Translations under genes and position numbers: made by a program
Source: a virus
Taxonomy: Duplodnaviria > Heunggongvirae > Uroviricota > Caudoviricetes
Length of the DNA: 64,000 nt
Direction: 5' to 3' (one strand)
IMG/VR virus record: IMGVR_UViG_3300045988_007243
Notes under the pieces: model-generated
The model's database searches: none
What the model saw: only the letters and a program-made list of their open reading frames with translations
Told to the model about the DNA's origin: nothing
Part shown: positions 1-64,000 of the stretch, one piece after another
Layout: every line of letters starts with the position of its first letter
Numbering within the stretch: the stretch's first letter is position 1

Positions 1-2938
<2,938 letters not shown>

Positions 2939-2939
<1 letters not shown>

Positions 2940-3178
2940 TACATTTTTCCTGCTCTTCTAAGTTCGTTGTAAGCAATTTCCTCTTTATACGACCTCTGAA
3001 TCTCAAGAAATTGTCTCAATGATAATAAATCAGAGAATGTCATAGCAAAGAGTTGGTCAAGTGTTTCTTTACACCCTTCCATACCATAAATAGCAAGCAC
3101 AAATTTCATCTCGTCTGCTTCTTCATAGGTTGCCTCTACAGCAGCATCAGTTAGTGGTGTCTGTAGAGTGTTACCCAT
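2939..3178 (-). CDS. tail assembly chaperone-like protein (second of pair)
   Basis: 79 aa acidic ORF between chaperone ORF and tape measure; conserved position. Confidence 0.4.
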
Positions 3179-3180
3179 GT

Positions 3181-3579
3181 TTACTGAGAAGTTAGGCTTT
3201 TGAAAATGCTTGCTTCGAAAAAACTTCCGAAGTTTGCCTCCAGCGCAAATGCTAAGTAATCAATAAACTCACCGTAGTTTGCTTGGAAGTACGTATCAAT
3301 ATTAAGTGGGAAGTCGTCAACAGTTGCCCCTTGAAATAATAAGGTAGCCATCTCTTCAAGGTTAATTTCTTCAATTCTGTCAAAACAAGCTTCAACAAGT
3401 TCTTTAAATGGAACCATTGGAGCTTCTTTCTTACCCTTGTCAGTCAGACTTGATAGCATCTGTGCAAAAGTTGGAACAACAATTTTACCCAACTTCATAG
3501 ACATCTTAATACCATCTCTTGCCCCAAGCAGAATGATATTCACTTTCTTACCGTTAATTACTCTAGATTCTGTTTTCAT
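3181..3579 (-). CDS. tail assembly chaperone-like protein
   Basis: 132 aa ORF between tube and tape measure genes; positional inference. Confidence 0.45.
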   Translation of the reverse strand: MKTESRVINGKKVNIILLGARDGIKMSMKLGKIVVPTFAQMLSSLTDKGKKEAPMVPFKELVEACFDRIEEINLEEMATLLFQGATVDDFPLNIDTYFQANYGEFIDYLAFALEANFGSFFEASIFKSLTSQ

Positions 3580-3603
3580 TGTGATTCCTTAATACTTTTA
3601 AAA

Positions 3604-3645
3604 GAAACAAAAAAGGGGAAGACCTTTTAAAGTCTCCCCCTTATA
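3604..3645 (-). terminator. intrinsic terminator after tail tube gene
   Basis: Minus-strand RNA forms GGGGGAGAC/GGTCTTCCCC hairpin followed by TTTTTTGTTTCTTTT. Confidence 0.55.
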
Positions 3646-3652
3646 GGATTTA

Positions 3653-4099
3653 TTAAACACTTGACGCTGGAATTGTAGAAGTGTAGTCTAACTTCTCACA
3701 ACCAAAAATCCAAGTTTTAGAGTTCTGGTCACGACCAAGTTCAATCTGCGGTAATTCCTGCAACCAAGCATTAATACCAGTTGCCAGAACAGAGCCTGAT
3801 GGGTCGTAGATTACGAAGTTAGAAGAGATATCTTCTTCAAGTTCCATATTGTCTTGTTTAGCTTGAATTGCAGAAAGCATCTGGTTAGAGAGAGAAGTCT
3901 GCATTAACTCAATCTCAATAGTACCTGTCTTGTCTGCATTTCTTGTCAGAGCAACTTGACCACCTGCACCAACAACTGGTGTCACAAGCGGTGATGTTCT
4001 CTGTAGACGCAAGAATGAATCTGGGGCAAAGCCTTCAATGGCAATACCATTCCAGCTACATACAACGTCTTTAGGGGAATATTGCTGATACATAGCCAT
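3653..4099 (-). CDS. tail tube protein
   Basis: 148 aa ORF directly downstream of sheath-sized gene and followed by a strong terminator; positional/size inference. Confidence 0.5.
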   Translation of the reverse strand: MAMYQQYSPKDVVCSWNGIAIEGFAPDSFLRLQRTSPLVTPVVGAGGQVALTRNADKTGTIEIELMQTSLSNQMLSAIQAKQDNMELEEDISSNFVIYDPSGSVLATGINAWLQELPQIELGRDQNSKTWIFGCEKLDYTSTIPASSV

Positions 4100-4114
4100 T
4101 CCAATTTACCTCTA

Positions 4115-5467
4115 TTATTCGTAAGCCACTGTACCTTTCAAGTCAACATCCAAGATAGCCCCTGCTAAGATACCTGCGAAGGTAATATCTTTCAGGATAC
4201 GAGCTTTCTTGTCTGCCAAAGCAACTTGAGAGGCTTTAGGAACATTAACTGTGTAAGATGACAGGAAGTTTCTGTTGACTGCTCTTTGCAGAGAGGTTTC
4301 AATGACTTGACGAATACGAGTAATACCAGTATCATCATAAGTAATCTTACCACCCTTCTGGTTAATTAGCAAGTCTCTCAGAGCAGTTTTCAGGTCTGAT
4401 TCTAACCAGTCAACACCACGGACGATATCAATCCATTCCCCACCAGAAGTAATCCCTCTACGAACCACTGGAACACCACCATCAAGGTCAATAAAGTTAC
4501 AGTGACGTGCATCTAAAGCAGATTTCTGAATACTTGTTAGTGGTCTCTTATTAGTTGGTTGTAGAGAAGCAGCTACACCAGTGAGCTGTGCATTACCCCA
4601 AGCAATTGACCCTGCATCATATGGAGCACCATAAGCAATGTATGCCATTTCTGGATAGTCTTCTGCTGCTGTGTGATGCCACAAACAAACTGTACGAGTG
4701 TACATGCTCTTAGCAAGCTGTGCTGGAACATCATTTGCACTAGCCAATTCTGTGCCCTGTAGTGCTGTTACATCTGAGTTAGCTGTAAAGAAGATTTTCT
4801 TACGAGCTTGAATCTCAGAAGCCATTGCTAAGACAAACTGTTGAGTTCTATCTTCTGCTGCAATGAAATACCAGTCAGTAGAATAAGCTTCAATGGCTGC
4901 CAGAGCGGTTGCTGCGGTATCGGCAGTTGTACTTGCAATATATACAGTCTGTGCTGTGGTTGTTGCTTTCACAAAGTCATTATCACCAGATTTGGTAATA
5001 ATCATTGTAGCAGAACCAGCACTACCAGTTACGTTCACAGAAACCTTATCTTTGATTGTTGGGTCAGCTTCAATCTGTGTTTTAAACTGTTGCAAAACTA
5101 CCTCAGCAGTATCTGAGCTTTGTGCTGTATACTGGAGTGGTTGAGAGATTCCACCACCAACAGCTACAGTAATTGAGTAGTCTGTGCTTTCAGTAACGGC
5201 ATCAGGAATTGATACAGTGTACTGCATAGCACGTCTACCAATATAAAGCTGAGTTACTTTAGGAGTCTGACTCCAAAGTTGTTTAGCAGCCTTATATGCA
5301 GCAGACCTCTCATCGAAATCTTCAGCAACTTCAGTTAAGGAAGTGTAGCCACGTACTCTTTCTTCAAAGTTATCTGTTGAAGCTAAGAATAGTGGCAAAC
5401 CAAAACCTTCTCTTGTAGTTCCTGCGGTGTTCAATGTAATATCTACATTAACAATTGGATTCCACAT
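4115..5467 (-). CDS. tail sheath protein
   Basis: 450 aa, position upstream of tube/chaperones/tape measure; composition typical of sheath-like proteins. Confidence 0.5.
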   Translation of the reverse strand: MWNPIVNVDITLNTAGTTREGFGLPLFLASTDNFEERVRGYTSLTEVAEDFDERSAAYKAAKQLWSQTPKVTQLYIGRRAMQYTVSIPDAVTESTDYSITVAVGGGISQPLQYTAQSSDTAEVVLQQFKTQIEADPTIKDKVSVNVTGSAGSATMIITKSGDNDFVKATTTAQTVYIASTTADTAATALAAIEAYSTDWYFIAAEDRTQQFVLAMASEIQARKKIFFTANSDVTALQGTELASANDVPAQLAKSMYTRTVCLWHHTAAEDYPEMAYIAYGAPYDAGSIAWGNAQLTGVAASLQPTNKRPLTSIQKSALDARHCNFIDLDGGVPVVRRGITSGGEWIDIVRGVDWLESDLKTALRDLLINQKGGKITYDDTGITRIRQVIETSLQRAVNRNFLSSYTVNVPKASQVALADKKARILKDITFAGILAGAILDVDLKGTVAYE

Positions 5468-6067
5468 TTATTTTACCCCTTTGGAGTCTACATCTAGATG
5501 GATAGTATATTCTGGTGGCTCTTGTCCTTCTTCGTAAACTAACTCACCATCAGCAATGACACGCTCAATAATACTTCCACGTTCATCTTTCAGGACTGAA
5601 TTTTTTACAAGAGTTACAACAAGAGGTGCAGAATTTTCGAAATCTGTATTGAGATAAGTATAGTCATTCGGGATTGCTCCAGTATCTAGTACTGTGGCCC
5701 CCGTTTCTTCAAGGATTAAATCTCTGACTGAACTCATCTCTAATCGTTGTTTAAGCTCAAGCATGATACTGTGAGCACCCTTACCATTTACCGTAATCAA
5801 TACAGGAATCTGAAAAGCAATTCTGTAGCAAACTACATCATCCTCAACAAACTTATCAAGAACCCAACCATAAGGTGTTGCAGCATCTTGACAGTATACG
5901 GTAATAAATGGCTGGTCAGGTTTTAAACCTTTGTCATTTGAGTTATCAGAAGGGTAAGCTCTAATTACATTCGGTCTATTATTTTTATCACGAGCTAGTC
6001 TGTGACCAATAACATCCACTAAGGTTCTAACTAGACCTTTTTCAAGTTCTGCTGTTTCTAACTGCAT
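5468..6067 (-). CDS. neck/tail completion protein (hypothetical)
   Basis: 199 aa ORF between head and tail modules. Confidence 0.3.
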   Translation of the reverse strand: MQLETAELEKGLVRTLVDVIGHRLARDKNNRPNVIRAYPSDNSNDKGLKPDQPFITVYCQDAATPYGWVLDKFVEDDVVCYRIAFQIPVLITVNGKGAHSIMLELKQRLEMSSVRDLILEETGATVLDTGAIPNDYTYLNTDFENSAPLVVTLVKNSVLKDERGSIIERVIADGELVYEEGQEPPEYTIHLDVDSKGVK

Positions 6068-6443
6068 TCATTTTATCCCTTCTAATAATGATATATTCAT
6101 AATGGGACGTATGGGCTAATTGCTGTGACCAATCCATAGTCATAAATACTTCATACTCATGACCATCAATCATAACAATGTCAGACTCATTCCACTCTAC
6201 ATCGTCTGAAGTTCTAAGTTTATATGTGGTATACAGGATTCTTGTATCGGTAAGTCTAATACCCTCCGGTAAAGCAATCTGTGTACCATTCTTTACAGAA
6301 CCTTTGATATATGGCTGGATATTACCTTTACAGTTAACCTCAACAATATCTTGTGAAGCTACCCAATCACCATCATCATTATAATAACCGTCTTCAGAGA
6401 CTTTACGCTTTACTACAAAGCTGTGTCTGTTTAAGAGTCTCAT
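6042..6443 (-). CDS. neck protein (hypothetical)
   Basis: 133 aa ORF in head-tail joining region. Confidence 0.3.
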   Translation of the reverse strand: MRLLNRHSFVVKRKVSEDGYYNDDGDWVASQDIVEVNCKGNIQPYIKGSVKNGTQIALPEGIRLTDTRILYTTYKLRTSDDVEWNESDIVMIDGHEYEVFMTMDWSQQLAHTSHYEYIIIRRDKMNAVRNSRT

Positions 6444-6922
6444 TTCTTAATACCCTTCTTAGTAGAAATTTTATAAGCAAGGTTATCCCTTAAGTCACCT
6501 GTCTCAACAAGAGGTGCGTTAAAGCCTTTTTTCTTGACTGTGGAAGGTGCATTAGGAGGGAGGATAGCAGAATTACCAAAACCCCTTTTAATTGCCTTTT
6601 GAGCATTCTTTGCAAATGCTTCTAAGGTATCTGAAGGGTCTGTGTTGAGACTGCTAAGTTGCTTATATAGATTCTTCTTAGTCTGCTCTAACAAGGCCTG
6701 TTTGTTTAGCATCATAGTGATTTCAAACAACCTACGATATACTTTACCAGAAGCTGAAGGAACCCCAATAACTTCTTGTAAATACATTAAAGCAGGATAA
6801 GAAAAACCAGAGCTATGTTGACCTTGTTCTTGAAAATACCCAACTTGAGCATTAGCCGTTTGCAAGTTCTTCATAGCCCCGACTAATTTTGCTCTAGCGG
6901 GGTGAATAACCCTTTTAACCAT
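6440..6922 (-). CDS. head-tail adaptor-like protein (hypothetical)
   Basis: 160 aa ORF, position after capsid gene. Confidence 0.3.
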   Translation of the reverse strand: MVKRVIHPARAKLVGAMKNLQTANAQVGYFQEQGQHSSGFSYPALMYLQEVIGVPSASGKVYRRLFEITMMLNKQALLEQTKKNLYKQLSSLNTDPSDTLEAFAKNAQKAIKRGFGNSAILPPNAPSTVKKKGFNAPLVETGDLRDNLAYKISTKKGIKK

Positions 6923-7371
6923 TATTCATCTCGCTCGATAATAAATACGCCATTAACACGGTTGCAGTAATCTCTGCCTTCGTATCTGGCAGCATCACCA
7001 TATTCTGTGTATTTCTTGACAGAGCAAGGATTCTGACGACGCATGTCAATATCACACTGATTAATACCACCTGCATAGGGTAGTCCTGAAACAGAGCTTT
7101 TAACAAGGTCATCATAAACAGCTTTCAGAGATTTGAATCTGGAAGAGTTACGCAAGTAAACACCACCAACCTTCTCATCTCCCATCTTGGCTACTTGAAA
7201 GAGTAAATATTTAAGAGCTTTGATGGCTGCTTTCTTTTCATCCTTTCCAGATTCTAGATAGAACCACTCTAGCACAGACTGCTCAATAAGAATCTCATCA
7301 TTATTGGTGTCTGTGCAGAGGATTCTTACTCTATCAAGAGGGTTATTGGCTGGGTCGCCTGTATAACACAT
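6922..7371 (-). CDS. head completion/connector-like protein (hypothetical)
   Basis: 149 aa ORF immediately downstream of major capsid gene. Confidence 0.3.
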   Translation of the reverse strand: MCYTGDPANNPLDRVRILCTDTNNDEILIEQSVLEWFYLESGKDEKKAAIKALKYLLFQVAKMGDEKVGGVYLRNSSRFKSLKAVYDDLVKSSVSGLPYAGGINQCDIDMRRQNPCSVKKYTEYGDAARYEGRDYCNRVNGVFIIERDE

Positions 7372-7391
7372 TCATAACCCTCCTAAGTTTA

Positions 7392-8498
7392 TCAGCCACC
7401 TTTAGCGTCAGAACGAACATCTACCAGCAACTGAGGACGTGTGCAGTATGGCAGCATGTAAGAGTGAGCTTCAAAGTCAATACCTTCGTCACGGTCTTTT
7501 TCGTATTCGAATACGTACAGTTCCTGACCAAGTGTATTTGCATAACCCATCTTAGGACATGGACCATATGCCACTTCGAAGATGTTGTTTGCTTCACCCA
7601 GCATAGAAACGTTAGGGAAAGCATGACCTACACCAACAGTTGCTGCTACACCATCAATGCTCACCAGAGTGTGAACCTTACCACGCTTGTCTTTGAACTT
7701 ACCGTTGTACTGGACAAACTTAACACCACCGTAGTAGAAAGTGTTCATATGAGCCTGAACGCCGTCAGTACCACCAGTTCTCAGAGAACCAGTAATCTGC
7801 TGCCAAGCCAGTGGAGTCTGCTGTGCAAGATAAGCGTCACGAATCTTAGGATGCTTAACAAGTTTGCTGAAGAATACACGGTCAACGACTACGTGAATTT
7901 CTTCACCGTTGATTACAGTGCCAGTCTTAGCTTCGTCTTCCATGTGCATACGCAGTTCTTCAATAGCAGCGTCAATGTCAGCATTAGGATTGTCAAGGTC
8001 GAAGTGAATAGTCTTCTTCTCGACGTCGAACTGCTTGTACAGGTCAGCGTACAGAGTACCACGAGCATCAACAACTTTACCCTTCAGAGCTTGCATAAAC
8101 AGGAACTCACGAGTAATATCGAACTTGGTACGAATCTTCATCAGCTTCTTAGCACGTACTACAGCTTCGGTAGTCAGTTCGTTTGCAGTGCCTGGCTGAC
8201 GTACACCCTGAATTTCATCAGGAGTGATGCTTTCAACTTCTTTGAAGTACATCATTGGGAAGCTGATTTGACGAACACGCTCAGGTGCGCTAGTCTCTGC
8301 TTTACGGCTATCACGGTCTACCGCATCAAGCAAGCTAACATCCCAATCAGTCAAGTCCATAAGGAAAGTAGTTTGGGTGATTGGTGCTGAACGGAACAGA
8401 CCTAAGTTGGAAATATACCCATAAGTATTTGGGATAGACTGGACTTCACCAGTCAGGTCAGCAAGGAAAAATCTGCTTTTTTCAGAATTAGTCAACAT
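7392..8498 (-). CDS. major capsid protein (lambda gpE-like family)
   Basis: 368 aa; size, sequence character and position after protease/scaffold and decoration-like gene match lambda E-type capsid proteins. Confidence 0.75.
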   Translation of the reverse strand: MLTNSEKSRFFLADLTGEVQSIPNTYGYISNLGLFRSAPITQTTFLMDLTDWDVSLLDAVDRDSRKAETSAPERVRQISFPMMYFKEVESITPDEIQGVRQPGTANELTTEAVVRAKKLMKIRTKFDITREFLFMQALKGKVVDARGTLYADLYKQFDVEKKTIHFDLDNPNADIDAAIEELRMHMEDEAKTGTVINGEEIHVVVDRVFFSKLVKHPKIRDAYLAQQTPLAWQQITGSLRTGGTDGVQAHMNTFYYGGVKFVQYNGKFKDKRGKVHTLVSIDGVAATVGVGHAFPNVSMLGEANNIFEVAYGPCPKMGYANTLGQELYVFEYEKDRDEGIDFEAHSYMLPYCTRPQLLVDVRSDAKGG

Positions 8499-8531
8499 TG
8501 TAAAATTCTCCAGAATGTCTTATTATTGTTA

Positions 8532-8909
8532 TTACAGGCCAGTTGGTACGAAATCAATACCTTTAGCAGCCAGAGCTGTCTTGACTGCATCAGCATCAAC
8601 ACCTGATTCAAGAGTAAGCAGGTCTTTTAGTTCTGCGTCACGGTAAATACCAACCACTTTCAACTGACCGTGGTAAGACAGTTGCAGGTCTGCATAAAAG
8701 TTAACGATACATACTGAATCAGCCTGAGCTTCTTGCCCTGCTGTAACCTTAGTACCATCTGCTTTCAGAACTTCACCTACACGGTATTCTGTTGAAGCAA
8801 CCGGAGTGTACTCTTTGCGAGAGTGGCCTGTTGGGGTAATCTGTTCCCAAAGAATGATATCATTCAGAGGTTCTCTGTTACCTAACTTAGTAAAACCTTG
8901 ATATGCCAT
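8532..8909 (-). CDS. head decoration-like protein
   Basis: 125 aa ORF between protease/scaffold and major capsid, as lambda gpD is. Confidence 0.45.
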   Translation of the reverse strand: MAYQGFTKLGNREPLNDIILWEQITPTGHSRKEYTPVASTEYRVGEVLKADGTKVTAGQEAQADSVCIVNFYADLQLSYHGQLKVVGIYRDAELKDLLTLESGVDADAVKTALAAKGIDFVPTGL

Positions 8910-8920
8910 TATTGTGTTCC

Positions 8921-10267
8921 TTATTTGATAAGAGATTTTAGAGCATTCTGGAGAGCCAGTTTGCGTTGTTCAGCGGTGTCTTCGGAAGCATTTTTAGCTG
9001 GTTCTTTTTCTTCTTCAACCAAATCAGCTTCGCCGTCATTACCCACTTCTTCCATAGCGTTGGAATGTTCAAGAACAGCACCAGCAGTTTCTTTCAACTT
9101 GGTAATTTCTGATTCTTTTTCTTCCATTGCAGAAGCATGGGACGCGATAGTTTCATTAAGTTTCTGGTTAGCACCTTCCATAGCATTCATAAACAGAACA
9201 CTCAGAGGGTTATCAAGACCAGCACCTAAAATAGTCGTTGCAGCTTCTTTTGCATCAAATCCAAAAGCTTCAGCAGAAGCAGAAATCTTGTTAGTCAAAT
9301 CTGACAAAGCAGCTTCCTGTTCTTTAGCTTTCATTTGAGCAACCTGAAGACGCAAAGCTTCTAGTTCTTGCTTTTCTTGTTCAGTCATTTCTTCACCTGA
9401 ATTGTTAACGTTTAAACTTACAGGAGCCTCTTCAGAACCTTGTAAGTAATTTAAGAAATCATCTTGAGACATGATTGAGTTAATTAAACCAAGTTCAAGA
9501 GCTTCCTGAGCAGAATAAACATTCGCCTCAGTATTCTTTACAGCTTCTTCAGAGAGATTACGAGATTCGGCTACAAAACCTGTAAAGGTTGCGTAGGTAT
9601 CATTAATTCTCTTTTGAAGTCTTTCTTTGCTTTCTTCTGAGAGTGCTTGGAATGGTGAACCCATGCCTTTAAACTCACCAGCTTTGATGACGTTAATTGT
9701 TACGCCATTCTTTTCAAATGCCTTAGTTAATTCCTGATGAACCATAATTACACCAATAGAACCAACATCTGCATCTGGTGATGCAATAATTTCTTCAGCA
9801 GAAGATGCAAGAGCATATGCAGCGGAACAAGCGAACTCATCTACATAGGCAATAATTTTCTTTTGGCCTCTTGAAGCCATAATGTGACGTGCTAATTCAA
9901 AGCAACCTGAAGCTTCACCACCACCAGAATCAATGTGCAGAACAATAGTCTTAATTGACTCATCTGCTAAAGCTTCGTCAAAGCCTCTACGCAAACCTTC
10001 ATAAGAGCTTAGTCCACCTGTACACATTGCATCAATGAATGTCATACGATGGGTTAAACCACCCATAATAGGGATAATAGCAATGTCATCTTTTACTTTT
10101 AAAAGACTTCTTGCTTCACCTTTGGGTTTATCAAAGTTTACTGCTGCTTGGACATCACCCAGCAATCTGTTATTCACATAAGTTGCTGCTGAGTGAGCTA
10201 ATGATTCAGTGGCTAGTAAAGGTTGGTTGAATAATCTATCAGCAAGTCTGAAGATATTCGAACTCAT
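8921..10267 (-). CDS. prohead protease (S49/SppA-ClpP-like) with C-terminal scaffold-like acidic coiled-coil
   Basis: N-terminal half carries S49-type motifs (IMGGLTH..., IDSGGGEASG); C-terminal ~180 aa is Glu/Ala/Lys-rich helical. Confidence 0.75.
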   Translation of the reverse strand: MSSNIFRLADRLFNQPLLATESLAHSAATYVNNRLLGDVQAAVNFDKPKGEARSLLKVKDDIAIIPIMGGLTHRMTFIDAMCTGGLSSYEGLRRGFDEALADESIKTIVLHIDSGGGEASGCFELARHIMASRGQKKIIAYVDEFACSAAYALASSAEEIIASPDADVGSIGVIMVHQELTKAFEKNGVTINVIKAGEFKGMGSPFQALSEESKERLQKRINDTYATFTGFVAESRNLSEEAVKNTEANVYSAQEALELGLINSIMSQDDFLNYLQGSEEAPVSLNVNNSGEEMTEQEKQELEALRLQVAQMKAKEQEAALSDLTNKISASAEAFGFDAKEAATTILGAGLDNPLSVLFMNAMEGANQKLNETIASHASAMEEKESEITKLKETAGAVLEHSNAMEEVGNDGEADLVEEEKEPAKNASEDTAEQRKLALQNALKSLIK

Positions 10268-10278
10268 TTTTACTCACC

Positions 10279-10611
10279 CTATTTGTTTAAATCTACAGAG
10301 ACTGAAGAGATAACATAGATACCTTCTTCAGCGAAGAATTGAGGTTTGCTAAGAGCACCAGTTGCCACGCATTTATCGTTAGCATCCCACAAGCTATAGT
10401 GTGAGACCGTTGCAGAAGCTGGAACAGTAATGTTAACTGTGTCTTCTGAGGCAATTAAGCCATTATCCGGTTCAGAAAAATAAATAGCCACTGGCTGAGT
10501 AACCTTATTTGCTGTAGGGTCTGCCGTTGGGTCTACATTGTGTAAAATAATAGTCGTTGGGGTTAGCGTGGCGAGGATTTTATTCTTACCATCAATAGTT
10601 AATGTTCCCAT
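10279..10611 (-). CDS. hypothetical protein
   Basis: 110 aa ORF between portal and protease genes. Confidence 0.3.
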   Translation of the reverse strand: MGTLTIDGKNKILATLTPTTIILHNVDPTADPTANKVTQPVAIYFSEPDNGLIASEDTVNITVPASATVSHYSLWDANDKCVATGALSKPQFFAEEGIYVISSVSVDLNK

Positions 10612-11111
10612 TAATTAAACCTTACTTTTTGTTTAAGGACTGTTGAATGGTTACCAGATTCATCTACCACATTTACAATCATATCATCTACTTTACCTTT
10701 GACAAGTACTTTGTAATCATTTTGTGAAAAAATGTATTCAAGTCTGTTTGTTTCTTTATTAACTGTCATTGGAGATTGAAATGCAGTGTCGAGGGTAATG
10801 AAAGCGGCTTCAATGCTTTTAACATTGATACGTTTATTCTCGCAGTTATATAACTTTACACCCAAAAGGCATGAACTGTCAAATGGAATTTTAACAATTT
10901 CACTACAATTTCCTGAAATAAACGGTTTTCCACTCATTGGAGCATCAAGTAACCTACAAATAGTGAAAACGTCAGAGGTTCCACCGTCACTTACGTAACC
11001 TGAAAGGCTGACCCTTGAGCCAGCCTCTACAGATAATTTGTCAGTGATAATAAGAACACCTCTATACGAATGCACTCGTGTAGCATTTGAAATAGAGATA
11101 ACTTCAGCCAT
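10611..11111 (-). CDS. hypothetical protein
   Basis: 166 aa ORF between portal and protease genes. Confidence 0.3.
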   Translation of the reverse strand: MAEVISISNATRVHSYRGVLIITDKLSVEAGSRVSLSGYVSDGGTSDVFTICRLLDAPMSGKPFISGNCSEIVKIPFDSSCLLGVKLYNCENKRINVKSIEAAFITLDTAFQSPMTVNKETNRLEYIFSQNDYKVLVKGKVDDMIVNVVDESGNHSTVLKQKVRFN

Positions 11112-12586
11112 TATTTATTTGCCTTATTTGCTGTGCTTGGGTCTTTCGCTGAAGGTGTCTTTGCAGTACCTTCTCCAGCGGTCTTATAACCATCTCCTGA
11201 ACGGCTTTGGCTATTTGGAGAAAGCTTTTCAGATACTGGCTGAGACTCATCAGCAGGAGGAAGACCAATATGCTCTCTAAGCTTGTTAGATAGCTCTTTG
11301 TCAACTTCCAAAGCACCTACTGCAACAGTCTTCTGAATATAAGAACCAATTGCTTCAAGGTCTGGAGTTTCGATATCATCATATGTGATTTGTACATGTT
11401 CTTCATCGTCCCACATATTAAGAGCATAAGTCTGTGCAACTAAATCACGGTTAATTACGTTCTTAATTTGCTTCAGCAGAATATCTACTGACATTGCTAG
11501 TAAGCTTGTCTTAGAATCTGCAAGAGAGAATGAACCGTATTTTGACTGACCCATAGCAAGAACATCTGACATAAATGCCATCATAATCTGCTTGGAATAT
11601 CTGTCAATAATAGAACCTGTATCGTATGCTTTAGCACCCTGTCTAGAAACTAATGAGAACTCAAAAATATCCTCTTTAGTATCTGGGTCGATATATCTAG
11701 GCCAGATTAAACCTGCTCTGTCATTAGCAATCATATCGTTAACAACAGTTTTGCAGTATTGTACGAAAGCTTTCTTTTCAGGTTCTGCATTTTCATCCAG
11801 ATAATCTGGTGGTAAACCAATCTTTGGCATACCTACCAAGTCTCTTGAAACACCAACAGCTTCATACTCTTCAATCTGAACTTTATACTTCCACGGTACA
11901 TAAGCATTAAGTAATGGTGAACGACCTTCTGGATTTCCATATTCATCGTCATACTTAAACAGCATGAATTTAGCTCGTGGAAGTTTTCTTGTCAGTGGTC
12001 TTTCTCCGAGATTAATTGCTCCAGCAATATGTGAAACATTTCTAAGATTCTGTCTAACACCAGTAACTTTTCTAAAGTCTTCGTCAAAATACCACTTATC
12101 AAGTGTTGATTGGTTTCTGATTGGTAATTTAGCCCATCCAATTAGACCATCATCAAATTTTGACTGGTACTTTCCTTTTTTACCCTGTCGCTTCTTATAA
12201 ACTTTCTCGTTAACACAGAACCCATAAGTGCAGAATGACATTACAGAATTAATAAAATCTGCCCAATCATGCTCCATGTCATCCATTAAAGAATTAAAGA
12301 AGTCTGCTCTTTCAAGCATTTTAGGGTCTTGCTCTTTTCCCTTTGGAGGTACGAATCTCCAGTTGACTTTTCTGACAAACATCTTAATAATATTTACAGA
12401 TGCTGCTACAGCAGGGTCACGCATCATTAATTGGAAAGTTTTAATACTTTCAGGGAACCTTAGTGCCTGACGAGGTTCTTCATAGATTCTTCCATTCTTA
12501 ACCTTCAGACCCAAAGAACCTACTTCACCCATTCTAAATGGTGGTAAGCTTTCTTGTGTTTCTGTAATATCTGCCATTCTTCTCAC
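11111..12586 (-). CDS. portal protein
   Basis: 491 aa ORF immediately downstream of large terminase, upstream of protease. Confidence 0.7.
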   Translation of the reverse strand: MRRMADITETQESLPPFRMGEVGSLGLKVKNGRIYEEPRQALRFPESIKTFQLMMRDPAVAASVNIIKMFVRKVNWRFVPPKGKEQDPKMLERADFFNSLMDDMEHDWADFINSVMSFCTYGFCVNEKVYKKRQGKKGKYQSKFDDGLIGWAKLPIRNQSTLDKWYFDEDFRKVTGVRQNLRNVSHIAGAINLGERPLTRKLPRAKFMLFKYDDEYGNPEGRSPLLNAYVPWKYKVQIEEYEAVGVSRDLVGMPKIGLPPDYLDENAEPEKKAFVQYCKTVVNDMIANDRAGLIWPRYIDPDTKEDIFEFSLVSRQGAKAYDTGSIIDRYSKQIMMAFMSDVLAMGQSKYGSFSLADSKTSLLAMSVDILLKQIKNVINRDLVAQTYALNMWDDEEHVQITYDDIETPDLEAIGSYIQKTVAVGALEVDKELSNKLREHIGLPPADESQPVSEKLSPNSQSRSGDGYKTAGEGTAKTPSAKDPSTANKANK

Positions 12587-12593
12587 CTAGCTA

Positions 12594-14210
12594 TCAACGT
12601 CTAAGCCCCTCATATGGGTTTCCTCTCACTAAGTCTGTGTGAGCACCCATTGATGGTGGCTTGAATAATTTAACTTCGTTAAGACTGTTGAAAGCATCAC
12701 TGGTAGCATCCACTTGGTCATCTTTAGTTTTGCCATCACCACAAAAGCCTTCAAGCTCTTGAAAGTAAGCTTCATTCCAACTACCTCTCAAGACTTTTAC
12801 AAGTCCAGCTTCAGAAGCAGCAGAAAATCCCGCAAAGCGGGTAACTTTATCTTTATTTGTTGGTTTAGCTCTTGCTCGATAGCCTTTCTCGGCAAGTTTC
12901 CTGATGAGGGATGTTGCGTAGGATTTACCAGCAGCGCCTGGGTCTTGAGGGATAAAAATACCAGTTCGCTTACCGTCACTTTCAGCAGTCAAATTAATTT
13001 GTGTTTCGACTCCAGAGGGTCTATCTCTAAATCTTACTACATCAATGATATAATAGCAACCGTCTTTTTTAGATTTACCCATCTTAACACCTGCTGTCCA
13101 GTCTGGATTAGGGTTAACCTCAGATGGTAAAGTTGCTGCTAAGTCCCATGCTCTAACATCAAATACATCTTCTGGGAGTGAATCAACAATTTCACACCAT
13201 TGTCTTTGCCAATAGTTTGAACCTTCTGCACGAGCCTTCCAGTTACCGAAACGAAGTCTTGCAACGTTTACAGAAGTGTTGTTTTCAAGCTTACCGCGAT
13301 ACTTTGGTTCTAAGAAGTCAAGAATTGGGTTATCATCAATCGTACCAGAGATGAAGGTGTATGTTTGAGGAATCTCAAGAGGGAACATTTCAAGAATCTT
13401 GTCTCTCTCCCAATCAGAAACCATCACACCATCGTTCATTACATACCAACGAATACGACCACACTTTTCAGGGTCTGGATAACCTTCTTCATCTAAGAAT
13501 GGTTCTACCCAATCATAAATAAAATGGTCTCTGTCTGGGTTCATGGAAATCTTCATGTATGAATCACCTTCAGCACCAGAACGTAGACGGGTTTGTAGGT
13601 ATGAAATCTGTGAAGCAGAGAAGTGTGTACCTTCGTCAAAGTAAATAGCTGAGTATTCAATACCCTGATGACCTTCAGCGTGCTTTTCAAGTTCTAAGTA
13701 GGTGAACTTAATAGTTGCCCCAGAAGGGAATGTGATAGTCATCTTCTGCTCGTGAGGAACCCCACCAAACTTACCAAATAGTTTCTTTGCAGCAGGCCAC
13801 AAACCACCTTGTAACTGTGTTGTATTTCGACGGAAATATACAGCATTATAGTTAGGGTCTTCAATAAACCTTAAAGAGTCCATTAACAATGCGGCAGTTT
13901 TACCAGCACCAGCAGCACCACCATAGAGAACCAAGTCAGCATTAGTATTTAAAAAGACCTCTTGAGAACCCGGTTGAGGGGCTACATAGTTCTTATCAGT
14001 CATCAATTTAAAGATAAGGCGAACTTGGTCTGGTGTGTATCTTAATAAAGTCAGAATTTGAGTTGGAAGGAATTTAGAGGGGTCTTTACCGAATGATTTG
14101 ATAATTTCTTTTACTTCATCAGAAAGCCCCAACTCTCCAGCTAGGACTTTCCTAACATCTTCCACTCGCTTCTGCTTAACAGCATTTAAGTCCATTAAGC
14201 GCCTCCGCAA
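12594..14210 (-). CDS. terminase large subunit
   Basis: 538 aa; Walker A (LYGGAAGAGKT) and Walker B (AIYFDEG) motifs, C-terminal nuclease-like region. Confidence 0.85.
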   Translation of the reverse strand: MRRRLMDLNAVKQKRVEDVRKVLAGELGLSDEVKEIIKSFGKDPSKFLPTQILTLLRYTPDQVRLIFKLMTDKNYVAPQPGSQEVFLNTNADLVLYGGAAGAGKTAALLMDSLRFIEDPNYNAVYFRRNTTQLQGGLWPAAKKLFGKFGGVPHEQKMTITFPSGATIKFTYLELEKHAEGHQGIEYSAIYFDEGTHFSASQISYLQTRLRSGAEGDSYMKISMNPDRDHFIYDWVEPFLDEEGYPDPEKCGRIRWYVMNDGVMVSDWERDKILEMFPLEIPQTYTFISGTIDDNPILDFLEPKYRGKLENNTSVNVARLRFGNWKARAEGSNYWQRQWCEIVDSLPEDVFDVRAWDLAATLPSEVNPNPDWTAGVKMGKSKKDGCYYIIDVVRFRDRPSGVETQINLTAESDGKRTGIFIPQDPGAAGKSYATSLIRKLAEKGYRARAKPTNKDKVTRFAGFSAASEAGLVKVLRGSWNEAYFQELEGFCGDGKTKDDQVDATSDAFNSLNEVKLFKPPSMGAHTDLVRGNPYEGLRR

Positions 14211-14216
14211 ATAGAA

Positions 14217-14417
14217 TTATTCAGAGTCTGTAGCAGTCTCTTCTTTCTTAACTTCGAACTTTGCATCAACAGCATCAAGAAGTGCATCCATAGATGCTTC
14301 TTTAATATCAATACCTGTTGCTACAGATAATCTATCTGCAATTGCCATGATAGTATTCTGCATAAACTCTAACTTCTTGTTAGCTTCATAAAGTTCTTTA
14401 TAAACGTTCTCGCTCAT
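14217..14417 (-). CDS. small protein upstream of terminase (possible small terminase subunit or hypothetical)
   Basis: 66 aa ORF with GGAGAAAAC RBS before ATG, directly upstream of large terminase. Confidence 0.3.
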   Translation of the reverse strand: MSENVYKELYEANKKLEFMQNTIMAIADRLSVATGIDIKEASMDALLDAVDAKFEVKKEETATDSE

Positions 14418-14452
14418 TATGTTTTCTCCAAATAATTAATCTTGTTTCCCCT

Positions 14453-14480
14453 TAAAAAAGACGGCACAGAGACCGTCAAG
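14453..14480 (-). terminator. intrinsic terminator separating tRNA array from late operon
   Basis: Minus-strand RNA: GACGGTCTCTGTGCCGTC hairpin followed by TTTTTTAAGGGG. Confidence 0.5.
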
Positions 14481-14638
14481 GAGAAACCACAATGTACGTC
14501 AGAGACATACTGTATAAGTCTTCCTATAAAGTATAACTCTGTAAAAAAGCCCTGTCTAAAAATACTCTTCGGTAGCGAAAGGAAGAATACTTATAGCAGG
14601 GCATTATTATTATTTTAATTGAGAGAGAGTAAAATAAC

Positions 14639-14714
14639 TTGGAGAATCCGAAGGGACTCGAACCCTTATAAACCTGTTTTGCAGACAGGCACATAGCCAT
14701 TTCTGTCACGGATT
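14639..14714 (-). tRNA. tRNA-Cys (GCA)
   Basis: Hand-folded cloverleaf: CCA encoded, 7-bp acceptor, T-loop ACTCGAA(rc), anticodon loop gives GCA. Confidence 0.7.
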
Positions 14715-14718
14715 CAAA

Positions 14719-14811
14719 TTGGAGGAAGATACCAGACTTGAACTGGTACACCGATTTCTCAGCTACTGGCAGTTTAGCAAACTGCTCCCTTACCTTTTAG
14801 GGTTAATCTTC
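14719..14811 (-). tRNA. tRNA-Ser (GCU), long variable arm
   Basis: Perfect acceptor pairing (ggaagat/atcttcc), canonical T-arm, 21-nt variable arm, anticodon loop gives GCU. Confidence 0.7.
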
Positions 14812-14813
14812 CA

Positions 14814-15548
14814 TTATTTCTGTAATGCGTTCTTCATTTCTGGTGTTGCAATAGCATCAATTACACCAGTTTTACAAGCATCATCAAACCAGTCTGGTAA
14901 GATACCTGCTAAGAACCCATTGATATTCGTTTTAAGGTACTCTGCAATAAGGGCAGCTTCTTCTTCAATCATCTGCACAACTTCATCTGCATAAGCTGTA
15001 ATCTTCGAGATACCTTCATTAATCTTACTAACAGCTTGGTTAGCTAAATCAGAAATAGTATCAAGACCTTTGTCAATAGCGTCTTGTAAATCACTTAATA
15101 CATCATTAACACCGTCTAGTGCACTGTTAATCGTATCAATAGCTTTTTGACCATACTCTGTAGCAACACCCATAATACCACTAAATGGTGTACAGCCAAC
15201 TTGTTCACCTGCTGCACCCATAACATTAGAATAACCTTTTGCTACCTGCATACGTGATGAAAACTCATCAATGGACTTTTGACCGTAATCTGTCAGTGTT
15301 TTGGTAGTTGATGTAGTGCTTGTCAGACTCGTGGTAAAGCTGTTAAGCAGAACTGTTGTAAGTCCAGCAGCAACAAGCTTATCTTTTACTGTAGGGTCTG
15401 ATACAGAACTAATAGAGCTTACAAGTGATGTAGAGGCAGCTACGGTTCCACCGAGAACTGCTGCACCAGTAATAAGGGGGTTAGAAAACCCTTTACCAGT
15501 TTTTAAGAGATTAAAAATCTCCTTACCTTGTTCTGTCATCTCTTTCAT
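14814..15548 (-). CDS. hypothetical protein embedded in tRNA array
   Basis: ORF-track start at 15611 overlaps a tRNA; start moved to internal ATG (MKEMTEQ...) with AAAGG RBS. Confidence 0.4.
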   Translation of the reverse strand: MKEMTEQGKEIFNLLKTGKGFSNPLITGAAVLGGTVAASTSLVSSISSVSDPTVKDKLVAAGLTTVLLNSFTTSLTSTTSTTKTLTDYGQKSIDEFSSRMQVAKGYSNVMGAAGEQVGCTPFSGIMGVATEYGQKAIDTINSALDGVNDVLSDLQDAIDKGLDTISDLANQAVSKINEGISKITAYADEVVQMIEEEAALIAEYLKTNINGFLAGILPDWFDDACKTGVIDAIATPEMKNALQK

Positions 15549-15566
15549 TAAGCACCTTTGAAATTG

Positions 15567-15641
15567 GTAGTCCAGTGGGATTTGAACCCTCTTCTCATGT
15601 TTTTCAGACACGCGCTTTAACCATATAAGCTACTTGGACTA
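15567..15641 (-). tRNA. tRNA-Phe (GAA), tentative
   Basis: Acceptor tagtcca/tggacta pairs perfectly, T-loop ATTTGAA(rc), anticodon loop gives GAA; T-stem and D-arm imperfect. Confidence 0.45.
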
Positions 15642-15646
15642 TAAAT

Positions 15647-15722
15647 TGGGGTGACCTACGGGATTTGAACCCGTATAGACCATGTTCACAGCATGGGTCA
15701 TTACCATTTATGATAAGGCCAC
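15647..15722 (-). tRNA. tRNA-His (GUG)
   Basis: Perfect T-stem and anticodon stem, loop gives GUG, discriminator C73 as expected for His. Confidence 0.65.
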
Positions 15723-15753
15723 ATTTAAGGACTCTCGTAAGAATCCTTAGAAG

Positions 15754-15829
15754 TGGCAGCGGCATAAGGATTTGAACCTTAATAAGACAGCTTCAGAGAC
15801 TGCTGCATTGCCAGTTATGCTATACCGCT
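15754..15829 (-). tRNA. tRNA-Gln (CUG)
   Basis: CCA encoded, canonical T-arm, anticodon stem with two G-U pairs, loop gives CUG. Confidence 0.55.
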
Positions 15830-15834
15830 AAATT

Positions 15835-15913
15835 TGGTACTCCATATCGGATTCGAACCGATACATAACACAGATTTTAAGTCTGGCCTCTCTGCCAATT
15901 GGAGTAATGGAGC
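15835..15913 (-). tRNA. tRNA with Leu anticodon UAA, short variable arm
   Basis: CCA encoded, A73, canonical T-arm, anticodon loop CUUAAAA; only 6-7 nt between T and anticodon arms. Confidence 0.5.
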
Positions 15914-15915
15914 AT

Positions 15916-15991
15916 TGGCGGGGGATGTTGGAATTGAACCAACTTCTTCGATTTCAAAGACCGAGGTTTTAACCTTGTAAACTAATCCCCT
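15916..15991 (-). tRNA. tRNA-Gln (UUG)
   Basis: CCA encoded, perfect T-stem and D-stem, anticodon loop gives UUG; position 1-72 unpaired. Confidence 0.55.
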
Positions 15992-15999
15992 TTAAATCT

Positions 16000-16557
16000 T
16001 TACTTTCTCAGTGGATGAATAAAGAATGCCAACATAACTCTTTCCCTTGAGAATGCTCTTTCTTCTGGGACAACACTTTTTAGTTTCCATCCAATATAAA
16101 TTCTCCAGTAAAATTGTTTACCAAAGATTTTAATTGATGGGATAAAAGCGAATAACCCCCAAGCATTACTGTTCCACATTAGGAGATAACCAGTCTGATT
16201 ATCTTCAGGGTCAGAACTTACGTTGATATTACCTTTCCACTTAGTAACATCTTTTACATCTCTTCCTAATACATGGTAAGAGAAGTTATAAGCTTTGTTT
16301 CTCCAGAGCCATCCGACTCTCTGCATATAGACACCAAGCTTACCAATCTTTCTAATCTTAGCCCATCGTTTGATATGACCTGCATCACCATCAATTGGGT
16401 TGTCATAAGTCTCCATCCATCTGAACCCGAAAGGCAAGTGTCCTTTCTTCTCACTGTAGAATGGAACTACAAAAGGTGCTAAGATAACTGCTAAGATTGC
16501 TGCAAATGGCTCTAACAAAGCTAAGAAAATCCATGAAGCATACTTTAAGTATCTCAT
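16000..16557 (-). CDS. membrane protein (hypothetical)
   Basis: 185 aa, hydrophobic N-terminal segment; lies between tRNA sub-clusters. Confidence 0.4.
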   Translation of the reverse strand: MRYLKYASWIFLALLEPFAAILAVILAPFVVPFYSEKKGHLPFGFRWMETYDNPIDGDAGHIKRWAKIRKIGKLGVYMQRVGWLWRNKAYNFSYHVLGRDVKDVTKWKGNINVSSDPEDNQTGYLLMWNSNAWGLFAFIPSIKIFGKQFYWRIYIGWKLKSVVPEERAFSRERVMLAFFIHPLRK

Positions 16558-16796
16558 TGTCTAATCCTCGTAAGGAGGTAAATGTTATTATTCGTTTCTA
16601 AACCTTCTGGTAAAACTGTCTCAAAAATAACACTCTTCAGATGTCTACCACCAAAACAATCACGTATAAATCTTTCTACTCTAGCGGGGTCACATAAGTA
16701 TCCCACTTTTAAGAAAATGTGGTGTTCAACACCAATGACCCTGACAAACTCAATACTCTCACAGTTTTCATGTTCAACTACTGTTAATGTTTGCAT
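16554..16796 (-). CDS. hypothetical protein
   Basis: 80 aa ORF between tRNA sub-clusters. Confidence 0.35.
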   Translation of the reverse strand: MQTLTVVEHENCESIEFVRVIGVEHHIFLKVGYLCDPARVERFIRDCFGGRHLKSVIFETVLPEGLETNNNIYLLTRIRQ

Positions 16797-16814
16797 AGTA
16801 TCACCTTTTTATCT

Positions 16815-16890
16815 GGCGCAGGATAAGGGATTCGAACCCCTATTAACAGCTTCGTAGACTGTTGCTCTTTCCATTTGAACTAATCCTGCA
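16815..16890 (-). tRNA. tRNA-Arg (ACG)
   Basis: CCA encoded, perfect acceptor pairing gcaggat/atcctgc, anticodon loop gives ACG. Confidence 0.65.
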
Positions 16891-16895
16891 AAATT

Positions 16896-16973
16896 GGTGT
16901 TCCAAGACGGATTCGAACCGTCACTAATACAAGGTTTGAGCTTGCATCCTCTGCCAATTGGGATACTGGAACA
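16896..16973 (-). tRNA. tRNA with Leu anticodon CAA, short variable arm
   Basis: CCA encoded, A73, perfect T-arm, anticodon loop CUCAAAC; scaffold paralogous to 15835-15913 and 17476-17552. Confidence 0.5.
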
Positions 16974-16974
16974 T

Positions 16975-17049
16975 GGTACTCACTAAAGGACTTGAACCTT
17001 TTTCTTCATCTTGTAAGGGTGATGTTTTACCATATAAACTAAGCGAGTA
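16975..17049 (-). tRNA. tRNA-Val (UAC)
   Basis: CCA encoded, perfect T-stem and D-stem, anticodon loop gives UAC (one stem mismatch). Confidence 0.55.
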
Positions 17050-17054
17050 TGAAA

Positions 17055-17141
17055 GAGGTCTGAAGTTGTGCCGCTAACTCAACTCCGTGGAATTTGTTAC
17101 GGTCTTCAGTTGACTCAAAGCGGTCTTTCACTTGACCTCTG
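17055..17141 (-). other. tRNA-sized structured element without canonical T-loop
   Basis: 87-nt interval in a tRNA-sized gap with perfectly paired 7-nt termini (agaggtc/gacctct) and internal ctgaag/cttcag repeat, but no GTTCRANY T-loop. Confidence 0.3.
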
Positions 17142-17145
17142 AATT

Positions 17146-17222
17146 GGTGCTGCTCACAGGACTTGAACCCGCATCTCCATCCTTACAAGGGATGTGTAAT
17201 AGCCAATTATACGAAAGCAGCA
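17146..17222 (-). tRNA. tRNA-Thr (UGU)
   Basis: CCA encoded, perfect anticodon stem catcc/ggatg, loop gives UGU. Confidence 0.6.
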
Positions 17223-17229
17223 TTAATTT

Positions 17230-17304
17230 GGAGCATCCAGAGGGAATCGAACCCTCAACCTCAGTTTGGAAGACTGTAATTTTCCCGTTTAAACTATGGA
17301 TGCA
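17230..17304 (-). tRNA. tRNA-Gly (UCC)
   Basis: Perfect acceptor gcatcca/tggatgc, perfect T-stem, U73, anticodon loop gives UCC. Confidence 0.65.
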
Positions 17305-17310
17305 CTAATT

Positions 17311-17386
17311 GGTGGAGAAGCAGGGAATTGAACCCTGTACTTAAGTTTGCAAAACTTATGTTTTAACCATGTAAACTACATCCCCA
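17311..17386 (-). tRNA. tRNA-Ala (UGC)
   Basis: Perfect T-, anticodon- and D-stems; anticodon UGC; G3-U70 wobble and A73 (Ala identity elements) present. Confidence 0.7.
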
Positions 17387-17392
17387 ATGTTT

Positions 17393-17468
17393 GGTACAGG
17401 TGGAGGGAATTGAACCCATCATCTTACTGATTAAGAGTCAGCCGCATAACCATTTTGCTACACCTGCA
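17393..17468 (-). tRNA. tRNA-Lys (CUU)
   Basis: CCA encoded, anticodon hairpin actga/tcagc with loop giving CUU; scaffold paralogous to 19090-19165. Confidence 0.55.
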
Positions 17469-17475
17469 TTAATTT

Positions 17476-17552
17476 GGTACACCTAGAGAGATTCGAACTC
17501 ACACTGAGCAGATTCTAAGTCTGCTGCCTCTACCAGTTGGGCTATAGGTGCA
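17476..17552 (-). tRNA. tRNA with Leu anticodon UAG, short variable arm
   Basis: CCA encoded, A73, perfect anticodon stem gcaga/tctgc, loop gives UAG; 5-nt variable region. Confidence 0.5.
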
Positions 17553-18005
17553 TTAAATCAAATGTCTTGAGAATTGACTGTGGCAATTTGGACACAAGAA
17601 CCGAAGATTCTCTTTTCTATCATCTAACCAGTTCTCGTTAATGTGGTCAACATCAAGAGTTAGAGGGTTATCCAACCAATACGGTAACTGACCACATTTA
17701 GAGCATTTGTATTCGACACCAGAGGCTATTAAAGCTCTTCTTAGTTGTGAAGACCTAGCTCTTTCACCAGATTCACGTAGAATTAGTATTTCTTCAGGCT
17801 TTCTTTTTGGTACAGTTTTAATCTTACCAGCCTTTTGTCCGAGGAAATGAGAAGTGTCTATTTCAAACTTCTCTATAACACGCTTTAGATGTGACTGAGA
17901 ACCACCTGCTGGTTTTCTCCCAAGCTTAATAAGTACTTCTCTGAATGATACTGAATCCTTTACTAAAGGCTCAAGAATATCTTTAGTCAAACTGCTACGT
18001 GCCAT
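17553..18005 (-). CDS. HNH homing endonuclease
   Basis: 150 aa; C-terminal HNH motif (LDVDHINENWLDDRKENLRFLCPNCH); free-standing inside tRNA array. Confidence 0.75.
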   Translation of the reverse strand: MARSSLTKDILEPLVKDSVSFREVLIKLGRKPAGGSQSHLKRVIEKFEIDTSHFLGQKAGKIKTVPKRKPEEILILRESGERARSSQLRRALIASGVEYKCSKCGQLPYWLDNPLTLDVDHINENWLDDRKENLRFLCPNCHSQFSRHLI

Positions 18006-18097
18006 GTGTCAATCTCCCATTAAACCTTTTTAGAGAACTTCTAAGAACCTAAGCAACAAGGTTCCACAACAAGCTGTAATAACCTTAGAAGCCCTCT

Positions 18098-18122
18098 AAA
18101 AAGACCTAAAAAGGTCTTTGCA
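18098..18122 (-). terminator. possible intrinsic terminator/hairpin
   Basis: AGACC-N5-GGTCT hairpin followed by a short U-tract on the minus strand. Confidence 0.3.
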
Positions 18123-18274
18123 TAGTCTTGTTTAATCTGGTGACTAGAACCTTTGGAGAGCTTGATATTATCTCTTCTCCGTGACACCTACTAGGTGCTT
18201 TATCAGTGTGTACGACAACACGAGGGATAAACCGAAAATGCGAGCAAGCATGGACGGTGTAAAATCTTATTAGG

Positions 18275-18362
18275 CGGTAAGTAAAGGAGTCGAACCCTCA
18301 CCGTATCTCTACAGTGGCAACAGTTTTCAAGACTGTTTGGCTGCCATTAGCCGCTACCTACC
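18275..18362 (-). tRNA. tRNA-Ser (UGA), long variable arm
   Basis: Perfect anticodon stem acagt/actgt, loop gives UGA, 20-nt variable arm; CCA not encoded. Confidence 0.6.
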
Positions 18363-18375
18363 CCTAATAAGACTT

Positions 18376-18458
18376 TGGCATGGGACGGAGGAGTTGAACC
18401 CCTTTGAAACGGTTTTGGAGGCCGTTGCTCATGCCTTAGAGTCTTAACATCGTCCCAT
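18376..18458 (-). tRNA. tRNA, identity unresolved (possibly Trp CCA)
   Basis: CCA encoded, perfect acceptor atgggac/gtcccat, canonical T-loop; internal fold ambiguous, about 7 nt longer than class I. Confidence 0.4.
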
Positions 18459-18601
18459 ACTATAATTCGAAGCTCACCGTATTATCTCAACACTGTAAAG
18501 CCCCTTCTCAGATTATTTACATGTTCTGGAAAACATGAGATACAGACCACCTCCCTACAGGAAGACCCGCTTAGGTCGTCTAAGTAATCTGCTAACTAAA
18601 T

Positions 18602-18683
18602 TGGTCGAGGCGGCAGGACTCGAACCCGCATACTCCACTTACTCGGTTAACGGCGGTTTAGAAGACCGCTGAGATACGCCCCG
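18602..18683 (-). tRNA. atypical tRNA-like gene (anticodon hairpin reads UCU, Arg)
   Basis: CCA encoded, acceptor and T-arm canonical, perfect 5-bp hairpin with loop UCU, but no room for a normal D-arm. Confidence 0.35.
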
Positions 18684-18931
18684 TAATTATCTTTAAAGAC
18701 TCTCTTAGAAAGCCCTTAAAGATGCCCACCTTATTAATCATACCGTGGGCGAGTACGCCAAATTCTTTGATGAGGGATTGGAAGACCTCACTGGTGTTTA
18801 GCCTATCAAGCTACTGCCAGAAAAACATTGTCGTTTGCATTTATTTTAAATTTGCAAAATAGACGCTACGCAACGAAAACTAAGGTTAGTATAAAGTAGT
18901 CACATCTCAATGTCAACAACTTTATTGAAAT

Positions 18932-19007
18932 TGGTACTGGTAGGTGGAATCGAACCACCGATGTTCCCTTATCAGGGGAGTGTTATAACCTTCTTAACTA
19001 TACCAGC
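18932..19007 (-). tRNA. tRNA-Ile (GAU)
   Basis: Perfect T-stem ggtgg/ccacc, perfect D-stem, anticodon loop gives GAU. Confidence 0.6.
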
Positions 19008-19008
19008 T

Positions 19009-19085
19009 TGGAGGTTCAGATGGGAATCGAACCCACATTCATAGGGCTTATGAGACCCTTGCATTACCTTATCTGCGACTGAACC
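19009..19085 (-). tRNA. tRNA-Met (CAU) (or lysidine Ile)
   Basis: Perfect acceptor ggttcag/ctgaacc, anticodon stem with GGG/CCC, loop gives CAU. Confidence 0.6.
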
Positions 19086-19089
19086 ATAT

Positions 19090-19165
19090 TGGTAGAAGTG
19101 GAGGGATTCGAACCCATCGCCTGTCAGATTAAAAGTCTGCCGCATCACCATTCTGCTACACTTCC
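19090..19165 (-). tRNA. tRNA-Lys (UUU)
   Basis: CCA encoded, anticodon loop TTAAAAG(rc) gives UUU. Confidence 0.55.
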
Positions 19166-19170
19166 ATTAA

Positions 19171-19312
19171 ATTATCTTTGTAGATAAGCTACCCAGACTT
19201 GCTTAAGGTCTGTAGCGATGTGCCTTTTTGGGTTTAAATCTAGAATTTACCCTTTCACCCTTTGTGGTCGCATACTCACAGGTAAGCTTAATAACTTATC
19301 TACAAAGATAAT
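19171..19312. repeat. 18-bp perfect inverted repeat pair flanking a 106-bp spacer
   Basis: attatctttgtagataag at 19171-19188 is the exact reverse complement of cttatctacaaagataat at 19295-19312. Confidence 0.6.
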
Positions 19313-19365
19313 TACCAGACCGTTGTTTATCATCTTAAGTGCTACCATTACACCAACTCGACATC

Positions 19366-19390
19366 TGCCGAGTGAAGGAATCGAACCTTC
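19366..19390 (-). pseudogene. tRNA 3' fragment (acceptor + T-arm only)
   Basis: gccgagt + gaagg-AATCGAA-ccttc matches a tRNA 3' half but no matching 5' half follows. Confidence 0.35.
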
Positions 19391-19424
19391 GCCTTTTCTT
19401 TACCGAGAAATAGATTGTTTAAGT

Positions 19425-19452
19425 TTTGCTGTAAACGGTCTTCTGTAAATTT
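19425..19452. repeat. 28-bp repeat tttgctgtaaacggtcttctgtaaattt, copy 1
   Basis: Identical 28-mer at 19993-20020; diverged copies at 19512-19536 and 20161-20187. Confidence 0.6.
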
Positions 19453-19619
19453 GTTGAGCCAGACCAAGTTTTAAATTTTTCAAAATTAAATTGGCTTGAA
19501 ATTTTAAGTAACTTGCTGAATTTGGTCTTCTGCTCCTTTAAAGAATACTCGTAAGAACCCTTTAAGGGAGGGGCTAAATAGCCCTCTCAAAACATCATTT
19601 TGAAATACTTATTATAAGT

Positions 19620-19696
19620 TGGCGGCTACGATGAGACTTGAACTCACATCATCTCCCGTGACAGGGGAGTATTTTCTCCAGTTAAACTACATAGCC
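19620..19696 (-). tRNA. tRNA-Asp (GUC)
   Basis: CCA encoded, perfect anticodon stem ctccc/gggag, loop gives GUC. Confidence 0.65.
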
Positions 19697-19701
19697 TTTA
19701 T

Positions 19702-19789
19702 TGGTGTGCCGTGTAGGAGTCGAACCTACCGAGTCTCAATGACAAGGGATTTACAGTCCCCACCGCTACCATCTACGGGATAACGACAC
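19702..19789 (-). tRNA. tRNA-Tyr (GUA), long variable arm
   Basis: Perfect T-stem, anticodon loop gives GUA, about 15-nt variable arm. Confidence 0.6.
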
Positions 19790-19801
19790 ATTTTAATTTA
19801 T

Positions 19802-19857
19802 ATTCAGGATAAGGACTTGCACCTTACAAATCGGTGAGCAATCGCTTCTCTCCTAAA
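19802..19857 (-). pseudogene. truncated tRNA-like element (56 nt)
   Basis: Acceptor-like ends pair, perfect T-stem taagg/cctta around a mutated T-loop ACTTGCA; too short for a tRNA. Confidence 0.3.
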
Positions 19858-19859
19858 TT

Positions 19860-19936
19860 TGGCGGTTAGTCAGGGATTCGAACCCTGTGCCATTCGCTTA
19901 ACAGGCGACCGCACATACCTTATGTGCTTCCTAACC
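19860..19936 (-). tRNA. tRNA-Asn (GUU)
   Basis: Perfect T-stem caggg/ccctg, D-stem gcac/gtgc, anticodon loop gives GUU. Confidence 0.55.
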
Positions 19937-19992
19937 ATGTTTAGTATTACCAGACCGTATCTTTCAATTTTTTCCGCTAAAAATTTCATTAA

Positions 19993-20020
19993 ATTTGCTG
20001 TAAACGGTCTTCTGTAAATT
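19993..20020. repeat. 28-bp repeat tttgctgtaaacggtcttctgtaaattt, copy 2
   Basis: Identical to 19425-19452; abuts the 3' end of the tRNA at 20020-20096. Confidence 0.6.
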
Positions 20021-20096
20021 TGGAGGCGGGTGAAGGAGTCGAACCTGCCGATACCATGCTAATGAGACATGTGAGACGCCCTTTCTCTATACCCGC
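20020..20096 (-). tRNA. tRNA-Met/Ile2 (CAU), second CAU species
   Basis: CCA encoded, anticodon stem catgc/acatg, loop gives CAU; position 1-72 unpaired. Confidence 0.5.
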
Positions 20097-20188
20097 AATT
20101 CTTAATGACCAGACCAAATCTCTTCTTTGTCCGATTTACCTTCAGATGAATAAGATTAAGTTTGCTGTAATTGGTCTTCTGTCAAAAC

Positions 20189-20266
20189 TGGCGTTCCAGA
20201 AGGGATTTGAACCCTCAAATATCCACTTTGAAAGAGTGGTGACTATACCATTTTGTCTACTGGAAC
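20189..20266 (-). tRNA. tRNA-Glu (UUC)
   Basis: Perfect acceptor gttccag/ctggaac, perfect anticodon stem ccact/agtgg, loop gives UUC. Confidence 0.65.
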
Positions 20267-20273
20267 ATTAATT

Positions 20274-20350
20274 TGGTCTCTGTTGGAGGACTTGAACCTC
20301 CGGCCTTACCGCCCCAAACGGAACGCTCTACCAAGCTGAGCTAAACAGAG
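20274..20350 (-). tRNA. tRNA-Pro (UGG)
   Basis: Perfect acceptor ctctgtt/aacagag, perfect T- and D-stems, anticodon loop gives UGG. Confidence 0.6.
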
Positions 20351-20467
20351 ATAAACTTTTCAAACTCTATGTAACCACTTTAACATTATTTTTTAGTGAT
20401 TGTCAAGAACTTTTTAAAATATTTTTCAGTATCTTAGAAAAGCTCTCATTTCGTTTCTATGTAGAAC

Positions 20468-20496
20468 ATATTAAAGGGTATTAAACACATTGTCAA
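20468..20496 (-). promoter_or_regulatory. sigma70-like promoter driving the tRNA array
   Basis: Minus strand reads TTGACA-17 bp-TAATAT about 120 bp upstream of the first tRNA. Confidence 0.55.
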
Positions 20497-20514
20497 TACC
20501 CTTTTTAAAACTTT

Positions 20515-21930
20515 TTACCAGATATAACGGTCAATCATTACTGCTTTGAGCATTACGCTGATTGGGTCAAACTTCTCACCACCAAGCAGAGCTTTTAAAG
20601 TGGCTGGAGAGAAACCAGATACCATTGCTACACCGTTATCCTTAACAGACACTTCGCAAGTACCATTACGGTTTGCTAAGTACCAGAATACCAGTTGTGG
20701 CATTTCGTATCCAGCTTTTTTGTACTTACTCTGAATTGCTTCAAAGTTTGTACGACCGTTAGCTCCATCAACCTGATTGAACTCCATATCGGAGAAGATG
20801 ATAAGCTTACTTGGCATATCTTTCTGAGTCAAGTTGTTTCTTTTACCTGTCTCAAGAATACGGTCAAAAGCAGCTTGTAAGTTAGTTGAGCCATATTCAA
20901 CGTGTCGCATCACCTGACGATGACGGTTTCGTAAATCACCACTCAGTTCGATGAAGTGAGGGTTTGTTGAATAAACCATCAACTCATTCTTAAAGCAACC
21001 TGTATTGCGTTCTGCTACATACAAGGCAAGTGATACACCAATATCCAGAGCAGTAATGGAGCCAAAATTCACCCAATACATTGAACTTGACACATCAGAC
21101 ATACATAGAATGTTTTCACCCTCTGCCATCCAGTTTGGTAGTGCTTTCCACTGCTCATTAGCAACATCTGCATTACCATACTTAACAGATTTAATCACAT
21201 CGTATGGGTAAACAGCACCAGCATTAATCTTAGTCTCACCCTTTGATAAGGACTCGATGTAAGCTTTGTAGCGTTCTCCATCTTTGCGGTTAAACAGTTT
21301 TTGGTAACGTGCAGCAGCAAGTGAAGGAATCTTACTGTAGTCAATCTTACCAAACTCATTAGCAGAGATTTTTTGCTCGACTGTATCAGATAGTGCAGAC
21401 AACAGTGTGCGGTACTCTTTCTCACTCAAGTTGGCAAACTTGCAGAAACGTTTTACAAACTGCTTATGACGTGGTTTGACTCGTGGTAACCACTTAGCTG
21501 CCAAACCTGCTGTTGCAGGGTCTAGTAATGCTGCTTCTAAATGTTTGAAGGCATCTGTCTCGAAACGAGTACCTACGAAGATTTTGAAGTCATCAAAACG
21601 ACCAAGTTCTGCAATCTTATCCATAATGCGAAGAACCTGTGTAGGCTCTAAAACTTTATCTTCAATCGCTTGAAGCAAAACAGTTCTGAAGGCTTTACGC
21701 TCACCCATACCTTCTCGTACATCTCGCATATGCAGTAAAATACGAACTGCAACATCAACATCCTCACGCAAAGCTTTGTAGAACAGGTCTGGTAAGATTT
21801 CTACATTGCTACGGCTTGAACCAGCAGCTTTGTAAAAGTCTACAAGAGCAGACATTGATGAAGTATGGTTTACAGCACCATTTTCAGTTCGACCTGCATG
21901 AAGGTGCGCATGTTTAAATAATTCGCTCAT
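20515..21930 (-). CDS. vWA (MIDAS) domain protein, possibly Ro/TROVE-like
   Basis: 471 aa; DxSxS MIDAS motif (MSDVSSSM) within a vWA-like fold; about 280 aa N-terminal domain of unknown type. Confidence 0.5.
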   Translation of the reverse strand: MSELFKHAHLHAGRTENGAVNHTSSMSALVDFYKAAGSSRSNVEILPDLFYKALREDVDVAVRILLHMRDVREGMGERKAFRTVLLQAIEDKVLEPTQVLRIMDKIAELGRFDDFKIFVGTRFETDAFKHLEAALLDPATAGLAAKWLPRVKPRHKQFVKRFCKFANLSEKEYRTLLSALSDTVEQKISANEFGKIDYSKIPSLAAARYQKLFNRKDGERYKAYIESLSKGETKINAGAVYPYDVIKSVKYGNADVANEQWKALPNWMAEGENILCMSDVSSSMYWVNFGSITALDIGVSLALYVAERNTGCFKNELMVYSTNPHFIELSGDLRNRHRQVMRHVEYGSTNLQAAFDRILETGKRNNLTQKDMPSKLIIFSDMEFNQVDGANGRTNFEAIQSKYKKAGYEMPQLVFWYLANRNGTCEVSVKDNGVAMVSGFSPATLKALLGGEKFDPISVMLKAVMIDRYIW

Positions 21931-22012
21931 ATTTTTCTCTCTTCTCTCATTTTGTTTGTTGATGTGACAGACTTTAGAGTAACTTTATAGAGTCTGTCAA
22001 CATCTTTTAAAA

Positions 22013-22384
22013 TTATTTTTTGAGGGTTGCAACAGCAGAGAACGTTGGTTTGTTATCTGTCTGAGACTGACCACCGTTATCAGGAGTCTTCTTAGTGTCT
22101 GCTGCAATGGCTTTCATCTCACCTGCTGAGTGAGTCATGATAGTTTTACCGACCTCAATCATACTCTTGATGGTTACATCGTCTGTGTTTAACCCGAACT
22201 CTGCAAGCTTAGCAGCGTCCCTTGTAACAATCGCCTCAAACAACTTTGCAGCAAACTCAGCAGAATTATCAATGGTCAGTTGAGCTTTTACAAGTGAGCT
22301 TTTGTTACGAGAGCCTTTTGGTCTTCCAGATGGGTTTCCAGATTGGCCTTTTTTAAACTGGCCTTTGTTTGTTCTGTTTTTCAT
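22013..22384 (-). CDS. hypothetical protein (GNPxGRPKG motif)
   Basis: 123 aa, basic N-terminus with GQSGNPSGRPKGS motif. Confidence 0.4.
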   Translation of the reverse strand: MKNRTNKGQFKKGQSGNPSGRPKGSRNKSSLVKAQLTIDNSAEFAAKLFEAIVTRDAAKLAEFGLNTDDVTIKSMIEVGKTIMTHSAGEMKAIAADTKKTPDNGGQSQTDNKPTFSAVATLKK

Positions 22385-22633
22385 TGGTATGCCTCTTATA
22401 AGACCTCTTAAAAGGCTTTTAAGATAAAAGATAGATATCCAGAAAGATATCTGTTTAAATAGCCTTTTTAGAGGAACCTTTTAAGTTATCTTCTAAGTAT
22501 TTATAAGCCTACACCTTGTCAAGTACTTTGTCAACAACTTTTTTAACTTGCAATAGTTCTTGACTTGTTGTATGGATTACTGTACCATCTTACTTAAAGC
22601 TGTAGGTCTGCCTTGTTCTACAAAGGAGACTTA

Positions 22634-22795
22634 ATGAGAAAATCAAATAAACCGAAGAAAGGTAAGAATACCAATCACTGTAAGGAATCAAAAAGGGTAG
22701 AGTTAATCTACTATTCATCCTCTGAAATTGGTCTGTACCTGTTCTTTCAAAATTACAGAAGACAAGAGGATTATCTATGTGTAGTTCCCAATTAG
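22634..22795 (+). CDS. small hypothetical protein
   Basis: Start moved to internal ATG preceded by AAAGGAGA RBS; basic 53 aa product. Confidence 0.3.
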   Translation: MRKSNKPKKGKNTNHCKESKRVELIYYSSSEIGLYLFFQNYRRQEDYLCVVPN

Positions 22796-23010
22796 AAATC
22801 GCAGATATTATAGATTTATATCAAACTGCAAAGAGTCATGGCTATATAACCTCAATTGGAAAGAATAGTCACTATGATGCTTTGACTGGAATGTATTTCA
22901 GGGCAATGGCTCAATCTAGTGAACAACACTTAATGGTTTCTTCCAGTGAGTTTACTTCGTTTCTCTATTGCAGCAAAATTATAAATCGCAGGAGAACTGA
23001 AAAATGTTAA
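22777..23010 (+). CDS. hypothetical protein
   Basis: 77 aa ORF, first of plus-strand block. Confidence 0.3.
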   Translation: MCSSQLEIADIIDLYQTAKSHGYITSIGKNSHYDALTGMYFRAMAQSSEQHLMVSSSEFTSFLYCSKIINRRRTEKC

Positions 23011-23594
23011 CAGTAAGTTTTAATTACAATAGTGATGGCTCTGTATCAATTAATTCACCATATGCAAATGACCTACTTAAAGAGCTAGTCAATCAGTGTG
23101 ATAGAGGTCTTCACTATGTTCAAAATTCTTTTAAACAGAAGACTATTGCTAATAACTTGATGCGTGTGACGGTTACAACATCAAATCCAAACTATGACAT
23201 TGATAGTGAGAGTCCTTACTCTTTAGTGGCTCTTGGAGAATGCAGTCAATTCAAACTTGTATGCCACGACTCAGAAACATTTCTTAAGGTATTTTCAAAC
23301 CTTATTCATAATAATAAGTATGGGTATGTTGATGGGAGTGTTAACTTCTATCCAGCGAACTATACCTGTCTGTTGATTGATAATATGAGAAGTAGCAAGC
23401 AAGAGCCTACAGAGATTTCATTTGATGTGAACTCTAGTCCAGACGCAGAAACAAGTAATAACTTTGATATGAGTTACGCACTATCACTTAGTAAGAAATC
23501 CGAGTTCATTGATTATGTCAATGGATTTGGTTTTAAGTTTGACGAGAGCATGAATCTCAAAAAACTTAAGAACCTACTTAAGACCAAAGCTTAA
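23004..23594 (+). CDS. hypothetical protein
   Basis: 196 aa ORF; hairpin with T-rich tail follows. Confidence 0.4.
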   Translation: MLTVSFNYNSDGSVSINSPYANDLLKELVNQCDRGLHYVQNSFKQKTIANNLMRVTVTTSNPNYDIDSESPYSLVALGECSQFKLVCHDSETFLKVFSNLIHNNKYGYVDGSVNFYPANYTCLLIDNMRSSKQEPTEISFDVNSSPDAETSNNFDMSYALSLSKKSEFIDYVNGFGFKFDESMNLKKLKNLLKTKA

Positions 23595-23641
23595 GTATAA
23601 ACAGGGGCTAATGCCCCTTTATCTATTTATAAGGATATTTA

Positions 23642-24013
23642 ATGAAGGCTAAGAGTGCAAAAGACTTTTATTGCTTCCTACAATCCTATATTAATTCCGT
23701 GGAGAAAGGTGAGAGATATAATCTTAACGATGTTATTGCATCACCTTTAACATGGGGACTTAGCAAATGGCCTGAAGAAGATATTACACCAACTGCCGAA
23801 CAACCTACCTATAAACCAGAAATTAAACTCCCAGATTCAGATAAGTTACTATACCCAATGTTCCACATTGTTGGGCTTGGTACGTTTCTTATGGATATCC
23901 AGTATGTAATTGGTAAGGGCTATAAAGTTGAAGGTATTGTTGTTAGTGATGTGTCTCCACAACATAAAGGCTATTTTAGATTAAACGCACGTTTAGAGGC
24001 TAAAAAGAAATGA
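23642..24013 (+). CDS. hypothetical protein, paralog of N-terminal domain of next gene
   Basis: 123 aa; shares DFY, W-P-E-DI, YKP, F-MD-QY-I-GK pattern with residues 1-120 of the 24010-25143 product. Confidence 0.45.
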   Translation: MKAKSAKDFYCFLQSYINSVEKGERYNLNDVIASPLTWGLSKWPEEDITPTAEQPTYKPEIKLPDSDKLLYPMFHIVGLGTFLMDIQYVIGKGYKVEGIVVSDVSPQHKGYFRLNARLEAKKK

Positions 24014-25143
24014 TTAAAGCAAAGACTTACCCAGACTTCAAAGAATTTGTAAAAGGTTTCGTTGCAAATGTAAAGGCTGGTAAGAGATATGATTTTAGAA
24101 CATATCAAGAAGCTATTTTACCGCTAACCTATAGCTCATATTGGCCTGAAGCTGATATTGCAGAGGTTGCGAAGTTTGACTACAAACCAGACTACAAAGT
24201 TCCTTTTAGTGATGAACTCCTTTACAGTGTTGGTGCACAGATGAGGACTGCTGATTTCTTCATGGATTTACAGTATGCAATCATCAATGGTAAAGACGTT
24301 GACACAGTGTATTGTGAATGGTTGGCAAGAGTTAAGCCGTTCTCAATGTTGAATGCTAAGTTGAAGGATGCTATTAAGCCACCAGCAATTACTCAGCAAC
24401 CAACAGGTCAAACAGTCAATGAGGGTGGCACACTTACTCTAAGCATTCTAGCAACTAACGCCACTGGATATCAGTGGAAGAAGGATGGTGAGGATATCCC
24501 TAGTGCCAATTCTGCAACTTACACAAAACAGTCAGTAGCACCTTCTGACGCTGGTTCATACACTTGTGTTGTATCTGGAGAGGGTGGAACAAGTGTTACC
24601 TCAGATGCAGCAACAGTTACTGTGAACGCACTACCTGTGATTACCAAGCAACCTTCTAATCAGACTATTAATGAAGGTGGAAACATCAACTTAGCAGTTA
24701 CTGCAACAGGTGCGACAGGTTACCAGTGGAAGAAAGATGGCTCTGACATTCCTTCAGCGACAAACGCTACCTATAGCAAGTCTGGTGCTCTGCCAGCAGA
24801 TGCAGGTTCATACACTTGCGTTGTAACAGGTGCAGGTGGTTCTGTTACTTCTAGCCCTGCAACAGTTACTGTGAATGCACTTCCGGTAATCACTCAGCAA
24901 CCAACCAATCAAGAAATCACTGAAGGTGAGACCTTAACACTGAATGTTGTGGCAACAGGTGCGACAGGTTATCAGTGGAAGAAAGGTGAGGAAGTCATCC
25001 CAGATGCAACTGCTGCAACTTACACCAAAGAAGGTGCAACCGCTGCTGATGCAGGAAGCTACACCTGTGTAGTGACTGGCGCAGGTGGCTCTGTAACATC
25101 TAATGCAGCAACAGTTACAGTTAACCCAGCAGGGGAGGCGTAA
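24010..25143 (+). CDS. Ig-like domain protein (three tandem Ig-like repeats)
   Basis: 377 aa; three ~83-aa repeats each with YQWKKDG...DAGSYTCVV...ATVTVN (Ig-like signature). Confidence 0.6.
   Translation: MIKAKTYPDFKEFVKGFVANVKAGKRYDFRTYQEAILPLTYSSYWPEADIAEVAKFDYKPDYKVPFSDELLYSVGAQMRTADFFMDLQYAIINGKDVDTVYCEWLARVKPFSMLNAKLKDAIKPPAITQQPTGQTVNEGGTLTLSILATNATGYQWKKDGEDIPSANSATYTKQSVAPSDAGSYTCVVSGEGGTSVTSDAATVTVNALPVITKQPSNQTINEGGNINLAVTATGATGYQWKKDGSDIPSATNATYSKSGALPADAGSYTCVVTGAGGSVTSSPATVTVNALPVITQQPTNQEITEGETLTLNVVATGATGYQWKKGEEVIPDATAATYTKEGATAADAGSYTCVVTGAGGSVTSNAATVTVNPAGEA
24391..25140 (+). repeat. three tandem ~249-bp coding repeats (Ig-like domains)
   Basis: Units at about 24391-24639, 24640-24885, 24886-25140 with strongly conserved motif blocks. 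Confidence 0.6.
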
Positions 25144-25607
25144 TGCAACTCTCAAGAAAAGGTTTAGATGCTATTAAGTTCTTCGAAGGTCTGAAGTTAG
25201 AGGCTTACGAAGACTCTGCCGGAATCCCAACAATCGGGTATGGGACAATCCGTATTGACGGGAAACCTGTTAAGATGGGTATGAAAATCACGGCTGAACA
25301 AGCTGAACAGTATCTTCTCGCAGATGTTGAAAAGTTTGTTGCAGCAGTGAACAAAGCTATCAAGGTTCCAACTTCTCAGAATGAGTTCGATGCACTTGTA
25401 AGTGAAACATACAACATCGGTATCACAGCTATGCAGGATTCTACATTTATCAAGCGCCACAATGCTGGTAATAAGGTAGGTTGTGCAGAAGCTATGCAGT
25501 GGTGGAACAAGATTACAGTCAAAGGTAAGAAGGTCACTTCAAACGGCTTGAAAAACAGACGTAGAATGGAAGCTGACATTTATCTTGACAGTGTATATCC
25601 AAAGTAA
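25143..25607 (+). CDS. endolysin, GH24 (T4/lambda-type lysozyme)
   Basis: 154 aa; catalytic E-8aa-D-5aa-T pattern (EGLKLEAYEDSAGIPTIGYG). Confidence 0.75.
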   Translation: MQLSRKGLDAIKFFEGLKLEAYEDSAGIPTIGYGTIRIDGKPVKMGMKITAEQAEQYLLADVEKFVAAVNKAIKVPTSQNEFDALVSETYNIGITAMQDSTFIKRHNAGNKVGCAEAMQWWNKITVKGKKVTSNGLKNRRRMEADIYLDSVYPK

Positions 25608-25614
25608 TATCTTC

Positions 25615-25644
25615 ATAGGCTCCTTCGGGAGCCTTTTTTATTTT
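25615..25644 (+). terminator. intrinsic terminator after endolysin
   Basis: aggctccttcgggagcct hairpin followed by TTTTTTATTTT. Confidence 0.65.
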
Positions 25645-25658
25645 CTAAGGAGAAAACT

Positions 25659-26057
25659 ATGAAACTTTGGGCTAGTGATTTTGGGACTTTTAAATACACT
25701 CGTAATGGTTCGCTTGTACGCATCATTGGAAACAATGTAGTTTCAAGAGGCGACAAGGTGTATACACGGTTTACTGTAGAGCTTGTTGAACTGTCACCTA
25801 TTGAGTCTGTGAACAATGGTATGTTCAAGTTTGAGACTTACAATGTCAATGAGCATGGACAATTCAATCCTCTTGGTGAAAGTGGACTTGATATTATTTC
25901 AGAGCACCCATTGACAAAAGAGCAACTTGCAGGTTACTATAAAACTGTTCTTGAAAGGCAGTTAGCAACACATGAACAAGAAGCTAACTACCATTTACAG
26001 CATTGCGAAACTTTAAGAGCAAAAATCGAACAAGCAGAGAGAGGTTTTTATGAATAA
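25659..26057 (+). CDS. hypothetical protein
   Basis: 132 aa ORF with AAGGAGAAA RBS. Confidence 0.4.
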   Translation: MKLWASDFGTFKYTRNGSLVRIIGNNVVSRGDKVYTRFTVELVELSPIESVNNGMFKFETYNVNEHGQFNPLGESGLDIISEHPLTKEQLAGYYKTVLERQLATHEQEANYHLQHCETLRAKIEQAERGFYE

Positions 26058-26445
26058 TAACAGTCATATCCACGTTAAAGTTGATGTCAGTCGTTACAGC
26101 GAAAATGAGGAACTAGACCTGCGAGATGCTCTTCTATTTGAGAAGAATGGCAATCTTCATTTGCATTTTGAAGGTACAAATACGTACCTCCACAGATGCC
26201 GAGATGATGCAGACGGTTGTCCTGTTTTTGCTTGGTATAATTTAGAGTTTCCTCTTTATGCCATCCACTATCCAGATGGTGGAGAAGACTGGACTACCCA
26301 ATCAATCTTTGATGAGCTTAACGGTATTCCAGTTGAGCAAGAAGAGCAAGAACCTGTTGAACTCACCTTTACTTTCATCAAAGAAGAGAAAGTTGGTGAT
26401 TTGTCTGTAACTGAAGCAATTCAAGTTTCACAGGTTATTCGTTAA
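26050..26445 (+). CDS. hypothetical protein
   Basis: 131 aa ORF, overlapping start/stop with neighbours. Confidence 0.4.
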   Translation: MNNNSHIHVKVDVSRYSENEELDLRDALLFEKNGNLHLHFEGTNTYLHRCRDDADGCPVFAWYNLEFPLYAIHYPDGGEDWTTQSIFDELNGIPVEQEEQEPVELTFTFIKEEKVGDLSVTEAIQVSQVIR

Positions 26446-26738
26446 TGAGCAAAGTACAGGTTATCTTCCCTATTTGTGACTTCTCACTAGAGCGTGAACT
26501 TGACCTGTACGAAGAAATTACTGACGAAATCATCTGGTCTGTTGTAGAAGAGGCTATCAAGAAGCTGTATGGTGGCCTCTTAAACCCATCAAGTAAAAAG
26601 CTCAATACTAAACAAGTAGCTGATACGTACACTTCATACGATGCCTACAACAAACCTTTTGAGAATACCTGCTTTGACCTTATGGTAGGTAATAATAAAG
26701 TCAACTATTTCTTCGTCAGAGAGTTTAACGATGAGTAA
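26445..26738 (+). CDS. hypothetical protein
   Basis: 97 aa ORF. Confidence 0.35.
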   Translation: MSKVQVIFPICDFSLERELDLYEEITDEIIWSVVEEAIKKLYGGLLNPSSKKLNTKQVADTYTSYDAYNKPFENTCFDLMVGNNKVNYFFVREFNDE

Positions 26739-27075
26739 GCTCCATGTCACAGTGTACAAAAACTTCTCAGATATTAAAGAGTCTTTAACCAATAAGCTTG
26801 ACATGCAACGGAAAAGACTCTTTTTAATGTATGACATTGATAACTACAACCACCCTAGAGAGTTTAACTACAAGGATGGTACAAAGGTTGTTGAATTTGA
26901 AGATTCTGTAACAGTGTATGTCAAACATGACTTACCAGCAAAGTACATAGGGATGTTAGAGTATTACATATTTAAACATACAGGTATGCGTGGTGAGTCT
27001 GTCAAGATATCTTCTATAGAAGTTTTTGAGAAACCTAACACACAACTTAAAAAGTATTTAATGAGGAAACTATAA
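26731..27075 (+). CDS. hypothetical protein
   Basis: 114 aa ORF. Confidence 0.35.
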   Translation: MSKLHVTVYKNFSDIKESLTNKLDMQRKRLFLMYDIDNYNHPREFNYKDGTKVVEFEDSVTVYVKHDLPAKYIGMLEYYIFKHTGMRGESVKISSIEVFEKPNTQLKKYLMRKL

Positions 27076-27656
27076 TGTCAGAAGAACATGAGCACATCCA
27101 ACCAGAAGTTACATTAGTCAAACATTTCGGGAATGTAGAAGGCTGTGTAGCACTTTTTCAGACCAACATTAACTCTCCAGTCAAACTGTGCAAATTGACG
27201 ATAAACACCAACAACATCAGTGTATGTGTGAATGAAGAAGTTCAATACTTCAAATTCAATGACAAAGAGGTCGATGCTGCACTATTGAAATATAGAGCAA
27301 ATCTTGAAAAAGATATTGACCATAAAGAGGTGGTGAGTCTCTTTGCAGACCTTCATAAGCTTCTTGATAAGGTTGAAAAAAGAACATACTACATGAATAA
27401 TGGTTCTATCATTACCACTATGATTTCACCATGTATCTCTGAGCCAATCTTCACAGATGACGGTGCTTACTACATTGTAGCTTCAGCGGTATCTGATTGG
27501 TGGTTAAAGAACAACGCCCTGAAAACAGTGATTGATGCTATCAGAGAGCACATCCCTACATTCAGCCCGTGGAAAGGGAAAGGTGATGAGTTTATCGCAC
27601 TATTGAGTGAAGAGAGCAACAAGCGCAGTGCATTACTGCCTAAAAAATACTCTTGA
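27075..27656 (+). CDS. hypothetical protein
   Basis: 193 aa ORF. Confidence 0.4.
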   Translation: MSEEHEHIQPEVTLVKHFGNVEGCVALFQTNINSPVKLCKLTINTNNISVCVNEEVQYFKFNDKEVDAALLKYRANLEKDIDHKEVVSLFADLHKLLDKVEKRTYYMNNGSIITTMISPCISEPIFTDDGAYYIVASAVSDWWLKNNALKTVIDAIREHIPTFSPWKGKGDEFIALLSEESNKRSALLPKKYS

Positions 27657-27739
27657 CCGAATATACAACATTAACTATGATGGGAGCTATCGAGAGGTAG
27701 TTCCCTTTTTAGTTTCTTGAGAAGATACGTGGTGAAAGA

Positions 27740-27958
27740 ATGAAAAAACTAACTACAGTTGAAGATTACTACAAACTGTCCCTGTTAGAACAGTATCGCA
27801 GAAGCCAGAATATCAGAAAATGCTATGGTAAACACGCCGAAGGTGATTTTTACCATTGCTATGATGCAGATTTAAAAGGCGTAACACCTAGAGGGAAAGT
27901 TCTGCAAAGATTTGTTGACCTTGAATGGAACAAACGATTGAGAGGGGTTGGAAAATGA
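27740..27958 (+). CDS. hypothetical protein
   Basis: 72 aa ORF. Confidence 0.3.
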   Translation: MKKLTTVEDYYKLSLLEQYRRSQNIRKCYGKHAEGDFYHCYDADLKGVTPRGKVLQRFVDLEWNKRLRGVGK

Positions 27959-28458
27959 TTTACGAAGAGAGATACAAGATAGATTATCAGGATACTCGAC
28001 ATCACACTTCTTTAAGAGTGACAAAACCAAATGGAGATACTGGTATCATAGCACATTTTGGTGGTGATTATTGGTACGGTACGGGTTGCTTTGAAGGCTA
28101 CAGTCAAGAATACTTGAAAGCTTTCTACAGAGACTTTACAAACGACTACAACAGGGTTGTTGATGAAAAGAATAAGTGCATTAAGCATGAACACCATGCC
28201 AGAGGTTGTCTAAGTATTGTTATGGTACTTGCGTTCTTCTTAGCAATGTTACTGGCAGTATCAGCAATTAGCTGCATAGCTCAAGATTTGACAATTACAC
28301 AGATTACTGCAAAGCTACATGATGTTTGGTACTTGTATGCTGTTCCTTTAGCTGGTATTATCATCTCACTAATGAGGTTCAGAGTTCATAAGAAACGACT
28401 TAAGGACTCTGAGGGTAAACTTGAAGAGGTAAGTAAAGAATGCAACCTACAATTATAG
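27925..28458 (+). CDS. membrane protein (hypothetical)
   Basis: 177 aa with two hydrophobic helices in C-terminal half. Confidence 0.4.
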   Translation: MEQTIERGWKMIYEERYKIDYQDTRHHTSLRVTKPNGDTGIIAHFGGDYWYGTGCFEGYSQEYLKAFYRDFTNDYNRVVDEKNKCIKHEHHARGCLSIVMVLAFFLAMLLAVSAISCIAQDLTITQITAKLHDVWYLYAVPLAGIIISLMRFRVHKKRLKDSEGKLEEVSKECNLQL

Positions 28459-28534
28459 CTGTATGTATTCGTTTTGCAATCGCTGAAATGATTAACAAGG
28501 CAATCTTGAAAGATGCCTATGGAGAGACTAAGTA

Positions 28535-28759
28535 ATGATTAAGACACCTGTACCAATTTTTGGATTTCCTTCTATAGAAGAGTTTAAAGTTTATCTTGAC
28601 AAAAACTTCTACAATGAGCAGCCTGTTACTTTACTGAAGAGTGACTTATCAGAGCTTCTTGATATGGTTATCAAGGCAACTTCTGAGAAGGAACCTGAGC
28701 AGAAAGCTGAGAAGAAGACTAGTAAGAAATCCGATAAGAAGACTGAAAAGTCTGAGTAA
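28535..28759 (+). CDS. hypothetical protein (Lys/Glu-rich tail)
   Basis: 74 aa ORF. Confidence 0.3.
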   Translation: MIKTPVPIFGFPSIEEFKVYLDKNFYNEQPVTLLKSDLSELLDMVIKATSEKEPEQKAEKKTSKKSDKKTEKSE

Positions 28760-28811
28760 TAACTTAGGGGTTACTTGATAGCCCCTTTGTAGAAACTTAG
28801 AAGGTAGCGAA

Positions 28812-29234
28812 ATGAAAGAGCTTATTGGTAAAAGATTGACAGTTTATTGCTCTAAAACAAAGAAACCACTCACTTCTGTGAAGGTCTTTGATGTTGACGA
28901 CACTGGTGTAGAGTATCCAATCCAATGCACAATAATTACTCCATTCAATGCAGATGATATGGATTTTAAAGAGTGCGAAGTGATATCTTTTAATGCTGAT
29001 GGGTATTGGAGAGGTAAGTTAAACAAGCAATCGAAAGATTTTGATATGCAAATCCTCATCAATGAAGGCTATATCGGTGTAAAAGATATCCTTGTAGAAG
29101 CCTATGAAGAAGGTATAATAGATGTTGTGCATGATGTTGAAGAAGCTTTAAAGCTCATTATGCCACATTTAGAATCTGGAAAGCTGACTTTAGAGATGCT
29201 TAATAGGGTTATTCGGAGAGCTTATGAAAATTAA
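28812..29234 (+). CDS. hypothetical protein
   Basis: 140 aa ORF. Confidence 0.4.
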   Translation: MKELIGKRLTVYCSKTKKPLTSVKVFDVDDTGVEYPIQCTIITPFNADDMDFKECEVISFNADGYWRGKLNKQSKDFDMQILINEGYIGVKDILVEAYEEGIIDVVHDVEEALKLIMPHLESGKLTLEMLNRVIRRAYEN

Positions 29235-29688
29235 AGAAGTCGTTCAAAAAGCCATGCTTAACAATTCAACTAAACATGAAATGTACATAGAGATTTGTGA
29301 TAAGTTGAACTGCTCAAGACATGCTGCTAAGGTTCTTGTACATTGTTTTATCTGGGAATGCTCAGAGGCTTATATGCAATATGTAGCGTTTGAGAGTTCT
29401 CACTTACTAGGTGATGTAGAAGCTGGTGAGAAGCTAAAAGAACCTGAAGTGAAAACAGTCCCTAAAGTTGGTAATACATACCCTCTTAAAGACTTCAAGA
29501 CTGGAAAGGTTGTTGCAAAAGGTGTAGTAGAATCTGTTTATCACGATGGTAAATACTTACTTAAAATATTTGAGTATGATAGCCACCACACACACTTATG
29601 TGGGATTACATTCTTAGTAACAGAAGAAGACCTCATTAAGAACAACGGCAACAAGTTCGCAGTTCCAGCTTACCAAGTTTTACGATAA
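29224..29688 (+). CDS. hypothetical protein
   Basis: 154 aa ORF. Confidence 0.4.
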   Translation: MKIKEVVQKAMLNNSTKHEMYIEICDKLNCSRHAAKVLVHCFIWECSEAYMQYVAFESSHLLGDVEAGEKLKEPEVKTVPKVGNTYPLKDFKTGKVVAKGVVESVYHDGKYLLKIFEYDSHHTHLCGITFLVTEEDLIKNNGNKFAVPAYQVLR

Positions 29689-29692
29689 TGGT

Positions 29693-30250
29693 GTGATAGA
29701 TATGGAAAAAGATAACTTAAAAGAAGTTGAAGGTAACTACTTAGTACTTGACTGGAATGATATTCGTGGAGCACTCTACGAAGAAAGCCTTAATAGGTTA
29801 GAACAAATTATCTTTGCAGTACGGGGTTACAGAGAGGTTCAAAATGGTAAAGAGCCACTTGAAGGAATCTTTGTAGAGAAGTCTTATCCGTTCTATGAAG
29901 ACACTTTACAGAAAGTTAAAATGTACTTTAGACAGAAGAACCGTAAAGTGGTCACTATGGTATCTCTTGGTGGACAGAATATGTCTGTGATGGAAGATAT
30001 TAATCCTAAGAGACCGAGTAAAGGTATCTGTATAAAAATCACAGGACATGAAGAGTATATCTCAGTGGATGATTTTAGTTCATTCTGTAATGGCTCTTGT
30101 GTCTTTAATGGTTTTCACTATGATATCCGAGTGTACCCAATCAAGGGAGATGATATCATGATGCAGGTATTTGATAACAACAACGGCTTTACTCATTTTT
30201 ATCAGACAACCAAGTCATCACTAAAAACAGTTCTGGAAACACTGATTTAA
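29693..30250 (+). CDS. hypothetical protein
   Basis: 185 aa ORF, last of plus-strand block. Confidence 0.4.
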   Translation: MIDMEKDNLKEVEGNYLVLDWNDIRGALYEESLNRLEQIIFAVRGYREVQNGKEPLEGIFVEKSYPFYEDTLQKVKMYFRQKNRKVVTMVSLGGQNMSVMEDINPKRPSKGICIKITGHEEYISVDDFSSFCNGSCVFNGFHYDIRVYPIKGDDIMMQVFDNNNGFTHFYQTTKSSLKTVLETLI

Positions 30251-30260
30251 AATATCTTAA

Positions 30261-30293
30261 GAGCCTCCTTAATTGGGGGCTTTTTTAATTTTT
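30261..30293 (+). terminator. intrinsic terminator ending plus-strand block
   Basis: gagcctcc-ttaatt-gggggc hairpin followed by TTTTTTAATTTTT. Confidence 0.55.
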
Positions 30294-31960
30294 ATAAAAT
30301 TTTATCGGTTGTCCCAACCTCTGGGTCACCATCATATGTGAATAAAATATCTATCCTTCTTAGCAACCTTCTTAATCTTACTCTCTATATAGTTATATAG
30401 TACTATATAGTATCTTAGTAACTATCTAGTGGTCTTAATAGCCCTCTGTATAACCCTTCTAACAAGCCCTCTAACAAACCTTCTTAACAACCTATACAAT
30501 CACCTTAACCATCTCTCTACACCTTCTTAGAAGCCCCTATACACCTCTTAATCTCTATGTCAGCTATGATACCCTCTATAGGTGTTCACTAGGAAATACT
30601 AAGCCTCTATATAGACTGTTTTAACAAACTTAACAGGAATATCTTTACAGACCTTATCTCACAAGGTCTAACACGGTACTAACAAGGTATCTTATAAGCC
30701 TGTTTATGCCTGTATTTTTAAAAGACTGTATAGGTAATTATTCAGAATTTTAAAATTTTTATAAAATAGGACTATCAAGTCATTTTTTAGGGTCTTTGAA
30801 GGGACTCAAAAATATCTGATTAGGGTGTATATCTGCTTGGTAGCCCTTAACAGCTCCCTTACAAGTACTTTGCAAAATTTTAAAATATCCTTAACAATCT
30901 CTTAACAGTTCTCACATCTTCTTAACAACTCTTCAAAGGTCTTAACAGATTCTTAACAGAACTAACAAGGCTGTAACAGTTTCTTAACAGTTGATACATA
31001 GGCTTTACAGAATCTTAACAGATGACTAATAAGAGCTAACAGGGATTGGTAGATGATTCGGATGAAGCATCCTCATAACAATACCAATTAGTTAATTTTA
31101 AAGAGTTATTTTGTTAAGATAATTAACAAGTTTCTAACAAGTATTTAATCTTTTTAACAAGCTATTAACATGGTCACTACTCTTTTCTTATCGTTCCCTC
31201 TCCCTCTTAGTGATTCTCTAAACATACCTCTTAAAAGCTCTCTATAGCTCTTTATAAGCCCTTTTAAGCCTCTTCCTAGTAATTACACCCCAACTGTACA
31301 GACACCTTTTTATAGAGCTTTACAGGAGCTTTTAAGGCTATGTCAAAGACTCTTACAAGGCTTTTACGTGGTTTTAACAGAGATTTAACAAGGGGCTAAC
31401 AAGTTGCTAACAAGTGCCTTAAAAGCATAACTATGTAGGGATTGTTAAGAATTTGTTAAGAAAATGTTAAGGGGGCTAGCATTTACGTAACTTTATAGCT
31501 TCTTTTACGTAACTTTGAAGCAACTTTATAGCCCCTATAACATACTTTTAAGACACTAACAATAGGATTCGATAGATTCCTATCTCATAGCCCTTTTTAG
31601 TAGTTCACAAGAATACTAACGAGATAATAAAGCTTATAACCTTATAAGATTCTTTTAAGCCTCTATAAAGCCCTGTAAAGAGCTTTTTAGGGTGAGTTAA
31701 TGCAATCCCTTAAGTTATATTGATAAGGCTGTTATAGAGCTTTATAGAGCGTTTTAGTGGTTGCCCTTCCCTTTCGGGTTATGGGCTTATATTTAAGTTG
31801 ATTTGATAAGAGGTTATAGAGTAAACTATAGAGTTATTGCTTTTAAGGTATGGGATAGATTCTGGAAAGGAAAGGGAAAGGATTGTATAGGGATTCGATA
31901 AGACGTAAAAAAGCCCCTATGAGAAGGAGCTTTGAAGGTATCTGGGGCTATTTAGCCCCG
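30290..31960. repeat. ORF-free region dense in TTAACA(A/G) iteron-like motifs
   Basis: No ORF of 60 aa or more on either strand over about 1.7 kb; dozens of TTAACA(A/G) in both orientations, including phased arrays. Confidence 0.6.
31375..31475. promoter_or_regulatory. convergent 11-bp-phased iteron arrays (candidate origin/operator)
   Basis: Four direct (T/C)TAACA units at exact 11-bp spacing (31375-31418), then three inverted TGTTAAG units at 11-bp spacing (31443-31475). Confidence 0.45.
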
Positions 31961-31969
31961 TTGCGTCGA

Positions 31970-32218
31970 TTAGTTGTAACCTTGTTTATTGTAGTACAGT
32001 GAGATAATCAAGTCACCCCAGTAATGATAGTGATGCTCGTCGTTTAATGCCTCTTTTACAGCGTCTTTCCAGAAGTCATCAGTAGGGTTATAATCTGGGA
32101 TAACTTGCTTGATAACTGTCTTCACTAATGAAAAACACTCATCAGTTCCACCAATATCAAATTTAACGTCCAGAGTATAACAGCCATAAGCATTGACAGT
32201 TGCGCGGATAGTTGCCAT
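31970..32218 (-). CDS. small hypothetical protein (cassette gene 1)
   Basis: 82 aa; start preceded by conserved TAAACTAGGAGATTCAAAA leader. Confidence 0.5.
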   Translation of the reverse strand: MATIRATVNAYGCYTLDVKFDIGGTDECFSLVKTVIKQVIPDYNPTDDFWKDAVKEALNDEHHYHYWGDLIISLYYNKQGYN

Positions 32219-32221
32219 TTT

Positions 32222-32290
32222 TGAATCTCCTAGTTTAAGGACTTTACTTAGTGGGGAAGGCCATTCCCTCCCCGTTGATGAGTAATTTAC
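32222..32290 (-). promoter_or_regulatory. repeated leader element, family A (GC hairpin + RBS)
   Basis: ggggaaggccattccctcccc hairpin plus conserved aaggactttacttagtgg and RBS; copy 1 of 5. Confidence 0.5.
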
Positions 32291-32550
32291 TGCATGTTGG
32301 CGTATGTTGCAAGCCTTTTTTCGTTGTATTTTGTAAGAATCTCACAAGATAAAACATCGTAATTTGTAATAGCGTTGCCTTTGTCGAGGTCAAAGAATCC
32401 AAACGCTTTACCGTCTTTGAATCCTACAACTTCATAAGACTCTTTGATGATTTCACCATTGAACAAATCGCTTTCAATGCGGTGTAATAATGCTACGTTT
32501 TCTTTGTCGGTTGCGATTTGTAAAAGTGTGGTCAATTCTACGTTTTCCAT
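32287..32550 (-). CDS. small hypothetical protein (cassette gene 2)
   Basis: 87 aa. Confidence 0.45.
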   Translation of the reverse strand: MENVELTTLLQIATDKENVALLHRIESDLFNGEIIKESYEVVGFKDGKAFGFFDLDKGNAITNYDVLSCEILTKYNEKRLATYANMQ

Positions 32551-32560
32551 CTTGATAACT

Positions 32561-32620
32561 CCTAGTTTAAGGACTTTACTTAGTAGGGAGGTTATCCCTC
32601 CCGTTGATTAGTAATTTACT
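32561..32620 (-). promoter_or_regulatory. repeated leader element, family A variant
   Basis: gggaggttatccctccc hairpin with conserved flanks. Confidence 0.45.
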
Positions 32621-32770
32621 TGTTTTGATATCTGATTGCAAGCAATTTTTTAAGTTTATCTATAAAGAATCTTTTAAGTTAATCCCTTTTAGATAAACCC
32701 CCTCGAACAAAGTTACCAATGTCAAGGGGCATTGTCAACACTTTTTTAAAAGTTTTTTGTAAGTTATTGA

Positions 32771-33112
32771 TTAACTGATGAATATTTTTTCAGGTTTTAC
32801 ATAGCTGATACGCTGACTTTTTAGCAAGTCATCCCAGATTATTGCCGCAATATGAGAATAACCAGACTCACGCAAGAGCTTCATTGCTTTACATCTCGTT
32901 TCAAATCTGGTTGCGTAGTACTCACTATTCAAAACAGTTTTCTTCCCTTCGTTATCTGTATGGATAATCTGCATTACTTGAAAGGGGCTGACATCCTCGC
33001 CTTTGTTCCATTGCTCAAAGTATTTTAGGCACTGCATAGGTGACATCTTATCGCTTACTTGAGTTGACCAAGATGCGCCAGCTTTATCGGTAATTACGGT
33101 TACATAAGCCAT
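32771..33112 (-). CDS. small hypothetical protein (cassette gene 3)
   Basis: 113 aa; conserved leader upstream. Confidence 0.45.
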   Translation of the reverse strand: MAYVTVITDKAGASWSTQVSDKMSPMQCLKYFEQWNKGEDVSPFQVMQIIHTDNEGKKTVLNSEYYATRFETRCKAMKLLRESGYSHIAAIIWDDLLKSQRISYVKPEKIFIS

Positions 33113-33184
33113 TTTTGAATCTCCAGTTTAGGATTTTATTTAGTGGGGAAGGTCATCCCCTCCCCGTTGATTGACAATTTACAG
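33113..33184 (-). promoter_or_regulatory. repeated leader element, family A
   Basis: ggggaaggtcatcccctcccc hairpin with conserved flanks. Confidence 0.5.
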
Positions 33185-33201
33185 ATTTTTATCAGGCTTG
33201 T

Positions 33202-33435
33202 CTAGTCTTTTTCAATGATAATTTCATATTGACCGTCAACACTGTCGAAATAGATTCCGTCGTCATCTTCTGTCTTAAAGTAACATTGTATATCATCACT
33301 GGCGGGATAGTCTTGCCTTGCTATCTGGCAAACTTGAATAGCATTTTCTTTACTTCCTGTAAACTCTTCAAGCCCTTTAAAGTCACATGAATGGCCATTA
33401 CAAATTGAGAGGATGAGATAAACGGTTGTAAGCAT
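33202..33435 (-). CDS. small secreted/membrane-anchored protein (hypothetical)
   Basis: 77 aa with hydrophobic N-terminus. Confidence 0.4.
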   Translation of the reverse strand: MLTTVYLILSICNGHSCDFKGLEEFTGSKENAIQVCQIARQDYPASDDIQCYFKTEDDDGIYFDSVDGQYEIIIEKD

Positions 33436-33444
33436 GATTTAAGC

Positions 33445-33475
33445 CCTCTAAAAGCCCCTACAAGGGGCTGATTAG
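33445..33475 (-). terminator. possible intrinsic terminator
   Basis: agcccc-ttgta-ggggct hairpin followed by TTTTAG on minus strand. Confidence 0.35.
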
Positions 33476-33501
33476 TGTTTATAAGGTGATTGCATAGGTT
33501 T

Positions 33502-34044
33502 TTAGAAAAAGCTCTTTAAATCCTCTTCTGCAATGTTTCCTGTCAGTGTGTCCATGATGTCACAAAAAACCTGAATACTGTCGGACTGTTGAACACTTTT
33601 AGCAAGAAGTTCCAGAGACTTATCAAGATAGTTTAAATTTGGGTTATCCAGTGAAGGAAGACAAAAAGGCGAAAACATAGCATTAAATTCAGTGATGTAA
33701 ACCTTTTTAATCCAATTTAAATCGAAATATTCTGTAAAACTTGCCACACTCGACATATTATCACAAGAATAATCATCATTTAACTCATCTTCTGGAATAT
33801 CAAGTTCCAAGATGACAATGTTTTGAGTTTTCATCTGAAAAGCTGCGGTGATAGTGGCATTGCCCAGAGCTTGTTGTATACCTTCAGATGCTATCTCTTC
33901 CGCATCGTCGCCATAGATTTTATTTTCTGGATAAACGTAAAAATTGCCGTCCATATCCGAACAATTCCATGCACCTGATGGCTTATCACCGTTATTAATC
34001 AGGTTGAGGAAATTTTCTTGAGTAGTTCCGTGATAACATTTCAT
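33502..34044 (-). CDS. hypothetical protein
   Basis: 180 aa, acidic; conserved leader upstream. Confidence 0.45.
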   Translation of the reverse strand: MKCYHGTTQENFLNLINNGDKPSGAWNCSDMDGNFYVYPENKIYGDDAEEIASEGIQQALGNATITAAFQMKTQNIVILELDIPEDELNDDYSCDNMSSVASFTEYFDLNWIKKVYITEFNAMFSPFCLPSLDNPNLNYLDKSLELLAKSVQQSDSIQVFCDIMDTLTGNIAEEDLKSFF

Positions 34045-34140
34045 TTTTAGAATCTCCAGTTTAGGATTTAGTGGTAAAGCTCTTTATCTGAGGCTTAAGT
34101 TATCAACTTTTAAGCCCCTTGTAAAGTACTTTATTTGTTA
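34045..34140 (-). promoter_or_regulatory. repeated leader element, family B (ggcttaa...ttaagcc hairpin)
   Basis: Conserved ggatttagtggtaaagctctttatctg + hairpin + ccttgtaaagtactttatttgtta. Confidence 0.5.
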
Positions 34141-34334
34141 TTTTTGACAACTTTTAAAACTGCAAGATAGCCTAAGCAATAAGAATCACCGAAGAGAGTC
34201 CTACCCATGAAAGAATCCTCTTTGATATCCTTTGCAGTGACAGTTTTTTCTACGCCGTGGGAAAGGACTATATCACCAACTTTGATATCTTTGATGTGTG
34301 TAGTTTCAATGGTTAAACCATTAATAATAGCCAT
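34131..34334 (-). CDS. small hypothetical protein
   Basis: 67 aa; conserved leader upstream. Confidence 0.4.
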   Translation of the reverse strand: MAIINGLTIETTHIKDIKVGDIVLSHGVEKTVTAKDIKEDSFMGRTLFGDSYCLGYLAVLKVVKNNK

Positions 34335-34433
34335 TTTCAGAATCTCCAGTTTAGGACTTTATTTAGTGGGGAAGGTCATTCCCTCCCCGTTGATGTGTAA
34401 TTTAGACTATCTAAAAATCAGTGTCAACAAAAA
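34335..34433 (-). promoter_or_regulatory. promoter + leader cassette, family A (TTGACA-17-TAAATT, GC hairpin, RBS)
   Basis: Minus strand: -35 TTGACA (34422-34427), 17-bp spacer, -10 TAAATT (34399-34404), then hairpin and RBS. Confidence 0.55.
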
Positions 34434-34437
34434 TTTT

Positions 34438-34842
34438 TTATAGTTCTGCATAAATTGCATCGCAGATATTACGGAAATCGTGATTTGCCAAATTACGCTG
34501 CAACCAAGTGGCGAAAAAGTCAGCGATTGCAAAGTTAGCATCATACTCGACAGATAACCACACTTTAACAGCAAATCGGAACATTTTCAAATCTAACTCT
34601 TTATTCATTACCTTAGATTTGCCTAACATGTCGGCCATTTCATGTTGTGCACCGTCTAGCGTGATACCTGCTGCAACGTCAGTCAATGAGTTTTTTACGC
34701 TTTCAACGTCTAAGATAACACTTTGAATCTTCCCAATAATGTTTTGCAGTGTTTTATCTGGTGCTGATGACGTGATAACATTAATCCGGTTAACGGTCAA
34801 ACGTGCTTTTAAAATTGATAATTCACGGTTATTAATAGCCAT
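34438..34842 (-). CDS. hypothetical protein
   Basis: Start moved to ATG at 34842 (MAINNRELS) directly after the conserved RBS; ORF-track start 34857 lies within the repeated leader. Confidence 0.45.
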   Translation of the reverse strand: MAINNRELSILKARLTVNRINVITSSAPDKTLQNIIGKIQSVILDVESVKNSLTDVAAGITLDGAQHEMADMLGKSKVMNKELDLKMFRFAVKVWLSVEYDANFAIADFFATWLQRNLANHDFRNICDAIYAEL

Positions 34843-34935
34843 TTTTAAGTTCTCCAATTTAGGATTTAGTGGTAAAGCTCTTTATCTGGGGCTTACTTTA
34901 TCGAACTATAAGCCCCTTGTAAAGTACTTTACATT
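34843..34935 (-). promoter_or_regulatory. repeated leader element, family B (near-identical to 36483-36580)
   Basis: Perfect 8-bp hairpin ggggctta...taagcccc; about 95 bp near-identical to the copy at 36483-36580. Confidence 0.55.
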
Positions 34936-35201
34936 AAATGCAGTTTTTTGCCTTTTACTATAATGTAACTCGATGCGCTATTGCTTTGCACATCTTGATA
35001 AATTCTGCGTAAACGTCCTTCGTAGTATACTTTCCAACTGGTTGGAATCTTTTTCCCGTATCCTGTAGCAGTTTTTTGGAGTCCTGCAACTTGCCAATTT
35101 AAGATGTGTTGCTCAGCTTGTAAATCATCAAAGTGCATCACACCATTCACATAGTGACGCAGGGTTACGTTTAAAGTGCGACCGTTGTTAGTAGTATACA
35201 T
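34929..35201 (-). CDS. small hypothetical protein
   Basis: 90 aa; conserved leader upstream. Confidence 0.4.
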   Translation of the reverse strand: MYTTNNGRTLNVTLRHYVNGVMHFDDLQAEQHILNWQVAGLQKTATGYGKKIPTSWKVYYEGRLRRIYQDVQSNSASSYIIVKGKKLHLM

Positions 35202-35227
35202 TTTCAGAATCTCCTAGTTTAAGGATT

Positions 35228-35386
35228 TTATTTTGACAGTTCACTAATTAAGACATCAAAGATTATATCATTATCTGCTACAGTTGCAACACCAGTGATA
35301 TAATCAATTTCTAAGATAACAACAACTTTCGTACATAAACCGTCATCTATATCATTCCAGACAACTTTATCACCTGCACAAAACAT
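35228..35386 (-). CDS. small hypothetical protein (about 52 aa, below ORF-track cut-off)
   Basis: ATG at 35386 directly preceded by the conserved leader; hand translation MFCAGDKVVWNDIDDGLCTKVVVILEIDY... Confidence 0.35.
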   Translation of the reverse strand: MFCAGDKVVWNDIDDGLCTKVVVILEIDYITGVATVADNDIIFDVLISELSK

Positions 35387-35484
35387 TTTTGAATCTCCTA
35401 GTTTAAGGACTTTATTTAGTGGGGAAGGTCATTCCCTCCCCGTTGATGTGTAATTTAATCTATCTAAAAACCAGTGTCAACAGT
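35387..35484 (-). promoter_or_regulatory. promoter + leader cassette, family A (TTGACA-17-TAAATT, GC hairpin, RBS)
   Basis: -35 TTGACA (35475-35480), 17-bp spacer, -10 TAAATT (35452-35457); near-identical to 34335-34433. Confidence 0.55.
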
Positions 35485-35809
35485 TTTGTTTTCGTTTGCT
35501 CAATTCTTGAACAATTACAGCGTAGTAGTCTTTTAAGTCACTGACATTTAAAGCATTTATCAGAGAATTATAATCATCAACTAACTGAAAATTATCTTTG
35601 AAGATGTCACTTATCTGATAGGTTTTCGCTTTATATCTGAAGCTCATCTCTAGCCGCTTTATTTGCTCATCACTGAGGCGCCCTAGAAAGCTTTCTACAA
35701 GGTTATTACTAACCTGCTGCGTAATTGCCTTACTTGCTAGATTATAGGCTTTATATGCCTTATATAGCGCGAAAATGGCAATGATTGCAGTGATACCAGT
35801 CATTAACAT
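35477..35809 (-). CDS. membrane protein (hypothetical)
   Basis: 110 aa with N-terminal transmembrane helix; GAGGAAACACC RBS. Confidence 0.45.
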   Translation of the reverse strand: MLMTGITAIIAIFALYKAYKAYNLASKAITQQVSNNLVESFLGRLSDEQIKRLEMSFRYKAKTYQISDIFKDNFQLVDDYNSLINALNVSDLKDYYAVIVQELSKRKQNC

Positions 35810-36099
35810 GGTGTTTCCTCTTTACGTGATACTTTGCCATTTACAGTTATCTCATAGGATTCTAATAAATCGCTTTTAGACTTTACAGGACTTTTAAAAG
35901 TATTATCGTATATATTAACTTGTAATACAGGTTTTTTATACTCCCTGCAACTGTTCCATAAGCAAATCACTACACGACGACCTTTTATTTTGCCGTGTAA
36001 CCATTCCATAACATCATGCCTATTCCTTGATGTCTCGATAAAATCAATTTTGTTGAGTAATTTGCTCAAATTTTCACGCACTTGATTTGATAATTTCAT
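35803..36099 (-). CDS. small hypothetical protein
   Basis: 98 aa; conserved leader upstream. Confidence 0.4.
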   Translation of the reverse strand: MKLSNQVRENLSKLLNKIDFIETSRNRHDVMEWLHGKIKGRRVVICLWNSCREYKKPVLQVNIYDNTFKSPVKSKSDLLESYEITVNGKVSRKEETPC

Positions 36100-36200
36100 T
36101 TTAGAATCTCCTAGTTTAAGGTCTTTATTTGATAAAGCTCTTTATCTGGGGCTTAAGGTATCAGCTTTTAAGCCCCCTGTAAAGTACTTTATTTGTTAAT
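36100..36200 (-). promoter_or_regulatory. repeated leader element, family B
   Basis: ggggcttaa-N11-ttaagcccc hairpin with conserved flanks. Confidence 0.5.
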
Positions 36201-36482
36201 TTTCAGCTTTGCATAACTTCTCATTGTACGAATGGGGGATGTTAATGCTACGCGTCTAATGTATGCCTTTTTCGTGTATACATTTGTCTTCCCGATAGTG
36301 TTTACACATGTAAAAAGGTTTATCGGTGAATTTTTTAACTTCAACTGTTTATCAACCTTCACGCCCCACCTTACAGCAGATTGTTTTCCGTTGTCAACCA
36401 CTTTCCCGCATAACTTTTTAGCCATAACGCGAGCGTCATCACGAGTCTTTGCAGTAATTACAACGTTTTTGATAATAGCCAT
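36189..36482 (-). CDS. hypothetical protein
   Basis: Start moved to ATG at 36482 (MAIIKNVV) after the conserved RBS. Confidence 0.45.
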   Translation of the reverse strand: MAIIKNVVITAKTRDDARVMAKKLCGKVVDNGKQSAVRWGVKVDKQLKLKNSPINLFTCVNTIGKTNVYTKKAYIRRVALTSPIRTMRSYAKLKINK

Positions 36483-36580
36483 TTTTAAGTTCTCCAATTT
36501 AGGATTGAGTGGTAAAGCTCTTTATCTGGGGCTTACTTTATCGAACTATAAGCCCCTTGTAAAGTACTTTATTTGTTAAT
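36483..36580 (-). promoter_or_regulatory. repeated leader element, family B (near-identical to 34843-34935)
   Basis: About 95 bp near-identical to 34843-34935 including perfect hairpin. Confidence 0.55.
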
Positions 36581-36953
36581 TTTGAAGATAGTTACATAAC
36601 CATCGCTGCCGATGATTTGTGATGCTCCAGCTTTTTCTACTTGATAGCCCATATTTTCAAGATGGTAAACAGCATCATCATAACCATATGCACCGCCCTG
36701 ATAACGTCTCTTATCACATCTTACTAATACCTTTCCACGTCCTGCCAGTGCATTTAGTACGGCTTTTTCACTTGAAAGTGTACCATCTAACATGGTTGCC
36801 GTGTAATGGTTGATTCTATTCCCGTTTACATCATACTTAAAATTGAATGCGTGAACAACGATAATGTTACCTTTAAAATTTTCATCAAGTGACTTCTCCA
36901 GTGCGTTGCGAAAGTTGTCTTTGTTGATGAATTTAGGTGCACGATATGCCATT
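36569..36953 (-). CDS. hypothetical protein
   Basis: Start moved to ATG at 36953 (MAYRAPKF) after the conserved leader; 128 aa. Confidence 0.45.
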
Positions 36954-37199
36954 TTTGAATCTCCTAGTTTAAGGTTGTTGAGCTTGTCGCCCCGTCTGAT
37001 GCAAATATTAGATAACACAGTTCAAAGAGTCAAGAAAATTTTTAAAAATATTTTTTGCAAAATTGTAATGAAACGGGTGCGCGCGACTACCACAAAACAG
37101 AACTACAATCAAGAATTATTTTTCAATCCGCTACAAATTTTTCTGTTGACTTTTATTTTCAGATGTGGTAGCCTTGTGAGAAATGGCGACAGTCCCACC

Positions 37200-37400
37200 T
37201 ACCCCCACCTACCTGCACAATTCTAAAATGATTTTTCTTGCCCGACCTGATTTTTCTCTGCACGTTTTGAAAATGAAAAAACCCTTTGGAGATTACCTGC
37301 ACAGTTTGAAAATGAATTTTCTCTTTGGAGTTCAAAATTTTCTCTATAGATTCCTCTACAGAACTCTACCTGCACAAATCTGAAATGAAAAAGCCCTCCT
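37200..37400. repeat. direct repeats TACCTGCACA...GAAAATGA in non-coding region
   Basis: TACCTGCACA occurs at least three times (about 37211, 37294, 37366), each followed by (T/C)TGAAAATGA within about 15 bp. Confidence 0.5.
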
Positions 37401-37461
37401 TACCTGAAAAATTTACCAGATAAGAAAGGCTTAGTCTATTGTGAATATACTACGAAGTTTC

Positions 37462-38247
37462 TTAGTTCTTTGCGTCTAAGAAGGTAAGTTCTGGTGAAGA
37501 GAAGATTAACTCAATATCCTCATCAGTTCTTGCATAGATATAAGCATCTGCATCACTGCCAAATGTTACTGCAATTCTGTGATTGCTCTTCGACAGGTGG
37601 GTAACTAGAGCGTTACTCAGAGACATCTTCTCAACCGGAGGGTTACTTTGATGTATCTTACCTTTTCTTCGTCTGAAGAGGGTAACTGCATCATTAGTGA
37701 ACACTACTACACCTGCAAAGTATTCTGGTTCACAGTAGTTCTTCCAACCTGAGAGTAACTTGTGGTACATCTCTCCTTCATAGACATATAGATAAACATC
37801 TACACTCTTCATCACCTGATTGATGATAACTGTGACGGCTTGAGGGTCAAGTCCACCGATACCTGCACCAATCATAGGTAAACCAACTTTCTTCAACTGG
37901 TTAACTTCACAGTATCTGTTAAGCTGTTTCAAAGATGACTCTAAAGCACTGTATCGGGCATCTTTACCAGTATGAAGTTGGGTGTAAAGGTTAGCTATAC
38001 GGCCTTGTTTTAAACGTGCTACAGAGAAATTACCTAGTAAATTTTCACAGGGTTTGTGACGAATGCCACCTGCAAACAGGTAAACTTCTGTGTCAGTATC
38101 ATACACTTTTGGATAACGCTTAGAAATAGTTGCTGCAATACCTGCACCCATGAAATTCATACAGTTGCAACCATGACCAATGATATCAAATTTGCCTTTA
38201 TCAAATGCGTCAAAGATATCACCTTTGATGATTTTTACAATACCCAT
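37462..38247 (-). CDS. macro domain protein (ADP-ribose binding/hydrolase-like) with unknown C-terminal domain
   Basis: 261 aa; N-terminal IIKGDIFDA...DIIGHGCNCMNFMGAGIAATI matches macro-domain signature. Confidence 0.6.
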   Translation of the reverse strand: MGIVKIIKGDIFDAFDKGKFDIIGHGCNCMNFMGAGIAATISKRYPKVYDTDTEVYLFAGGIRHKPCENLLGNFSVARLKQGRIANLYTQLHTGKDARYSALESSLKQLNRYCEVNQLKKVGLPMIGAGIGGLDPQAVTVIINQVMKSVDVYLYVYEGEMYHKLLSGWKNYCEPEYFAGVVVFTNDAVTLFRRRKGKIHQSNPPVEKMSLSNALVTHLSKSNHRIAVTFGSDADAYIYARTDEDIELIFSSPELTFLDAKN

Positions 38248-38448
38248 TTAACATCTCTCCCAAGATTCTTTATCTTCTGAAGGTTTTACACGTTGCCCTT
38301 CGTGGTCTACCCAGATACACCCACAACCTTCACAGATTACTGGCATTGCATAACCAGCTTTAAAGTCATCTTCAGTGATAAGACCTTTTAAGTCACCTGT
38401 ATCACGTCCGAACATTTCGATAGAACAGTCTTTACAGAAGTCAGCCAT
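38248..38448 (-). CDS. small Cys-rich (zinc-ribbon-like) protein
   Basis: 66 aa with CxxC...CxxC spacing. Confidence 0.4.
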   Translation of the reverse strand: MADFCKDCSIEMFGRDTGDLKGLITEDDFKAGYAMPVICEGCGCIWVDHEGQRVKPSEDKESWERC

Positions 38449-38460
38449 ATAATATATACC

Positions 38461-38688
38461 TTATAGTTCAGTTTCTCGTAATTCTTTACCTTCATCATAG
38501 AAGCATTTATAGAATGTGTCTATAGAGATTCTGGCAAAGGTGAGGTCTTCAAAGTATTCCTCTGGAGTTGTCCCTGTAAAACTAAAACTGTCGAGGCTGT
38601 AAAATGGTATCACTGTGTCGTGACTCACGAAAACACATGCTGACGTGACTTCTCCAGTATCTTTGTCAATTACCTCTAGAGCTTTCAT
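38461..38688 (-). CDS. hypothetical protein
   Basis: 75 aa ORF. Confidence 0.35.
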   Translation of the reverse strand: MKALEVIDKDTGEVTSACVFVSHDTVIPFYSLDSFSFTGTTPEEYFEDLTFARISIDTFYKCFYDEGKELRETEL

Positions 38689-38989
38689 AGCTTACCTTTT
38701 CGGTTAGTTCATATAAATCAACATGCTCAATACTGTCGATGTTGATATCAATCTTTTTGAAACGTTCTATCACTTCGTTGTCAGTCATCCATATCAGACA
38801 CCAATGATTCTGGATGGATTCTTCAAGAAGGTCAACACAATCTTTAAAAGTTTTTGTATCACTTCTTGTTCCTACCACTGCGATTGTTCCATATAACCAC
38901 TTACCGTTGCCATAGGTCACTTGTGCTACACCAACCTCTTTATCTTTCTCATAGTAAACGGCTACAAAATCTCTTCCATTAATCTGCAT
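38666..38989 (-). CDS. hypothetical protein
   Basis: 107 aa ORF. Confidence 0.35.
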   Translation of the reverse strand: MQINGRDFVAVYYEKDKEVGVAQVTYGNGKWLYGTIAVVGTRSDTKTFKDCVDLLEESIQNHWCLIWMTDNEVIERFKKIDINIDSIEHVDLYELTEKVSYESSRGN

Positions 38990-38991
38990 AG

Positions 38992-39261
38992 TTACTTCCT
39001 CGTTTTAAGAACTGCTAAGATTTCTTTAGAGTCTGGTAAGAACCATGTGTAGTGATTCTCTTTGATTTCTGGATGAGTGTCAACCTTTATTTTGCACTCT
39101 TTACCAACATGCTTAAGTTGTGCTGTGACACCTTGCATAAAGATATGGCACATCACATTATCCATAATGGTTGGTGAGAAATCAACCCGCATATAAGTTT
39201 CTTTTGGTCGTGGTAGCAGTAAGTACCCTTCTACATAGAAAGTATCTTCGTTCTCTGTCAT
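38992..39261 (-). CDS. hypothetical protein
   Basis: 89 aa ORF. Confidence 0.35.
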   Translation of the reverse strand: MTENEDTFYVEGYLLLPRPKETYMRVDFSPTIMDNVMCHIFMQGVTAQLKHVGKECKIKVDTHPEIKENHYTWFLPDSKEILAVLKTRK

Positions 39262-39527
39262 TGCTGCTTATTCCCTAATAAAATCATGTCAATAAGGTTA
39301 TTAGCTTTGATTGTACACTGGTAAAATCCGTCACGGTAGAACTCAAGTGCTGCTGCTACATCACTACCTGTGTTGCCTTTGATAATATACCGTGATTCTT
39401 CTTGTGTGTACTTATCACTCTCACTTACTTGGGAGTTTTTGAATGTACTGCTCACTTTGTTCGTTGAACACCCTGACATAGTTATCAGTAACACAAACAT
39501 TATAAAACTCTGGCTTAGTTTTTTCAT
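39258..39527 (-). CDS. o-spanin-like lipoprotein (embedded/overlapping)
   Basis: 89 aa; signal peptide with lipobox (LITMSGC); start lies inside the preceding ORF in another frame. Confidence 0.5.
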   Translation of the reverse strand: MKKLSQSFIMFVLLITMSGCSTNKVSSTFKNSQVSESDKYTQEESRYIIKGNTGSDVAAALEFYRDGFYQCTIKANNLIDMILLGNKQQ

Positions 39528-39768
39528 ATGTTAGTACCTCTTTTGTATGCTTATTCTTAGCAAGCACATCTTTCAAATCATTTTTGTAATTGGTGCTGAG
39601 TGTGGCTAAACCTTCCTGATAAGCATCTTTAGCAACACTTATTAGTTTCTCATTATTTAGCTCAGTTTCAGCAACTTGATAGTCTCTGTAAGAGTATCCT
39701 CCCCAGACACCTGCACCAACTAAGAAAACAATTATGAAAGTAGCTTGACAGAACTCTTTAAATGTCAT
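39421..39768 (-). CDS. i-spanin-like protein
   Basis: 115 aa; N-terminal transmembrane helix then helical periplasmic domain; overlaps lipoprotein gene. Confidence 0.5.
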   Translation of the reverse strand: MTFKEFCQATFIIVFLVGAGVWGGYSYRDYQVAETELNNEKLISVAKDAYQEGLATLSTNYKNDLKDVLAKNKHTKEVLTYEKTKPEFYNVCVTDNYVRVFNEQSEQYIQKLPSK

Positions 39769-39792
39769 TTAACAATCTCCTAAAATGAAAAA

Positions 39793-39815
39793 GGCTCCCG
39801 AAGGAGCCTGTATCT
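39793..39815 (-). terminator. intrinsic terminator
   Basis: Minus RNA: aggctccttcgggagcct hairpin followed by TTTTTCATTTT. Confidence 0.55.
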
Positions 39816-39820
39816 TAACC

Positions 39821-40285
39821 TTAACCGAGGACTTTAGCAAGGATATTCGCAGCCATCGAAGAAGCTTTTGCAGCAGCAGCTACCCCAGCTTTGATAGCGT
39901 TATCCTTGATAGCAGATACCGTTGCAGCATCAGTAAAGAGATAAGTAGTTGTTTTAGAACCACTTGTAAAGGAAAGCATAAGAGCAGTTTCCAGATTGAA
40001 AGAGCGATACGGAGCACCTTCTTTAACGATACCTTCAGCACCTAATTCTGAGGCCATCCCCATATCATAGATAGTCATCAGGTTTTCTTTGTGTGCAGTC
40101 GTTGAACCAGAACCTTTGACGTGTTTCTTAACATTCAAAAGAGCACGATACTCTCGGATGTTGCCGTCTGCTTTTACATTGACAGCACGGAAGATTTTAC
40201 CCTCAAAGTTGTTCTTGATAATGTTACGAACTACTTCAGATTTGTTTGCCGTAACGTCCAGTGCTACCGTAATGATATTGTTCAT
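39821..40285 (-). CDS. hypothetical protein
   Basis: 154 aa, Ala-rich C-terminus. Confidence 0.4.
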   Translation of the reverse strand: MNNIITVALDVTANKSEVVRNIIKNNFEGKIFRAVNVKADGNIREYRALLNVKKHVKGSGSTTAHKENLMTIYDMGMASELGAEGIVKEGAPYRSFNLETALMLSFTSGSKTTTYLFTDAATVSAIKDNAIKAGVAAAAKASSMAANILAKVLG

Positions 40286-40409
40286 AAGTTTTCTCTCAAT
40301 GTTTAACTAACATGGTTTTGATGTGTGGAAGGATTCTGTTCACCTTCTGCACATTCTTCTCTGTATCTTCTATAAAACATACTATATTAAAGTAAGGAAG
40401 AATGCAAGA

Positions 40410-40991
40410 CTAAATCATCCTCACTTTCAAACTTTCTGCACTTATAGAGTTAGTTCCAAAACCACGCATAAAAAGCAAGTAATCATGCTCTATATTGTGC
40501 CTTAAAAACATCTCAGTAGGTATTCTCTGAGATTCACCTCTCGCTGTCAAGAGTCCAATTGCAGCATGGTTAGCAATTGCATCAATAATATTGAAAACAT
40601 ACGTTGGTTTTGCTCTTACAGAGTCAAGCAAATTAGTGTACTGTGAAAATGACCCATCAATCAATTCTGTTGAGCAATCTTCGTGATTAAAATTTGTAAG
40701 AACACCATCAATATCTGCTAAGATGAGGTTACCTTTTTCTACAAGGTCTTTATTGACTATGACTAAGCTGTCACGCCTTACACCTATAGTTTGTCCAGTC
40801 TCTTTATCTACAACATTCACAATTGTCTCTGATGTGTGGAACTCTTCGAGTGAACATACAACTTCTCTTGCGGTGTCTTCAAAATCCCTACACTGTTCTG
40901 GAGTCCATACACAGGAATCAAGACCTAACTCATGAGGGTGCAAGTCGTAAGCATGGCACAGTACTTCATCAGACTTTCTTAATTTTTTCAT
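40410..40991 (-). CDS. HAD-superfamily hydrolase-like protein
   Basis: 193 aa; motif I-like LILADIDGVLTN. Confidence 0.4.
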   Translation of the reverse strand: MKKLRKSDEVLCHAYDLHPHELGLDSCVWTPEQCRDFEDTAREVVCSLEEFHTSETIVNVVDKETGQTIGVRRDSLVIVNKDLVEKGNLILADIDGVLTNFNHEDCSTELIDGSFSQYTNLLDSVRAKPTYVFNIIDAIANHAAIGLLTARGESQRIPTEMFLRHNIEHDYLLFMRGFGTNSISAESLKVRMI

Positions 40992-41517
40992 GGTTTACCT
41001 TAGAAATGTTTGTTGCAAATTCACATTGAGCAATCACTTTCATATTGTTATAGACATCTTGAGAATATTTCTTAGCTTTAGGAATTTTGTATGAATACCC
41101 AGCATTATAAGATGCTAAAACTTTTTGTAAAGTCTTCTTTGACTTTGGTTGACCATGTACCTTCGTCCAAAACTCAAGCTCTTTGTGAGTTTCCTTAGCA
41201 GCATAATCAAAGTCTTTTAAGAGTTTCTTTTTAGCCACATTAGGACTAATTTTGTTACGCTTTACAACAGTCTTCAAGTGATTCTGGAAAATACCATAGT
41301 CATGGGTCTTTTTATTCTCTACCTTCAGACCTAACTCTGACTCTTGTAAGGCTATAGCAGCTAGAGTGATACCCCAACCTTTACCCATATTATTCTCACC
41401 ATACTGGTAAGCTTTTAACATGTTTACTTTTTGGCTAATTGATAGCTCTGGGCAGTCAACTGCATAAGATAAGTGTGCTGTAAACATTAAGCACAAACCT
41501 AGAATCAATTTCTTCAT
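40969..41517 (-). CDS. secreted lytic transglycosylase (SLT domain)
   Basis: 182 aa; N-terminal signal peptide; SLT motifs (ALQESELG, YGIFQ, SYNAG). Confidence 0.55.
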   Translation of the reverse strand: MKKLILGLCLMFTAHLSYAVDCPELSISQKVNMLKAYQYGENNMGKGWGITLAAIALQESELGLKVENKKTHDYGIFQNHLKTVVKRNKISPNVAKKKLLKDFDYAAKETHKELEFWTKVHGQPKSKKTLQKVLASYNAGYSYKIPKAKKYSQDVYNNMKVIAQCEFATNISKVNHEKIKKV

Positions 41518-41577
41518 TGGTTCCCCTGTTTAGTTTATCGTGACATCAATTATACAGCACTCTGCACAAAATACAAA

Positions 41578-41608
41578 TAAAAAAGGCCGCCGAAGCAGCC
41601 TTTTAAGA
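41578..41608 (-). terminator. possible intrinsic terminator
   Basis: aaggc-N10-gcctt hairpin followed by T-rich run on the minus strand. Confidence 0.35.
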
Positions 41609-41617
41609 AATTACTTA

Positions 41618-42727
41618 TTAGATTTCACGTTTACGTTGAGAGATGAGTTCACCAGCAGTGCCAACGATGACATGCAAAGCTTCAGTCTTACCGTCCCATG
41701 CTTCCAGCACTTTACGTTGATTATCAACGATTGCTGCAACTTCATAACGAGAGGAACGCATCTTCATATCGTTGTAATCAGTTGGAACAGATACAACATC
41801 TCGTGGATGGACACGAACCTTCAGGATTGTATCACCTGAGAAGCAACGAACATAATCCCAAGCACCAACATGAAGACCTTGAGAGCAAGTTACGTTACGG
41901 TTATTATCAACCATCCAACGTGGCATTTCTACAATGTTACCCAAATCATTAGGCACTTTGTAGGTGTGAGAGTCAACCAGCTTGCCTTCACGAGTAGAGA
42001 CTTTCTTCCAACCAATGATGTAGCCTTCTTCATCAATTTCAACATCAAGGTGAGATACAAATCCCCAAAGTTGTTCTACAGAATCTTTAGATGGGTTTTC
42101 CATCAGTTTTTCGAAGAACATCACAAGGCGTTCGAAACCTTTATCTCCAGTCTTCATCATGTGAAGAATACGGTCAACCAGAGTAGAACGCATCTCAACA
42201 GCACCGTAGAATAACTTGTCACCTTTGATTGTGATAGCTCCCTGCGTGAAGTTTTCGATAGACTTACGAATGTTCATCAGTTCAAAGGCTTTCTTGAACT
42301 CACCTTTCACAACATGAACTACAATCTCTTGATAGTTCGGATGAGTAGACTCAACAATTTCAGATTCTGAACCGTAAGTCATAATTACAGAGTCGCCAGT
42401 AATCATGTACTCAATCTTGTCATCTTTCTGCATAGCTTCGTGCAGTTTATTTACTGGAGCTTTCTGTACAGAATCTTTAACAACCTTTTTAACTGGCTTG
42501 TCAGCTTTCTTTTTAAAGGTCTTAGCAACTTGCTTCAAAGTCTTCGTAGCTGGTGTAGAAGTCGCCTTTTTATTCCCTTTTAAGGTTGCTTCATGACGCT
42601 CTACAGCACGACCGACTGAACGGGTTGAGGTATTAAATTTCTGTGCAATAGCTGTTTTAGTCAGCTTGCCCTCTTTAACCAGTTTGTAAATTTCTGCGTC
42701 AATCTGTGCTTTAGTTTTGGTAGTCAT
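41618..42727 (-). CDS. rIIB: rIIB-like protein
   Basis: 369 aa with N-terminal HTH-like segment, immediately downstream of rIIA-like gene. Confidence 0.45.
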   Translation of the reverse strand: MTTKTKAQIDAEIYKLVKEGKLTKTAIAQKFNTSTRSVGRAVERHEATLKGNKKATSTPATKTLKQVAKTFKKKADKPVKKVVKDSVQKAPVNKLHEAMQKDDKIEYMITGDSVIMTYGSESEIVESTHPNYQEIVVHVVKGEFKKAFELMNIRKSIENFTQGAITIKGDKLFYGAVEMRSTLVDRILHMMKTGDKGFERLVMFFEKLMENPSKDSVEQLWGFVSHLDVEIDEEGYIIGWKKVSTREGKLVDSHTYKVPNDLGNIVEMPRWMVDNNRNVTCSQGLHVGAWDYVRCFSGDTILKVRVHPRDVVSVPTDYNDMKMRSSRYEVAAIVDNQRKVLEAWDGKTEALHVIVGTAGELISQRKREI

Positions 42728-42806
42728 CTTATTACTCTCTCTTGTTAGTTAATAAATCATTTTGTGATGCTATTCTAAGGGGCTTTGAAGCCCCTTGTCA
42801 AACACT

Positions 42807-45173
42807 TTAATCGTAAATTGTAGTCCCTTCTGGAACACACTTCACATCAAAGCCTAAGAACTTACCCACTTCGATAGGTGACACTTTATTCCAATCTAAA
42901 TGAGAAAGCAAGAAGTTTTCTTGTTTTCTTTTTGAAAGGTAGTTTGTCACCTTAATGACCATGCGGTCACCAGCTTTCTTAATTTTCTTGTAAAGCTTTG
43001 TATCATTGTCAAGGCATTCTTTCAAAGTTTGCAATCTACTAACAGTGTAAGTGTATGCAAACGGTGCAGCAACGTATTGGATTTTACCGAACATTGCCTC
43101 TACAGCCTCTTCATTACCTTCTAGGAAGATAGTTTTGTTTGTATCCAGTGAATAGCAATAACCACGAGAAATCTTCCTATTATTGAATGTAAAGTTTCTG
43201 GCAATAATCCAGCTACTTGTAAGGTCAAGAACACCATCCATGTAGATGCGTGTCATATACCTGTTATGATTAATCCAATGAACATCAGTTAAGCTGTCAT
43301 TCAAGAGCTTCTCATCTACTTCAATCCAGTCTTCTGGTATCTTTTTCCAATTTGCTTTTCGGAAAACATAGACTGTCTTTCCAATAACATTAGCAACTGA
43401 CTTAGCTACATCTTCTGGGGATGAGCAAAAACATCTACCATCAACTGTGTCGCCTACTGCCTTGATATAAAGCTGAGACTCTTCAATTGTGTCTAAGTCC
43501 TCTGACACCTCTTTGTAGGAGGCTACACCTTCTGCTGGAACAGCTTTCCAGAGTTTTACAACACCTCTTACAGCTTCTTTACGCTGGTAATGGTGTTCCT
43601 TATCAGACATTTTCACAATCTTTAACAAGCTTTTATCAAGTTTGTGCAGATTGATTAAGTCATCTAACTCTTTTTCAGTCGAGAATACAAAGACAATACC
43701 ATTGTATCTGTGAAACAGACTAGACTCACTTGCATAGTCTCGACATGCACCACGCAAGATTTGGTTACGCCCAACAGTCTTCTCAGTGCCATTTTTATTT
43801 CGACGGTCATTAATCACGAACAAAAACTGTCCAATCTGGCTTTTGCGCATTGCACCAAAGATGTTGAACATGCTCGCCTCTTGAGTGTAGGATAGTGCTG
43901 TTGCACGAATCTTACTCTCTAAAGAGTTAAACTTGACATAAGCAACTGGGTCATAAAGATAATCTACTTTAGGGATATTGTTCCCGTTCCTATCAACCTT
44001 AATATTACCTTTACCGTCACGTTCGTAAATGACTGAGCCGTCTTCTGCGTAGATAATTCCACGACGAATGTTTAGCAATTCTTCTTCCAGAGAATCAAGC
44101 TTAACACCTCCCCACTCTAGCTTTGGACACACAGCATTAAACATCTCTCGTGAGTTCAAACGTAACTCAGCATAAGCCTGTGCAGCATCCATGAGTGTAG
44201 GTTGACTATTAACTTTCTTGATAACATCCTTTGTAATCGCTTCAGTTATCTTTTTAGTAGCCTCAATGATAACATTTTTTGTCGTATCATTCATCTGCAA
44301 TGCTTCACGAGAAGCTGCAATAGCAACTGAACCAATAGGCATGTAGATGTTTACAAGGTCTACGCTCCTACGGAAAAACTCTGGCAAGACTTTGAAGAAA
44401 TCATCACCAAGTAATGCTTCCATGTTCACTGGATAGGCAATATTACCCATCACCACATTAAACTCTGTCCTGTTACCACTAGAACGCCAGCTTTGCTTAT
44501 GAATCATGGCATCATAAACACCTTCTTCACGGGCAATGACGTTCATATCTGCTAATACATCGTCGTACTCAATATTACTTTCTGGTTTTACAGTGAAGTA
44601 TGAGTACACATTTCCAGCTTCTTCAAAGAACTTTGAGATACGGTGGTCAGCAACTGCCACACGTACAGCTAAACCATTAGGTTCTTTTGTTGGGTTAGTT
44701 GTCAGCTTAGTTACTTGAGGGATACCATTCTCAAGATAAACAGAGTACTTATTAACAACACCGTCAACATAGCTAGATACTGTGAATGACTGAGCAATTG
44801 CAAATGGTGACTTTGAGCCGATACCCATTGCACCAATGTAGTCATTAGAGTCATTCTTCGTAGAAGCTCCATAGTTTAGGTACAAACTCATAACTTTATC
44901 ATGAGTCAATCCAGTTCCAAAATCACGAACTTCAAAGTAAGGCTCAAAACGAGTAGGTAAATGCACATGGAACGGGATGTTCTCTTTTCCAGCTTCTTTC
45001 TGAGCATCTACTGCGTTACATGACAGTTCACGAATCACTGCCCTTTCTTTAAAGGTATACACACCAGAACTCAAAAGGCTGAACATCTCAGGTGTCATTG
45101 TAATCTGTGCTTGAGACGTCTCTAAAGAAGTTGAACTCTTAATCACTTCTGCGTGGTCATTTACCATGCGCAT
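42807..45173 (-). CDS. rIIA: rIIA-like protein (N-terminal GHKL/HATPase_c-type domain)
   Basis: 788 aa; N-terminal ATPase-like motifs (ELSCNAVDA, RDFGTGL, GAMGIGSKS); size and rIIB-like neighbour. Confidence 0.55.
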   Translation of the reverse strand: MRMVNDHAEVIKSSTSLETSQAQITMTPEMFSLLSSGVYTFKERAVIRELSCNAVDAQKEAGKENIPFHVHLPTRFEPYFEVRDFGTGLTHDKVMSLYLNYGASTKNDSNDYIGAMGIGSKSPFAIAQSFTVSSYVDGVVNKYSVYLENGIPQVTKLTTNPTKEPNGLAVRVAVADHRISKFFEEAGNVYSYFTVKPESNIEYDDVLADMNVIAREEGVYDAMIHKQSWRSSGNRTEFNVVMGNIAYPVNMEALLGDDFFKVLPEFFRRSVDLVNIYMPIGSVAIAASREALQMNDTTKNVIIEATKKITEAITKDVIKKVNSQPTLMDAAQAYAELRLNSREMFNAVCPKLEWGGVKLDSLEEELLNIRRGIIYAEDGSVIYERDGKGNIKVDRNGNNIPKVDYLYDPVAYVKFNSLESKIRATALSYTQEASMFNIFGAMRKSQIGQFLFVINDRRNKNGTEKTVGRNQILRGACRDYASESSLFHRYNGIVFVFSTEKELDDLINLHKLDKSLLKIVKMSDKEHHYQRKEAVRGVVKLWKAVPAEGVASYKEVSEDLDTIEESQLYIKAVGDTVDGRCFCSSPEDVAKSVANVIGKTVYVFRKANWKKIPEDWIEVDEKLLNDSLTDVHWINHNRYMTRIYMDGVLDLTSSWIIARNFTFNNRKISRGYCYSLDTNKTIFLEGNEEAVEAMFGKIQYVAAPFAYTYTVSRLQTLKECLDNDTKLYKKIKKAGDRMVIKVTNYLSKRKQENFLLSHLDWNKVSPIEVGKFLGFDVKCVPEGTTIYD

Positions 45174-45359
45174 AATACTTTCCTCTTAGTTTACTGTTAA
45201 ATTACTTATTAAACATTTTACCAGAACCACCACACATAGGGCAACAACCTGCTCTTGTATAACCTTCTCCGTTACAGTAGTCACACTTCTTGTGTTCTGC
45301 AAAGTACTTACAAAGAAGATAAACAAGGACTGCTACACTACCAAGTGACAGTAAAATTT

Positions 45360-45695
45360 CTACCCAATATGCTTGCATGACTCACCTCTCATGTTTTTGT
45401 AAAGGATAAAGCTTCTGTCATGGACGATACTTGTAGATACTGCAAAGTTACTTTCAAGCATCTGTTTGTTTGGATTGTAGAAGCTTTTTTTAAACTCGTC
45501 AAGCGCAAATTGGTGATGGTCTGGAAGACCTTTTACACAAACCTTTATTGTGATTGCTGCTGCAATCTTGCCAGTCAGTTCTTCTTTAGCTGCTACTAAA
45601 ATTTTGTTAAGGAACTTTTTACCATCTTCAGGTTTCTTAATGTTCTCCCAACGTTCTTCTAAGACAATGTTGATGTTCATCTCTTTGATTTTCAT
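45360..45695 (-). CDS. hypothetical protein
   Basis: 111 aa ORF. Confidence 0.35.
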   Translation of the reverse strand: MKIKEMNINIVLEERWENIKKPEDGKKFLNKILVAAKEELTGKIAAAITIKVCVKGLPDHHQFALDEFKKSFYNPNKQMLESNFAVSTSIVHDRSFILYKNMRGESCKHIG

Positions 45696-45713
45696 AATCT
45701 TCTCCAGAAATTA

Positions 45714-45738
45714 AAAAGGCTCCCGTAGGAGCCTCTTA
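45714..45738 (-). terminator. intrinsic terminator after NAMPT-like gene
   Basis: Minus RNA: aggctcctacgggagcct hairpin followed by TTTTTAATTT. Confidence 0.55.
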
Positions 45739-45748
45739 TCATATACTT

Positions 45749-47530
45749 TTAAAGCTGCTTGTCAATATTATTTCGAATATCACCAAGAGTTGTGTAACCG
45801 AACTGCTCAGAGTCACTAAAGACTAAACGTAAAGCACAAGCTGGGTGGTCAAGTACATCTGCAAAACTCTGGAATCCATAGCCATCTACAGCTTTCAGCT
45901 TATCACCATCCCACATAGGTGCTACACCACCAAAGGCAGATTTCTTAACACCACTATCTGTTTTAGGGTCTTTTGCAAGCATAATCTCTTTACCACCAAT
46001 GCTTGCCAGAGTTGCTTTGACAGCAAATGCAAAGGTGTCACGAGTCATGTACTGGTAAGTGTAAGAACCTACACCAAACACTACGTTAGAGCTTGCAAAA
46101 CCCATTTCATACAAACGCTTCAGTATTTCGTTTGCACGTTCCAACGTGATAGAGTCGCCATAAATAAGCCCGATATGCTCATCCAGTACTTTAAAACCTT
46201 TAGAGTTGATAGTTCCCCCAAAGATGTTATACAGTGTCTTGATAGCTCCATCAATCTCCGCTACAGGACGTGTTACAACGTTTGCAGAACCAACCATATA
46301 AGCATTTTTCAACAGCACTGTATCAGCAACTTCAAAGTCTTCTCTGTCAACAACCATTTCGTAGCCTTCTGACAGTAGCCATCCAGCAATACCATAGTTG
46401 ATGTTTTCAAGCTTCATGTTCAGAACAGCATTCAACATTGTGTCGCTGGCTTCCAGCTTGCTTAAGTGTTCGTAATAAGCCTTTTTAGCACACTCTAAAT
46501 GGATTGCTTTGTATCCTGTGACAATATGTACAGGGTCTCCAGAGTCAGGGCGAATTACCAGTTTACCATCACGTTCCATAATTTCTTTACGGAGTGCTGG
46601 TAAGATTTCTGACACAGTTCTCCAGAAGTTATAAGTATCTGAAACAATACTTGCAATACCAGTTGGGTAAGTTTCTGTTAAGAAACGACGGAAGGTTTGT
46701 AACTCACCTTTAAAGCGTCTTTCTTCTTCAATCAACTCATTACCACCTTCCCAAGCAATGTTTGCACACATTACAGAGTGCTCAGTGGCTGGTACAGAAC
46801 TACCAATATCAGAGATTAGGTAAGACTGACCATAGATTCGTTTAGCCGTGTATACAGCAGGGAAACTATCAGTTCCTTTAAAGCTGGTTAAGTGACCTAC
46901 AGCATTAAATGCGTCATCAGTAAAGCCGGACATACCACGCATAGCAAAGTCATGGCACTGATAAGGCAAATGTAAGTCGTTGTCACAAGTAAGGTCAGAC
47001 CACTTCTTACAGATACGTTTGTAGTGCAATGCAATAGTTGCAATGGTACAAGCCTTCCAAATCTCAGCAGAGAAAGCATCTTCCAGATATCCCGCTACCC
47101 AATGGAAACCTGAAACAGTGTTCTGGAAGACAATCATTGGTACACGCATAGGAACAACTGTGCCTTCTTCTACAGCGTAGACTTCAACTGGTAGATAACC
47201 TAAGTCGTGGAGTGCTTCCCAATGTTCTCGACCAATAGCATCTTTGCCCAGAACACCGTTCATGATTTCTAAGATTTCGTCAATTGCTTCTTTTTTGTCA
47301 CGTTCAAAGAAAGTGGCGTTCCAGTGGTCTATCAAGTAATCTTTAACGAAACGTTGAATACCAAAAGCTACTACACCATCAATTGCTAAAGGGCTGTTAA
47401 ACCATTTATCGCTACGTGGTGTCAGGTTCAGCATAAGGTACTGTGTGGCATCTGGATACTGATATATATGTGATGCCTTGTAAGCATCTGCGTTTAAACC
47501 TGCTGGTACTGCATAAAGTGATTTAGTCAT
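45749..47530 (-). CDS. nicotinamide phosphoribosyltransferase family protein (NAMPT/NadV or Namat-like)
   Basis: 593 aa; NAMPT-family signature incl. HDFAMRGMSGF...GHLTSFKGTDS. Confidence 0.75.
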   Translation of the reverse strand: MTKSLYAVPAGLNADAYKASHIYQYPDATQYLMLNLTPRSDKWFNSPLAIDGVVAFGIQRFVKDYLIDHWNATFFERDKKEAIDEILEIMNGVLGKDAIGREHWEALHDLGYLPVEVYAVEEGTVVPMRVPMIVFQNTVSGFHWVAGYLEDAFSAEIWKACTIATIALHYKRICKKWSDLTCDNDLHLPYQCHDFAMRGMSGFTDDAFNAVGHLTSFKGTDSFPAVYTAKRIYGQSYLISDIGSSVPATEHSVMCANIAWEGGNELIEEERRFKGELQTFRRFLTETYPTGIASIVSDTYNFWRTVSEILPALRKEIMERDGKLVIRPDSGDPVHIVTGYKAIHLECAKKAYYEHLSKLEASDTMLNAVLNMKLENINYGIAGWLLSEGYEMVVDREDFEVADTVLLKNAYMVGSANVVTRPVAEIDGAIKTLYNIFGGTINSKGFKVLDEHIGLIYGDSITLERANEILKRLYEMGFASSNVVFGVGSYTYQYMTRDTFAFAVKATLASIGGKEIMLAKDPKTDSGVKKSAFGGVAPMWDGDKLKAVDGYGFQSFADVLDHPACALRLVFSDSEQFGYTTLGDIRNNIDKQL

Positions 47531-47575
47531 CTTTTAATATCTCTCAAAATGGGGCTTTTAAGCCCCTATAAACTT

Positions 47576-48472
47576 TCAATCAAGGTTTGCTACAGTAACT
47601 TGGCCGTAATGTGTTAAGCCACGGTCTTTAGCTTCACCTAAAGAGTTTGTAGTGTAAATATGGTCGATACCATTGTCAAGAAGGTTTTCAACATCTTTAG
47701 AGAAGATACCATGTGTTACATAAAGCTCCACACGTTTTGCACCTGCTTCACGTAGGTGTTTAGCTGCCTCTATGAAGGTTCGACCACCATCACAGATATC
47801 ATCCAGAATCATGACGGTTTTATCTGCCAAATCAACATCATCAAGGATTCGCATACCAGTAATTTCACCAGTCTTAAGGTTACGTACTTTAGACATTGTG
47901 ATGTATGGTTTATCCACCTCTTTAGCAGTCTCTGCAATCTTCTTAGAAGCACCTGCATCTGGGGCTACTAAATAATCAATCAAAGGGTCATTCGCATAGT
48001 GGACTGCAATTTCCTTTTGAGGAATACTTTGGAAGCAGTTAAACAGGTTATCTGGAACGTAACTGTGAGGGTCAACTGCACAGACTGCACCAAATCCCAT
48101 TGCATTTACCTGTTTAGCAAAAACCTTTAAAGCTGCTGCGTCGCCTTTAAACATGTGACGGTCATAACGTGCATTTGGTAAGTAGTAAAAGATGACAGTC
48201 TTTAAAGCATAATCATGAGGAATTAAATCATCAATTGCTTCTTTAGCAAGTGCCACAGCAAACAATGTATCCTTATCATAACCTTTTACAATCATAATCA
48301 CATTGTTGATGGATGATGCTGCATAAGCAGTGAAATCAACAAACTCTGGCGAAAAGTGTCCACCAATCTCACCAGAAGGAAATTGGATGATGTTAAACTC
48401 TTCTTCATGAGTCCCTTTAGTTGGTGAATGAACTGTAACACGGATAGATGTTTTCATAGTTTTCTCTCTCAA
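47576..48472 (-). CDS. ribose-phosphate pyrophosphokinase family protein (PRPP synthetase-like / possible ADPR-PP synthetase)
   Basis: 298 aa; type-I PRTase/Prs C-terminal motif (VMILDDICDGGRTF); N-terminus diverges from housekeeping Prs. Confidence 0.65.
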   Translation of the reverse strand: MREKTMKTSIRVTVHSPTKGTHEEEFNIIQFPSGEIGGHFSPEFVDFTAYAASSINNVIMIVKGYDKDTLFAVALAKEAIDDLIPHDYALKTVIFYYLPNARYDRHMFKGDAAALKVFAKQVNAMGFGAVCAVDPHSYVPDNLFNCFQSIPQKEIAVHYANDPLIDYLVAPDAGASKKIAETAKEVDKPYITMSKVRNLKTGEITGMRILDDVDLADKTVMILDDICDGGRTFIEAAKHLREAGAKRVELYVTHGIFSKDVENLLDNGIDHIYTTNSLGEAKDRGLTHYGQVTVANLD

Positions 48473-48747
48473 TCAAAGGTTATGTTTGTTACTGCCATTG
48501 CAGATTTGCATTTTGCAGGGTCTACAACGTGATAAAGTACACTACAGTTACCTGTGCTGTCTGGTACAGGTTTGACCCATTGATGCTTTATAGTTGGCTC
48601 TCCTAAATCTTTGTAAGAGCCATCTGTAAAATTGTTTACCATCTCAAGTGCAATTGGTTCTGGGACATGACCACGTATCATGTACATCTCACAGCCGTTA
48701 CCACCTTCACTCACTAATGGTAGAATCTCCCACTTTTCTTTAGCCAT
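48469..48747 (-). CDS. hypothetical protein
   Basis: 92 aa ORF. Confidence 0.35.
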   Translation of the reverse strand: MAKEKWEILPLVSEGGNGCEMYMIRGHVPEPIALEMVNNFTDGSYKDLGEPTIKHQWVKPVPDSTGNCSVLYHVVDPAKCKSAMAVTNITFD

Positions 48748-49255
48748 TATAAGTTGCCCTATAAACTGTCTCGAACTTCAACAGGAGAGATATTGCCAAA
48801 TCTGTATAGTTGTTGTCAAGCACATCTGGCATATTATTTTTGATATATTTCTCTTGCTCTTCATAGGTCATCTTGGGGATACTTAGGAGGCTATCTCCTT
48901 GCTTCTGGTTATCAGTTTTAGTTTGGATAAACCAGTTTGCACAGTGATGTTCACCACCTTTTGTAACAGGTTTGTGATGACCTAATGTAAATGTTTGCTT
49001 ACCCGTATACCTGCAAAGATTGTTCAGTGTTGCAATGGTGTTCTTCACAACACACCATTCATACAGGTTATCTATTGTGTAGTGTGGGTAATAACGGACA
49101 AGTGCTCTTTCACGGAAGTTATCACGATTCCAAAGAACCATGTGATTAGAATTTGAAGGGTCATATTTGTGGGAGTCTATAAACTCTTGACGCTCATCAA
49201 AGCTGAGTCTTAGAACTGACATTGCAGCAGAACGTTTTAGGTTTGACAGATACAT
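48740..49255 (-). CDS. HNH endonuclease-like protein
   Basis: 171 aa; His-Me finger-like LGHHKPVTKGGEHHCANW. Confidence 0.45.
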   Translation of the reverse strand: MYLSNLKRSAAMSVLRLSFDERQEFIDSHKYDPSNSNHMVLWNRDNFRERALVRYYPHYTIDNLYEWCVVKNTIATLNNLCRYTGKQTFTLGHHKPVTKGGEHHCANWFIQTKTDNQKQGDSLLSIPKMTYEEQEKYIKNNMPDVLDNNYTDLAISLLLKFETVYRATYNG

Positions 49256-49305
49256 ATCATCTCCAAAATAAAAGGGAACCTTTACAGTCCCCTTATAGTA
49301 TCTGC

Positions 49306-49626
49306 TTACTGAGCTACTTTCAAGATTCTTGTGAATGGAATTTCACTTTCTTCCATTAACTCTTTAGTTTCTTTGGTAACTTTCACAAAGTTATCTAGGC
49401 AGATAATCTTCTTATCTTTCTTACTATAGGTTAATTTAACCTTTTCAATATCTTTCTCAGAGCTTTTCTCTTCATTGAAGAGTTTTACAGCCTCTTTGAA
49501 TGGGATATATGAGCCATCATTATCACTAATGAATCCTGTACCACAATAGTAGGAGTTATGCTCTATAGCCATAAACTGGCACAGTAAGAAAATCTGTAAT
49601 TTACGAGTGTTATAAACTTTGCTCAT
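49306..49626 (-). CDS. hypothetical protein
   Basis: 106 aa ORF. Confidence 0.35.
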   Translation of the reverse strand: MSKVYNTRKLQIFLLCQFMAIEHNSYYCGTGFISDNDGSYIPFKEAVKLFNEEKSSEKDIEKVKLTYSKKDKKIICLDNFVKVTKETKELMEESEIPFTRILKVAQ

Positions 49627-49628
49627 GA

Positions 49629-49913
49629 TTATTTAGCCTTCTTATTACGTTTACGGTTACGAGCTTTCTTAGCTGCTCGTTTAATAGCTGCTGCACCAGA
49701 CTGACGGTGGGCTTGTTTCTTACCACCTTTGCCACGGCCTACATAGATGTAAGGCTGCTGTTCAATTTGGCTTGTAAGAACCTGTGCAACCGCTGAAGCA
49801 TCTACACCGACCTGCTTTCCAGTCATAGAAACAATTGCTGCTGCTTTTGCCAGTGCCTTCAAGAATCCAGCTTTCATATTACCTAAAATTCCCATTTTTA
49901 GTCTCTCTCTCAT
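49629..49913 (-). CDS. small basic protein (hypothetical)
   Basis: 94 aa, Lys/Arg/Ala-rich C-terminus. Confidence 0.35.
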   Translation of the reverse strand: MRERLKMGILGNMKAGFLKALAKAAAIVSMTGKQVGVDASAVAQVLTSQIEQQPYIYVGRGKGGKKQAHRQSGAAAIKRAAKKARNRKRNKKAK

Positions 49914-49993
49914 TAAAGTTTAATACAGAACTTATGAAGTTCTTCTTCAGTGATACCAATTGGAGTTATACCTTAGTCCATTTGCCAGAATAA

Positions 49994-50479
49994 TCATTCT
50001 GCTCGCCATTGGCAATCGCCTTGCCACCCATACTCTTTTCTCCAGAGGTTTTGGTTATCAGAACCACGATATGGTTTAACTGTTGGTTTAGATGAATCAT
50101 ACTTACCATCAATCACCACGTCAACATATTTCATCACATCAAGGTGAATTTTTTCATGTAACTGAAAACCTGTCCAGAGCCAGATAGATTTTTCTGGGTA
50201 AACGGTTTTAATACGTTTGCATATGTTGGTAACCTCTTGAATGTTTCTATCATCCAGAGGTTCTCCACCAAGTATTGACAGCCCACTGATGGCATTATCA
50301 TCCATTAACTTAATGATGCCATAAAGGTTTGCATAAGTGAACTCTTTACCAGCATTAAACTTCCAAGACTCCCTGTTAAAGCAGCCTTCACAGTGATGTT
50401 TACAGCCAGCTACGAAGAGGCTTACACGAACCCCTTCACCATTAGCTGTGTCAAATGGTCGAATCTCCATGTAATTCAT
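49994..50479 (-). CDS. nrdG: anaerobic ribonucleotide reductase activating protein (radical SAM)
   Basis: 161 aa; CxxxCxxC cluster motif (GCKHHCEGC); close to nrdD. Confidence 0.75.
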   Translation of the reverse strand: MNYMEIRPFDTANGEGVRVSLFVAGCKHHCEGCFNRESWKFNAGKEFTYANLYGIIKLMDDNAISGLSILGGEPLDDRNIQEVTNICKRIKTVYPEKSIWLWTGFQLHEKIHLDVMKYVDVVIDGKYDSSKPTVKPYRGSDNQNLWRKEYGWQGDCQWRAE

Positions 50480-50514
50480 CTAGTTACCTCACCAATATTA
50501 TTTAATTGTTTTAC

Positions 50515-50910
50515 TCATTCAAACACCACCTGACAAGGAACCTGTTTAGTAATAAATTCTTCACAGTGCTCTTTAATGAAGTTTTGTAATGGTACACAAT
50601 CTTGTGCGCAAGTCATTAGCATAATGTACTCTGGATTCATAATATTTTCAAGACTGTAGAAGACAACATCGTTAGATAGTTCATGACCGTCTTCTTCAGA
50701 CCAAGTTCCAGTGACTACAGCTAATTTGTCAAGCAATTCATTAGGCAATGCTACACCATCTTCTACAGAATCACTTAGAACGTTGTCGCTGATGTACAAT
50801 GTGAAGGTCGTATGGAATGTTGAATATCTTACGTGATTCTTTTCGCAAGAGCCACACTCTGAGGCGTAGTCTTTAATCCACTCTAACTGTTTTTGGTTCA
50901 ACTTAATCAT
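50515..50910 (-). CDS. hypothetical protein
   Basis: 131 aa, Cys-containing. Confidence 0.35.
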   Translation of the reverse strand: MIKLNQKQLEWIKDYASECGSCEKNHVRYSTFHTTFTLYISDNVLSDSVEDGVALPNELLDKLAVVTGTWSEEDGHELSNDVVFYSLENIMNPEYIMLMTCAQDCVPLQNFIKEHCEEFITKQVPCQVVFE

Positions 50911-51107
50911 AATTTCACCCTAGTTGGTAATGCACTGAATGCTATAGCTAACCCTAAAAATGGTTTGAAGCATGACCATAAATCCATTTGTCCATGATAT
51001 GATAAACTCCATTGTGGGTCTGAAAAACCCCATACCATAACACTAACCCCAAAGAAGAAGATTAGAATGTGGAGTATGTATATCAACGTTTTTGATATTT
51101 TAAACAT
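50907..51107 (-). CDS. small membrane protein (hypothetical)
   Basis: 66 aa, two hydrophobic helices. Confidence 0.35.
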   Translation of the reverse strand: MFKISKTLIYILHILIFFFGVSVMVWGFSDPQWSLSYHGQMDLWSCFKPFLGLAIAFSALPTRVKL

Positions 51108-51271
51108 TTTAACTTATCTCTCAATTCACAATAAGAAAGTCCTAAAAAGAACCCTAGTAAGACAGAACCTATGAATAGGCCAATGATGTTCTCTGCCATA
51201 TCTAACATCCAATAAAAAAGGTGATGTAAGCCTATCAAGACCCACACCACCTTGTCAAGTTTTACATAAGG

Positions 51272-51829
51272 TTATTTTTTCTTACAATTGTCAAAATGAT
51301 ATCGAGTCATGTTACCAGCACCACCAGTCATACCACAATGAGGGCAAGTTTTCTTTTTCTTTGGCTTTTTTCCGGCTTCTGACATCTTCTTCCTTGTTTC
51401 TATAGACCTTTTACAACCTTTTGATTTTGTATTGCCTATTTGAGATTCTCCTAATCGTCTTCGATGTTCTTCAGTGAAAACCCTACCTTTATTCACAATA
51501 GATAAAGCTTTCGAGTTCAAAGCTCTTACCTTTTCATAGTCTCTGGATGATATTTTCCTATCTAGGCCATCATGAGCTAACCTGTTCCATGCAAACCATA
51601 ACTTATGATTGTTTGGATACATCTTAACCAGTAATTTATGAGCTATATAATGCTCTCTAGGTGTAAGCAAAGCAATATTATCTCCACTAATTTTATCTCC
51701 ACCTAGACATACTGGTATGATATGGTGTCTTTCATAACCCTTACCTTGACATTTGTAGTATGTAAGAGGCACACCCCTTTCAGAATGTGCCTTCTTAATA
51801 ATTGCATTATATATTAGTTCGTAATTCAT
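51272..51829 (-). mobile_element. free-standing HNH homing endonuclease gene downstream of nrdD
   Basis: HNH motif (ERHHIIPVCLGGDKISGDNIALLTPREHYIAH) plus Cys-rich C-terminus; start set at internal ATG because ORF-track start overlaps nrdD. Confidence 0.6.
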
Positions 51830-51836
51830 TTGTATG

Positions 51837-52784
51837 CTACATAGAAACCCTATCCTTAATTTCTGCCATCTTAGCGTCATTCATTCGAGACTGACCTTTA
51901 ATTTTTGTGAATGACAAGTACCCGCACACCCTGTTAATCACAGAGATATCATGTGAATGGCAAACCTCACATTCTTCAACATCAGCCTTTGGTCTGTTAC
52001 CACAATGTTCACAGATTGCTAAGTCAAAGTTAAGCCCTTGATAAAAACCTTTCAACATCCCTCTTGTAATACAACTTTTAAGTGCTGGTAAGTTTTCTGG
52101 GTTAGCTACCCTTACATACTGGATTCTGCCACCTCTACAGATATGGAAGAATGGCTCTTCTAATTCCTGCTTCTCAAATGGTGAGATGTTTGCTGCAACA
52201 TTCATATGGAAACTGTTTGTAAAGTATTCCTTGTCAGAAACGCCTTTAATAACACCAAACATATCTCTGAACTGTTTTAGCTGAGTTCCACACAATGACT
52301 CTGCTGGAGTGCCATATACTGCATACAGGAAGCCATCTTCATTCTTAAACTCTTCAGTTTTCATGTTAATGTATGCCAGAACATCGTATGCAAAACTGGA
52401 ACTTCCAACTTCATGAAGTCGTTTACCTTCAGCAAGAACAGATAACTCATCAAGAGCAGTAACCCCAAAAGAAGCTGTGAAGGACTTCACAATATCCCAA
52501 CCAACCTTGTCAGTAGGCTTCTTAGTCCCTTTATACAGACCACCTTGTGTGAATGCAAGAGGGTTAGAACTTGCTGGCATATTGGCAATCATTTCGTAAC
52601 GTTTCTTATGGAAGCTGCGAATCATTTCTAGGTACTTATCAAGCTCTTTCCAGAAATCTAAACCATTCTCTTTAGAATACTGGTAAATCATTGGTAAGTT
52701 CAAAGATACAGCACCAATGTTAGCACGACCTACATAAAACTCTTCACCATATTCGTTATGGTATGGTGATAAAAATGCTCTACA
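51837..52784 (-). CDS. nrdD: anaerobic ribonucleoside-triphosphate reductase, exon 2
   Basis: Frame stays open upstream of ORF-track start (TTG at 52703) and encodes CRAFLSPYHNEYGEEFYVGRANIGAVSLNLPMIY, continuing from exon 1 ...VISPMG; glycyl-radical motif RVCGYL near C-terminus. Confidence 0.7.
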   Translation of the reverse strand, partial: CRAFLSPYHNEYGEEFYVGRANIGAVSLNLPMIYQYSKENGLDFWKELDKYLEMIRSFHKKRYEMIANMPASSNPLAFTQGGLYKGTKKPTDKVGWDIVKSFTASFGVTALDELSVLAEGKRLHEVGSSSFAYDVLAYINMKTEEFKNEDGFLYAVYGTPAESLCGTQLKQFRDMFGVIKGVSDKEYFTNSFHMNVAANISPFEKQELEEPFFHICRGGRIQYVRVANPENLPALKSCITRGMLKGFYQGLNFDLAICEHCGNRPKADVEECEVCHSHDISVINRVCGYLSFTKIKGQSRMNDAKMAEIKDRVSM

Positions 52785-53526
52785 CTTGTTGTTCAGGTAA
52801 GTTCGCTAAGCTTACCCCGCTTTATTCAAGCTGCTTACTGTCGCCAGTAAGTCCAGACTATATCTTCTACTTATTTCTAAGTAGCGTACCATTTCGAGTC
52901 GCTTGACCCTACACCGCTACATTCATCACGGTTAGTCGTTCGGCATTTAGATGTATTCAAACTCATATTCGAAGTTATTATGCTCTTTTACACCCTTCAA
53001 TATTGAAGAGATGGTCTTGCGATTGTGTCCAAGTATATTGGATAACTCTCGTATTGACTTAGTAACAATAACTTCCTTTGTCACTTTGTGTGTGGCTTTC
53101 ACGGCATATGAACGCTTGTGGAACTTGTAGCACCCGTTCTCATAACCTTCTTTAGCATTCTCAGAATGAGTACCCCATTCTAAGTTGGATGCGTGGTTAT
53201 TTAGTTTGTTATCGTCCTTATGTTTTACAATTGGAAGATTATTTGGGTTAGGTACATATTTCTCAGCAACTAACCTGTGGACATACATGTCACGATTCTT
53301 CTTACCGTAAAACCTCACTTTCATATACCCAGTGTTGGATTTCCACTGCGTAAGCTCTACACCATTTTCCCTAAAGACTTTTCCATCTTCAGTGACGTGA
53401 TAGTTTGGCATGTAAGACTCCTATGTTGTATAGTTTCTTACATCGTACATCATTTAGCACAGGATTGTCTACATCTGTAGAGTTTCCCTGTTTAGGCACG
53501 TTTTAGATGAGCTATAGAGCCTGTTA
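52785..53526 (-). mobile_element. probable group I intron in nrdD carrying an HNH homing endonuclease ORF
   Basis: 742-nt insert between exon 1 (ends ...GGU) and exon 2 (starts UGU...); in-frame stop right after exon 1; insert ends in G; contains HNH ORF. Confidence 0.6.
52947..53411 (-). CDS. intron-encoded HNH homing endonuclease
   Basis: 154 aa; HNH motif (VHRLVAEKYVPNPNNLPIVKHKDDNKLNNHASNLEWGTHSEN) with C-terminal NUMOD-like region. Confidence 0.7.
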   Translation of the reverse strand: MPNYHVTEDGKVFRENGVELTQWKSNTGYMKVRFYGKKNRDMYVHRLVAEKYVPNPNNLPIVKHKDDNKLNNHASNLEWGTHSENAKEGYENGCYKFHKRSYAVKATHKVTKEVIVTKSIRELSNILGHNRKTISSILKGVKEHNNFEYEFEYI

Positions 53527-54723
53527 ACCCATCGGCGAAATAACCTTGCCAGAACGCTCAAAAGCCTCTGCTACAGCACCATGACCAGATACACTTAAGA
53601 AATCTGGATACATAGCTTTAGAGCAACACTCAATAGCTTTACTGTACAGGTGACCTTGACAGATATTTTCATCATGTCTCTTCTGGTCATAAATATAAAC
53701 CAGTTTAGGGAATACAACAGGCTTCTTACTCTTACCTTGTCCATTCATGCGAACATCAAGAATGGTGTTTGCAATCATGTATTGCAGTCGGTTGTCTTCA
53801 TTAGACATATCTGAGTCGAGCAACCCAAATGTTAAAGTTGTGAATGCGAAATCACCACGGCTGCAAGGTACAGTGTTCAGTTTCATTTCAAGTGACTGAA
53901 AACCTTGAGTTAATTCAATCTGTAGCTGCTCCATGACATAATTATGGTAATGTTCTTTAGGAATACCATAAGATGCTGCTTTCTCAGCATGATAGCGTAG
54001 AGACTTCTTAGCATACGGTACAAGCACCTTATCAATCTCTGCTAAAGTAAATCCACCAAATTGCTGTGCAGTTGCTGAAAGAACTACATCACCAATAACC
54101 TGTAAGGCTGACAGCACAGACTTCGGTTCACAGTATTCGATGCCAGACATCTCAAAGCCACCTTTCAGTACTTTACCAATGTCAAACAAGCAACAGTTAA
54201 TGCCGCCAAAAATCAGGTCTCTTAAATCGTGGATATAGATAAACCCTTTTTCAATGGCTTCAAGTTCCTCTGGTGTTAAATGGTACTGCTTAAAGATTTC
54301 TTTAGTCAGGTAACCACGAATAATTGAACCTTTTGTAGAAATTAAACTGCTGTCAAAGTTAGCGTTTTCACGGTCACCTAAGAAGAGCGTGTCTCTAGTC
54401 TTTTGGTAAAGCTCATCCCAATTTTGAGCAACCTCTTTCCGGTAATTTCTGTATGTTGAGTAAGACTCATAAATCTCGTGATTGACTTCTGCCAAAGCAC
54501 CCTCAACAATGCTGTGAATATCATTGACTGAGATGAGTAAATTATTCTGCTTAGTGGACTTTACCAGAATCCTCATAAATGCTGACTCAAGAGCTTGGGT
54601 AACATCTGGTGGGAGTTCTTTATATCCAACCCTGTTAGCTGACTTAGTTACTGCTGCTAAAACTTTTTTGATATCAGGTTCTTCAAGTGAGCCATTCTTT
54701 TTAATAATCTGTACTTTGTTCAT
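53527..54723 (-). CDS. nrdD: anaerobic ribonucleoside-triphosphate reductase, exon 1
   Basis: 398 aa N-terminal part of class III RNR, ending ...YPDFLSVSGHGAVAEAFERSGKVISPMG. Confidence 0.7.
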
Positions 54724-54771
54724 TATTGCCCCTTTACATGCTAAAAAGGTCTCCGAAGAGACCCTTTCATT

Positions 54772-54978
54772 TTAAATCTTTTTAGAAAACTTTGAAACGA
54801 GTTTTCTTAGTTTTTCAGTGATGCCTAGCTGTATCTCTAATATTTCGAAGATAACCCATAGTAACATGGCTCCAAACAATGAACCTTGTTCAAAGTCAGT
54901 AAATAGGTTAACAATCAGCATACCAATCACAATAGCTGGTGCATCAACAACCAAACCTTCCCAAATGCGTTTAAGCAT
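54772..54978 (-). CDS. small membrane protein (hypothetical)
   Basis: 68 aa, hydrophobic. Confidence 0.35.
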   Translation of the reverse strand: MLKRIWEGLVVDAPAIVIGMLIVNLFTDFEQGSLFGAMLLWVIFEILEIQLGITEKLRKLVSKFSKKI

Positions 54979-55213
54979 TATTCACCTCTGCCATAAAATT
55001 CTGTAGCGTCCCAACAGGTTTTAGGTTTTGACCGTCAGTTTTCATGATGAATGGCATCTGACGAACTGGCATCTGTGCAATATCCATCAGGTCTGACAGT
55101 TCATAATCCTGCCCTAACATTCTCACAACATGGTCAATACCACGAGCTTTTGCAAAATTCTTTGCAGTCTCACACTGAGGGCATCCAGTTTTGGAGTAAA
55201 TCACATAAGTCAT
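54971..55213 (-). CDS. glutaredoxin-like protein (NrdH/Grx family)
   Basis: 80 aa with CPQC redox motif, adjacent to nrdB. Confidence 0.6.
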   Translation of the reverse strand: MTYVIYSKTGCPQCETAKNFAKARGIDHVVRMLGQDYELSDLMDIAQMPVRQMPFIMKTDGQNLKPVGTLQNFMAEVNNA

Positions 55214-56286
55214 TAAGGAACCTCTAAAAATCCACTATTCAAATCATCTACAACAGTATTCAATAGGTACGCACCGTTCTGTTGCTCCTGATTAGCATTC
55301 TGCTCTTTATCAATTTCCATCTTCTTAATCATGTACTTCAAAGGTGGTTCTTTAGGAGCTACAAAATCTCTGGGAATGCCAAACATATCATACAGTGGGG
55401 CAGCATTATAGTAAACCCACTCATGAAGAAGCTTTGTATTTAAGCCAACTACAGCACGTCCTTCGGAGAAGATATAATACGACCATTTCTCTTCACTTTC
55501 AACTACTTCATCTAAGATTACTTTAATCTCTGGAAGAATTTGTTGAAAAGCTTTCTGCCACTCATCATCTCTTAAAGTTTCTTTTAAAACTTCAATATCA
55601 ATTTTAGTGTGAAGGATTTCGTCAAGCATAATTTTCTGGACAGCTTGAGCAATACCCTGAAATTTATCTTGAGCATCAAGTGCAAAAGTACATGCAAAGG
55701 ATGCCATAAAAGATATACCTTCAAGTGCAGTCACTGCAAACAGCCCTTTCAGAATCACTTTATGGAAGTGTAAAGGGTCTTTGTCCAGAAGTGAGTCGCG
55801 CACATAACTCAGACGATAGTTTATACCTTCATCCAGTAATTCTTCAAGAACACGATTCACAGTTTTTAATCGGTCTTGTACAGCAACATTCTGGTTAATC
55901 TCATCTAAGATTGTTTCAGGGTTTTTAATACATTGCCTTACAATCTCTGAGTAAGTAAGAGCATGTAGGTTTTCAATCTCAGACTGCTTCATAATTGCAG
56001 TTGCATAGATGTCATCAGAGATAAATGGTGCAAAGGCAAATGCCAAACTCTTAGCAACTTGAGTATCTGCTTCCCACTGCCACTTAAGAATCTCAAGCAT
56101 TACACCTGACATTGATGCTGGTACACTCTCAAAATCAAGACGTGATTGTTCAAAAGGGAACTCATCTTCTGACCAATCTTGTGCTTTTTGTTGTTTATAA
56201 AGCTCAAAGATTTTTGGGTAGTGTTTATTAAGTGAGTCAAAAGTTTTTCTCTCACCACCTAAAAAGATTGGGTGCTGGTTAATCAT
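55213..56286 (-). CDS. nrdB: ribonucleotide reductase class I beta subunit
   Basis: R2-like helices/ligands; start set at ATG 56286 forming ATGA overlap with upstream stop rather than ORF-track start 56346. Confidence 0.7.
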   Translation of the reverse strand: MINQHPIFLGGERKTFDSLNKHYPKIFELYKQQKAQDWSEDEFPFEQSRLDFESVPASMSGVMLEILKWQWEADTQVAKSLAFAFAPFISDDIYATAIMKQSEIENLHALTYSEIVRQCIKNPETILDEINQNVAVQDRLKTVNRVLEELLDEGINYRLSYVRDSLLDKDPLHFHKVILKGLFAVTALEGISFMASFACTFALDAQDKFQGIAQAVQKIMLDEILHTKIDIEVLKETLRDDEWQKAFQQILPEIKVILDEVVESEEKWSYYIFSEGRAVVGLNTKLLHEWVYYNAAPLYDMFGIPRDFVAPKEPPLKYMIKKMEIDKEQNANQEQQNGAYLLNTVVDDLNSGFLEVP

Positions 56287-56540
56287 AGCGTGATTTCTCC
56301 TTTCTTTATCATTTCTAAGGCTTGTTTTCTGTCTAAAACTTCCCAATTTTCTTTGTTGAACATCTCATAAGGTCTTGCGTAGATTTTACCATCTGCTGTA
56401 GAGATGTAAGAGATACCAGCAACCCATGAGTCATCCTTTTGTTTTATCATCATGTCTGTGCTACTCACATAGTACATCGTTTTCCGAGGCTTGTGGAGCA
56501 AGTATATAGGTCGCTCATGTTTTTCTATTAAATCTTTCAT
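56283..56540 (-). CDS. small hypothetical protein between nrdA and nrdB
   Basis: 85 aa; start at ATG 56540 with TGGAGAGACC RBS; stop overlaps nrdB start (ATGA). Confidence 0.4.
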   Translation of the reverse strand: MKDLIEKHERPIYLLHKPRKTMYYVSSTDMMIKQKDDSWVAGISYISTADGKIYARPYEMFNKENWEVLDRKQALEMIKKGEITL

Positions 56541-56595
56541 GGTCTCTCCAAAGTTATTTTTAGAGGGTCTTTTACGACCCTCATAGTTGTTAAAA

Positions 56596-58830
56596 CTAAA
56601 CACCACAACCCTCGCAATAAGCATCTTGCAGTGCAGATTTACCTACACCAATGCGACTGTTAAGGTAGTACATGGTTTTCATACCTACCGAGTTGGCATA
56701 AATCATGTACTTCAAAGCTTGAGCCAATGATACCTTCTTAGACTTTGCATAGTCAACATAGAAATCTGAAGAGATAGCTTGACCAGTGAACTTTTGAACA
56801 ATTGCATAACAATCAATCAGGTCAAAGGTGTCAATACCCCAAGCAATTTCATATACATACTTCAACTCTTCATAATCTGGAACAATAAACAGTACGTTAC
56901 CAGTTGCAGACTTTTTAGTTAAAATAAAGTCACGAATTGGGTACAAGCCGTTTGTCGTATTAGTTGCTAGTGAAGAACTCTCATTAGGCATGTAAGCTTC
57001 TAATACAGAGTTTCGGATTCCACCATTCTCTTTGATACGTTGTGCTAAGTCATCCCAATCATATCGTAGTTTCGCATCATGCTTTTCATCAATCTTCTTG
57101 TTAGCTGTCTTTGGAGGAACCCACCCTTCAGGATACTTAGTGAACTGCATATACTCAGGTACACCACGTTCTTTAGCAAGTCTCAAAGAAGCTTCGTGTA
57201 AGTAGTAAGAGTGCATTTCAGCAAGCTCATGAAGCTTCGTCTTACCTGCTCTTGAAGAATAGTTCACGTAGTTCTTCGCAAGGTAATGAGCCACATTTGT
57301 AAGGCCAATCCCAACAGAACGACGCTTCTGAACATGGTTACGCATCGACGGATACGGATAATCCATAAGGTCAATAACGGAGTCAACCATTGCAAGAGCA
57401 TAATAAGCAACGTCAGCGTATTCATCTTCTGAAATTCTCCCTGCAACCAAACTAGCTAGGAAGCAAAGAGCTACCTCACCATCCTCTTTCACAGCATCAT
57501 CTCTGTAAAGGTCTGTCTCTTTCTCAAAGCCGTACACTGGCAACACAATTTCCATACAAAGATTTGACATCTTCAAAGGCTCTTTAAATGGTGTATGTGT
57601 GTTTGCATTATTCGTGAAGAATGGGTACACACGACCTGTAGCATAACGCTGTTGAATAAACAGCTTAGCAATTTCACGAGCCTTTACCCGTCTGTGCTTA
57701 ACACCTGAATGTACTGCGTGACCAACTGCCATAGCAAACTCATCAGCAGATGCTGTGTAGAACATGTCATAGAGTTTTGGTGCATCTTTGTAAGAGAATA
57801 GCAACCAGTCTGTATCATATTGAACACACTGCCAGAAATAATCATTTGTACCGAATGAGTAGTCCATCTCGTTAATACGTTTAGAAGGAACCGTTGTAGG
57901 GTGCTTCAAACGCAGTAAATCTTCAATCTGCGGGTCTAGAGCAGTGTAGAAGTTATTAGCTGAACCACCACGACTCTTCTGTTTGTTTGCCTCTACAGAT
58001 GAGCGTACAAGCTTGTAATAAGGTAGTTTACCCATGTGCTCAATAGTATTTTGACGGATACCATCACCAATGGTGCGAGTTTCCATCAGCATCCCAATAC
58101 CAGCTTGCTTTGTAGTCATATCATAAGCAACCTTTGCAGCAATACCGAGAGACTCAGCAGTATCATTTGCCTTAATCAAACAGCATGACGCATAACCTGA
58201 TTTAGTTGCTCTTAACCCGTTTAAATATGGCGTAGGGGCGTTAATCTTCAGGTCAGATAGGTAAGTGTACAGCTTGATAACATCTTGCAGTCTACGGTGC
58301 TTTGGTTGCTTCTCAAAGGCTTTCATAGCCATACCCATGAACATAAATTGTGGTGACTCAAAAAGTCTTCCCGTTTTAATATCACGGATACCATACTTGT
58401 CTCTGAACTGTTTCAAGACTGCATAACCGTAAGAGATATCTTTTGAGTGCACAATGTAACCTTGCAGGTATTCAAGCTCTTCCTGTGAGTAGTCCATCTT
58501 CTCCCAAAGTCCTGCTCTCTCCATATTTTTAACGAAGGTAACCAGCGTAGGAACCTTAGTAAAGCCTCCAAAGGCTTCTTTGTAGATAATCCCCAGAAGT
58601 AGCCGTCCAGCCATATCTGAGTACTCTTGAGTTTGTTTATCAACACAAACATCAATCATGGCTTGGTGCATCTCTTTTGTAGTGCAACCCTCATAGACAC
58701 GTTTCATAGCTTCCATAGTGACTTCTGACCAGATAATTCCACGTTTATCTGCCCATGATGCCCACTTATTCAGTCTTTCTGGGTCAAAGCTTACTACTGT
58801 ACCATTTGATTTTTTAATTGTCTTAATCAT
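56596..58830 (-). CDS. nrdA: ribonucleotide reductase class I alpha subunit
   Basis: 744 aa; N-terminal ATP-cone-like segment, R1-sized catalytic body, C-terminal Cys pair. Confidence 0.75.
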   Translation of the reverse strand: MIKTIKKSNGTVVSFDPERLNKWASWADKRGIIWSEVTMEAMKRVYEGCTTKEMHQAMIDVCVDKQTQEYSDMAGRLLLGIIYKEAFGGFTKVPTLVTFVKNMERAGLWEKMDYSQEELEYLQGYIVHSKDISYGYAVLKQFRDKYGIRDIKTGRLFESPQFMFMGMAMKAFEKQPKHRRLQDVIKLYTYLSDLKINAPTPYLNGLRATKSGYASCCLIKANDTAESLGIAAKVAYDMTTKQAGIGMLMETRTIGDGIRQNTIEHMGKLPYYKLVRSSVEANKQKSRGGSANNFYTALDPQIEDLLRLKHPTTVPSKRINEMDYSFGTNDYFWQCVQYDTDWLLFSYKDAPKLYDMFYTASADEFAMAVGHAVHSGVKHRRVKAREIAKLFIQQRYATGRVYPFFTNNANTHTPFKEPLKMSNLCMEIVLPVYGFEKETDLYRDDAVKEDGEVALCFLASLVAGRISEDEYADVAYYALAMVDSVIDLMDYPYPSMRNHVQKRRSVGIGLTNVAHYLAKNYVNYSSRAGKTKLHELAEMHSYYLHEASLRLAKERGVPEYMQFTKYPEGWVPPKTANKKIDEKHDAKLRYDWDDLAQRIKENGGIRNSVLEAYMPNESSSLATNTTNGLYPIRDFILTKKSATGNVLFIVPDYEELKYVYEIAWGIDTFDLIDCYAIVQKFTGQAISSDFYVDYAKSKKVSLAQALKYMIYANSVGMKTMYYLNSRIGVGKSALQDAYCEGCGV

Positions 58831-58847
58831 TTTCGAATCCTACAGAT

Positions 58848-58872
58848 GAAAAGAGCCTCCGAAGAGGCTCCC
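58848..58872 (-). terminator. intrinsic terminator upstream of nrdA
   Basis: Minus RNA: gagcctcttcggaggctc hairpin followed by TTTTCATCTG. Confidence 0.5.
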
Positions 58873-58876
58873 TAGT

Positions 58877-59215
58877 TTAAATCTTGAAAATTTGCTCATT
58901 CTGCCACATATCGTAAAACTTATCACTTACTTTTGTGACTGAAGAAGTGTGCATACAATTCAGGGAGAACCATGATGATGTATTATCATCCATAAGTGTT
59001 TCAAGTTTTTGTGTAACGTTCACATCCATGTCTGCAACAACGTAATTGCCTCGCATCTTGCAAACAATTCTTCCAAACAAGATTGCACTTCTACCTCTTC
59101 GGTCATCACAGTACATAACTGTGTCCCCGTGCTTAACATCTTGTCCGAGGCTGTCAACGCCTAACTTAGCACCTGAGACAATATCATCATAAGATAGCTT
59201 TTTTGCTTTAGACAC
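58877..59215 (-). CDS. hypothetical protein
   Basis: 112 aa ORF. Confidence 0.35.
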   Translation of the reverse strand: MSKAKKLSYDDIVSGAKLGVDSLGQDVKHGDTVMYCDDRRGRSAILFGRIVCKMRGNYVVADMDVNVTQKLETLMDDNTSSWFSLNCMHTSSVTKVSDKFYDMWQNEQIFKI

Positions 59216-59540
59216 GGTATTTCTCCAAGTTTCTTTTTAGATACAACCAACCATAGTCAGTCCTTTCTACACCCATAAAGAGTGGAGCCATCACAACTTT
59301 ACCGAAAGTATTCCTGTGTTGGCAGATTTCAAAGGAATATTCTTTCTCAATATCAATCCCGTATTTGTATAGGACTGCTTTTAAAACTTGTTCATTGTCC
59401 AGAAGTGTATCTGGAGTCTCACCATATTTTTCTAGTAACGGGTCATTCATAAACACCGTCATAGAAATATTGTAGTTTGAGAAGTGGCTCTTTTGAGCCA
59501 CACCCTCTTTATTAATGTTCTGTGAATCCATTATAACCAA
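59208..59540 (-). CDS. hypothetical protein
   Basis: 110 aa ORF. Confidence 0.35.
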   Translation of the reverse strand: MVIMDSQNINKEGVAQKSHFSNYNISMTVFMNDPLLEKYGETPDTLLDNEQVLKAVLYKYGIDIEKEYSFEICQHRNTFGKVVMAPLFMGVERTDYGWLYLKRNLEKYRV

Positions 59541-60267
59541 CCCCTTTTAACCAGCACTTCAGGTTATTAGCATCATAATTCAGTTTCGGGTATGAGGTTA
59601 CATGGAACTGCTCACCATCATAGTAGACAATATCTGCAATCCATAGTCCATTCTCTTTACAGAAATCTTTATCTGCTTTAGAGGTAATTGGATTAACTTC
59701 TACAAAACCATCTACACCCAAATCCTTTAAGCTACATACAATACCTTTGCAGATAACGCATGTATCAGATACTACCACAAAAAGTTCTTGGCTTTCAAGC
59801 TCTACAATGTATTCACCAAGCTGTACTTTAGGGAGATTTGATTGCTTCATAATCTTCCCATCGGCTGCACGGACAATCGCATACCACTCTTTACCATCAA
59901 CCACTGACATTCTGATGATACACTCTTGACCAGTACGCTTCTCAATATCTGCAAGACGTTTTAAAGCTTCTTCATAGTCATCTGTGTACTTCAGGTCATT
60001 ATTATGGCAAACAGCTTTCATAGCACCGTTATGGTCATGTTGTGACAGATAAATCAGACCATCAAGAACATATTGCAAATCTGCCTGAGCATCCAGTGTC
60101 TCAATGGGGTCTTTTTCTTCAATTGCTTTTACAAGCTCTTTTGCTTCTTCAAGCATACACAGAGACTGGGATTTTAAAGATTCCCAATACTCATCACTGT
60201 AAGGTTGCTTTTGAGTGTTTCCACAACGAAGGTTCCAGTTTTTTACTGATTCTCTTGAGTTAAACAT
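59512..60267 (-). CDS. MazG-like nucleotide pyrophosphohydrolase domain protein (tentative)
   Basis: 251 aa; N-terminal EEAKELVKAIEE...LDAQADLQYVLDGL resembles MazG EExxE/D helices. Confidence 0.35.
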   Translation of the reverse strand: MFNSRESVKNWNLRCGNTQKQPYSDEYWESLKSQSLCMLEEAKELVKAIEEKDPIETLDAQADLQYVLDGLIYLSQHDHNGAMKAVCHNNDLKYTDDYEEALKRLADIEKRTGQECIIRMSVVDGKEWYAIVRAADGKIMKQSNLPKVQLGEYIVELESQELFVVVSDTCVICKGIVCSLKDLGVDGFVEVNPITSKADKDFCKENGLWIADIVYYDGEQFHVTSYPKLNYDANNLKCWLKGVGYNGFTEH

Positions 60268-60506
60268 TCGGACTCCTTAAAATATCTGTTAACTTTTAGC
60301 TCTCGTGTTTCAATATATTCTAGATGCTCACGTAGCTCTTGACGTTTAAGCATTAGGTGCTGCATTTGAGACTCAACAGCTTCAACTTCTTTAATTATTG
60401 ACTCTCTGGCATTTGCAAGAATGCGCTCAAGTTCTTCAATCTTGCTGTCAACCTTTGCTACATGACTCACAGCTTTACTTTTGTTAAACATTTTATTCTC
60501 TCTCAA
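60243..60506 (-). CDS. small coiled-coil protein (hypothetical)
   Basis: 87 aa, heptad-like Glu/Leu/Arg pattern. Confidence 0.35.
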   Translation of the reverse strand: MRENKMFNKSKAVSHVAKVDSKIEELERILANARESIIKEVEAVESQMQHLMLKRQELREHLEYIETRELKVNRYFKESECLTQENQ

Positions 60507-60512
60507 TAGTTA

Positions 60513-61010
60513 TCAAGTACAGTTTGCTTTCATTACCTTATGGATTCTTTTTTCAGCATCTTCATAAGTTTCTTTAGTGATAAACTTAATTGCTGCAATA
60601 TTGGCATTGTAGAAGAGTCTGAGCTTAGAGTCAATCCTTTTTGTCATTACATCGAATTTATGTTGGAGGTTTGCTTCACCATAAACTAGACCACCTTTCG
60701 TGTAGTAGGTTTGGATAATGTAAAAGTCAAAAAATTCTTTTCCAAAGCTCTCAATATCTTTTTTAATATACTCAGAAGAAGTCTCATAAGTCATCCAATC
60801 ACTCTCCTTAGTGACTACCTTCTTCCGAGTCTTGCCAGCAACTTTTCTTTTGGTCACACTATTAAGCTGTTTCTTTCCAATATAATATTGTCCGGTCTTC
60901 TTACAGTGTACTAAATAGACAAAACCAAAATGTTTAGTGGGGTCAACTTCCCCACATAAAGATATCCAATGACCATAGGTAGGACAATTGCCAAATCCTT
61001 TAATCTTCAT
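60513..61010 (-). mobile_element. GIY-YIG family endonuclease gene
   Basis: 165 aa; GFVYLVH...QYYIGKK matches GIY-N10-YIG motif. Confidence 0.5.
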
Positions 61011-62040
61011 TCATACACGGCTCCCAATTATATTTCTTGAAAGAGAAATTGTCTTTTGGATTTCTCTCTTGATATGCTATCCAGAAATGCTGTTCCATTA
61101 ACTCTAACGGTGTCTTTGTAACAGTCTGTCCATCCCATGACACATAGGTATAAGAGTCTTTTTTAGCATAGAGTTCATAGATAGCATCAAGACACTCTTT
61201 GTAGGTCTCTTTACCATCTAAAGCATTCATCACAGCTACTTTACCAGCACCTTTAAGTCCGAAGTAGTTGTCTGCATTATCTCCAGCAACAGCCTGATAA
61301 CACAAGAATTTAAAACCTACACCAACTGTTTTTGCAGCTTTTGGTTTTGATTTGATAGGGCAATCCCAGATATCACCAACATTGTTGTCAGCAATAAAAA
61401 TTAGTGGTGACTTTTCATAAGTCATATCAATACAATAAGTCCCTTCAGCTTGTCGAAGGTCTTTGTCAATACTCATAAGAGCAGCTTTCTTACCCATCTT
61501 TTCAGCTTTAGCAATTACGATTGAATCGGCTTCGAAGCCACCCCTTAAGAGTTTGAACTCTGGTCTTGACAGAAGATATTCACGACAAGCAACTAAGTGT
61601 GTTGGTGTGACAGCATCTTTACGGTTACCTTGATATTGGTGCTCAAGACCTTTAATGTCTTTATGCTTATGCACACCTTTCTCTGTTAAATAACCCACCC
61701 AAGTTCTTTCTTTACCAACAACCTTAAGCCATTCCTGAAGCACCTGTTGAGTCGCCATGATAGCTTCTTTCTCACTCTTAGCTTCTTTCCAAGTCTGTCT
61801 TTCCCATTCATCTTCATCAAATGTCAGGCCAAGCTCTTCCACAAGGATTCTCTGGTCTGCTAACCATCTTGCAGCATCTTTTGCATTATCAAACGAATCA
61901 GATTCCTCTGCTGTGAGTTTATTGACATATTTATATTTTGCTTTCTCAACTACACAAGCACCTTTATAGGCAATACTGTCAGAGTCAATAAAAACATGTG
62001 TAACTGAATCGGGAAGTTTTGTTAATGTGTACTTCTCCAT
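61000..62040 (-). CDS. 5'-3' exonuclease / flap endonuclease (RNase H-like)
   Basis: 346 aa; N-terminal VFIDSDSIAYKG resembles FEN/5'-exo motif. Confidence 0.55.
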   Translation of the reverse strand: MEKYTLTKLPDSVTHVFIDSDSIAYKGACVVEKAKYKYVNKLTAEESDSFDNAKDAARWLADQRILVEELGLTFDEDEWERQTWKEAKSEKEAIMATQQVLQEWLKVVGKERTWVGYLTEKGVHKHKDIKGLEHQYQGNRKDAVTPTHLVACREYLLSRPEFKLLRGGFEADSIVIAKAEKMGKKAALMSIDKDLRQAEGTYCIDMTYEKSPLIFIADNNVGDIWDCPIKSKPKAAKTVGVGFKFLCYQAVAGDNADNYFGLKGAGKVAVMNALDGKETYKECLDAIYELYAKKDSYTYVSWDGQTVTKTPLELMEQHFWIAYQERNPKDNFSFKKYNWEPCMNED

Positions 62041-62056
62041 TATGGCTCTCCATATG

Positions 62057-62092
62057 AAAAAGCCCCATACTAAGTACAGGGCTTTAAAGTAA
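62057..62092 (-). terminator. intrinsic terminator
   Basis: Minus RNA: aaagccc-N13-gggcttt hairpin followed by TTTTTCATATGG. Confidence 0.45.
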
Positions 62093-62103
62093 CTTTTTAG
62101 AGA

Positions 62104-62961
62104 TTAGTCTTCTGTATCGAAGTCTTCATCTTCTTCGTCATCTGGGTCTGGCAAGTCTTCATCGTCACCATCATCAGAATTATTCGAAGGTTTGTGGTCT
62201 GTTGCGTCTTCTTCAGTGATTTCACCGTTATCTTCAACACCGTCAAGGCCAAGCATAGCCAGTTCATCTTCATCCAGTTCAGGTTCACCATTAGCACCGT
62301 TACCACCAGTGTAAGGTACAAGAGTATCAATGATAAACTGTTCCTGAATAGGTTTTGTCAGAACATTGTTCTCAAAAGTGTAGAAGTGAGTAGAGAGAAT
62401 CACACTACCGAAAGAACCGTTACCAACTGCAATATCTGGATGAATTACATCATAGTTCTTGTCATCTTCATGTTTATCAGATGCTTGAGCTTTGATTTTC
62501 TTCATCGGCTGTTTAACAGCTACACGCTTACCATTTACTTCTTCAATCAGCATTACAGGGAATGACTGTTTAGCTGTCCATACAGCACCATCTTTATAAG
62601 CTGCTGCACGACTTACTTTCAAGATGTAGTAAGTGTCTGCTTCAAAAGGTGGTTTACAACCAAACTTCTCTTCGAAGTCATCTGCATCAACTGCTTCAGT
62701 AGTAACTTTATCCCAACCTTCTGGGTTCTTCTTAGACTTAGTAAACTCTTTAAAGAGTTTGTTACCGTCTTCTGCCAGAATTGATACGCTGTAGTTACAA
62801 TCTTTTCCTGGGAATTTCTTGTCAATAGATTTACCTTTACCCGGACGTGGTGAAGTGTTCAGGTAATAAAACCATACATCTTTCAGCAGGTAACGCAGAG
62901 TTTGACGTTCAGTACCGTTGTACTTCTCTACCGGAGCTTTCATTTTAACAACTTTAGACAT
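62104..62961 (-). CDS. ssDNA-binding protein-like (acidic C-terminal tail)
   Basis: 285 aa; last ~35 residues almost entirely Asp/Glu; located among replication genes. Confidence 0.35.
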   Translation of the reverse strand: MSKVVKMKAPVEKYNGTERQTLRYLLKDVWFYYLNTSPRPGKGKSIDKKFPGKDCNYSVSILAEDGNKLFKEFTKSKKNPEGWDKVTTEAVDADDFEEKFGCKPPFEADTYYILKVSRAAAYKDGAVWTAKQSFPVMLIEEVNGKRVAVKQPMKKIKAQASDKHEDDKNYDVIHPDIAVGNGSFGSVILSTHFYTFENNVLTKPIQEQFIIDTLVPYTGGNGANGEPELDEDELAMLGLDGVEDNGEITEEDATDHKPSNNSDDGDDEDLPDPDDEEDEDFDTED

Positions 62962-63179
62962 TATTTAAACCTCTATCTCAATTTATGAAGAGTACCAATT
63001 CTAATTTGTTGATACTCTATTGTCAAATACTAATTACTGGAAGTTGTGCTTATCTTTAGAAGCTGCTTTACGTGCAGTTTTTCCAGTTCTTACACGTTTT
63101 TCTTCATAGTATTTTGCTGGTTTTCCAGCAGTGGCTTTTAAGGAATCCCCAAAAACTTTTTCAAATGCTTTAGAGTGTT

Positions 63180-63473
63180 TCATGATATTCTCCGATATAC
63201 TTGATATTCAAACACATTTTCTTTCATTATAAACAGCCAACCAATATTATGTTCAGGTATAGTAATAGTGACTGTGATAATACTGTGATGGAACTTTTCT
63301 TCTACCTCAACACCTCCATCACATTTCATGTAGAGCATTCTATAGAACCTATCAATCTTTGTCAAACACTCTTCCTGAAATTTATTTAAACTTTTTTCTT
63401 CAAAGAAGGGTGTGAACCCCTCTCTTTTATAACTATCACTCAGTTTCGAATGGGCAGTCATCTGCATCCTCAC
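63180..63473 (-). CDS. hypothetical protein
   Basis: 97 aa ORF. Confidence 0.35.
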   Translation of the reverse strand: MRMQMTAHSKLSDSYKREGFTPFFEEKSLNKFQEECLTKIDRFYRMLYMKCDGGVEVEEKFHHSIITVTITIPEHNIGWLFIMKENVFEYQVYRRIS

Positions 63474-63972
63474 TTAATACAGGTGGAATCGTTGAGCTTT
63501 GACGCTGCTCTTCAGTATAGACTTCACCAGTCTCACGGTCAAACACTTCATCCTCATAATGTGGCAAAGAGTCATCATAATGGTCTTCAGCTTCACCAAT
63601 ACCAAACTGTTGGCGAATATTTTCTGCTGCGCCATCAATGTCAACTCCACAACCAGATGCTTTAATGAGACGTCCTGTATCTGGATTGTACCAAGTATGA
63701 CCAGCAATACCAGTTGACTTACCATGACGACGACATTTAGTTAACTTGATTTTTGTCAAGTTTTTCTTAACAGGGTCTGGGTCAACCTTGTTACGCATTA
63801 ACAGAATGTTGTTCATAGAAATCTGGAAATACGCACCAGAGCCTTTAATATCCTCTTCAGAGATATCTCCACCTTCGGAGTTAGCCTTCTGACCACCTGC
63901 ACTTTTACGAACGTGACAGACGTTAACCTGTGCATACTGGTAGCGTTTGCAACGGCGCAATAGCTCAGACAA
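63436..63972 (-). CDS. hypothetical protein
   Basis: 178 aa ORF, acidic C-terminus. Confidence 0.4.
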   Translation of the reverse strand: MSELLRRCKRYQYAQVNVCHVRKSAGGQKANSEGGDISEEDIKGSGAYFQISMNNILLMRNKVDPDPVKKNLTKIKLTKCRRHGKSTGIAGHTWYNPDTGRLIKASGCGVDIDGAAENIRQQFGIGEAEDHYDDSLPHYEDEVFDRETGEVYTEEQRQSSTIPPVLSEDADDCPFETE

Positions 63973-64000
63973 AACTTCCTCTTCATCCGTATCTGAACGT

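Follow-up and report, generated by a model that had tools for sequence, protein, structure and literature searches.

A Felix O1-like phage macrodomain protein of the T4 AdfM family with a glutamine-type active site and a lineage-specific C-terminal domain, a candidate DNA ADP-ribosylglycohydrolase

The locus considered here lies in a 64,000-nucleotide stretch of tailed-phage DNA (IMG/VR record IMGVR_UViG_3300045988_007243; we call this whole stretch the window) and encodes a protein of two dissimilar parts, a macrodomain followed by a C-terminal domain, which raises the question of what such a phage enzyme would act on and what its second part would contribute. The coordinates of the features discussed are collected in Table 1. 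A preliminary description of the DNA had named no strand for the gene, which we place on the minus strand, and the open reading frame it had proposed is real: the frame is in the ORF list, its two-domain layout is kept at 259-264 aa in 30 IMG/VR loci, and it shows the low dN/dS reported below. The stop codon lies inside the coordinates given for the ORF, and a GGGAGAG Shine-Dalgarno-like sequence stands 5' of the ATG. The source genome is a Felixounavirus (Felix O1-like, Ounavirinae), since more than 200 Felixounavirus records match the 1.5 kb around the macro gene at 92-97% identity; at least 80% of this region is covered in 230 of the 245 matching phage records. At the protein level, Felixounavirus orthologues have 92-97% amino acid identity to the 261-aa protein, and tblastn found 269 phage records spanning at least 80% of it.

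Table 1. Features at and around the macro gene, with coordinates in the window
Feature	Coordinates	Strand	Basis or remark
Complete CDS, macrodomain plus lineage-specific C-terminal domain	37462..38247	minus	ORF list; 261 aa + stop; ATG start
Macrodomain, aa 1-157, TARG1/DarG/ALC1-like class, Gln-type active site	37777..38247	minus	
Linker helix (aa 158-166) and beta-rich C-terminal domain (aa ~175-261)	37465..37776	minus	Ounavirinae-type phages only; no known homologue
Asn28 codon (AAC), equivalent to TaqDarG N22 / PhiKZ AdfM N23	38164..38166	minus	Alignment
Gln90 codon (CAA) in NLYTQ, at the DarG K80 / TARG1 K84 catalytic Lys position	37978..37980	minus	Alignment
66-aa Cys-rich (CxxC...CxxCxC) protein, upstream of the macro gene	38248..38448	minus	ORF list, sequence; phrog_2210
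Rho-independent terminator closing the transcription unit	37391..37432	minus	17-bp stem + T-run
NAMPT-like gene	45749..47530		
Prs	47576..48472		

The macro gene sits in the early region, 3' of rIIA, rIIB, and a polynucleotide-kinase-like gene (in synteny with phage Alf5), the product of the last being encoded 2 kb upstream, and its neighbours are small phage early genes of unassigned function. With this position and a terminator of its own, the macro gene is best explained as one expressed early, for an anti-defence enzyme of the AdfM (anti-DarT factor, macrodomain) family. The TAA stop codon of the upstream 66-aa gene adjoins the ATG of the macro gene; this small Cys-rich protein was considered as a conserved partner and rejected, being missing 5' of the phiEa104 orthologue. 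The terminator begins 30 nt past the macro gene's stop codon, and it is conserved in the alignment of relatives and also recorded in the annotation of phage Barry. The repeat-rich region at 37019-37460 described earlier does exist, but it had been placed upstream of the gene, whereas for a minus-strand gene it in fact lies on the 3' side. In transcription order, the region comprises the terminator, a 22-nt motif present in four copies, and the sigma-70-like promoter of the next gene; an Rfam search of it returned nothing close to any gathering score. The NAD+ genes that had been pointed out, NAMPT-like and Prs, are likewise present in the genome; they are not adjacent to the macro gene, lying 7.5 kb off in another part of the early region.

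We are confident in assigning residues 1-157 to the TARG1/DarG/ALC1 class of macrodomains because of the Pfam Macro score, the AF2 model, and the matches to DarG models, and the N-terminal macro fold claimed in the preliminary description is confirmed over that extent. The Pfam Macro profile (PF01661) scored 30 bits against a cut-off of 22, aligning residues 25-141 with profile positions 2-117 of 118. The AF2 model, built with 12 homologues, has a mean pLDDT of 85 and a pTM of 0.86 for the whole protein, and its N-terminal part has the three-layer alpha/beta/alpha arrangement of a macro fold. The sole meaningful curated-family matches were to DarG models, namely NCBIfam NF048014 (E=1.5e-14) and the PADLOC DarG model (E=7.8e-15), with the match confined to the macro part; NF048014 reached 54 bits against a cut-off of 250 and was aligned over profile positions 2-150 of 338. 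TARG1 gave the best PDB sequence match (profile E=2e-10), the SCO6735 structure 5E3B gave a weak one (E=0.09), and the closest neighbours in sequence and structure together were TARG1, DarG, SCO6735, and BT1257 rather than MacroD- or PARG-type macrodomains. In an alignment of 21 distant relatives, the two predicted glycine-rich ADP-ribose phosphate loops, M33-G34-x-G36-I-A38 and P124-x-I126-G127-x-G129-I-G-G, vary little or not at all.

Within this class, the family to which the protein belongs is defined by phrog_335, labelled 'phosphatase', which matched it across residues 1-260 (E=3.6e-114) and also matched T4 Tk.4 (E=1.3e-65) and the phiEa104 orthologue (E=1.2e-75). By tblastn, residues 3-160 of the window protein share 34-36% identity with the Tk.4 proteins of T4-like phages, and this macrodomain enzyme family is present in more than 2,800 phage records. 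Besides their PHROG, the Felixounavirus and T4 proteins share the HGCNC, MGxGIA, (E/D)AD, NLYTQ, and PxIGAGIG motifs, and both are encoded by early phage genes, that of T4 being non-essential. They differ in that T4 Tk.4 is a bare 155-aa macrodomain, whereas the Felixounavirus protein adds a C-terminal domain of about 100 aa without a T4 counterpart. Among 69 IMG/VR loci, the relatives outside the 259-264-aa group were likewise macro-only, 149-203 aa long, or in rare cases carried an N-terminal extension; one relative (P0019) has the macrodomain fused to a cREC_REC 'cyclic-phosphate processing' receiver domain. We therefore place the protein in the T4-type AdfM family (PHROG 335); it is not a DarG.

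What is known of this family in phages comes from two systems. In a transposon screen, tk.4 was the single conditionally essential T4 gene on E. coli expressing DarTG2 (bioRxiv 10.1101/2025.11.20.689424), and a clean tk.4 knockout sensitised T4 to DarTG2, for which the gene was named adfM (10.1101/2025.11.20.689424). The support for T4 adfM is genetic and comes from this one preprint, in which enzymatic removal 'seems likely' (10.1101/2025.11.20.689424). The PhiKZ protein gp104, also called AdfM, strips DarT2-made ADP-ribose off DNA in vitro, and its N23A substitution abolishes activity (PMC13309987). This chimallivirus DarG2-like antitoxin is, like the window protein, a phage-encoded DarG/TARG1-class macrodomain with the conserved Asn, but it has a DarG-type FPTK motif (K78) where the Felixounavirus protein has NLYTQ (Gln90), and it is a stand-alone protein that lacks a C-terminal domain and enters the phage nucleus by import. 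A literature search found nothing linking Felix O1-like phages to DarT or treating their macrodomain.

The difference at this lysine bears directly on whether the window protein can be an enzyme at all, and we examined it in an alignment of solved DarG macrodomains, TARG1, BT1257, T4 Tk.4, and three Ounavirinae proteins. Loss of the conserved catalytic residues had been named beforehand as the outcome that would tell against the macrodomain role. The lysine of DarG and TARG1 is indeed absent, with Gln90 in its place, and the position of TARG1 D125 is a Gly, but functional loss does not follow, as Gln90 is family-wide and Asn28 is conserved. In 21 distant homologues including T4 Tk.4, there is no variation at G26, N28, C29, D52, N86, L87, Y88, T89, or Q90, and conservation of H25 and C27 is at least 90% in the same alignment. 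The column of Gln90 holds Gln in all 90 relatives inspected (21/21 aligned sequences and 69/69 IMG/VR relatives), among them one (L061) that is Gln-type yet otherwise clearly DarG-like (E=6e-17 to TaqDarG).

A precedent for such a site is the Streptomyces coelicolor protein SCO6735 (PDB 5E3B; PMC9411070), in which Q85 occupies the DarG/TARG1 lysine position (PMC9967889). SCO6735 efficiently cleaves thymidine-linked ADP-ribose off DNA and can neutralise DarT; either Q85A or Q85E abolishes its activity, and a water-mediated mechanism has been proposed (PMC9967889; PMC9411070). The equivalence of Gln90 with Q85 is transitive: our alignment pairs Gln90 with DarG K80 and TARG1 K84, residues that published work in turn equates with Q85. 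Both SCO6735 and Bacteroides BT1257 (PDB 2AFC) are ALC1/TARG1-class macrodomains with Gln replacing Lys, as here, although these bacterial proteins are single-domain, have a longer central loop, and lack the C-terminal domain. Human TARG1/OARD1, also single-domain, has K84 and D125 where the Felixounavirus protein has Gln90 and Gly. Because Gln90 is conserved in all relatives inspected, including T4 AdfM, and because of the SCO6735 precedent, we read the change from Lys to Gln as neither loss of function nor decay. This family-wide site would tie the genetically defined T4 AdfM to the water-mediated mechanism of SCO6735 and thus offer a testable catalytic model for the phage enzyme family.

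The remaining half of the protein is less familiar. The preliminary description had found no recognisable motif in a C-terminal part of some 120 aa; the lack of a known match has held up in Pfam, PDB, and profile searches, while the size is closer to 100 aa. Structure prediction together with profile searches, which had been suggested as the way to follow it up, gave a beta-rich domain and no known homologue: after the linker helix, AF2 predicts six beta strands and a C-terminal helix, with a pLDDT of 76-91 in the full-length model and an average of 78 in a model of the domain by itself. This part of the protein is real and under purifying selection, but it evolves faster than the macro part, with a dN/dS of 0.18 against 0.07 across 18 distinct Felixounavirus alleles. 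Where both parts were compared with the window protein in one set of sequences, identity was 12-54% for the C-terminal part and 44-81% for the macro part. Its only invariant residues are Pro174, Gly179, and Tyr236, none of its polar or charged residues is conserved, and it is neutral to mildly acidic (pI 4.6-8.7).

Searches for this domain outside the close relatives of the protein returned very little. A Pfam scan of the domain alone gave no match at E<=10, and an exhaustive HMMER scan of 1.84 billion representatives found a single full-length relative besides a fragment and a spurious Ig-repeat match, while its profile retrieved just two fragments of orthologues from 5.8 billion proteins. 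The best result of a profile search against the PDB was ribosomal protein L25 (E=0.2, not significant), and Foldseek against the viral fold library BFVD returned the SUSP2 orthologue alone. No separate C-terminal ORF was found beside the macro-only relatives by hmmsearch of 4,388 ORFs from the 69 loci. Two particular candidates were rejected with hhalign, namely T4 Tk.3, encoded 3' of tk.4 (probability 0.1%), and the C-terminal extension of the same length in Kolesnikvirus phiEa104 (probability 0.2%). The 30 proteins of 259-264 aa among the 69 IMG/VR loci come from contigs of 51-94 kb, all but three of them 81-94 kb, as expected for genomes of Ounavirinae size, and in these comparisons the domain is restricted to Ounavirinae-type phages. 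Since the combination of a macrodomain with this new domain was not found in the literature searched, we regard the architecture as a new variant of a known enzyme. The simplest reading of the C-terminal domain is that it is a non-catalytic binding or adaptor module with a fast-changing surface. Its lack of detected relatives, its faster evolution than the attached enzyme, and its exchange between near-identical genomes commend it as a candidate for a novel module of protein-protein or protein-DNA interaction in the arms race with DarT, and one that is tractable.

Taken as a whole, and with a probability that we put at roughly 0.55, the protein is an AdfM-type DNA ADP-ribosylglycohydrolase that would reverse the DarT2 modification of phage single-stranded DNA by means of Asn28, Gln90, and a water molecule, with the C-terminal domain serving as an accessory binding module. 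Under this model, the DarT2-type toxin of DarTG2 would ADP-ribosylate thymidines in single-stranded phage DNA and so block replication, and the N-terminal macrodomain would bind the ADP-ribose through its glycine-rich loops MGAGIA and PMIGAGIGGLD. The bond between thymidine and ribose would then be hydrolysed in a water-mediated reaction with Asn28 and Gln90, as in SCO6735, with no lysine of the DarG/TARG1 type being involved. The C-terminal beta domain of about 100 aa would be a non-catalytic, Ounavirinae-specific accessory module, whose host-varying partner would most probably be the DarT toxin itself or the DNA/replication substrate. We infer the substrate, DarT2-modified DNA, from the homology with T4 Tk.4, to which identity is about 35%; the basic charge of the macro part (pI ~9) would fit a nucleic-acid substrate. 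The accessory-binding role of the C-terminal domain is likewise a deduction. Reversal of ADP-ribosylation, as the preliminary description had suggested, is in any case the best-supported role, given the PHROG shared with T4 Tk.4/AdfM and DarG as the closest curated families.

A different chemistry would apply if the macrodomain processed a metabolite, either as a Poa1p-like ADP-ribose-1''-phosphate phosphatase or as an O-acetyl-ADP-ribose deacetylase, and so served the NAD+/ADP-ribose economy or RNA repair instead of DNA de-modification. Database labels ('phosphatase', 'Poa1p-like') speak for this, as do the match of the family profile to Poa1p structures (E=9e-6, confined to residues 1-61 and the shared H-x-C-N-C...G-x-G-I-A), the cREC_REC fusion of the relative P0019, which points to metabolite or RNA-end chemistry, and the presence in the genome of NAMPT, Prs, and the nearby polynucleotide-kinase-like protein. 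However, the 'phosphatase' label stems from motif similarity and was never assayed, the NAD+ genes lie at the distance given above, and the best curated and structural matches are DarG/TARG1-type DNA or protein glycohydrolases. Yeast Poa1p, which has the N-terminal HxCNC...GxGIA region in common with the window protein, is a single-domain phosphatase acting on a free metabolite. With resistance to DarTG2 being the only known phenotype of a family member, we consider metabolite processing unlikely. An ADP-ribosyl hydrolase with some other target is about as improbable, the candidates being mRNA ADP-ribosylated by a CmdT-like enzyme, ADP-ribosylated protein, and the gcADPR or His-ADPR signals of Thoeris-type systems. 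Macrodomains like these can be promiscuous, since proteins too are de-modified by SCO6735 and TARG1 (PMC9967889), CmdTAC is a defence whose ADP-ribosyltransferase modifies mRNA (PMC11618068), and the divergent alleles presented below could mirror several targets. Set against this, the only genetic match of T4 tk.4 was DarTG2, and we saw no resemblance in fold or sequence to known anti-Thoeris proteins.

The replacement of the catalytic Lys by Gln90, along with the Gly at the TARG1 D125 position, could also be taken to mean that the protein is a non-catalytic reader that sequesters ADP-ribose, modified DNA, or DarT and leaves the C-terminal domain to act as the effector, and catalytically dead SCO6735, DarG, and TARG1 do still inhibit DarT through interaction (PMC9411070). 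Yet a Gln at this position gives SCO6735 full hydrolase activity and is essential there (PMC9967889; PMC9411070), and N28, Q90, D52, and both Gly loops are strictly conserved in very distant relatives, as in an enzyme. The C-terminal domain, moreover, is an unlikely effector enzyme because it has no conserved polar residues, and on balance we find a purely binding function quite improbable. That the C-terminal half is an artefact, whether by read-through, a mis-called ORF, or a sequencing-error fusion, has a chance close to nil. The one observation in its favour, a short metagenomic contig (L005) in which the macro and C-terminal parts are called as two overlapping genes, is most simply explained by a frameshift in a low-coverage assembly. 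An artefactual fusion is refuted by the continuous ORF in 30 independent IMG/VR loci and the 269 records spanning most of the protein, by a dN/dS that reflects selection on protein, by the AF2 confidence values for the region and the whole protein, and by the position of the terminator 3' of the stop codon.

Returning to the favoured reading of an AdfM-type hydrolase with an accessory domain, the bacterial DarG of DarTG2 (PDB 5M3E, 5M3I) offers a parallel in layout. The two proteins have in common the conserved Asn, both phosphate-binding loops, and the order of an N-terminal macro part and a non-catalytic C-terminal domain. They differ in the catalytic residue, K80 of FPTK in DarG against Gln90 here, and in that the Felixounavirus protein is phage-encoded, with phage early genes as neighbours and no adjacent darT; its C-terminal domain showed no similarity to the DarT-binding C-terminal part of DarG or to any PDB chain. 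In a possible but doubtful extension, the C-terminal domain would have evolved independently to bind a toxin, making the protein a convergent, two-pronged mimic of DarG. If so, the macrodomain would erase ADP-ribose from DNA while the C-terminal domain would bind and block DarT or another effector, and divergent alleles would be matched to different toxin variants among hosts.

Such alleles are found in near-identical Felixounavirus genomes. Two IMG/VR Felixounavirus contigs (L032 and L033) match the window at 94% identity from 2.5 kb upstream of the gene to ~140 nt into it, but over the rest of the gene identity is at most 72% and confined to small patches; it is 75-81% in the intergenic region and 88-92% further downstream. 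The protein they encode (P0009-type) is 40% identical to the window protein and keeps all active-site motifs. Because the flanks are 94% identical but the allele is 40% identical, this divergence suggests an arms race, and counter-defence genes typically show allele replacement of this kind. Felix O1-like phages have wide use in typing, biocontrol, and therapy directed at Salmonella and E. coli, and their hosts carry DarTG systems; knowing the AdfM-type counter-defence of these phages would help to predict host range. The same allele pattern is seen in a short Logan contig, whose upstream 66-aa protein is 100% identical to that of the window.

The macro locus (37462-38247) has undergone allele replacement. 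In two IMG/VR loci (L032 and L033) and one Logan contig (L005), the flank upstream of the macro gene is approximately 94% identical to that of the window, and the protein encoded by their macro/C-terminal domain allele shares only 40% identity with the window protein. One apparent breakpoint of the replacement lies approximately 140 nt into the macro gene, and the other falls within the downstream intergenic region. In L005, a contig of 1.4 kb, gene calling places the macro and C-terminal parts (positions 291-1069) in two overlapping genes, which is most likely an assembly frameshift and not a natural split. The 66-aa Cys-rich protein encoded immediately upstream is 100% identical in a contig with the divergent macro allele; its gene is absent upstream of the macro orthologue of the Erwinia phage phiEa104 (Kolesnikvirus).

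The macrodomain of the phiEa104 orthologue is 41% identical. The C-terminal extension of this orthologue, approximately 105 aa long, shows no detectable similarity to the C-terminal domain of the Felixounavirus proteins (hhalign probability 0.2%); the extension could have arisen either by extreme divergence or by a domain swap that left the length unchanged. In a metagenomic relative of 339 aa (P0019), a macrodomain that is of the Gln type (NLYTQ) and belongs to the family of the window protein is followed at the C-terminus by a fused cREC_REC domain ("cyclic-phosphate processing receiver"; PF20274, E=4.7e-7), so the C-terminal partner gained by this macro subfamily differs from phage to phage.

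The macrodomains of two IMG/VR phage contigs, L061 and L072, clearly resemble bacterial DarG in sequence (E=6e-17 to the DarG macrodomain TaqDarG). In contrast to DarG, however, they carry a Gln (NIASQ) in place of the catalytic Lys, and their sequences are intermediate between DarG of bacteria and the Gln-type family of T4 and Felix.

Downstream, between the terminator of the macro gene and the next promoter (37210-37400), four direct copies of a motif of approximately 22 nt (minus strand, TCATTTTCAAnnnGTGCAGGTA) are present, the first of which overlaps the T-run of the terminator. The motif is more conserved than the adjacent coding sequence, is still discernible in phiEa104, does not occur elsewhere in the 64-kb window, and matched no family in Rfam. 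Its copies could be binding sites for a regulator or phage-specific promoters.

Features at and around the macro locus (window coordinates unless stated)
Feature	Coordinates	Strand	Remarks
Macro orthologue, phiEa104	L004 2498-3280		260 aa
66-aa Cys-rich protein	38248-38448	-	CxxC...CxxCxC, zinc-ribbon-like, phrog_2210; stop codon abuts macro gene ATG
Motif copy	37214-37231	-	direct repeat
Motif copy	37259-37276	-	direct repeat
Motif copy	37298-37315	-	direct repeat
Motif copy	37371-37388	-	direct repeat
Sigma-70-like promoter TTGACT-17-TAATAT	37033->37005	-	conserved; precedes 36569-37018 gene
phrog_4495-matching gene	36569-37018	-	mechanical ORF listing, GTG start
NAMPT/NadV-like nicotinamide phosphoribosyltransferase	45749-47530	-	Pfam-confirmed
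Ribose-phosphate pyrophosphokinase	47576-48472	-	Pfam-confirmed

The sigma-70-like promoter is accompanied by an AT-rich upstream element. In the gene that follows, the phrog_4495 match starts at residue 23, where there is an ATG (36952), and the listed GTG start is probably set too far upstream. The phosphoribosyltransferase and pyrophosphokinase genes form an NAD+ salvage module, which lies on the same strand as the macro gene, 7.5 kb upstream of it and past rIIA and rIIB.

Follow-up and report, generated by a model that had tools for sequence, protein, structure and literature searches.

Two adjacent genes of this phage, encoding a NAMPT-like and a Prs-like protein, raise the question of which chemistry they carry out: that of a genuine PRPP synthetase supplying NAMPT, or that of an ADP-ribose (ADPR) pyrophosphate synthetase paired with a nicotinamide-ADPR transferase, the logic of NAD+ reconstitution pathway 1 (NARP1). 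Both readings were offered in the first-pass annotation of this DNA. The NARP1 system was discovered in genes 79-80 of Escherichia phage JohannRWettstein (Bas63) (Osterman et al., bioRxiv 10.1101/2024.02.11.579819), and our analysis indicates that the two genes almost certainly form a NARP1 operon (Adps and Namat) of a Felixounavirus.

Gene pair and genomic setting

The window, i.e., the whole stretch of 64,000 nucleotides that was analyzed, represents a Felixounavirus genome with 95-96% nucleotide identity to many members of the genus. Collinearity with Bas63 (reference record MZ501086) spanned window positions 64000..32559. The pair was located between the nrdG region and rIIA, as in Bas63, and consisted of the following genes:

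47576..48457, minus strand: adps, predicted ADP-ribose pyrophosphate synthetase, Prs-like, 293 aa from an ATG, homologous to Bas63 gp79
45749..47530, minus strand: namat, predicted nicotinamide ADP-ribose transferase, NAMPT-like, 593 aa from an ATG, homologous to Bas63 gp80

The earlier description of a NAMPT gene immediately followed by a Prs gene was right in that the two are adjacent, but the order of transcription is the reverse, with adps first and namat second after a spacer of 45 nt. Order and position were shared with Bas63, as was a spacer of about 45 nt, whereas the window had no counterpart of gene 81, which lies right after namat in Bas63. Public records label such genes prs and nadV. 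Plus-strand ORFs within both genes (e.g., 45845..46372) were set aside, as they were without supporting evidence.

The Prs-like protein had been given as 298 aa, and a mechanical ORF of that length, starting at a TTG, was present at 47576..48472 on the minus strand. This TTG overlaps the stop codon of the preceding ORF. The ATG at 48457 has the RBS-like GAGAGAGA ahead of it and coincides with the start given for gp79 in the Bas63 annotation, so the probable length of the protein is 293 aa.

Candidate transcription signals and small ORFs around the pair were as follows:

49272..49294, minus strand: terminator-like hairpin upstream of the pair, from a consensus scan only
49255..48740 and 48747..48469, minus strand: two small ORFs preceding adps
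47551..47566, minus strand: GC-rich hairpin in the adps-namat spacer of 45 nt, GGGGCT-TAAA-AGCCCC with ATTTTG after it
45714..45737, minus strand: intrinsic-terminator-like hairpin directly past the namat stop, with a T-rich tail and a 10-bp stem that includes 5 GC pairs, from a consensus scan only

The upstream hairpin suggests that the two small ORFs may be the first of the transcription unit, whose probable 3' end is the hairpin past namat. The spacer hairpin (6-bp stem, z = -2.2 by RNA folding) was conserved in Bas63 apart from one loop change; it may attenuate transcription weakly or contribute to RNA stability. The region contained 5 terminator-like sites, which did not exceed the shuffled expectation of 4.1, and the promoter scan was uninformative, with 30 sites versus 17.7 expected, many of them inside genes.

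Adps, Namat and the probable route to NAD+

Profile searches with the 298-aa protein yielded matches to Pribosyltran, Pribosyl_synth and phrog_619 (E 2e-96), and the reported Prs/PRTase motif (VMILDDICDGGRTF) was present. The N-terminus had been described as non-housekeeping, which agreed with our alignments: most Prs models aligned only from about aa 92, and two from about aa 58. The NCBIfam Prs subfamily model TIGR01251 was barely passed (120.6 vs 113 bits), while all Prs equivalog models were far under their cutoffs, the best being NF002095 with 102 vs 296 bits. Identity was 78% over 293 aa to Bas63 gp79, 38% to Vibrio phage Chester Adps, 35% to the biochemically characterized Adps of Bacillus phage SPbetaL1 and 29% to E. 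coli Prs, so that in the comparison of Prs with Adps proposed earlier the protein sided with Adps. These pairwise identities suggest that it belongs to the phage Adps clade, apart from cellular Prs. A Namat homologue is found within 10 genes in 97% of that clade, and here namat begins 45 nt past the adps stop.

The pyrophosphokinase active site was intact. The RxDR and DPHS motifs and the DDIxDGG loop were conserved, and the catalytic lysine of the flexible loop was kept, with K190 aligned to SPbetaL1 K162, the equivalent of B. subtilis Prs K197. The fold, the RxDR and DPH motifs, this lysine and the PRPP-type loop are all common to cellular Prs, and the best PDB match was an archaeal Prs (E 6e-18). 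A PDB and literature search for a solved Adps structure that could reveal substrate determinants found none, and published work offered no structural determinant of the choice between ADPR and ribose-5-phosphate; the specificity of Adps is therefore not readable from its sequence. By analogy with the Bas63 and SPbetaL1 literature, the protein would pyrophosphorylate ADP-ribose, not ribose-5-phosphate.

The 593-aa protein carried the NAMPT signature noted previously, with HDFAMRGMSGF at aa 193-203 and GTD at aa 219-221, and matched NAPRTase PF04095 (E 6e-35) and NAMPT_N PF18127 in profile searches, as well as NF006629 (469 bits) and phrog_448 (E 5e-201). It was 98% identical (579/593) to Bas63 gp80. 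A comparison of NadV with Namat had been suggested, and the protein sided with Namat: its best solved-structure matches were 9W5W and 9W5X, both SPbetaL1 Namat (E 3e-128), compared to about 1e-39 for human NAMPT. The fold and the His, Arg and Asp core are shared with cellular NAMPT/NadV, and the residues D15, Y17, F195, R198, D221, H251, R327 and D329 were kept (SPbetaL1 reference residues D13, Y15, F189, R192, D215, H245, R306 and D308). Mutating R306, the equivalent of R327, abolishes the activity of SPbetaL1 Namat.

Two further Namat-specific features were present. The Namat-specific adenine-clamp motif GSXphiXphiXphiTRD, an aromatic clamp missing from NAMPT (PMC12774641), was present as GSYTYQYMTRD at aa 488-498. 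The selectivity-clamp loop, defined by a stacking residue and a third position occupied by Arg, Lys or Tyr, read P38-R39-S40-D41-K42-W43, with K42 aligned to SPbetaL1 R40 and followed by W43; it was identical to that of Bas63, for which the same difference from SPbetaL1 has been reported. Compared to SPbetaL1, which shares the two-gene architecture, the Adps lysine, the Namat core and the clamp motif, the window Namat contained three insertions, one of 11 aa (aa 268-278), one of 58 aa (aa 340-397) and one of 19 aa (aa 409-427). The SPbetaL1 literature suggests that the protein would prefer ADPR-PP over PRPP and give NAD+ directly. Since Namat is also able to form NMN from PRPP in vitro (PMC12774641), a secondary role in salvage is possible.

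In the proposed mechanism, an NAD+-depleting defence (SIR2, TIR, SEFIR or similar effectors) would cut NAD+ into ADP-ribose and nicotinamide. Adps would then move pyrophosphate from ATP onto the ribose C1'' of ADP-ribose, forming ADPR-PP, and Namat would exchange this pyrophosphate for nicotinamide, regenerating NAD+ directly so that phage replication could go on. The analysis itself established the gene structure, the orthology with the Bas63 prototype and the presence of conserved catalytic and specificity residues; the chemistry and the anti-defence phenotype of the pair are predicted from work on Bas63 and SPbetaL1. Bas63 without genes 79-80 is sensitized to SIR2-HerA, and NAD+ is partly restored by the wild type. 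In vivo, ADPR-PP is seen only when the Bas63 operon and the defence system are present together, and the effect of the operon persists in a pncC nadR double-deletion host. As Bas63 Adps resisted purification, the in-vitro evidence comes from the SPbetaL1 homologues (Adps 35% and Namat roughly 45% identical): SPbetaL1 Adps converts ADPR and ATP to ADPR-PP, whereas a Prs-type control reaction gave no measurable product, and SPbetaL1 Namat prefers ADPR-PP over PRPP. Counter-defence by NARP1 has been reported for Bas63 against SIR2-HerA, for FADO against DSR2, and for SPbetaL1 against type I Thoeris and others.

The names given to both proteins by Pfam, NCBIfam and PHROG, all of them Prs and NAMPT/NAPRT, together with the narrow pass of TIGR01251, would fit a canonical salvage pathway in which the Prs-like enzyme makes PRPP from ribose-5-phosphate, the NAMPT-like enzyme makes NMN, and host NadR and PncC/NadD complete NAD+. 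We regard this as very unlikely. The Bas63 orthologues make ADPR-PP in vivo and do not depend on host pncC or nadR, which speaks against the true PRPP synthetase envisaged in the first-pass annotation, and the failure of the equivalog models, the empty SPbetaL1 control reaction, the far greater identity to Bas63 Adps than to E. coli Prs and the adenine-clamp motif point the same way. A further scheme, in which the Prs-like protein provides PRPP to the larger protein as a true Nampt and an Nmnat is encoded at another locus of the phage, would correspond to NARP2, which exists in phages such as Vibrio phage KVP40 (Nampt and Nmnat), has a homologous NAMPT-fold enzyme and serves the same purpose of NAD+ restoration; moreover, about 23 kb of the phage genome falls outside the window. 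The KVP40 pathway, however, uses PRPP and needs Nmnat, whereas the partner here is Adps and the clamp is present. Among 20 window ORFs of about 140 aa or more that had no other assignment, none matched Nmnat (CTP_transf_like) or Nudix, and neither is annotated anywhere in the complete genome of the collinear Bas63. The published phylogeny also puts Adps-associated homologues in a Namat clade apart from the Nmnat-associated Nampt clade, and this scheme appears extremely improbable.

A macro-domain gene apart from the operon

The macro-domain protein mentioned earlier as lying 7.5 kb away was recovered as follows:

37462..38247, minus strand: macro-domain protein of the phage Tk.4 / Poa1p-like 'phosphatase' family, 261 aa (PF01661, E 5e-7)

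The gene lies about 13 genes downstream of the pair. Its product matched the phrog_335 'phosphatase' family (E 4e-114), and shared 29% identity (E 7e-16) with Chester gp175. This Chester protein, whose gene sits between Chester adps and namat, is 98.7% identical to Vibrio phage Gary Adpp. Gary Adpp is a demonstrated ADPR-1''-phosphate phosphatase required for the function of NARP1-AP (bioRxiv 10.64898/2026.01.28.702374). The window protein thus demonstrated homology, via Chester gp175, to the Poa1p-like Gary Adpp, and it is a candidate Adpp-like accessory enzyme at a separate locus that might act as an ADPR-1''-phosphate phosphatase.

A DarG-like, anti-DarT glycohydrolase was considered because the sole NCBIfam match of the protein was DarG, with 54 bits vs a cutoff of 250, and because TARG1 and DarG ranked among the top fold matches. 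We take the catalytic residues of these enzymes to be the lysine K84 of TARG1 (K80 of DarG) and the aspartate D125 of TARG1 (presumably as in Sharifi et al. 2013). When aligned to TARG1 with HMMER, the window protein had Q90 and G131 at these positions, and Q90 was invariant across the phage macro family. The DarG-like reading was therefore dropped as the leading one. In a Foldseek search with the AlphaFold2 model (pLDDT 88), TARG1, Poa1p and DarG matched about equally (~1e-10; Poa1p E 9e-11).

The three-gene system of phages Gary and Chester (Adps-Adpp-Namat) resembled the window set in all its components, with 38% identity for Adps, 37% for Namat and 29% for the macro protein. It raises the possibility of a split system, in which the macro protein would turn ADPR-1''-phosphate, the product of RES-type NAD+ phosphorylases, or another modified ADPR into ADPR and so feed Adps and Namat. 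We hold this to be possible but doubtful. The near-identity of gp175 to Gary Adpp, the shared family motifs HxCNC, NxYxQ and P-IG-G, the replacement of the glycohydrolase Lys/Asp pair by Q90/G131 and the place of Poa1p among the top structural matches are consistent with such a role, and an Adpp copy 7.5 kb away would have escaped the published survey, whose reach was two genes to each side of NARP1. The identity to Adpp is low, however, and Foldseek scores Poa1p, TARG1 and DarG alike. In the Vibrio phages the macro gene encodes 158 aa and sits between adps and namat, whereas in the window it does not lie within two genes of the operon; it belongs to another probable transcription unit, past a terminator-like site and with promoter-like sites between, and its product has an extra C-terminal domain of about 100 aa without assigned function. 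About 2,700-3,000 phage records contain this macro family, among them T-even phages, which are not known to carry NARP1; with a family so widespread, the co-occurrence with NARP1 may be coincidental.

A divergent adps allele and the meaning of the locus

The main difference from Bas63 within the pair was confined to the N-terminal ~130 codons of adps, which represented a divergent allele with about 60% amino-acid and 65-72% nucleotide identity. Synonymous sites in this segment were saturated (pS 0.78), which ruled out positive selection as a reading of the divergence and points to an old allele moved by recombination. The dN/dS against Bas63 was 0.15 in the C-terminal half of adps and 0.03 in most of namat. 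The data suggest, as a mildly new point, that Felixounaviruses carry two old adps alleles differing mainly in the N-terminal domain.

NARP1 enables phages to withstand NAD+-depleting systems that include Thoeris, DSR, SIR2-HerA and Kongming. As it is an important counter-defence, its correct recognition matters for the annotation of phages and for the choice of therapeutic ones. NARP1 is already known, and the window pair is, judged by sequence, an orthologue of the prototype from the same genus; the pair itself therefore adds no new biology. Mildly new are the divergent N-terminal half of adps and the Adpp-family macro gene that Felixounaviruses have away from the operon. If true, a split NARP1-AP would widen the range of NAD+-depleting defences (such as aRES) that the phage can escape, and the off-operon macro protein provides a testable hypothesis on resistance to RES-type NAD+ phosphorylases.

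The adps-namat gene pair and its orthologues

The ORF list and family matches confirmed the adjacent NAMPT-family and PRPP-synthetase-family genes described in the first-pass annotation. Their adjacency stood, but their order did not, as the Prs-like gene is transcribed first and the NAMPT-like gene second:

47576..48472, minus strand: Prs-like ORF (adps), 298 aa, TTG start
45749..47530, minus strand: NAMPT-like ORF (namat), 593 aa, ATG start

The TTG of adps overlaps the preceding ORF at its stop codon. An alternative ATG lies 15 nt downstream at 48457, with GAGAGAGA just before it, and the orthologue in Escherichia phage JohannRWettstein (Bas63) is annotated from the equivalent position; Adps is therefore probably 293 aa long. 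The 593-aa protein matched the NAPRTase/NAMPT families (PF04095, E 6e-35; NAMPT_N; NF006629, 469 bits; phrog_448, E 5e-201), and the Prs-like protein matched phosphoribosyltransferase and Prs families (PF00156; PF14572; phrog_619, E 2e-96). Most Prs models started at about residue 92 and two at about residue 58, and none of the Prs equivalog models reached its curated cutoff, all scoring far below, in agreement with the non-housekeeping N-terminus proposed earlier. A single profile of 547 positions, phrog_12872, matched Adps with positions 49-224 and Namat with positions 235-534; because it covers both proteins, it suggests that some phages may encode a fused Adps-Namat protein.

Megablast of window 45000-49300 returned 258 phage records at 95-96% identity, mostly annotated as Felixounavirus or as E. 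coli/Salmonella/Shigella phages. In the full comparison, window 64000..32559 was collinear with Bas63 (MZ501086) at ~37.4-69.6 kb with 84-96% identity, and the remainder of the window comprised a tRNA region and structural genes. The 593-aa protein was 98% identical to Bas63 gp80 (Namat; 579/593, no gaps). Adps showed 78% identity to Bas63 gp79 over all 293 residues, 38% to Adps from the NARP1-AP operon (Adps-Adpp-Namat) of Vibrio phage Chester, 35% to that of Bacillus phage SPbetaL1 and 29% to E. coli Prs. The best PDB matches of the 593-aa protein were 9W5W and 9W5X (E 3e-128), versus ~1e-39 for human NAMPT entries; both are structures of SPbetaL1 Namat (Nucleic Acids Research, PMC12774641).

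Namat is distinguished from Nampt by a selectivity clamp, consisting of the helix motif GSXphiXphiXphiTRD, whose aromatic residues stack on adenine, and a variable loop with Arg, Lys or Tyr in third position (PMC12774641). The window Namat carries the motif as GSYTYQYMTRD (residues 488-498) and the loop as K42-W43, the same as in Bas63, and all core residues were kept (D15, Y17, F195, R198, D221, H251, R327, D329, G458-D459). Compared with SPbetaL1 Namat and with NAMPT, the protein carries three insertions (aa 268-278, 340-397 and 409-427; 88 aa in total) that account for its length of 593 aa and are common to Bas63 and partly to the Chester Namat. In Adps, the RxDR, DPHS and DDIxDGG motifs were kept, and K190 aligned with SPbetaL1 K162, mutation of which abolishes activity (bioRxiv 10.1101/2024.02.11.579819).

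NARP1 versus other NAD+ routes

The first-pass annotation had considered either a true PRPP synthetase feeding NAMPT or a pair of the NARP1 type (NAD+ reconstitution pathway 1, Adps plus Namat). NARP1 was discovered at exactly this locus, genes 79-80 of Bas63, and the published data (bioRxiv 10.1101/2024.02.11.579819) contradict canonical salvage, in which the pair would convert PRPP to NMN. Bas63 without these genes was sensitised to SIR2-HerA, wild-type Bas63 partly restored NAD+, the operon effect was still seen in a pncC nadR double-deletion host, and a new metabolite, ADPR-pyrophosphate (ADPR-PP), appeared only when operon and defence system were present together. Purified SPbetaL1 Adps pyrophosphorylated ADP-ribose, whereas the Prs-type control reaction yielded nothing measurable, and purified SPbetaL1 Namat made NAD+ from nicotinamide and ADPR-PP, which it preferred over PRPP. 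The failed Prs equivalog models also argue against canonical salvage, whereas the Bas63 identities and the Namat clamp favor the NARP1-type alternative.

A NARP2-type pathway (Nampt plus Nmnat) was likewise not supported, since it requires an Nmnat: no CTP-transferase-like or Nudix domain was detected among 20 window ORFs of ~140 aa or more that had no other assignment, and no Nmnat is annotated anywhere in Bas63. With canonical salvage contradicted and the required Nmnat not found, we are highly confident that the pair belongs to NARP1, its chemistry as predicted from the homologues. We found no published structural rule for substrate choice by Adps.

Locus anatomy and divergence from Bas63

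The following features surround the pair, the two terminator-like hairpins by consensus match only:

49294..49272, minus strand: terminator-like hairpin upstream of the pair
48740..49255, minus strand: 171-aa ORF (phrog_3500, weak HNH-endonuclease similarity), Bas63 gp77
48469..48747, minus strand: 92-aa ORF (phrog_4726), Bas63 gp78
47551..47566, minus strand: GC-rich hairpin GGGGCT-TAAA-AGCCCC in the 45 nt between adps and namat, with ATTTTG after it
45737..45714, minus strand: terminator-like hairpin directly after namat
51272..51880, minus strand: NUMOD3-motif, homing-endonuclease-like ORF in a ~570-bp stretch adjoining nrdD
52947..53411, minus strand: HNH_3 endonuclease ORF interrupting nrdD, likewise in Bas63
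59512..60267, minus strand: 251-aa ORF with a weak PRA-PH/MazG-like nucleotide pyrophosphohydrolase match (PF01503, E 9e-6)

The spacer hairpin, also kept in Bas63 with one loop change, may attenuate transcription or stabilise RNA. Because the upstream hairpin precedes the two small ORFs, which lie directly upstream of adps, the NARP1 transcription unit may include them.

The first ~500 nt of adps (~47950..48457, minus strand) showed 65-72% nucleotide identity to Bas63, in contrast to >90% in the flanks. Since synonymous sites were saturated (pS 0.78; pN 0.21), this mosaic patch is an old allele brought in by recombination and not a recent adaptive change. Some 159 phage records had the window-type allele, with amino-acid identity of 80% or more, and ~94 had a 60-80% identical type; two old versions of the Adps N-terminal domain appear to occur in Felixounaviruses. 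The window lacks Bas63 gene 81 (114 aa, hypothetical; positions 25509-25853 of the compared Bas63 segment), which in Bas63 directly follows namat (window junction 45693..45696), and the NUMOD3 stretch in turn has no Bas63 counterpart. The Bas63 counterpart of the 251-aa ORF is annotated hypothetical.

A distal macro-domain protein

The macro-domain protein reported near the pair is present:

37462..38247, minus strand: macro-domain protein, 261 aa (PF01661, E 5e-7; phrog_335 'phosphatase')

It belongs to the phage Tk.4/Poa1p-like 'phosphatase' family, which is very widespread (~2,700-3,000 phage records) and includes T-even phages, in which we know of no NARP1. Its AlphaFold2 model was confident (pLDDT 88), and by Foldseek was equally close to TARG1, Poa1p and DarG. 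Gln90, invariant across the phage family, and Gly131 align with the catalytic Lys and Asp of TARG1/DarG, which speaks against a DarG-like glycohydrolase. The protein also has an extra C-terminal beta-rich domain of ~100 aa, which it shares only with its close relatives and with some phages of Pectobacterium.

A Poa1p-like macro protein, Adpp, occurs in 15% of NARP1 operons in a survey that covered only genes within two of NARP1; it removes the phosphate from ADPR-1''-phosphate, which RES-type NAD+ phosphorylases produce, and thereby keeps NARP1 functional (preprint 10.64898/2026.01.28.702374). The window macro domain was 29% identical (E 7e-16) to Chester gp175, which is 98.7% identical to the characterised Adpp of Vibrio phage Gary and lies between adps and namat, whereas the window gene is ~13 genes away from the operon. 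Given this distance, the widespread family, the extra domain and the non-discriminating Foldseek result, a functional link to NARP1 is a hypothesis only, and a rather doubtful one. NARP1 is already known, and the window pair is orthologous to the prototype of the system; moderate novelty would lie only in a possible split role of the distal macro-domain protein akin to NARP1-AP.

Follow-up and report, generated by a model that had tools for sequence, protein, structure and literature searches.

In the 64,000-nucleotide stretch of DNA from a Felix O1-like phage (Caudoviricetes) analysed here (the window; IMG/VR record IMGVR_UViG_3300045988_007243), the anaerobic ribonucleotide reductase gene nrdD appears as two open reading frames (ORFs) separated by an insert. 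An earlier reading of the letters alone, the first-pass annotation, took the insert to be a probable self-splicing group I intron, with a gene split without splicing as the alternative.

Exons and boundaries of nrdD

The ORF list places both NrdD frames on the minus strand, at 54723..53524 (399 aa, ending ...VISPMG and a stop) and 52703..51837. The second frame is open upstream as far as 52784 and there encodes CRAFLSPYHNEYGEEFYVGRANIGAVS, confirming the first-pass claim that it continues the sequence left off at ...VISPMG. The locus is laid out as follows:

53527..54723, minus strand: nrdD exon 1, codons 1–399, ending ...SPMG with U as the final base (ORF list, wV8 alignment, PDB 9d3x/1h78 alignment)
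52785..53526, minus strand: probable group I intron, 742 nt, IA2-like, T4 td/sunY type (Rfam RF00028, blastn to T4, covariation)
51837..52784, minus strand: nrdD exon 2, codons 400–714 and stop, opening with UGU (Cys400)

The insert (53526..52785, minus strand, 742 nt, between exons 54723..53527 and 52784..51837) follows the exon-terminal U at 53527, opens with the in-frame stop UAA and ends in G at 52785, all three as first described. Its junctions also held against phage wV8, in which nrdD is uninterrupted (714 aa) and to which the window alignment breaks exactly at 53527/52784. The junction could be shifted by no more than one base (T...G vs A...T), and the T...G register was chosen because group I introns end in G. 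Seven other relatives with the intron have it at this same point, CDS nt 1197. The joined NrdD is 714 aa long and aligns without gaps across ...SPMG/CRAFL... with solved NrdD structures (PDB 9d3x/1h78). The intron site is in phase 0 between Gly399 and the catalytic Cys400, the equivalent of Cys290 in T4 NrdD.

Over the whole of nrdD, the window and wV8 differ by 142 synonymous and 18 nonsynonymous codons. No in-frame ATG, GTG or TTG lies between the last stop (52808) and 52703, and codons 400–426 are left without a start of their own. Because of this, Cys400 and the rest of these 27 residues would be lost without splicing. Among eight intron-bearing alleles, the same codons include 10 that vary synonymously only and one with an amino-acid change. 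They are under purifying selection though untranslatable unless spliced, which lends indirect support to splicing.

Guide sequence and ribozyme core

A putative internal guide lies just inside the 5′ end of the insert and can pair with both exons:

53507..53520, minus strand: internal guide, GCUCUAUA followed by GCUCAU, 7–20 nt inside the insert (read from the sequence)
53532..53527 with 53512..53507, minus strand: P1, exon-1 AUGGGU with GCUCAU, U53527·G53512 at the splice site
52784..52777 with 53520..53513, minus strand: P10, exon-2 UGUAGAGC with guide GCUCUAUA, 8/8 positions paired, adjoining P1

The P1 expected of group I introns is thus present, and is 93.8% paired in an alignment of ten introns, as are P10 and the terminal guanosine (omega G), G52785 being the last intron base. 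Guide 53520..53507 is the sole perfect 14-nt complement to the ligated junction on either strand of the 64-kb window, and shuffles gave ~0.9 perfect 14-nt guide sites per 128 kb, or ~3e-4 expected in the 40-nt stretch that holds it, so the match goes beyond chance. P10 is only 66% paired over all ten introns and is relied on for the nrdD-site introns only, because the 3′ exons of the others are not independently defined; one relative, 35FD, has a P10 mismatch without a compensating change.

The remaining helices fall into a 5′ and a 3′ core, on either side of an intron-encoded ORF:

53457..53500, minus strand: 5′ core (helix map, alignment pairing, MFE fold)
53500..53495 with 52890..52885, minus strand: P3 and P3′, 100% paired in ten introns
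53491..53486 with 53464..53459, minus strand: P4, 96.7% paired
53481..53477 with 53472..53468, minus strand: P5, 87.2% paired
53458..53457 with 52944..52943, minus strand: P6 and P6′ (helix map)
53451..53446 with 52955..52950, minus strand: P6a, GAUGUA with UACAUC, 93.2% paired, compensatory change at 5/6 pairs
52796..52955, minus strand: 3′ core (helix map, Rfam alignment, covariation, MFE fold)
52937..52933 with 52860..52856, minus strand: P7 (GACUA/UAGUC), invariant in ten introns
52932..52929 with 52916..52913, minus strand: P7.1 (ACCG/CGGU), covarying
52909..52905 with 52900..52896, minus strand: P7.2 (GGGUC/GACUC), covarying
52884..52878 with 52873..52867, minus strand: P8 (helix map)
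Within the 3′ core, minus strand: J8/7, AAGAUA, invariant in ten introns
52851..52845 with 52840..52834, minus strand: P9, GCGA loop (helix map)
52816..52811 with 52801..52796, minus strand: P9.2 (helix map)

All helices of the conserved core (P4–P6, P3–P7–P8–P9, the P3/P7 pseudoknot and J8/7) could be mapped. The P1–P9 folding suggested by the first-pass annotation accordingly yielded P1 and P3–P9.2, and an unconstrained MFE fold regained P3–P9.2 (z = −3.0). P2 is absent from the helix map and P9.1 is weak (4 bp, poorly alignable).

Covariation was counted on an alignment of ORF-excised mini-introns from ten related introns. The proposed pairs formed in 92.7% of cells, against 34–42% with partners slid, and both-sided (compensatory) changes were seen at 46 of 77 pairs, against 9–18 with partners slid; part of this signal stems from sequences picked for their similarity, and the structure itself was worked out from the window copy, which in itself favours the unslid register. 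None of 500 shuffles reached the observed pairing and covariation values, and all six P3 pairs covary. Within the genus, full and ORF-less introns were aligned using a known 426-nt deletion, as MAFFT on its own put the short alleles in the wrong place and so created false differences. Helix sites varied at 2/132 positions, both changes keeping the pairing as G·U, compared with 10/154 unpaired sites (Fisher p = 0.04).

Rfam matches and class assignment

A default Rfam scan of the window at gathering thresholds returned tRNAs only and missed the intron. Under E-value thresholds the window copy is picked up, with 33.1 bits against RF00028 on the 3′ core (gathering score 50) and 15.6 bits on P3–P6, with E-values of 2e-6 on a 1.1-kb stretch and 1e-4 on the whole window, and falls below the threshold because a 465-nt ORF in L6a interrupts P6a. 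A natural 316-nt ORF-less allele (EC6), which differs from the window ribozyme by 2 bases, exceeds the gathering score (53.2 vs 50 bits, E = 7e-13). The covariance search that the first-pass annotation had put forward as a check therefore succeeded for the ORF-less form and fell short for the window copy itself.

Blastn gave 71% identity between the 3′ half and the T4 td intron, and 77.5% between the P6′–P8 core and T4 sunY; self-splicing of both T4 introns is experimentally established. Extra P7.1 and P7.2 helices between P7 and P3′ accompany this T4 core homology and point to subgroup IA2, of which they are reportedly features in the classification of Michel and Westhof. Taken together, P1/P10, the P3–P9.2 core, T4 homology, the ORF-less Rfam match and covariation argue for the group I intron first suggested. 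Very probably, nrdD is split at Gly399/Cys400 by a mobile intron like td and sunY of T4 (IA2-like, P7.1 and P7.2 present, P2 absent); judging from its sequence, this intron is likely to be catalytic and to splice in vivo.

The HNH endonuclease gene in the insert

The HNH ORF with its own start, also noted at first pass, is a 154-aa frame preceded by a ribosome-binding site:

52947..53411, minus strand: HNH homing endonuclease gene, 154 aa and stop, I-HmuI-like (PF13392, phrog_59, 1u3e)
53418..53422, minus strand: Shine-Dalgarno AGGAG of the intron ORF, 6 nt upstream of the ATG (sequence)

Pfam HNH_3 (PF13392) matches residues 43–86 with 41.2 bits (cut-off 24.8) and an intact H-N-N/H motif. Furthermore, the protein matches phrog_59 (E = 1e-42) and, over its full length, I-HmuI (PDB 1u3e; residues 3–152 vs 12–169, E = 4e-9), with ...VHRLVAEKY...HKDDNKLNNHASNLEW... 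aligned to ...VHRLVAIHF...HKDGNKDNNLSTNLRW... of I-HmuI. A comparison of six copies showed 44 codons with synonymous variation only, against 13 with an amino-acid change, and the gene is under purifying selection. Its product is predicted to be an active endonuclease with a putative cleavage site near the insertion site.

The ORF is placed in the terminal loop of P6a, its last codons overlapping the P6a 3′ strand and its stop codon lying inside the P6 internal loop. A local hairpin (AUGUAAGA/UCUUACAU), seen in the ORF-less MFE fold, has the start codon in its 3′ strand and may have a regulatory role. A promoter scan gave 8 promoter-like sites where 10.9 were expected by chance; a weak site upstream of the ORF (53471..53442) was rejected, the count not being above chance.

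Allele states among Felix O1-like phages

The intron is carried by ~95 of ~250 Felix O1-like records. Three allele states occur: intron-less (~155 records), intron without ORF (34) and intron with ORF (~61). The 34 ORF-less records keep the 316-nt ribozyme. Two stretches of the locus set these alleles apart:

52978..53403, minus strand: in-frame deletion of ORF-less alleles, 426 nt, leaving a 12-codon mini-ORF
52725..52784, minus strand: intron-linked exon-2 tract, first 60 nt of exon 2, divergent between allele types

Intron-less nrdD of LF82P2 is 95.7% identical to the window copy, as close as most intron-bearing alleles, hence overall nrdD similarity does not separate the two types. The exon-2 tract does: intron-bearing and intron-less alleles diverge by 19.9% there, compared with ~3% in adjoining bins. 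The tract is one-sided and includes a Phe/Leu-to-His change at residue 408. No intron-less record was found with the intron-type tract, the best single-piece matches being 91–92% identical. Instead of co-conversion, selection that favours P10 pairing or cleavage resistance could account for the tract. Patchy distribution, the linked tract and purifying selection on the ORF are indirect support for homing, and the intron is probably mobile in this way.

Alternative explanations

The first-pass annotation had itself offered a rival, in which the endonuclease gene splits nrdD without splicing; two polypeptides would then be translated separately and reassemble into an active enzyme. Public records do annotate two NrdD CDSs and the endonuclease gene separately, Bardina et al. 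2016 attributed the split in the gene to a homing endonuclease (PMC4837284), and there is a precedent in Aeromonas phage Aeh1, whose nrdA is split by mobE (cited in PMC3653736). Pieces of this kind should each have a start and together encode every essential residue, yet residues 400–426, including the catalytic cysteine, would be missing, although their codons are under purifying selection, and the sequence has no Shine-Dalgarno upstream of the annotated second NrdD start. The persistence of the ribozyme where the endonuclease ORF is gone also contradicts this reading, which leaves the guide, the core helices and their covariation unexplained, and we consider it extremely improbable. An intein or other intervening sequence removed after translation would be in keeping with phage ribonucleotide reductase genes, which often bear inteins (PMC3653736), but in the nrdD frame the insert carries multiple stops, the first of them its opening UAA, its HNH ORF is served by a start and a ribosome-binding site of its own, and the domain search found no Hint/intein domain. 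The reading frame refutes it.

A decayed or splicing-defective intron, leaving nrdD effectively a pseudogene that is tolerated since the phage also has aerobic nrdAB, is slightly less improbable than a gene in pieces but still very unlikely. One record labels the gene as a misc_feature 'similar to' nrdD, and the window copy stays under the Rfam gathering score. A class I enzyme is probably available, because nrdB adjoins nrdD in close relatives and Felix O1-type phages are reported to have nrdA. In all eight alleles with the intron that were examined, however, both exons are intact and in frame, and synonymous changes are by far the commoner kind; helix sites are near-invariant, both observed changes preserving pairing; and the low score is due to the ORF in L6a, its natural ORF-less form passing the threshold.

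Proposed splicing and homing

For the mobile group I intron, splicing would begin with transcription of the nrdD exons and intron as a single pre-mRNA. Guide 53520..53507 would pair first with the last six bases of exon 1 (P1, with U·G at the splice site) and then with the first eight of exon 2 (P10). The P3–P9 core would bind guanosine, cut after U53527 and join U53527 to U52784 past the terminal G52785. The predicted ligated junction reads ...AUGGGU/UGUAGAGC..., that is ...CCGATGGGT/TGTAGAGCA..., and ligation would restore the 714-aa NrdD with its thiyl-radical cysteine. In unspliced RNA, translation would end at the first triplet of the intron, UAA. During mixed infection, the I-HmuI-like HNH endonuclease would presumably cut or nick an nrdD that lacks the intron, close to the insertion site, and through repair the recipient would gain a copy of the intron along with ~55 nt of 3′ exon (homing).

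A tentative extension, about which we are slightly more doubtful than confident, is that the Gly/Cys junction is a long-lived homing site of one co-evolving intron and HNH-endonuclease pair, the ~55-nt exon-2 tract being the recognition or co-conversion footprint of an I-HmuI-like nickase. It would span Felix O1-like enterobacterial and marine Vibrio phages, and is suggested because their endonucleases share 40% identity, P10 covaries with host codons and the ORF C-termini overlap P6a in both. If true, ~250 genomes in three allele states would form a natural system for studying asymmetric co-conversion and ORF loss.

Annotation and significance

The nrdD intron is an ordinary kind of mobile element and its main practical value is annotation correction. 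In ~95 Felix O1-like genomes, RefSeq included, nrdD is entered as two genes or a pseudogene, and spurious 'hypothetical proteins' are annotated inside the ribozyme. One join() annotation would mend the records and gene counts in phages under development for biocontrol. No introns were reported in the genome paper on Felix O1 itself (PMC3185647), and one paper gives 'two introns' from an ncRNA scan of a relative (SPJ41), without locations. Our literature search found no paper naming the nrdD element as a group I intron.

General understanding of group I introns is unchanged by this case, which gives phage nrdD a second, independent intron site, at the catalytic cysteine. As a rule, the targets of group I introns and of their endonucleases are the best-conserved codons of an active site, and the Gly/Cys insertion at the catalytic cysteine codon fits this. 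Moreover, the empty site, full intron, ORF-less intron and linked exon tract make up a natural example of the homing cycle.

Comparison with known systems

The T4 td intron (group IA2) shares the core of the window intron (P3–P9 with P7.1 and P7.2), an endonuclease ORF looped out of P6a with its 3′ end overlapping the P6a 3′ strand, an in-frame UAA start after ...GGGU, and a terminal hairpin with the ...GAACANNAAG/UG 3′ end. It differs in its host gene (thymidylate synthase, not nrdD), in having a P2 hairpin, in encoding the GIY-YIG enzyme I-TevI in place of an HNH enzyme, and in residing in Straboviridae rather than Felixounavirus. The T4 nrdD (sunY) intron has the same host gene, the same P1 guide hexamer GCUCAU, no P2 and an identical P7.1 loop (UGAUGAAUGUA). 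However, it interrupts codon 180 (phase 1), equivalent to window residue 279/280, with the window site ~120 codons downstream, and its ORF (I-TevII, GIY-YIG) lies in P9.1 whereas the window ORF (HNH) lies in P6a.

Like the window enzyme, I-HmuI is encoded by a phage group I intron (Bacillus phage SPO1 DNA polymerase), and the full-length match covers both the HNH and C-terminal DNA-binding regions. Similarity is low, target gene and host are different, and the window enzyme may either nick one strand, as I-HmuI does, or cut both. Aeh1 nrdA resembles the window locus as a ribonucleotide reductase gene cut by an HNH endonuclease gene (mobE) and annotated as two CDSs, but it has no ribozyme and its halves are translated separately, whereas the window insert has a complete ribozyme and the second half of its nrdD cannot be translated alone with the catalytic cysteine.

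Vibrio phages 355E48.1 and F94 have an unannotated nrdD intron with the same insertion point (...YMG/CRS...), the same P1 guide and an ORF in P6a, with an endonuclease 40% identical over its full length. Its 8-bp P10 covaries with different exon-2 codons, exon UGCCGAUC pairing with guide GAUUGGCA in 355E48.1. The 355E48.1 intron is longer (818 nt, with longer P7.2 and P8) and belongs to an unrelated marine phage, in whose record nrdD is entered as a fragmented pseudogene.

Organisation of the interrupted nrdD locus

Over the 4-kb region around the insert, many Felix O1-like phages of the genus Felixounavirus are 94–97% identical to the window, Salmonella phage Sl26 being the nearest (97.4%). 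On the minus strand, nrdB is followed by genes for glutaredoxin and a small membrane protein, then by nrdD and a free-standing gene for a homing endonuclease. Features of the locus, and a tRNA cluster elsewhere in the window, are:

54723..53527 (-), nrdD exon 1
53526..52785 (-), insert, 742 nt
53411..52947 (-), insert ORF, 154 aa, with AGGAG upstream
52784..51837 (-), nrdD exon 2
51272-51829 (-), free-standing homing endonuclease gene, directly 3' of nrdD
14643-20350 (-), cluster of 24 tRNA genes

The ORF listing and direct reading both gave an N-terminal nrdD ORF of 399 aa (54723..53524, -) terminating ...VISPMG*, and the frame of the C-terminal ORF is open upstream as far as 52784, coding for CRAFLSPYHNEYGEEFYVGRANIGAVS. 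Joining 53527 to 52784 yields a 714-aa protein, gap-free across the junction against solved NrdD structures (9d3x, E=7e-78; T4 NrdD 1h78, E=2e-75), in line with the first-pass annotation of two ORFs encoding one continuous protein. The nrdD of phage wV8 is uninterrupted, also 714 aa, and its protein is 97.5% identical to the joined window NrdD. As pairwise alignment to wV8 nrdD breaks precisely at 53527|52784, the insert is 53526..52785 (742 nt), the same boundaries as first proposed, and seven further relatives carry it at the same site (CDS position 1197). The other features originally described were all read in the sequence: a preceding U, an immediate in-frame stop, read as UAA, a terminal G and an ORF with its own start.

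The free-standing endonuclease gene (phrog_655, E=3e-57; NUMOD3 motif) is present in intron-less radambza and missing from wV8 and nataliec, hence it moves independently of the nrdD intron. Its listed ORF start (51880) overlaps the nrdD 3' end; translation probably begins at ATG 51829 (MNYELIYN...). Two of the 24 tRNA genes were weak (31–32 bits), one of which was also tRNA-Sec-like, below threshold.

Identification and structure of the ribozyme

The covariance-model search suggested by the first-pass annotation gave a mixed outcome: Intron_gpI was not detected in the window insert by a default Rfam scan, but was found twice by a permissive scan, at 33.1 bits (P7–P9 core) and 15.6 bits (P3–P6). 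The ORF-less allele, which is 316 nt and common in relatives, has lost 426 nt of ORF in frame (remainder MPN|NFEYEFEYI*), differs from the window ribozyme by two bases and scores 53.2 bits (E=7e-13) against a gathering score of 50. Sensitive blastn matched the intron 3' half to the T4 td intron at 71% identity and the P6'–P8 core to the T4 nrdD (sunY) intron at 77.5%; these two introns were reconstructed here at 1016 and 1033 nt, in agreement with their known sizes.

A manual P1–P9 fold, also proposed earlier, could be drawn for P1, P10 and P3–P9.2; P2 is absent, as it is from sunY. A single contiguous guide, GCUCUAUA|GCUCAU at 53520..53507 (-), serves both P1 and P10; nowhere else in the window, on either strand, is there a perfect 14-nt match complementary to the ligated junction. 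Shuffled sequences gave ~0.9 such sites per 128 kb, hence ~3e-4 expected in the first 40 intron bases.

Proposed pairings of the nrdD intron
P1: guide 3' hexamer with exon-1 AUGGGU; U53527·G53512
P10: guide 5' octamer with exon-2 UGUAGAGC; 8/8 paired
P3: CGUGCC/GGUACG
P4: ACAGGG/UCCUGU
P5: UCUAC/GUAGA
P6: GC/GC
P6a: GAUGUA/UACAUC
P7: GACUA/UAGUC
P7.1: ACCG/CGGU
P7.2: GGGUC/GACUC
P8: CUACUUA-GAAA-UAAGUAG
P9: CUUACUG-GCGA-CAGUAAG
P9.2: GGUAAG/CUUACC
Intron 3' end: ...GAACAACAAG

When the ORF-less allele was folded without constraints, the MFE structure (z=-3.0) contained all helices listed from P3 to P9.2 apart from the P7 pseudoknot. For covariation, ten introns were aligned with MAFFT after excision of big ORF loops, keeping 8 nt of exon per side for the seven with independently defined splice sites. 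The set comprised the window, EC6 and BPSELC-1 copies, the nrdD introns of Vibrio phage 355E48.1 and TH58, T4 td, T4 sunY, the Aeromonas 4L372XY terL intron and, from Vibrio phage vB_CoeS_P1, two of four tape-measure gene introns. The proposed structure had 92.7% of cells paired, against 34–42% with 3' partners slid by 1–3 columns, and both-side changes at 46 of 77 pairs against 9–18, values partly favoured by drawing the structure on the window sequence and picking the set by similarity. None of 500 shuffles reached the observed pairing values. P3 paired in 100% of cells and each of its six pairs covaried; compensatory changes were frequent in P6a, P7.1, P8 and P9.2, and P7 was invariant.

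Taken together, the Rfam match of the ORF-less allele, td/sunY homology, helices and covariation uphold the group I reading, and argue that the insert is a ribozyme, more than an endonuclease cassette.

Selection and the apparent need for splicing

Across eight intron copies within the genus, 12 of 286 ribozyme sites varied, two of 132 in helices and 10 of 154 unpaired (Fisher p=0.04). Both helix changes preserve pairing (G-C to G·U, U-A to U·G), and GNRA is preserved in loop changes, e.g. L9 GCGA to GUGA. Variability was higher in the endonuclease ORF (13.6% of sites), with 44 synonymous-only and 13 amino-acid-changing codons.

The first-pass annotation had weighed a gene split without splicing. 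The last stop in the exon-2 frame is at 52808 and the next ATG/GTG/TTG at 52703, so that codons 400–426 are untranslatable from unspliced RNA. Among the eight intron-bearing alleles, these codons include 10 with synonymous-only variation and one amino-acid change; entire nrdD differs from wV8 by 142 synonymous and 18 nonsynonymous changes, and no internal stops were found in the nrdD alleles compared. On this sequence evidence splicing appears to be needed for codons 400–426. The original observation and its group I reading are both right.

The endonuclease ORF

The expected HNH endonuclease was recovered in the 154-aa ORF, which matches Pfam HNH_3 (41.2 bits vs 24.8), phrog_59 and, over its full length, I-HmuI (1u3e, E=4e-9), the HNH enzyme encoded in the DNA polymerase intron of SPO1. 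Its final codons form the P6a 3' strand, which is why the natural deletion retains the last nine, and its stop codon lies in the P6 internal loop. In the MFE fold of the ORF-less allele the start codon lies within a local hairpin; that this may be regulatory, as in T4 intron ORFs, is only conjecture.

Insertion at the catalytic cysteine codon

The intron is in phase 0 between codons 399 and 400, directly ahead of the catalytic cysteine codon. Cys400 (motif SPMGCRSFL) aligns with T4 NrdD Cys290, the thiyl-radical residue of the class III enzyme; numbering was checked on the reconstructed 605-aa T4 protein, where C79, C290 and G580 were all as expected. In contrast, the T4 sunY intron is in phase 1 within T4 codon 180 (window residue 279/280). 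The intron site seen in the window is therefore a second one for phage nrdD, independent of that in T4.

The Gly|Cys site is common to the window and at least one Vibrio phage, 355E48.1, which has a related 818-nt intron at the identical junction in an nrdD annotated as pseudogene fragments. Its P1 guide is the same, its P10 is altered in step with its different exon-2 codons (exon UGCCGAUC, guide GAUUGGCA, 8/8), and its P6a-loop ORF is 40% identical to the window ORF over the full length (E=2e-36). There are three such fragments; the intron (2391-3208 of the 355E48.1 locus) is the first break, and the second (~117 nt; 3833-3951) could be a frameshift or sequencing error. Escherichia virus TH58 (Mosigvirus; locus 2488-3532) has a 1045-nt nrdD intron at the sunY site, whose P3–P7.1 matches that of the window intron at 87.5% identity, nearer than the T4 sunY intron. 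This similarity suggests that core segments may have been exchanged between introns of different nrdD sites.

Population distribution and the exon-2 tract

In the phage collection, ~155 records lack the intron, ~61 have it at its full 742 nt and 34 have an ORF-less version (292 nt in one of them). Whole-nrdD similarity fails to split intron-bearing from intron-less alleles, and LF82P2, which lacks the intron, has an nrdD as near to that of the window (95.7%) as are most intron-bearing alleles. Over the opening 60 nt of exon 2 the two classes diverge by 19.9%, and in flanking 60-nt bins by ~3%; intron-bearing alleles diverge among themselves by only 4.0% in this tract. No intron-type tract was found in intron-less records, where the top single-piece matches were 91–92% identical. 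Such a pattern is what one would expect of homing accompanied by a short stretch of co-conversion on one side; selection for P10 pairing or endonuclease resistance is an alternative or additional explanation for the tract.

Two 'Campylobacter phage' assemblies (A132/A126; MG065664.1, MG065668.1) have an nrdD of Felix O1 type that contains the ORF-less intron (96–99% identity), and look mislabelled or contaminated.

Annotation and comparison with known introns

None of the intron-bearing records inspected has a joined nrdD CDS; they have two CDSs or, in one, a misc_feature. Relatives have small 'hypothetical protein' ORFs annotated within the ribozyme core or on the strand opposite it, namely window 52763-52906 (+) and a ~37-aa minus-strand ORF over the intron 5' end (2061-2204 and 2687-2797 in a relative's locus); these are almost certainly not genes.

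Introns also lie unannotated elsewhere. Four group I introns in a row, each ORF-less, seem to interrupt the vB_CoeS_P1 tape-measure gene (locus position ~2400-3615); all have the GAUAUAGUC J8/7–P7 motif, three are of td/sunY type and none is annotated. Aeromonas phage PhAER-4 (~1300-2660) has two adjacent td/sunY-type introns in an unnamed gene, one with an ORF, and in Aeromonas phage 4L372XY (2490-2764) the large terminase gene is split by an ORF-less intron.

The Felix O1 genome paper reported introns absent (PMC3185647), which may well hold for Felix O1 itself, as the uninterrupted wV8 nrdD is annotated as similar to a single Felix O1 nrdD protein, NP_944999.1. In Bardina et al. (2016), a homing endonuclease gene is described as splitting UAB_Phi87 nrdD (PMC4837284), the nrdD Gly|Cys case is missing from a survey of RNR genes that are split in phages (PMC3653736), and the SPJ41 paper mentions 'two introns', detected by an ncRNA scan, whose locations it does not give (PMC9951933); SPJ41 carries the ORF-less allele. 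The nrdD intron is essentially undescribed, a new member of a well-known kind: by its sequence, the element is a putatively self-splicing group I intron of T4 type that carries the gene of an I-HmuI-like HNH homing endonuclease.
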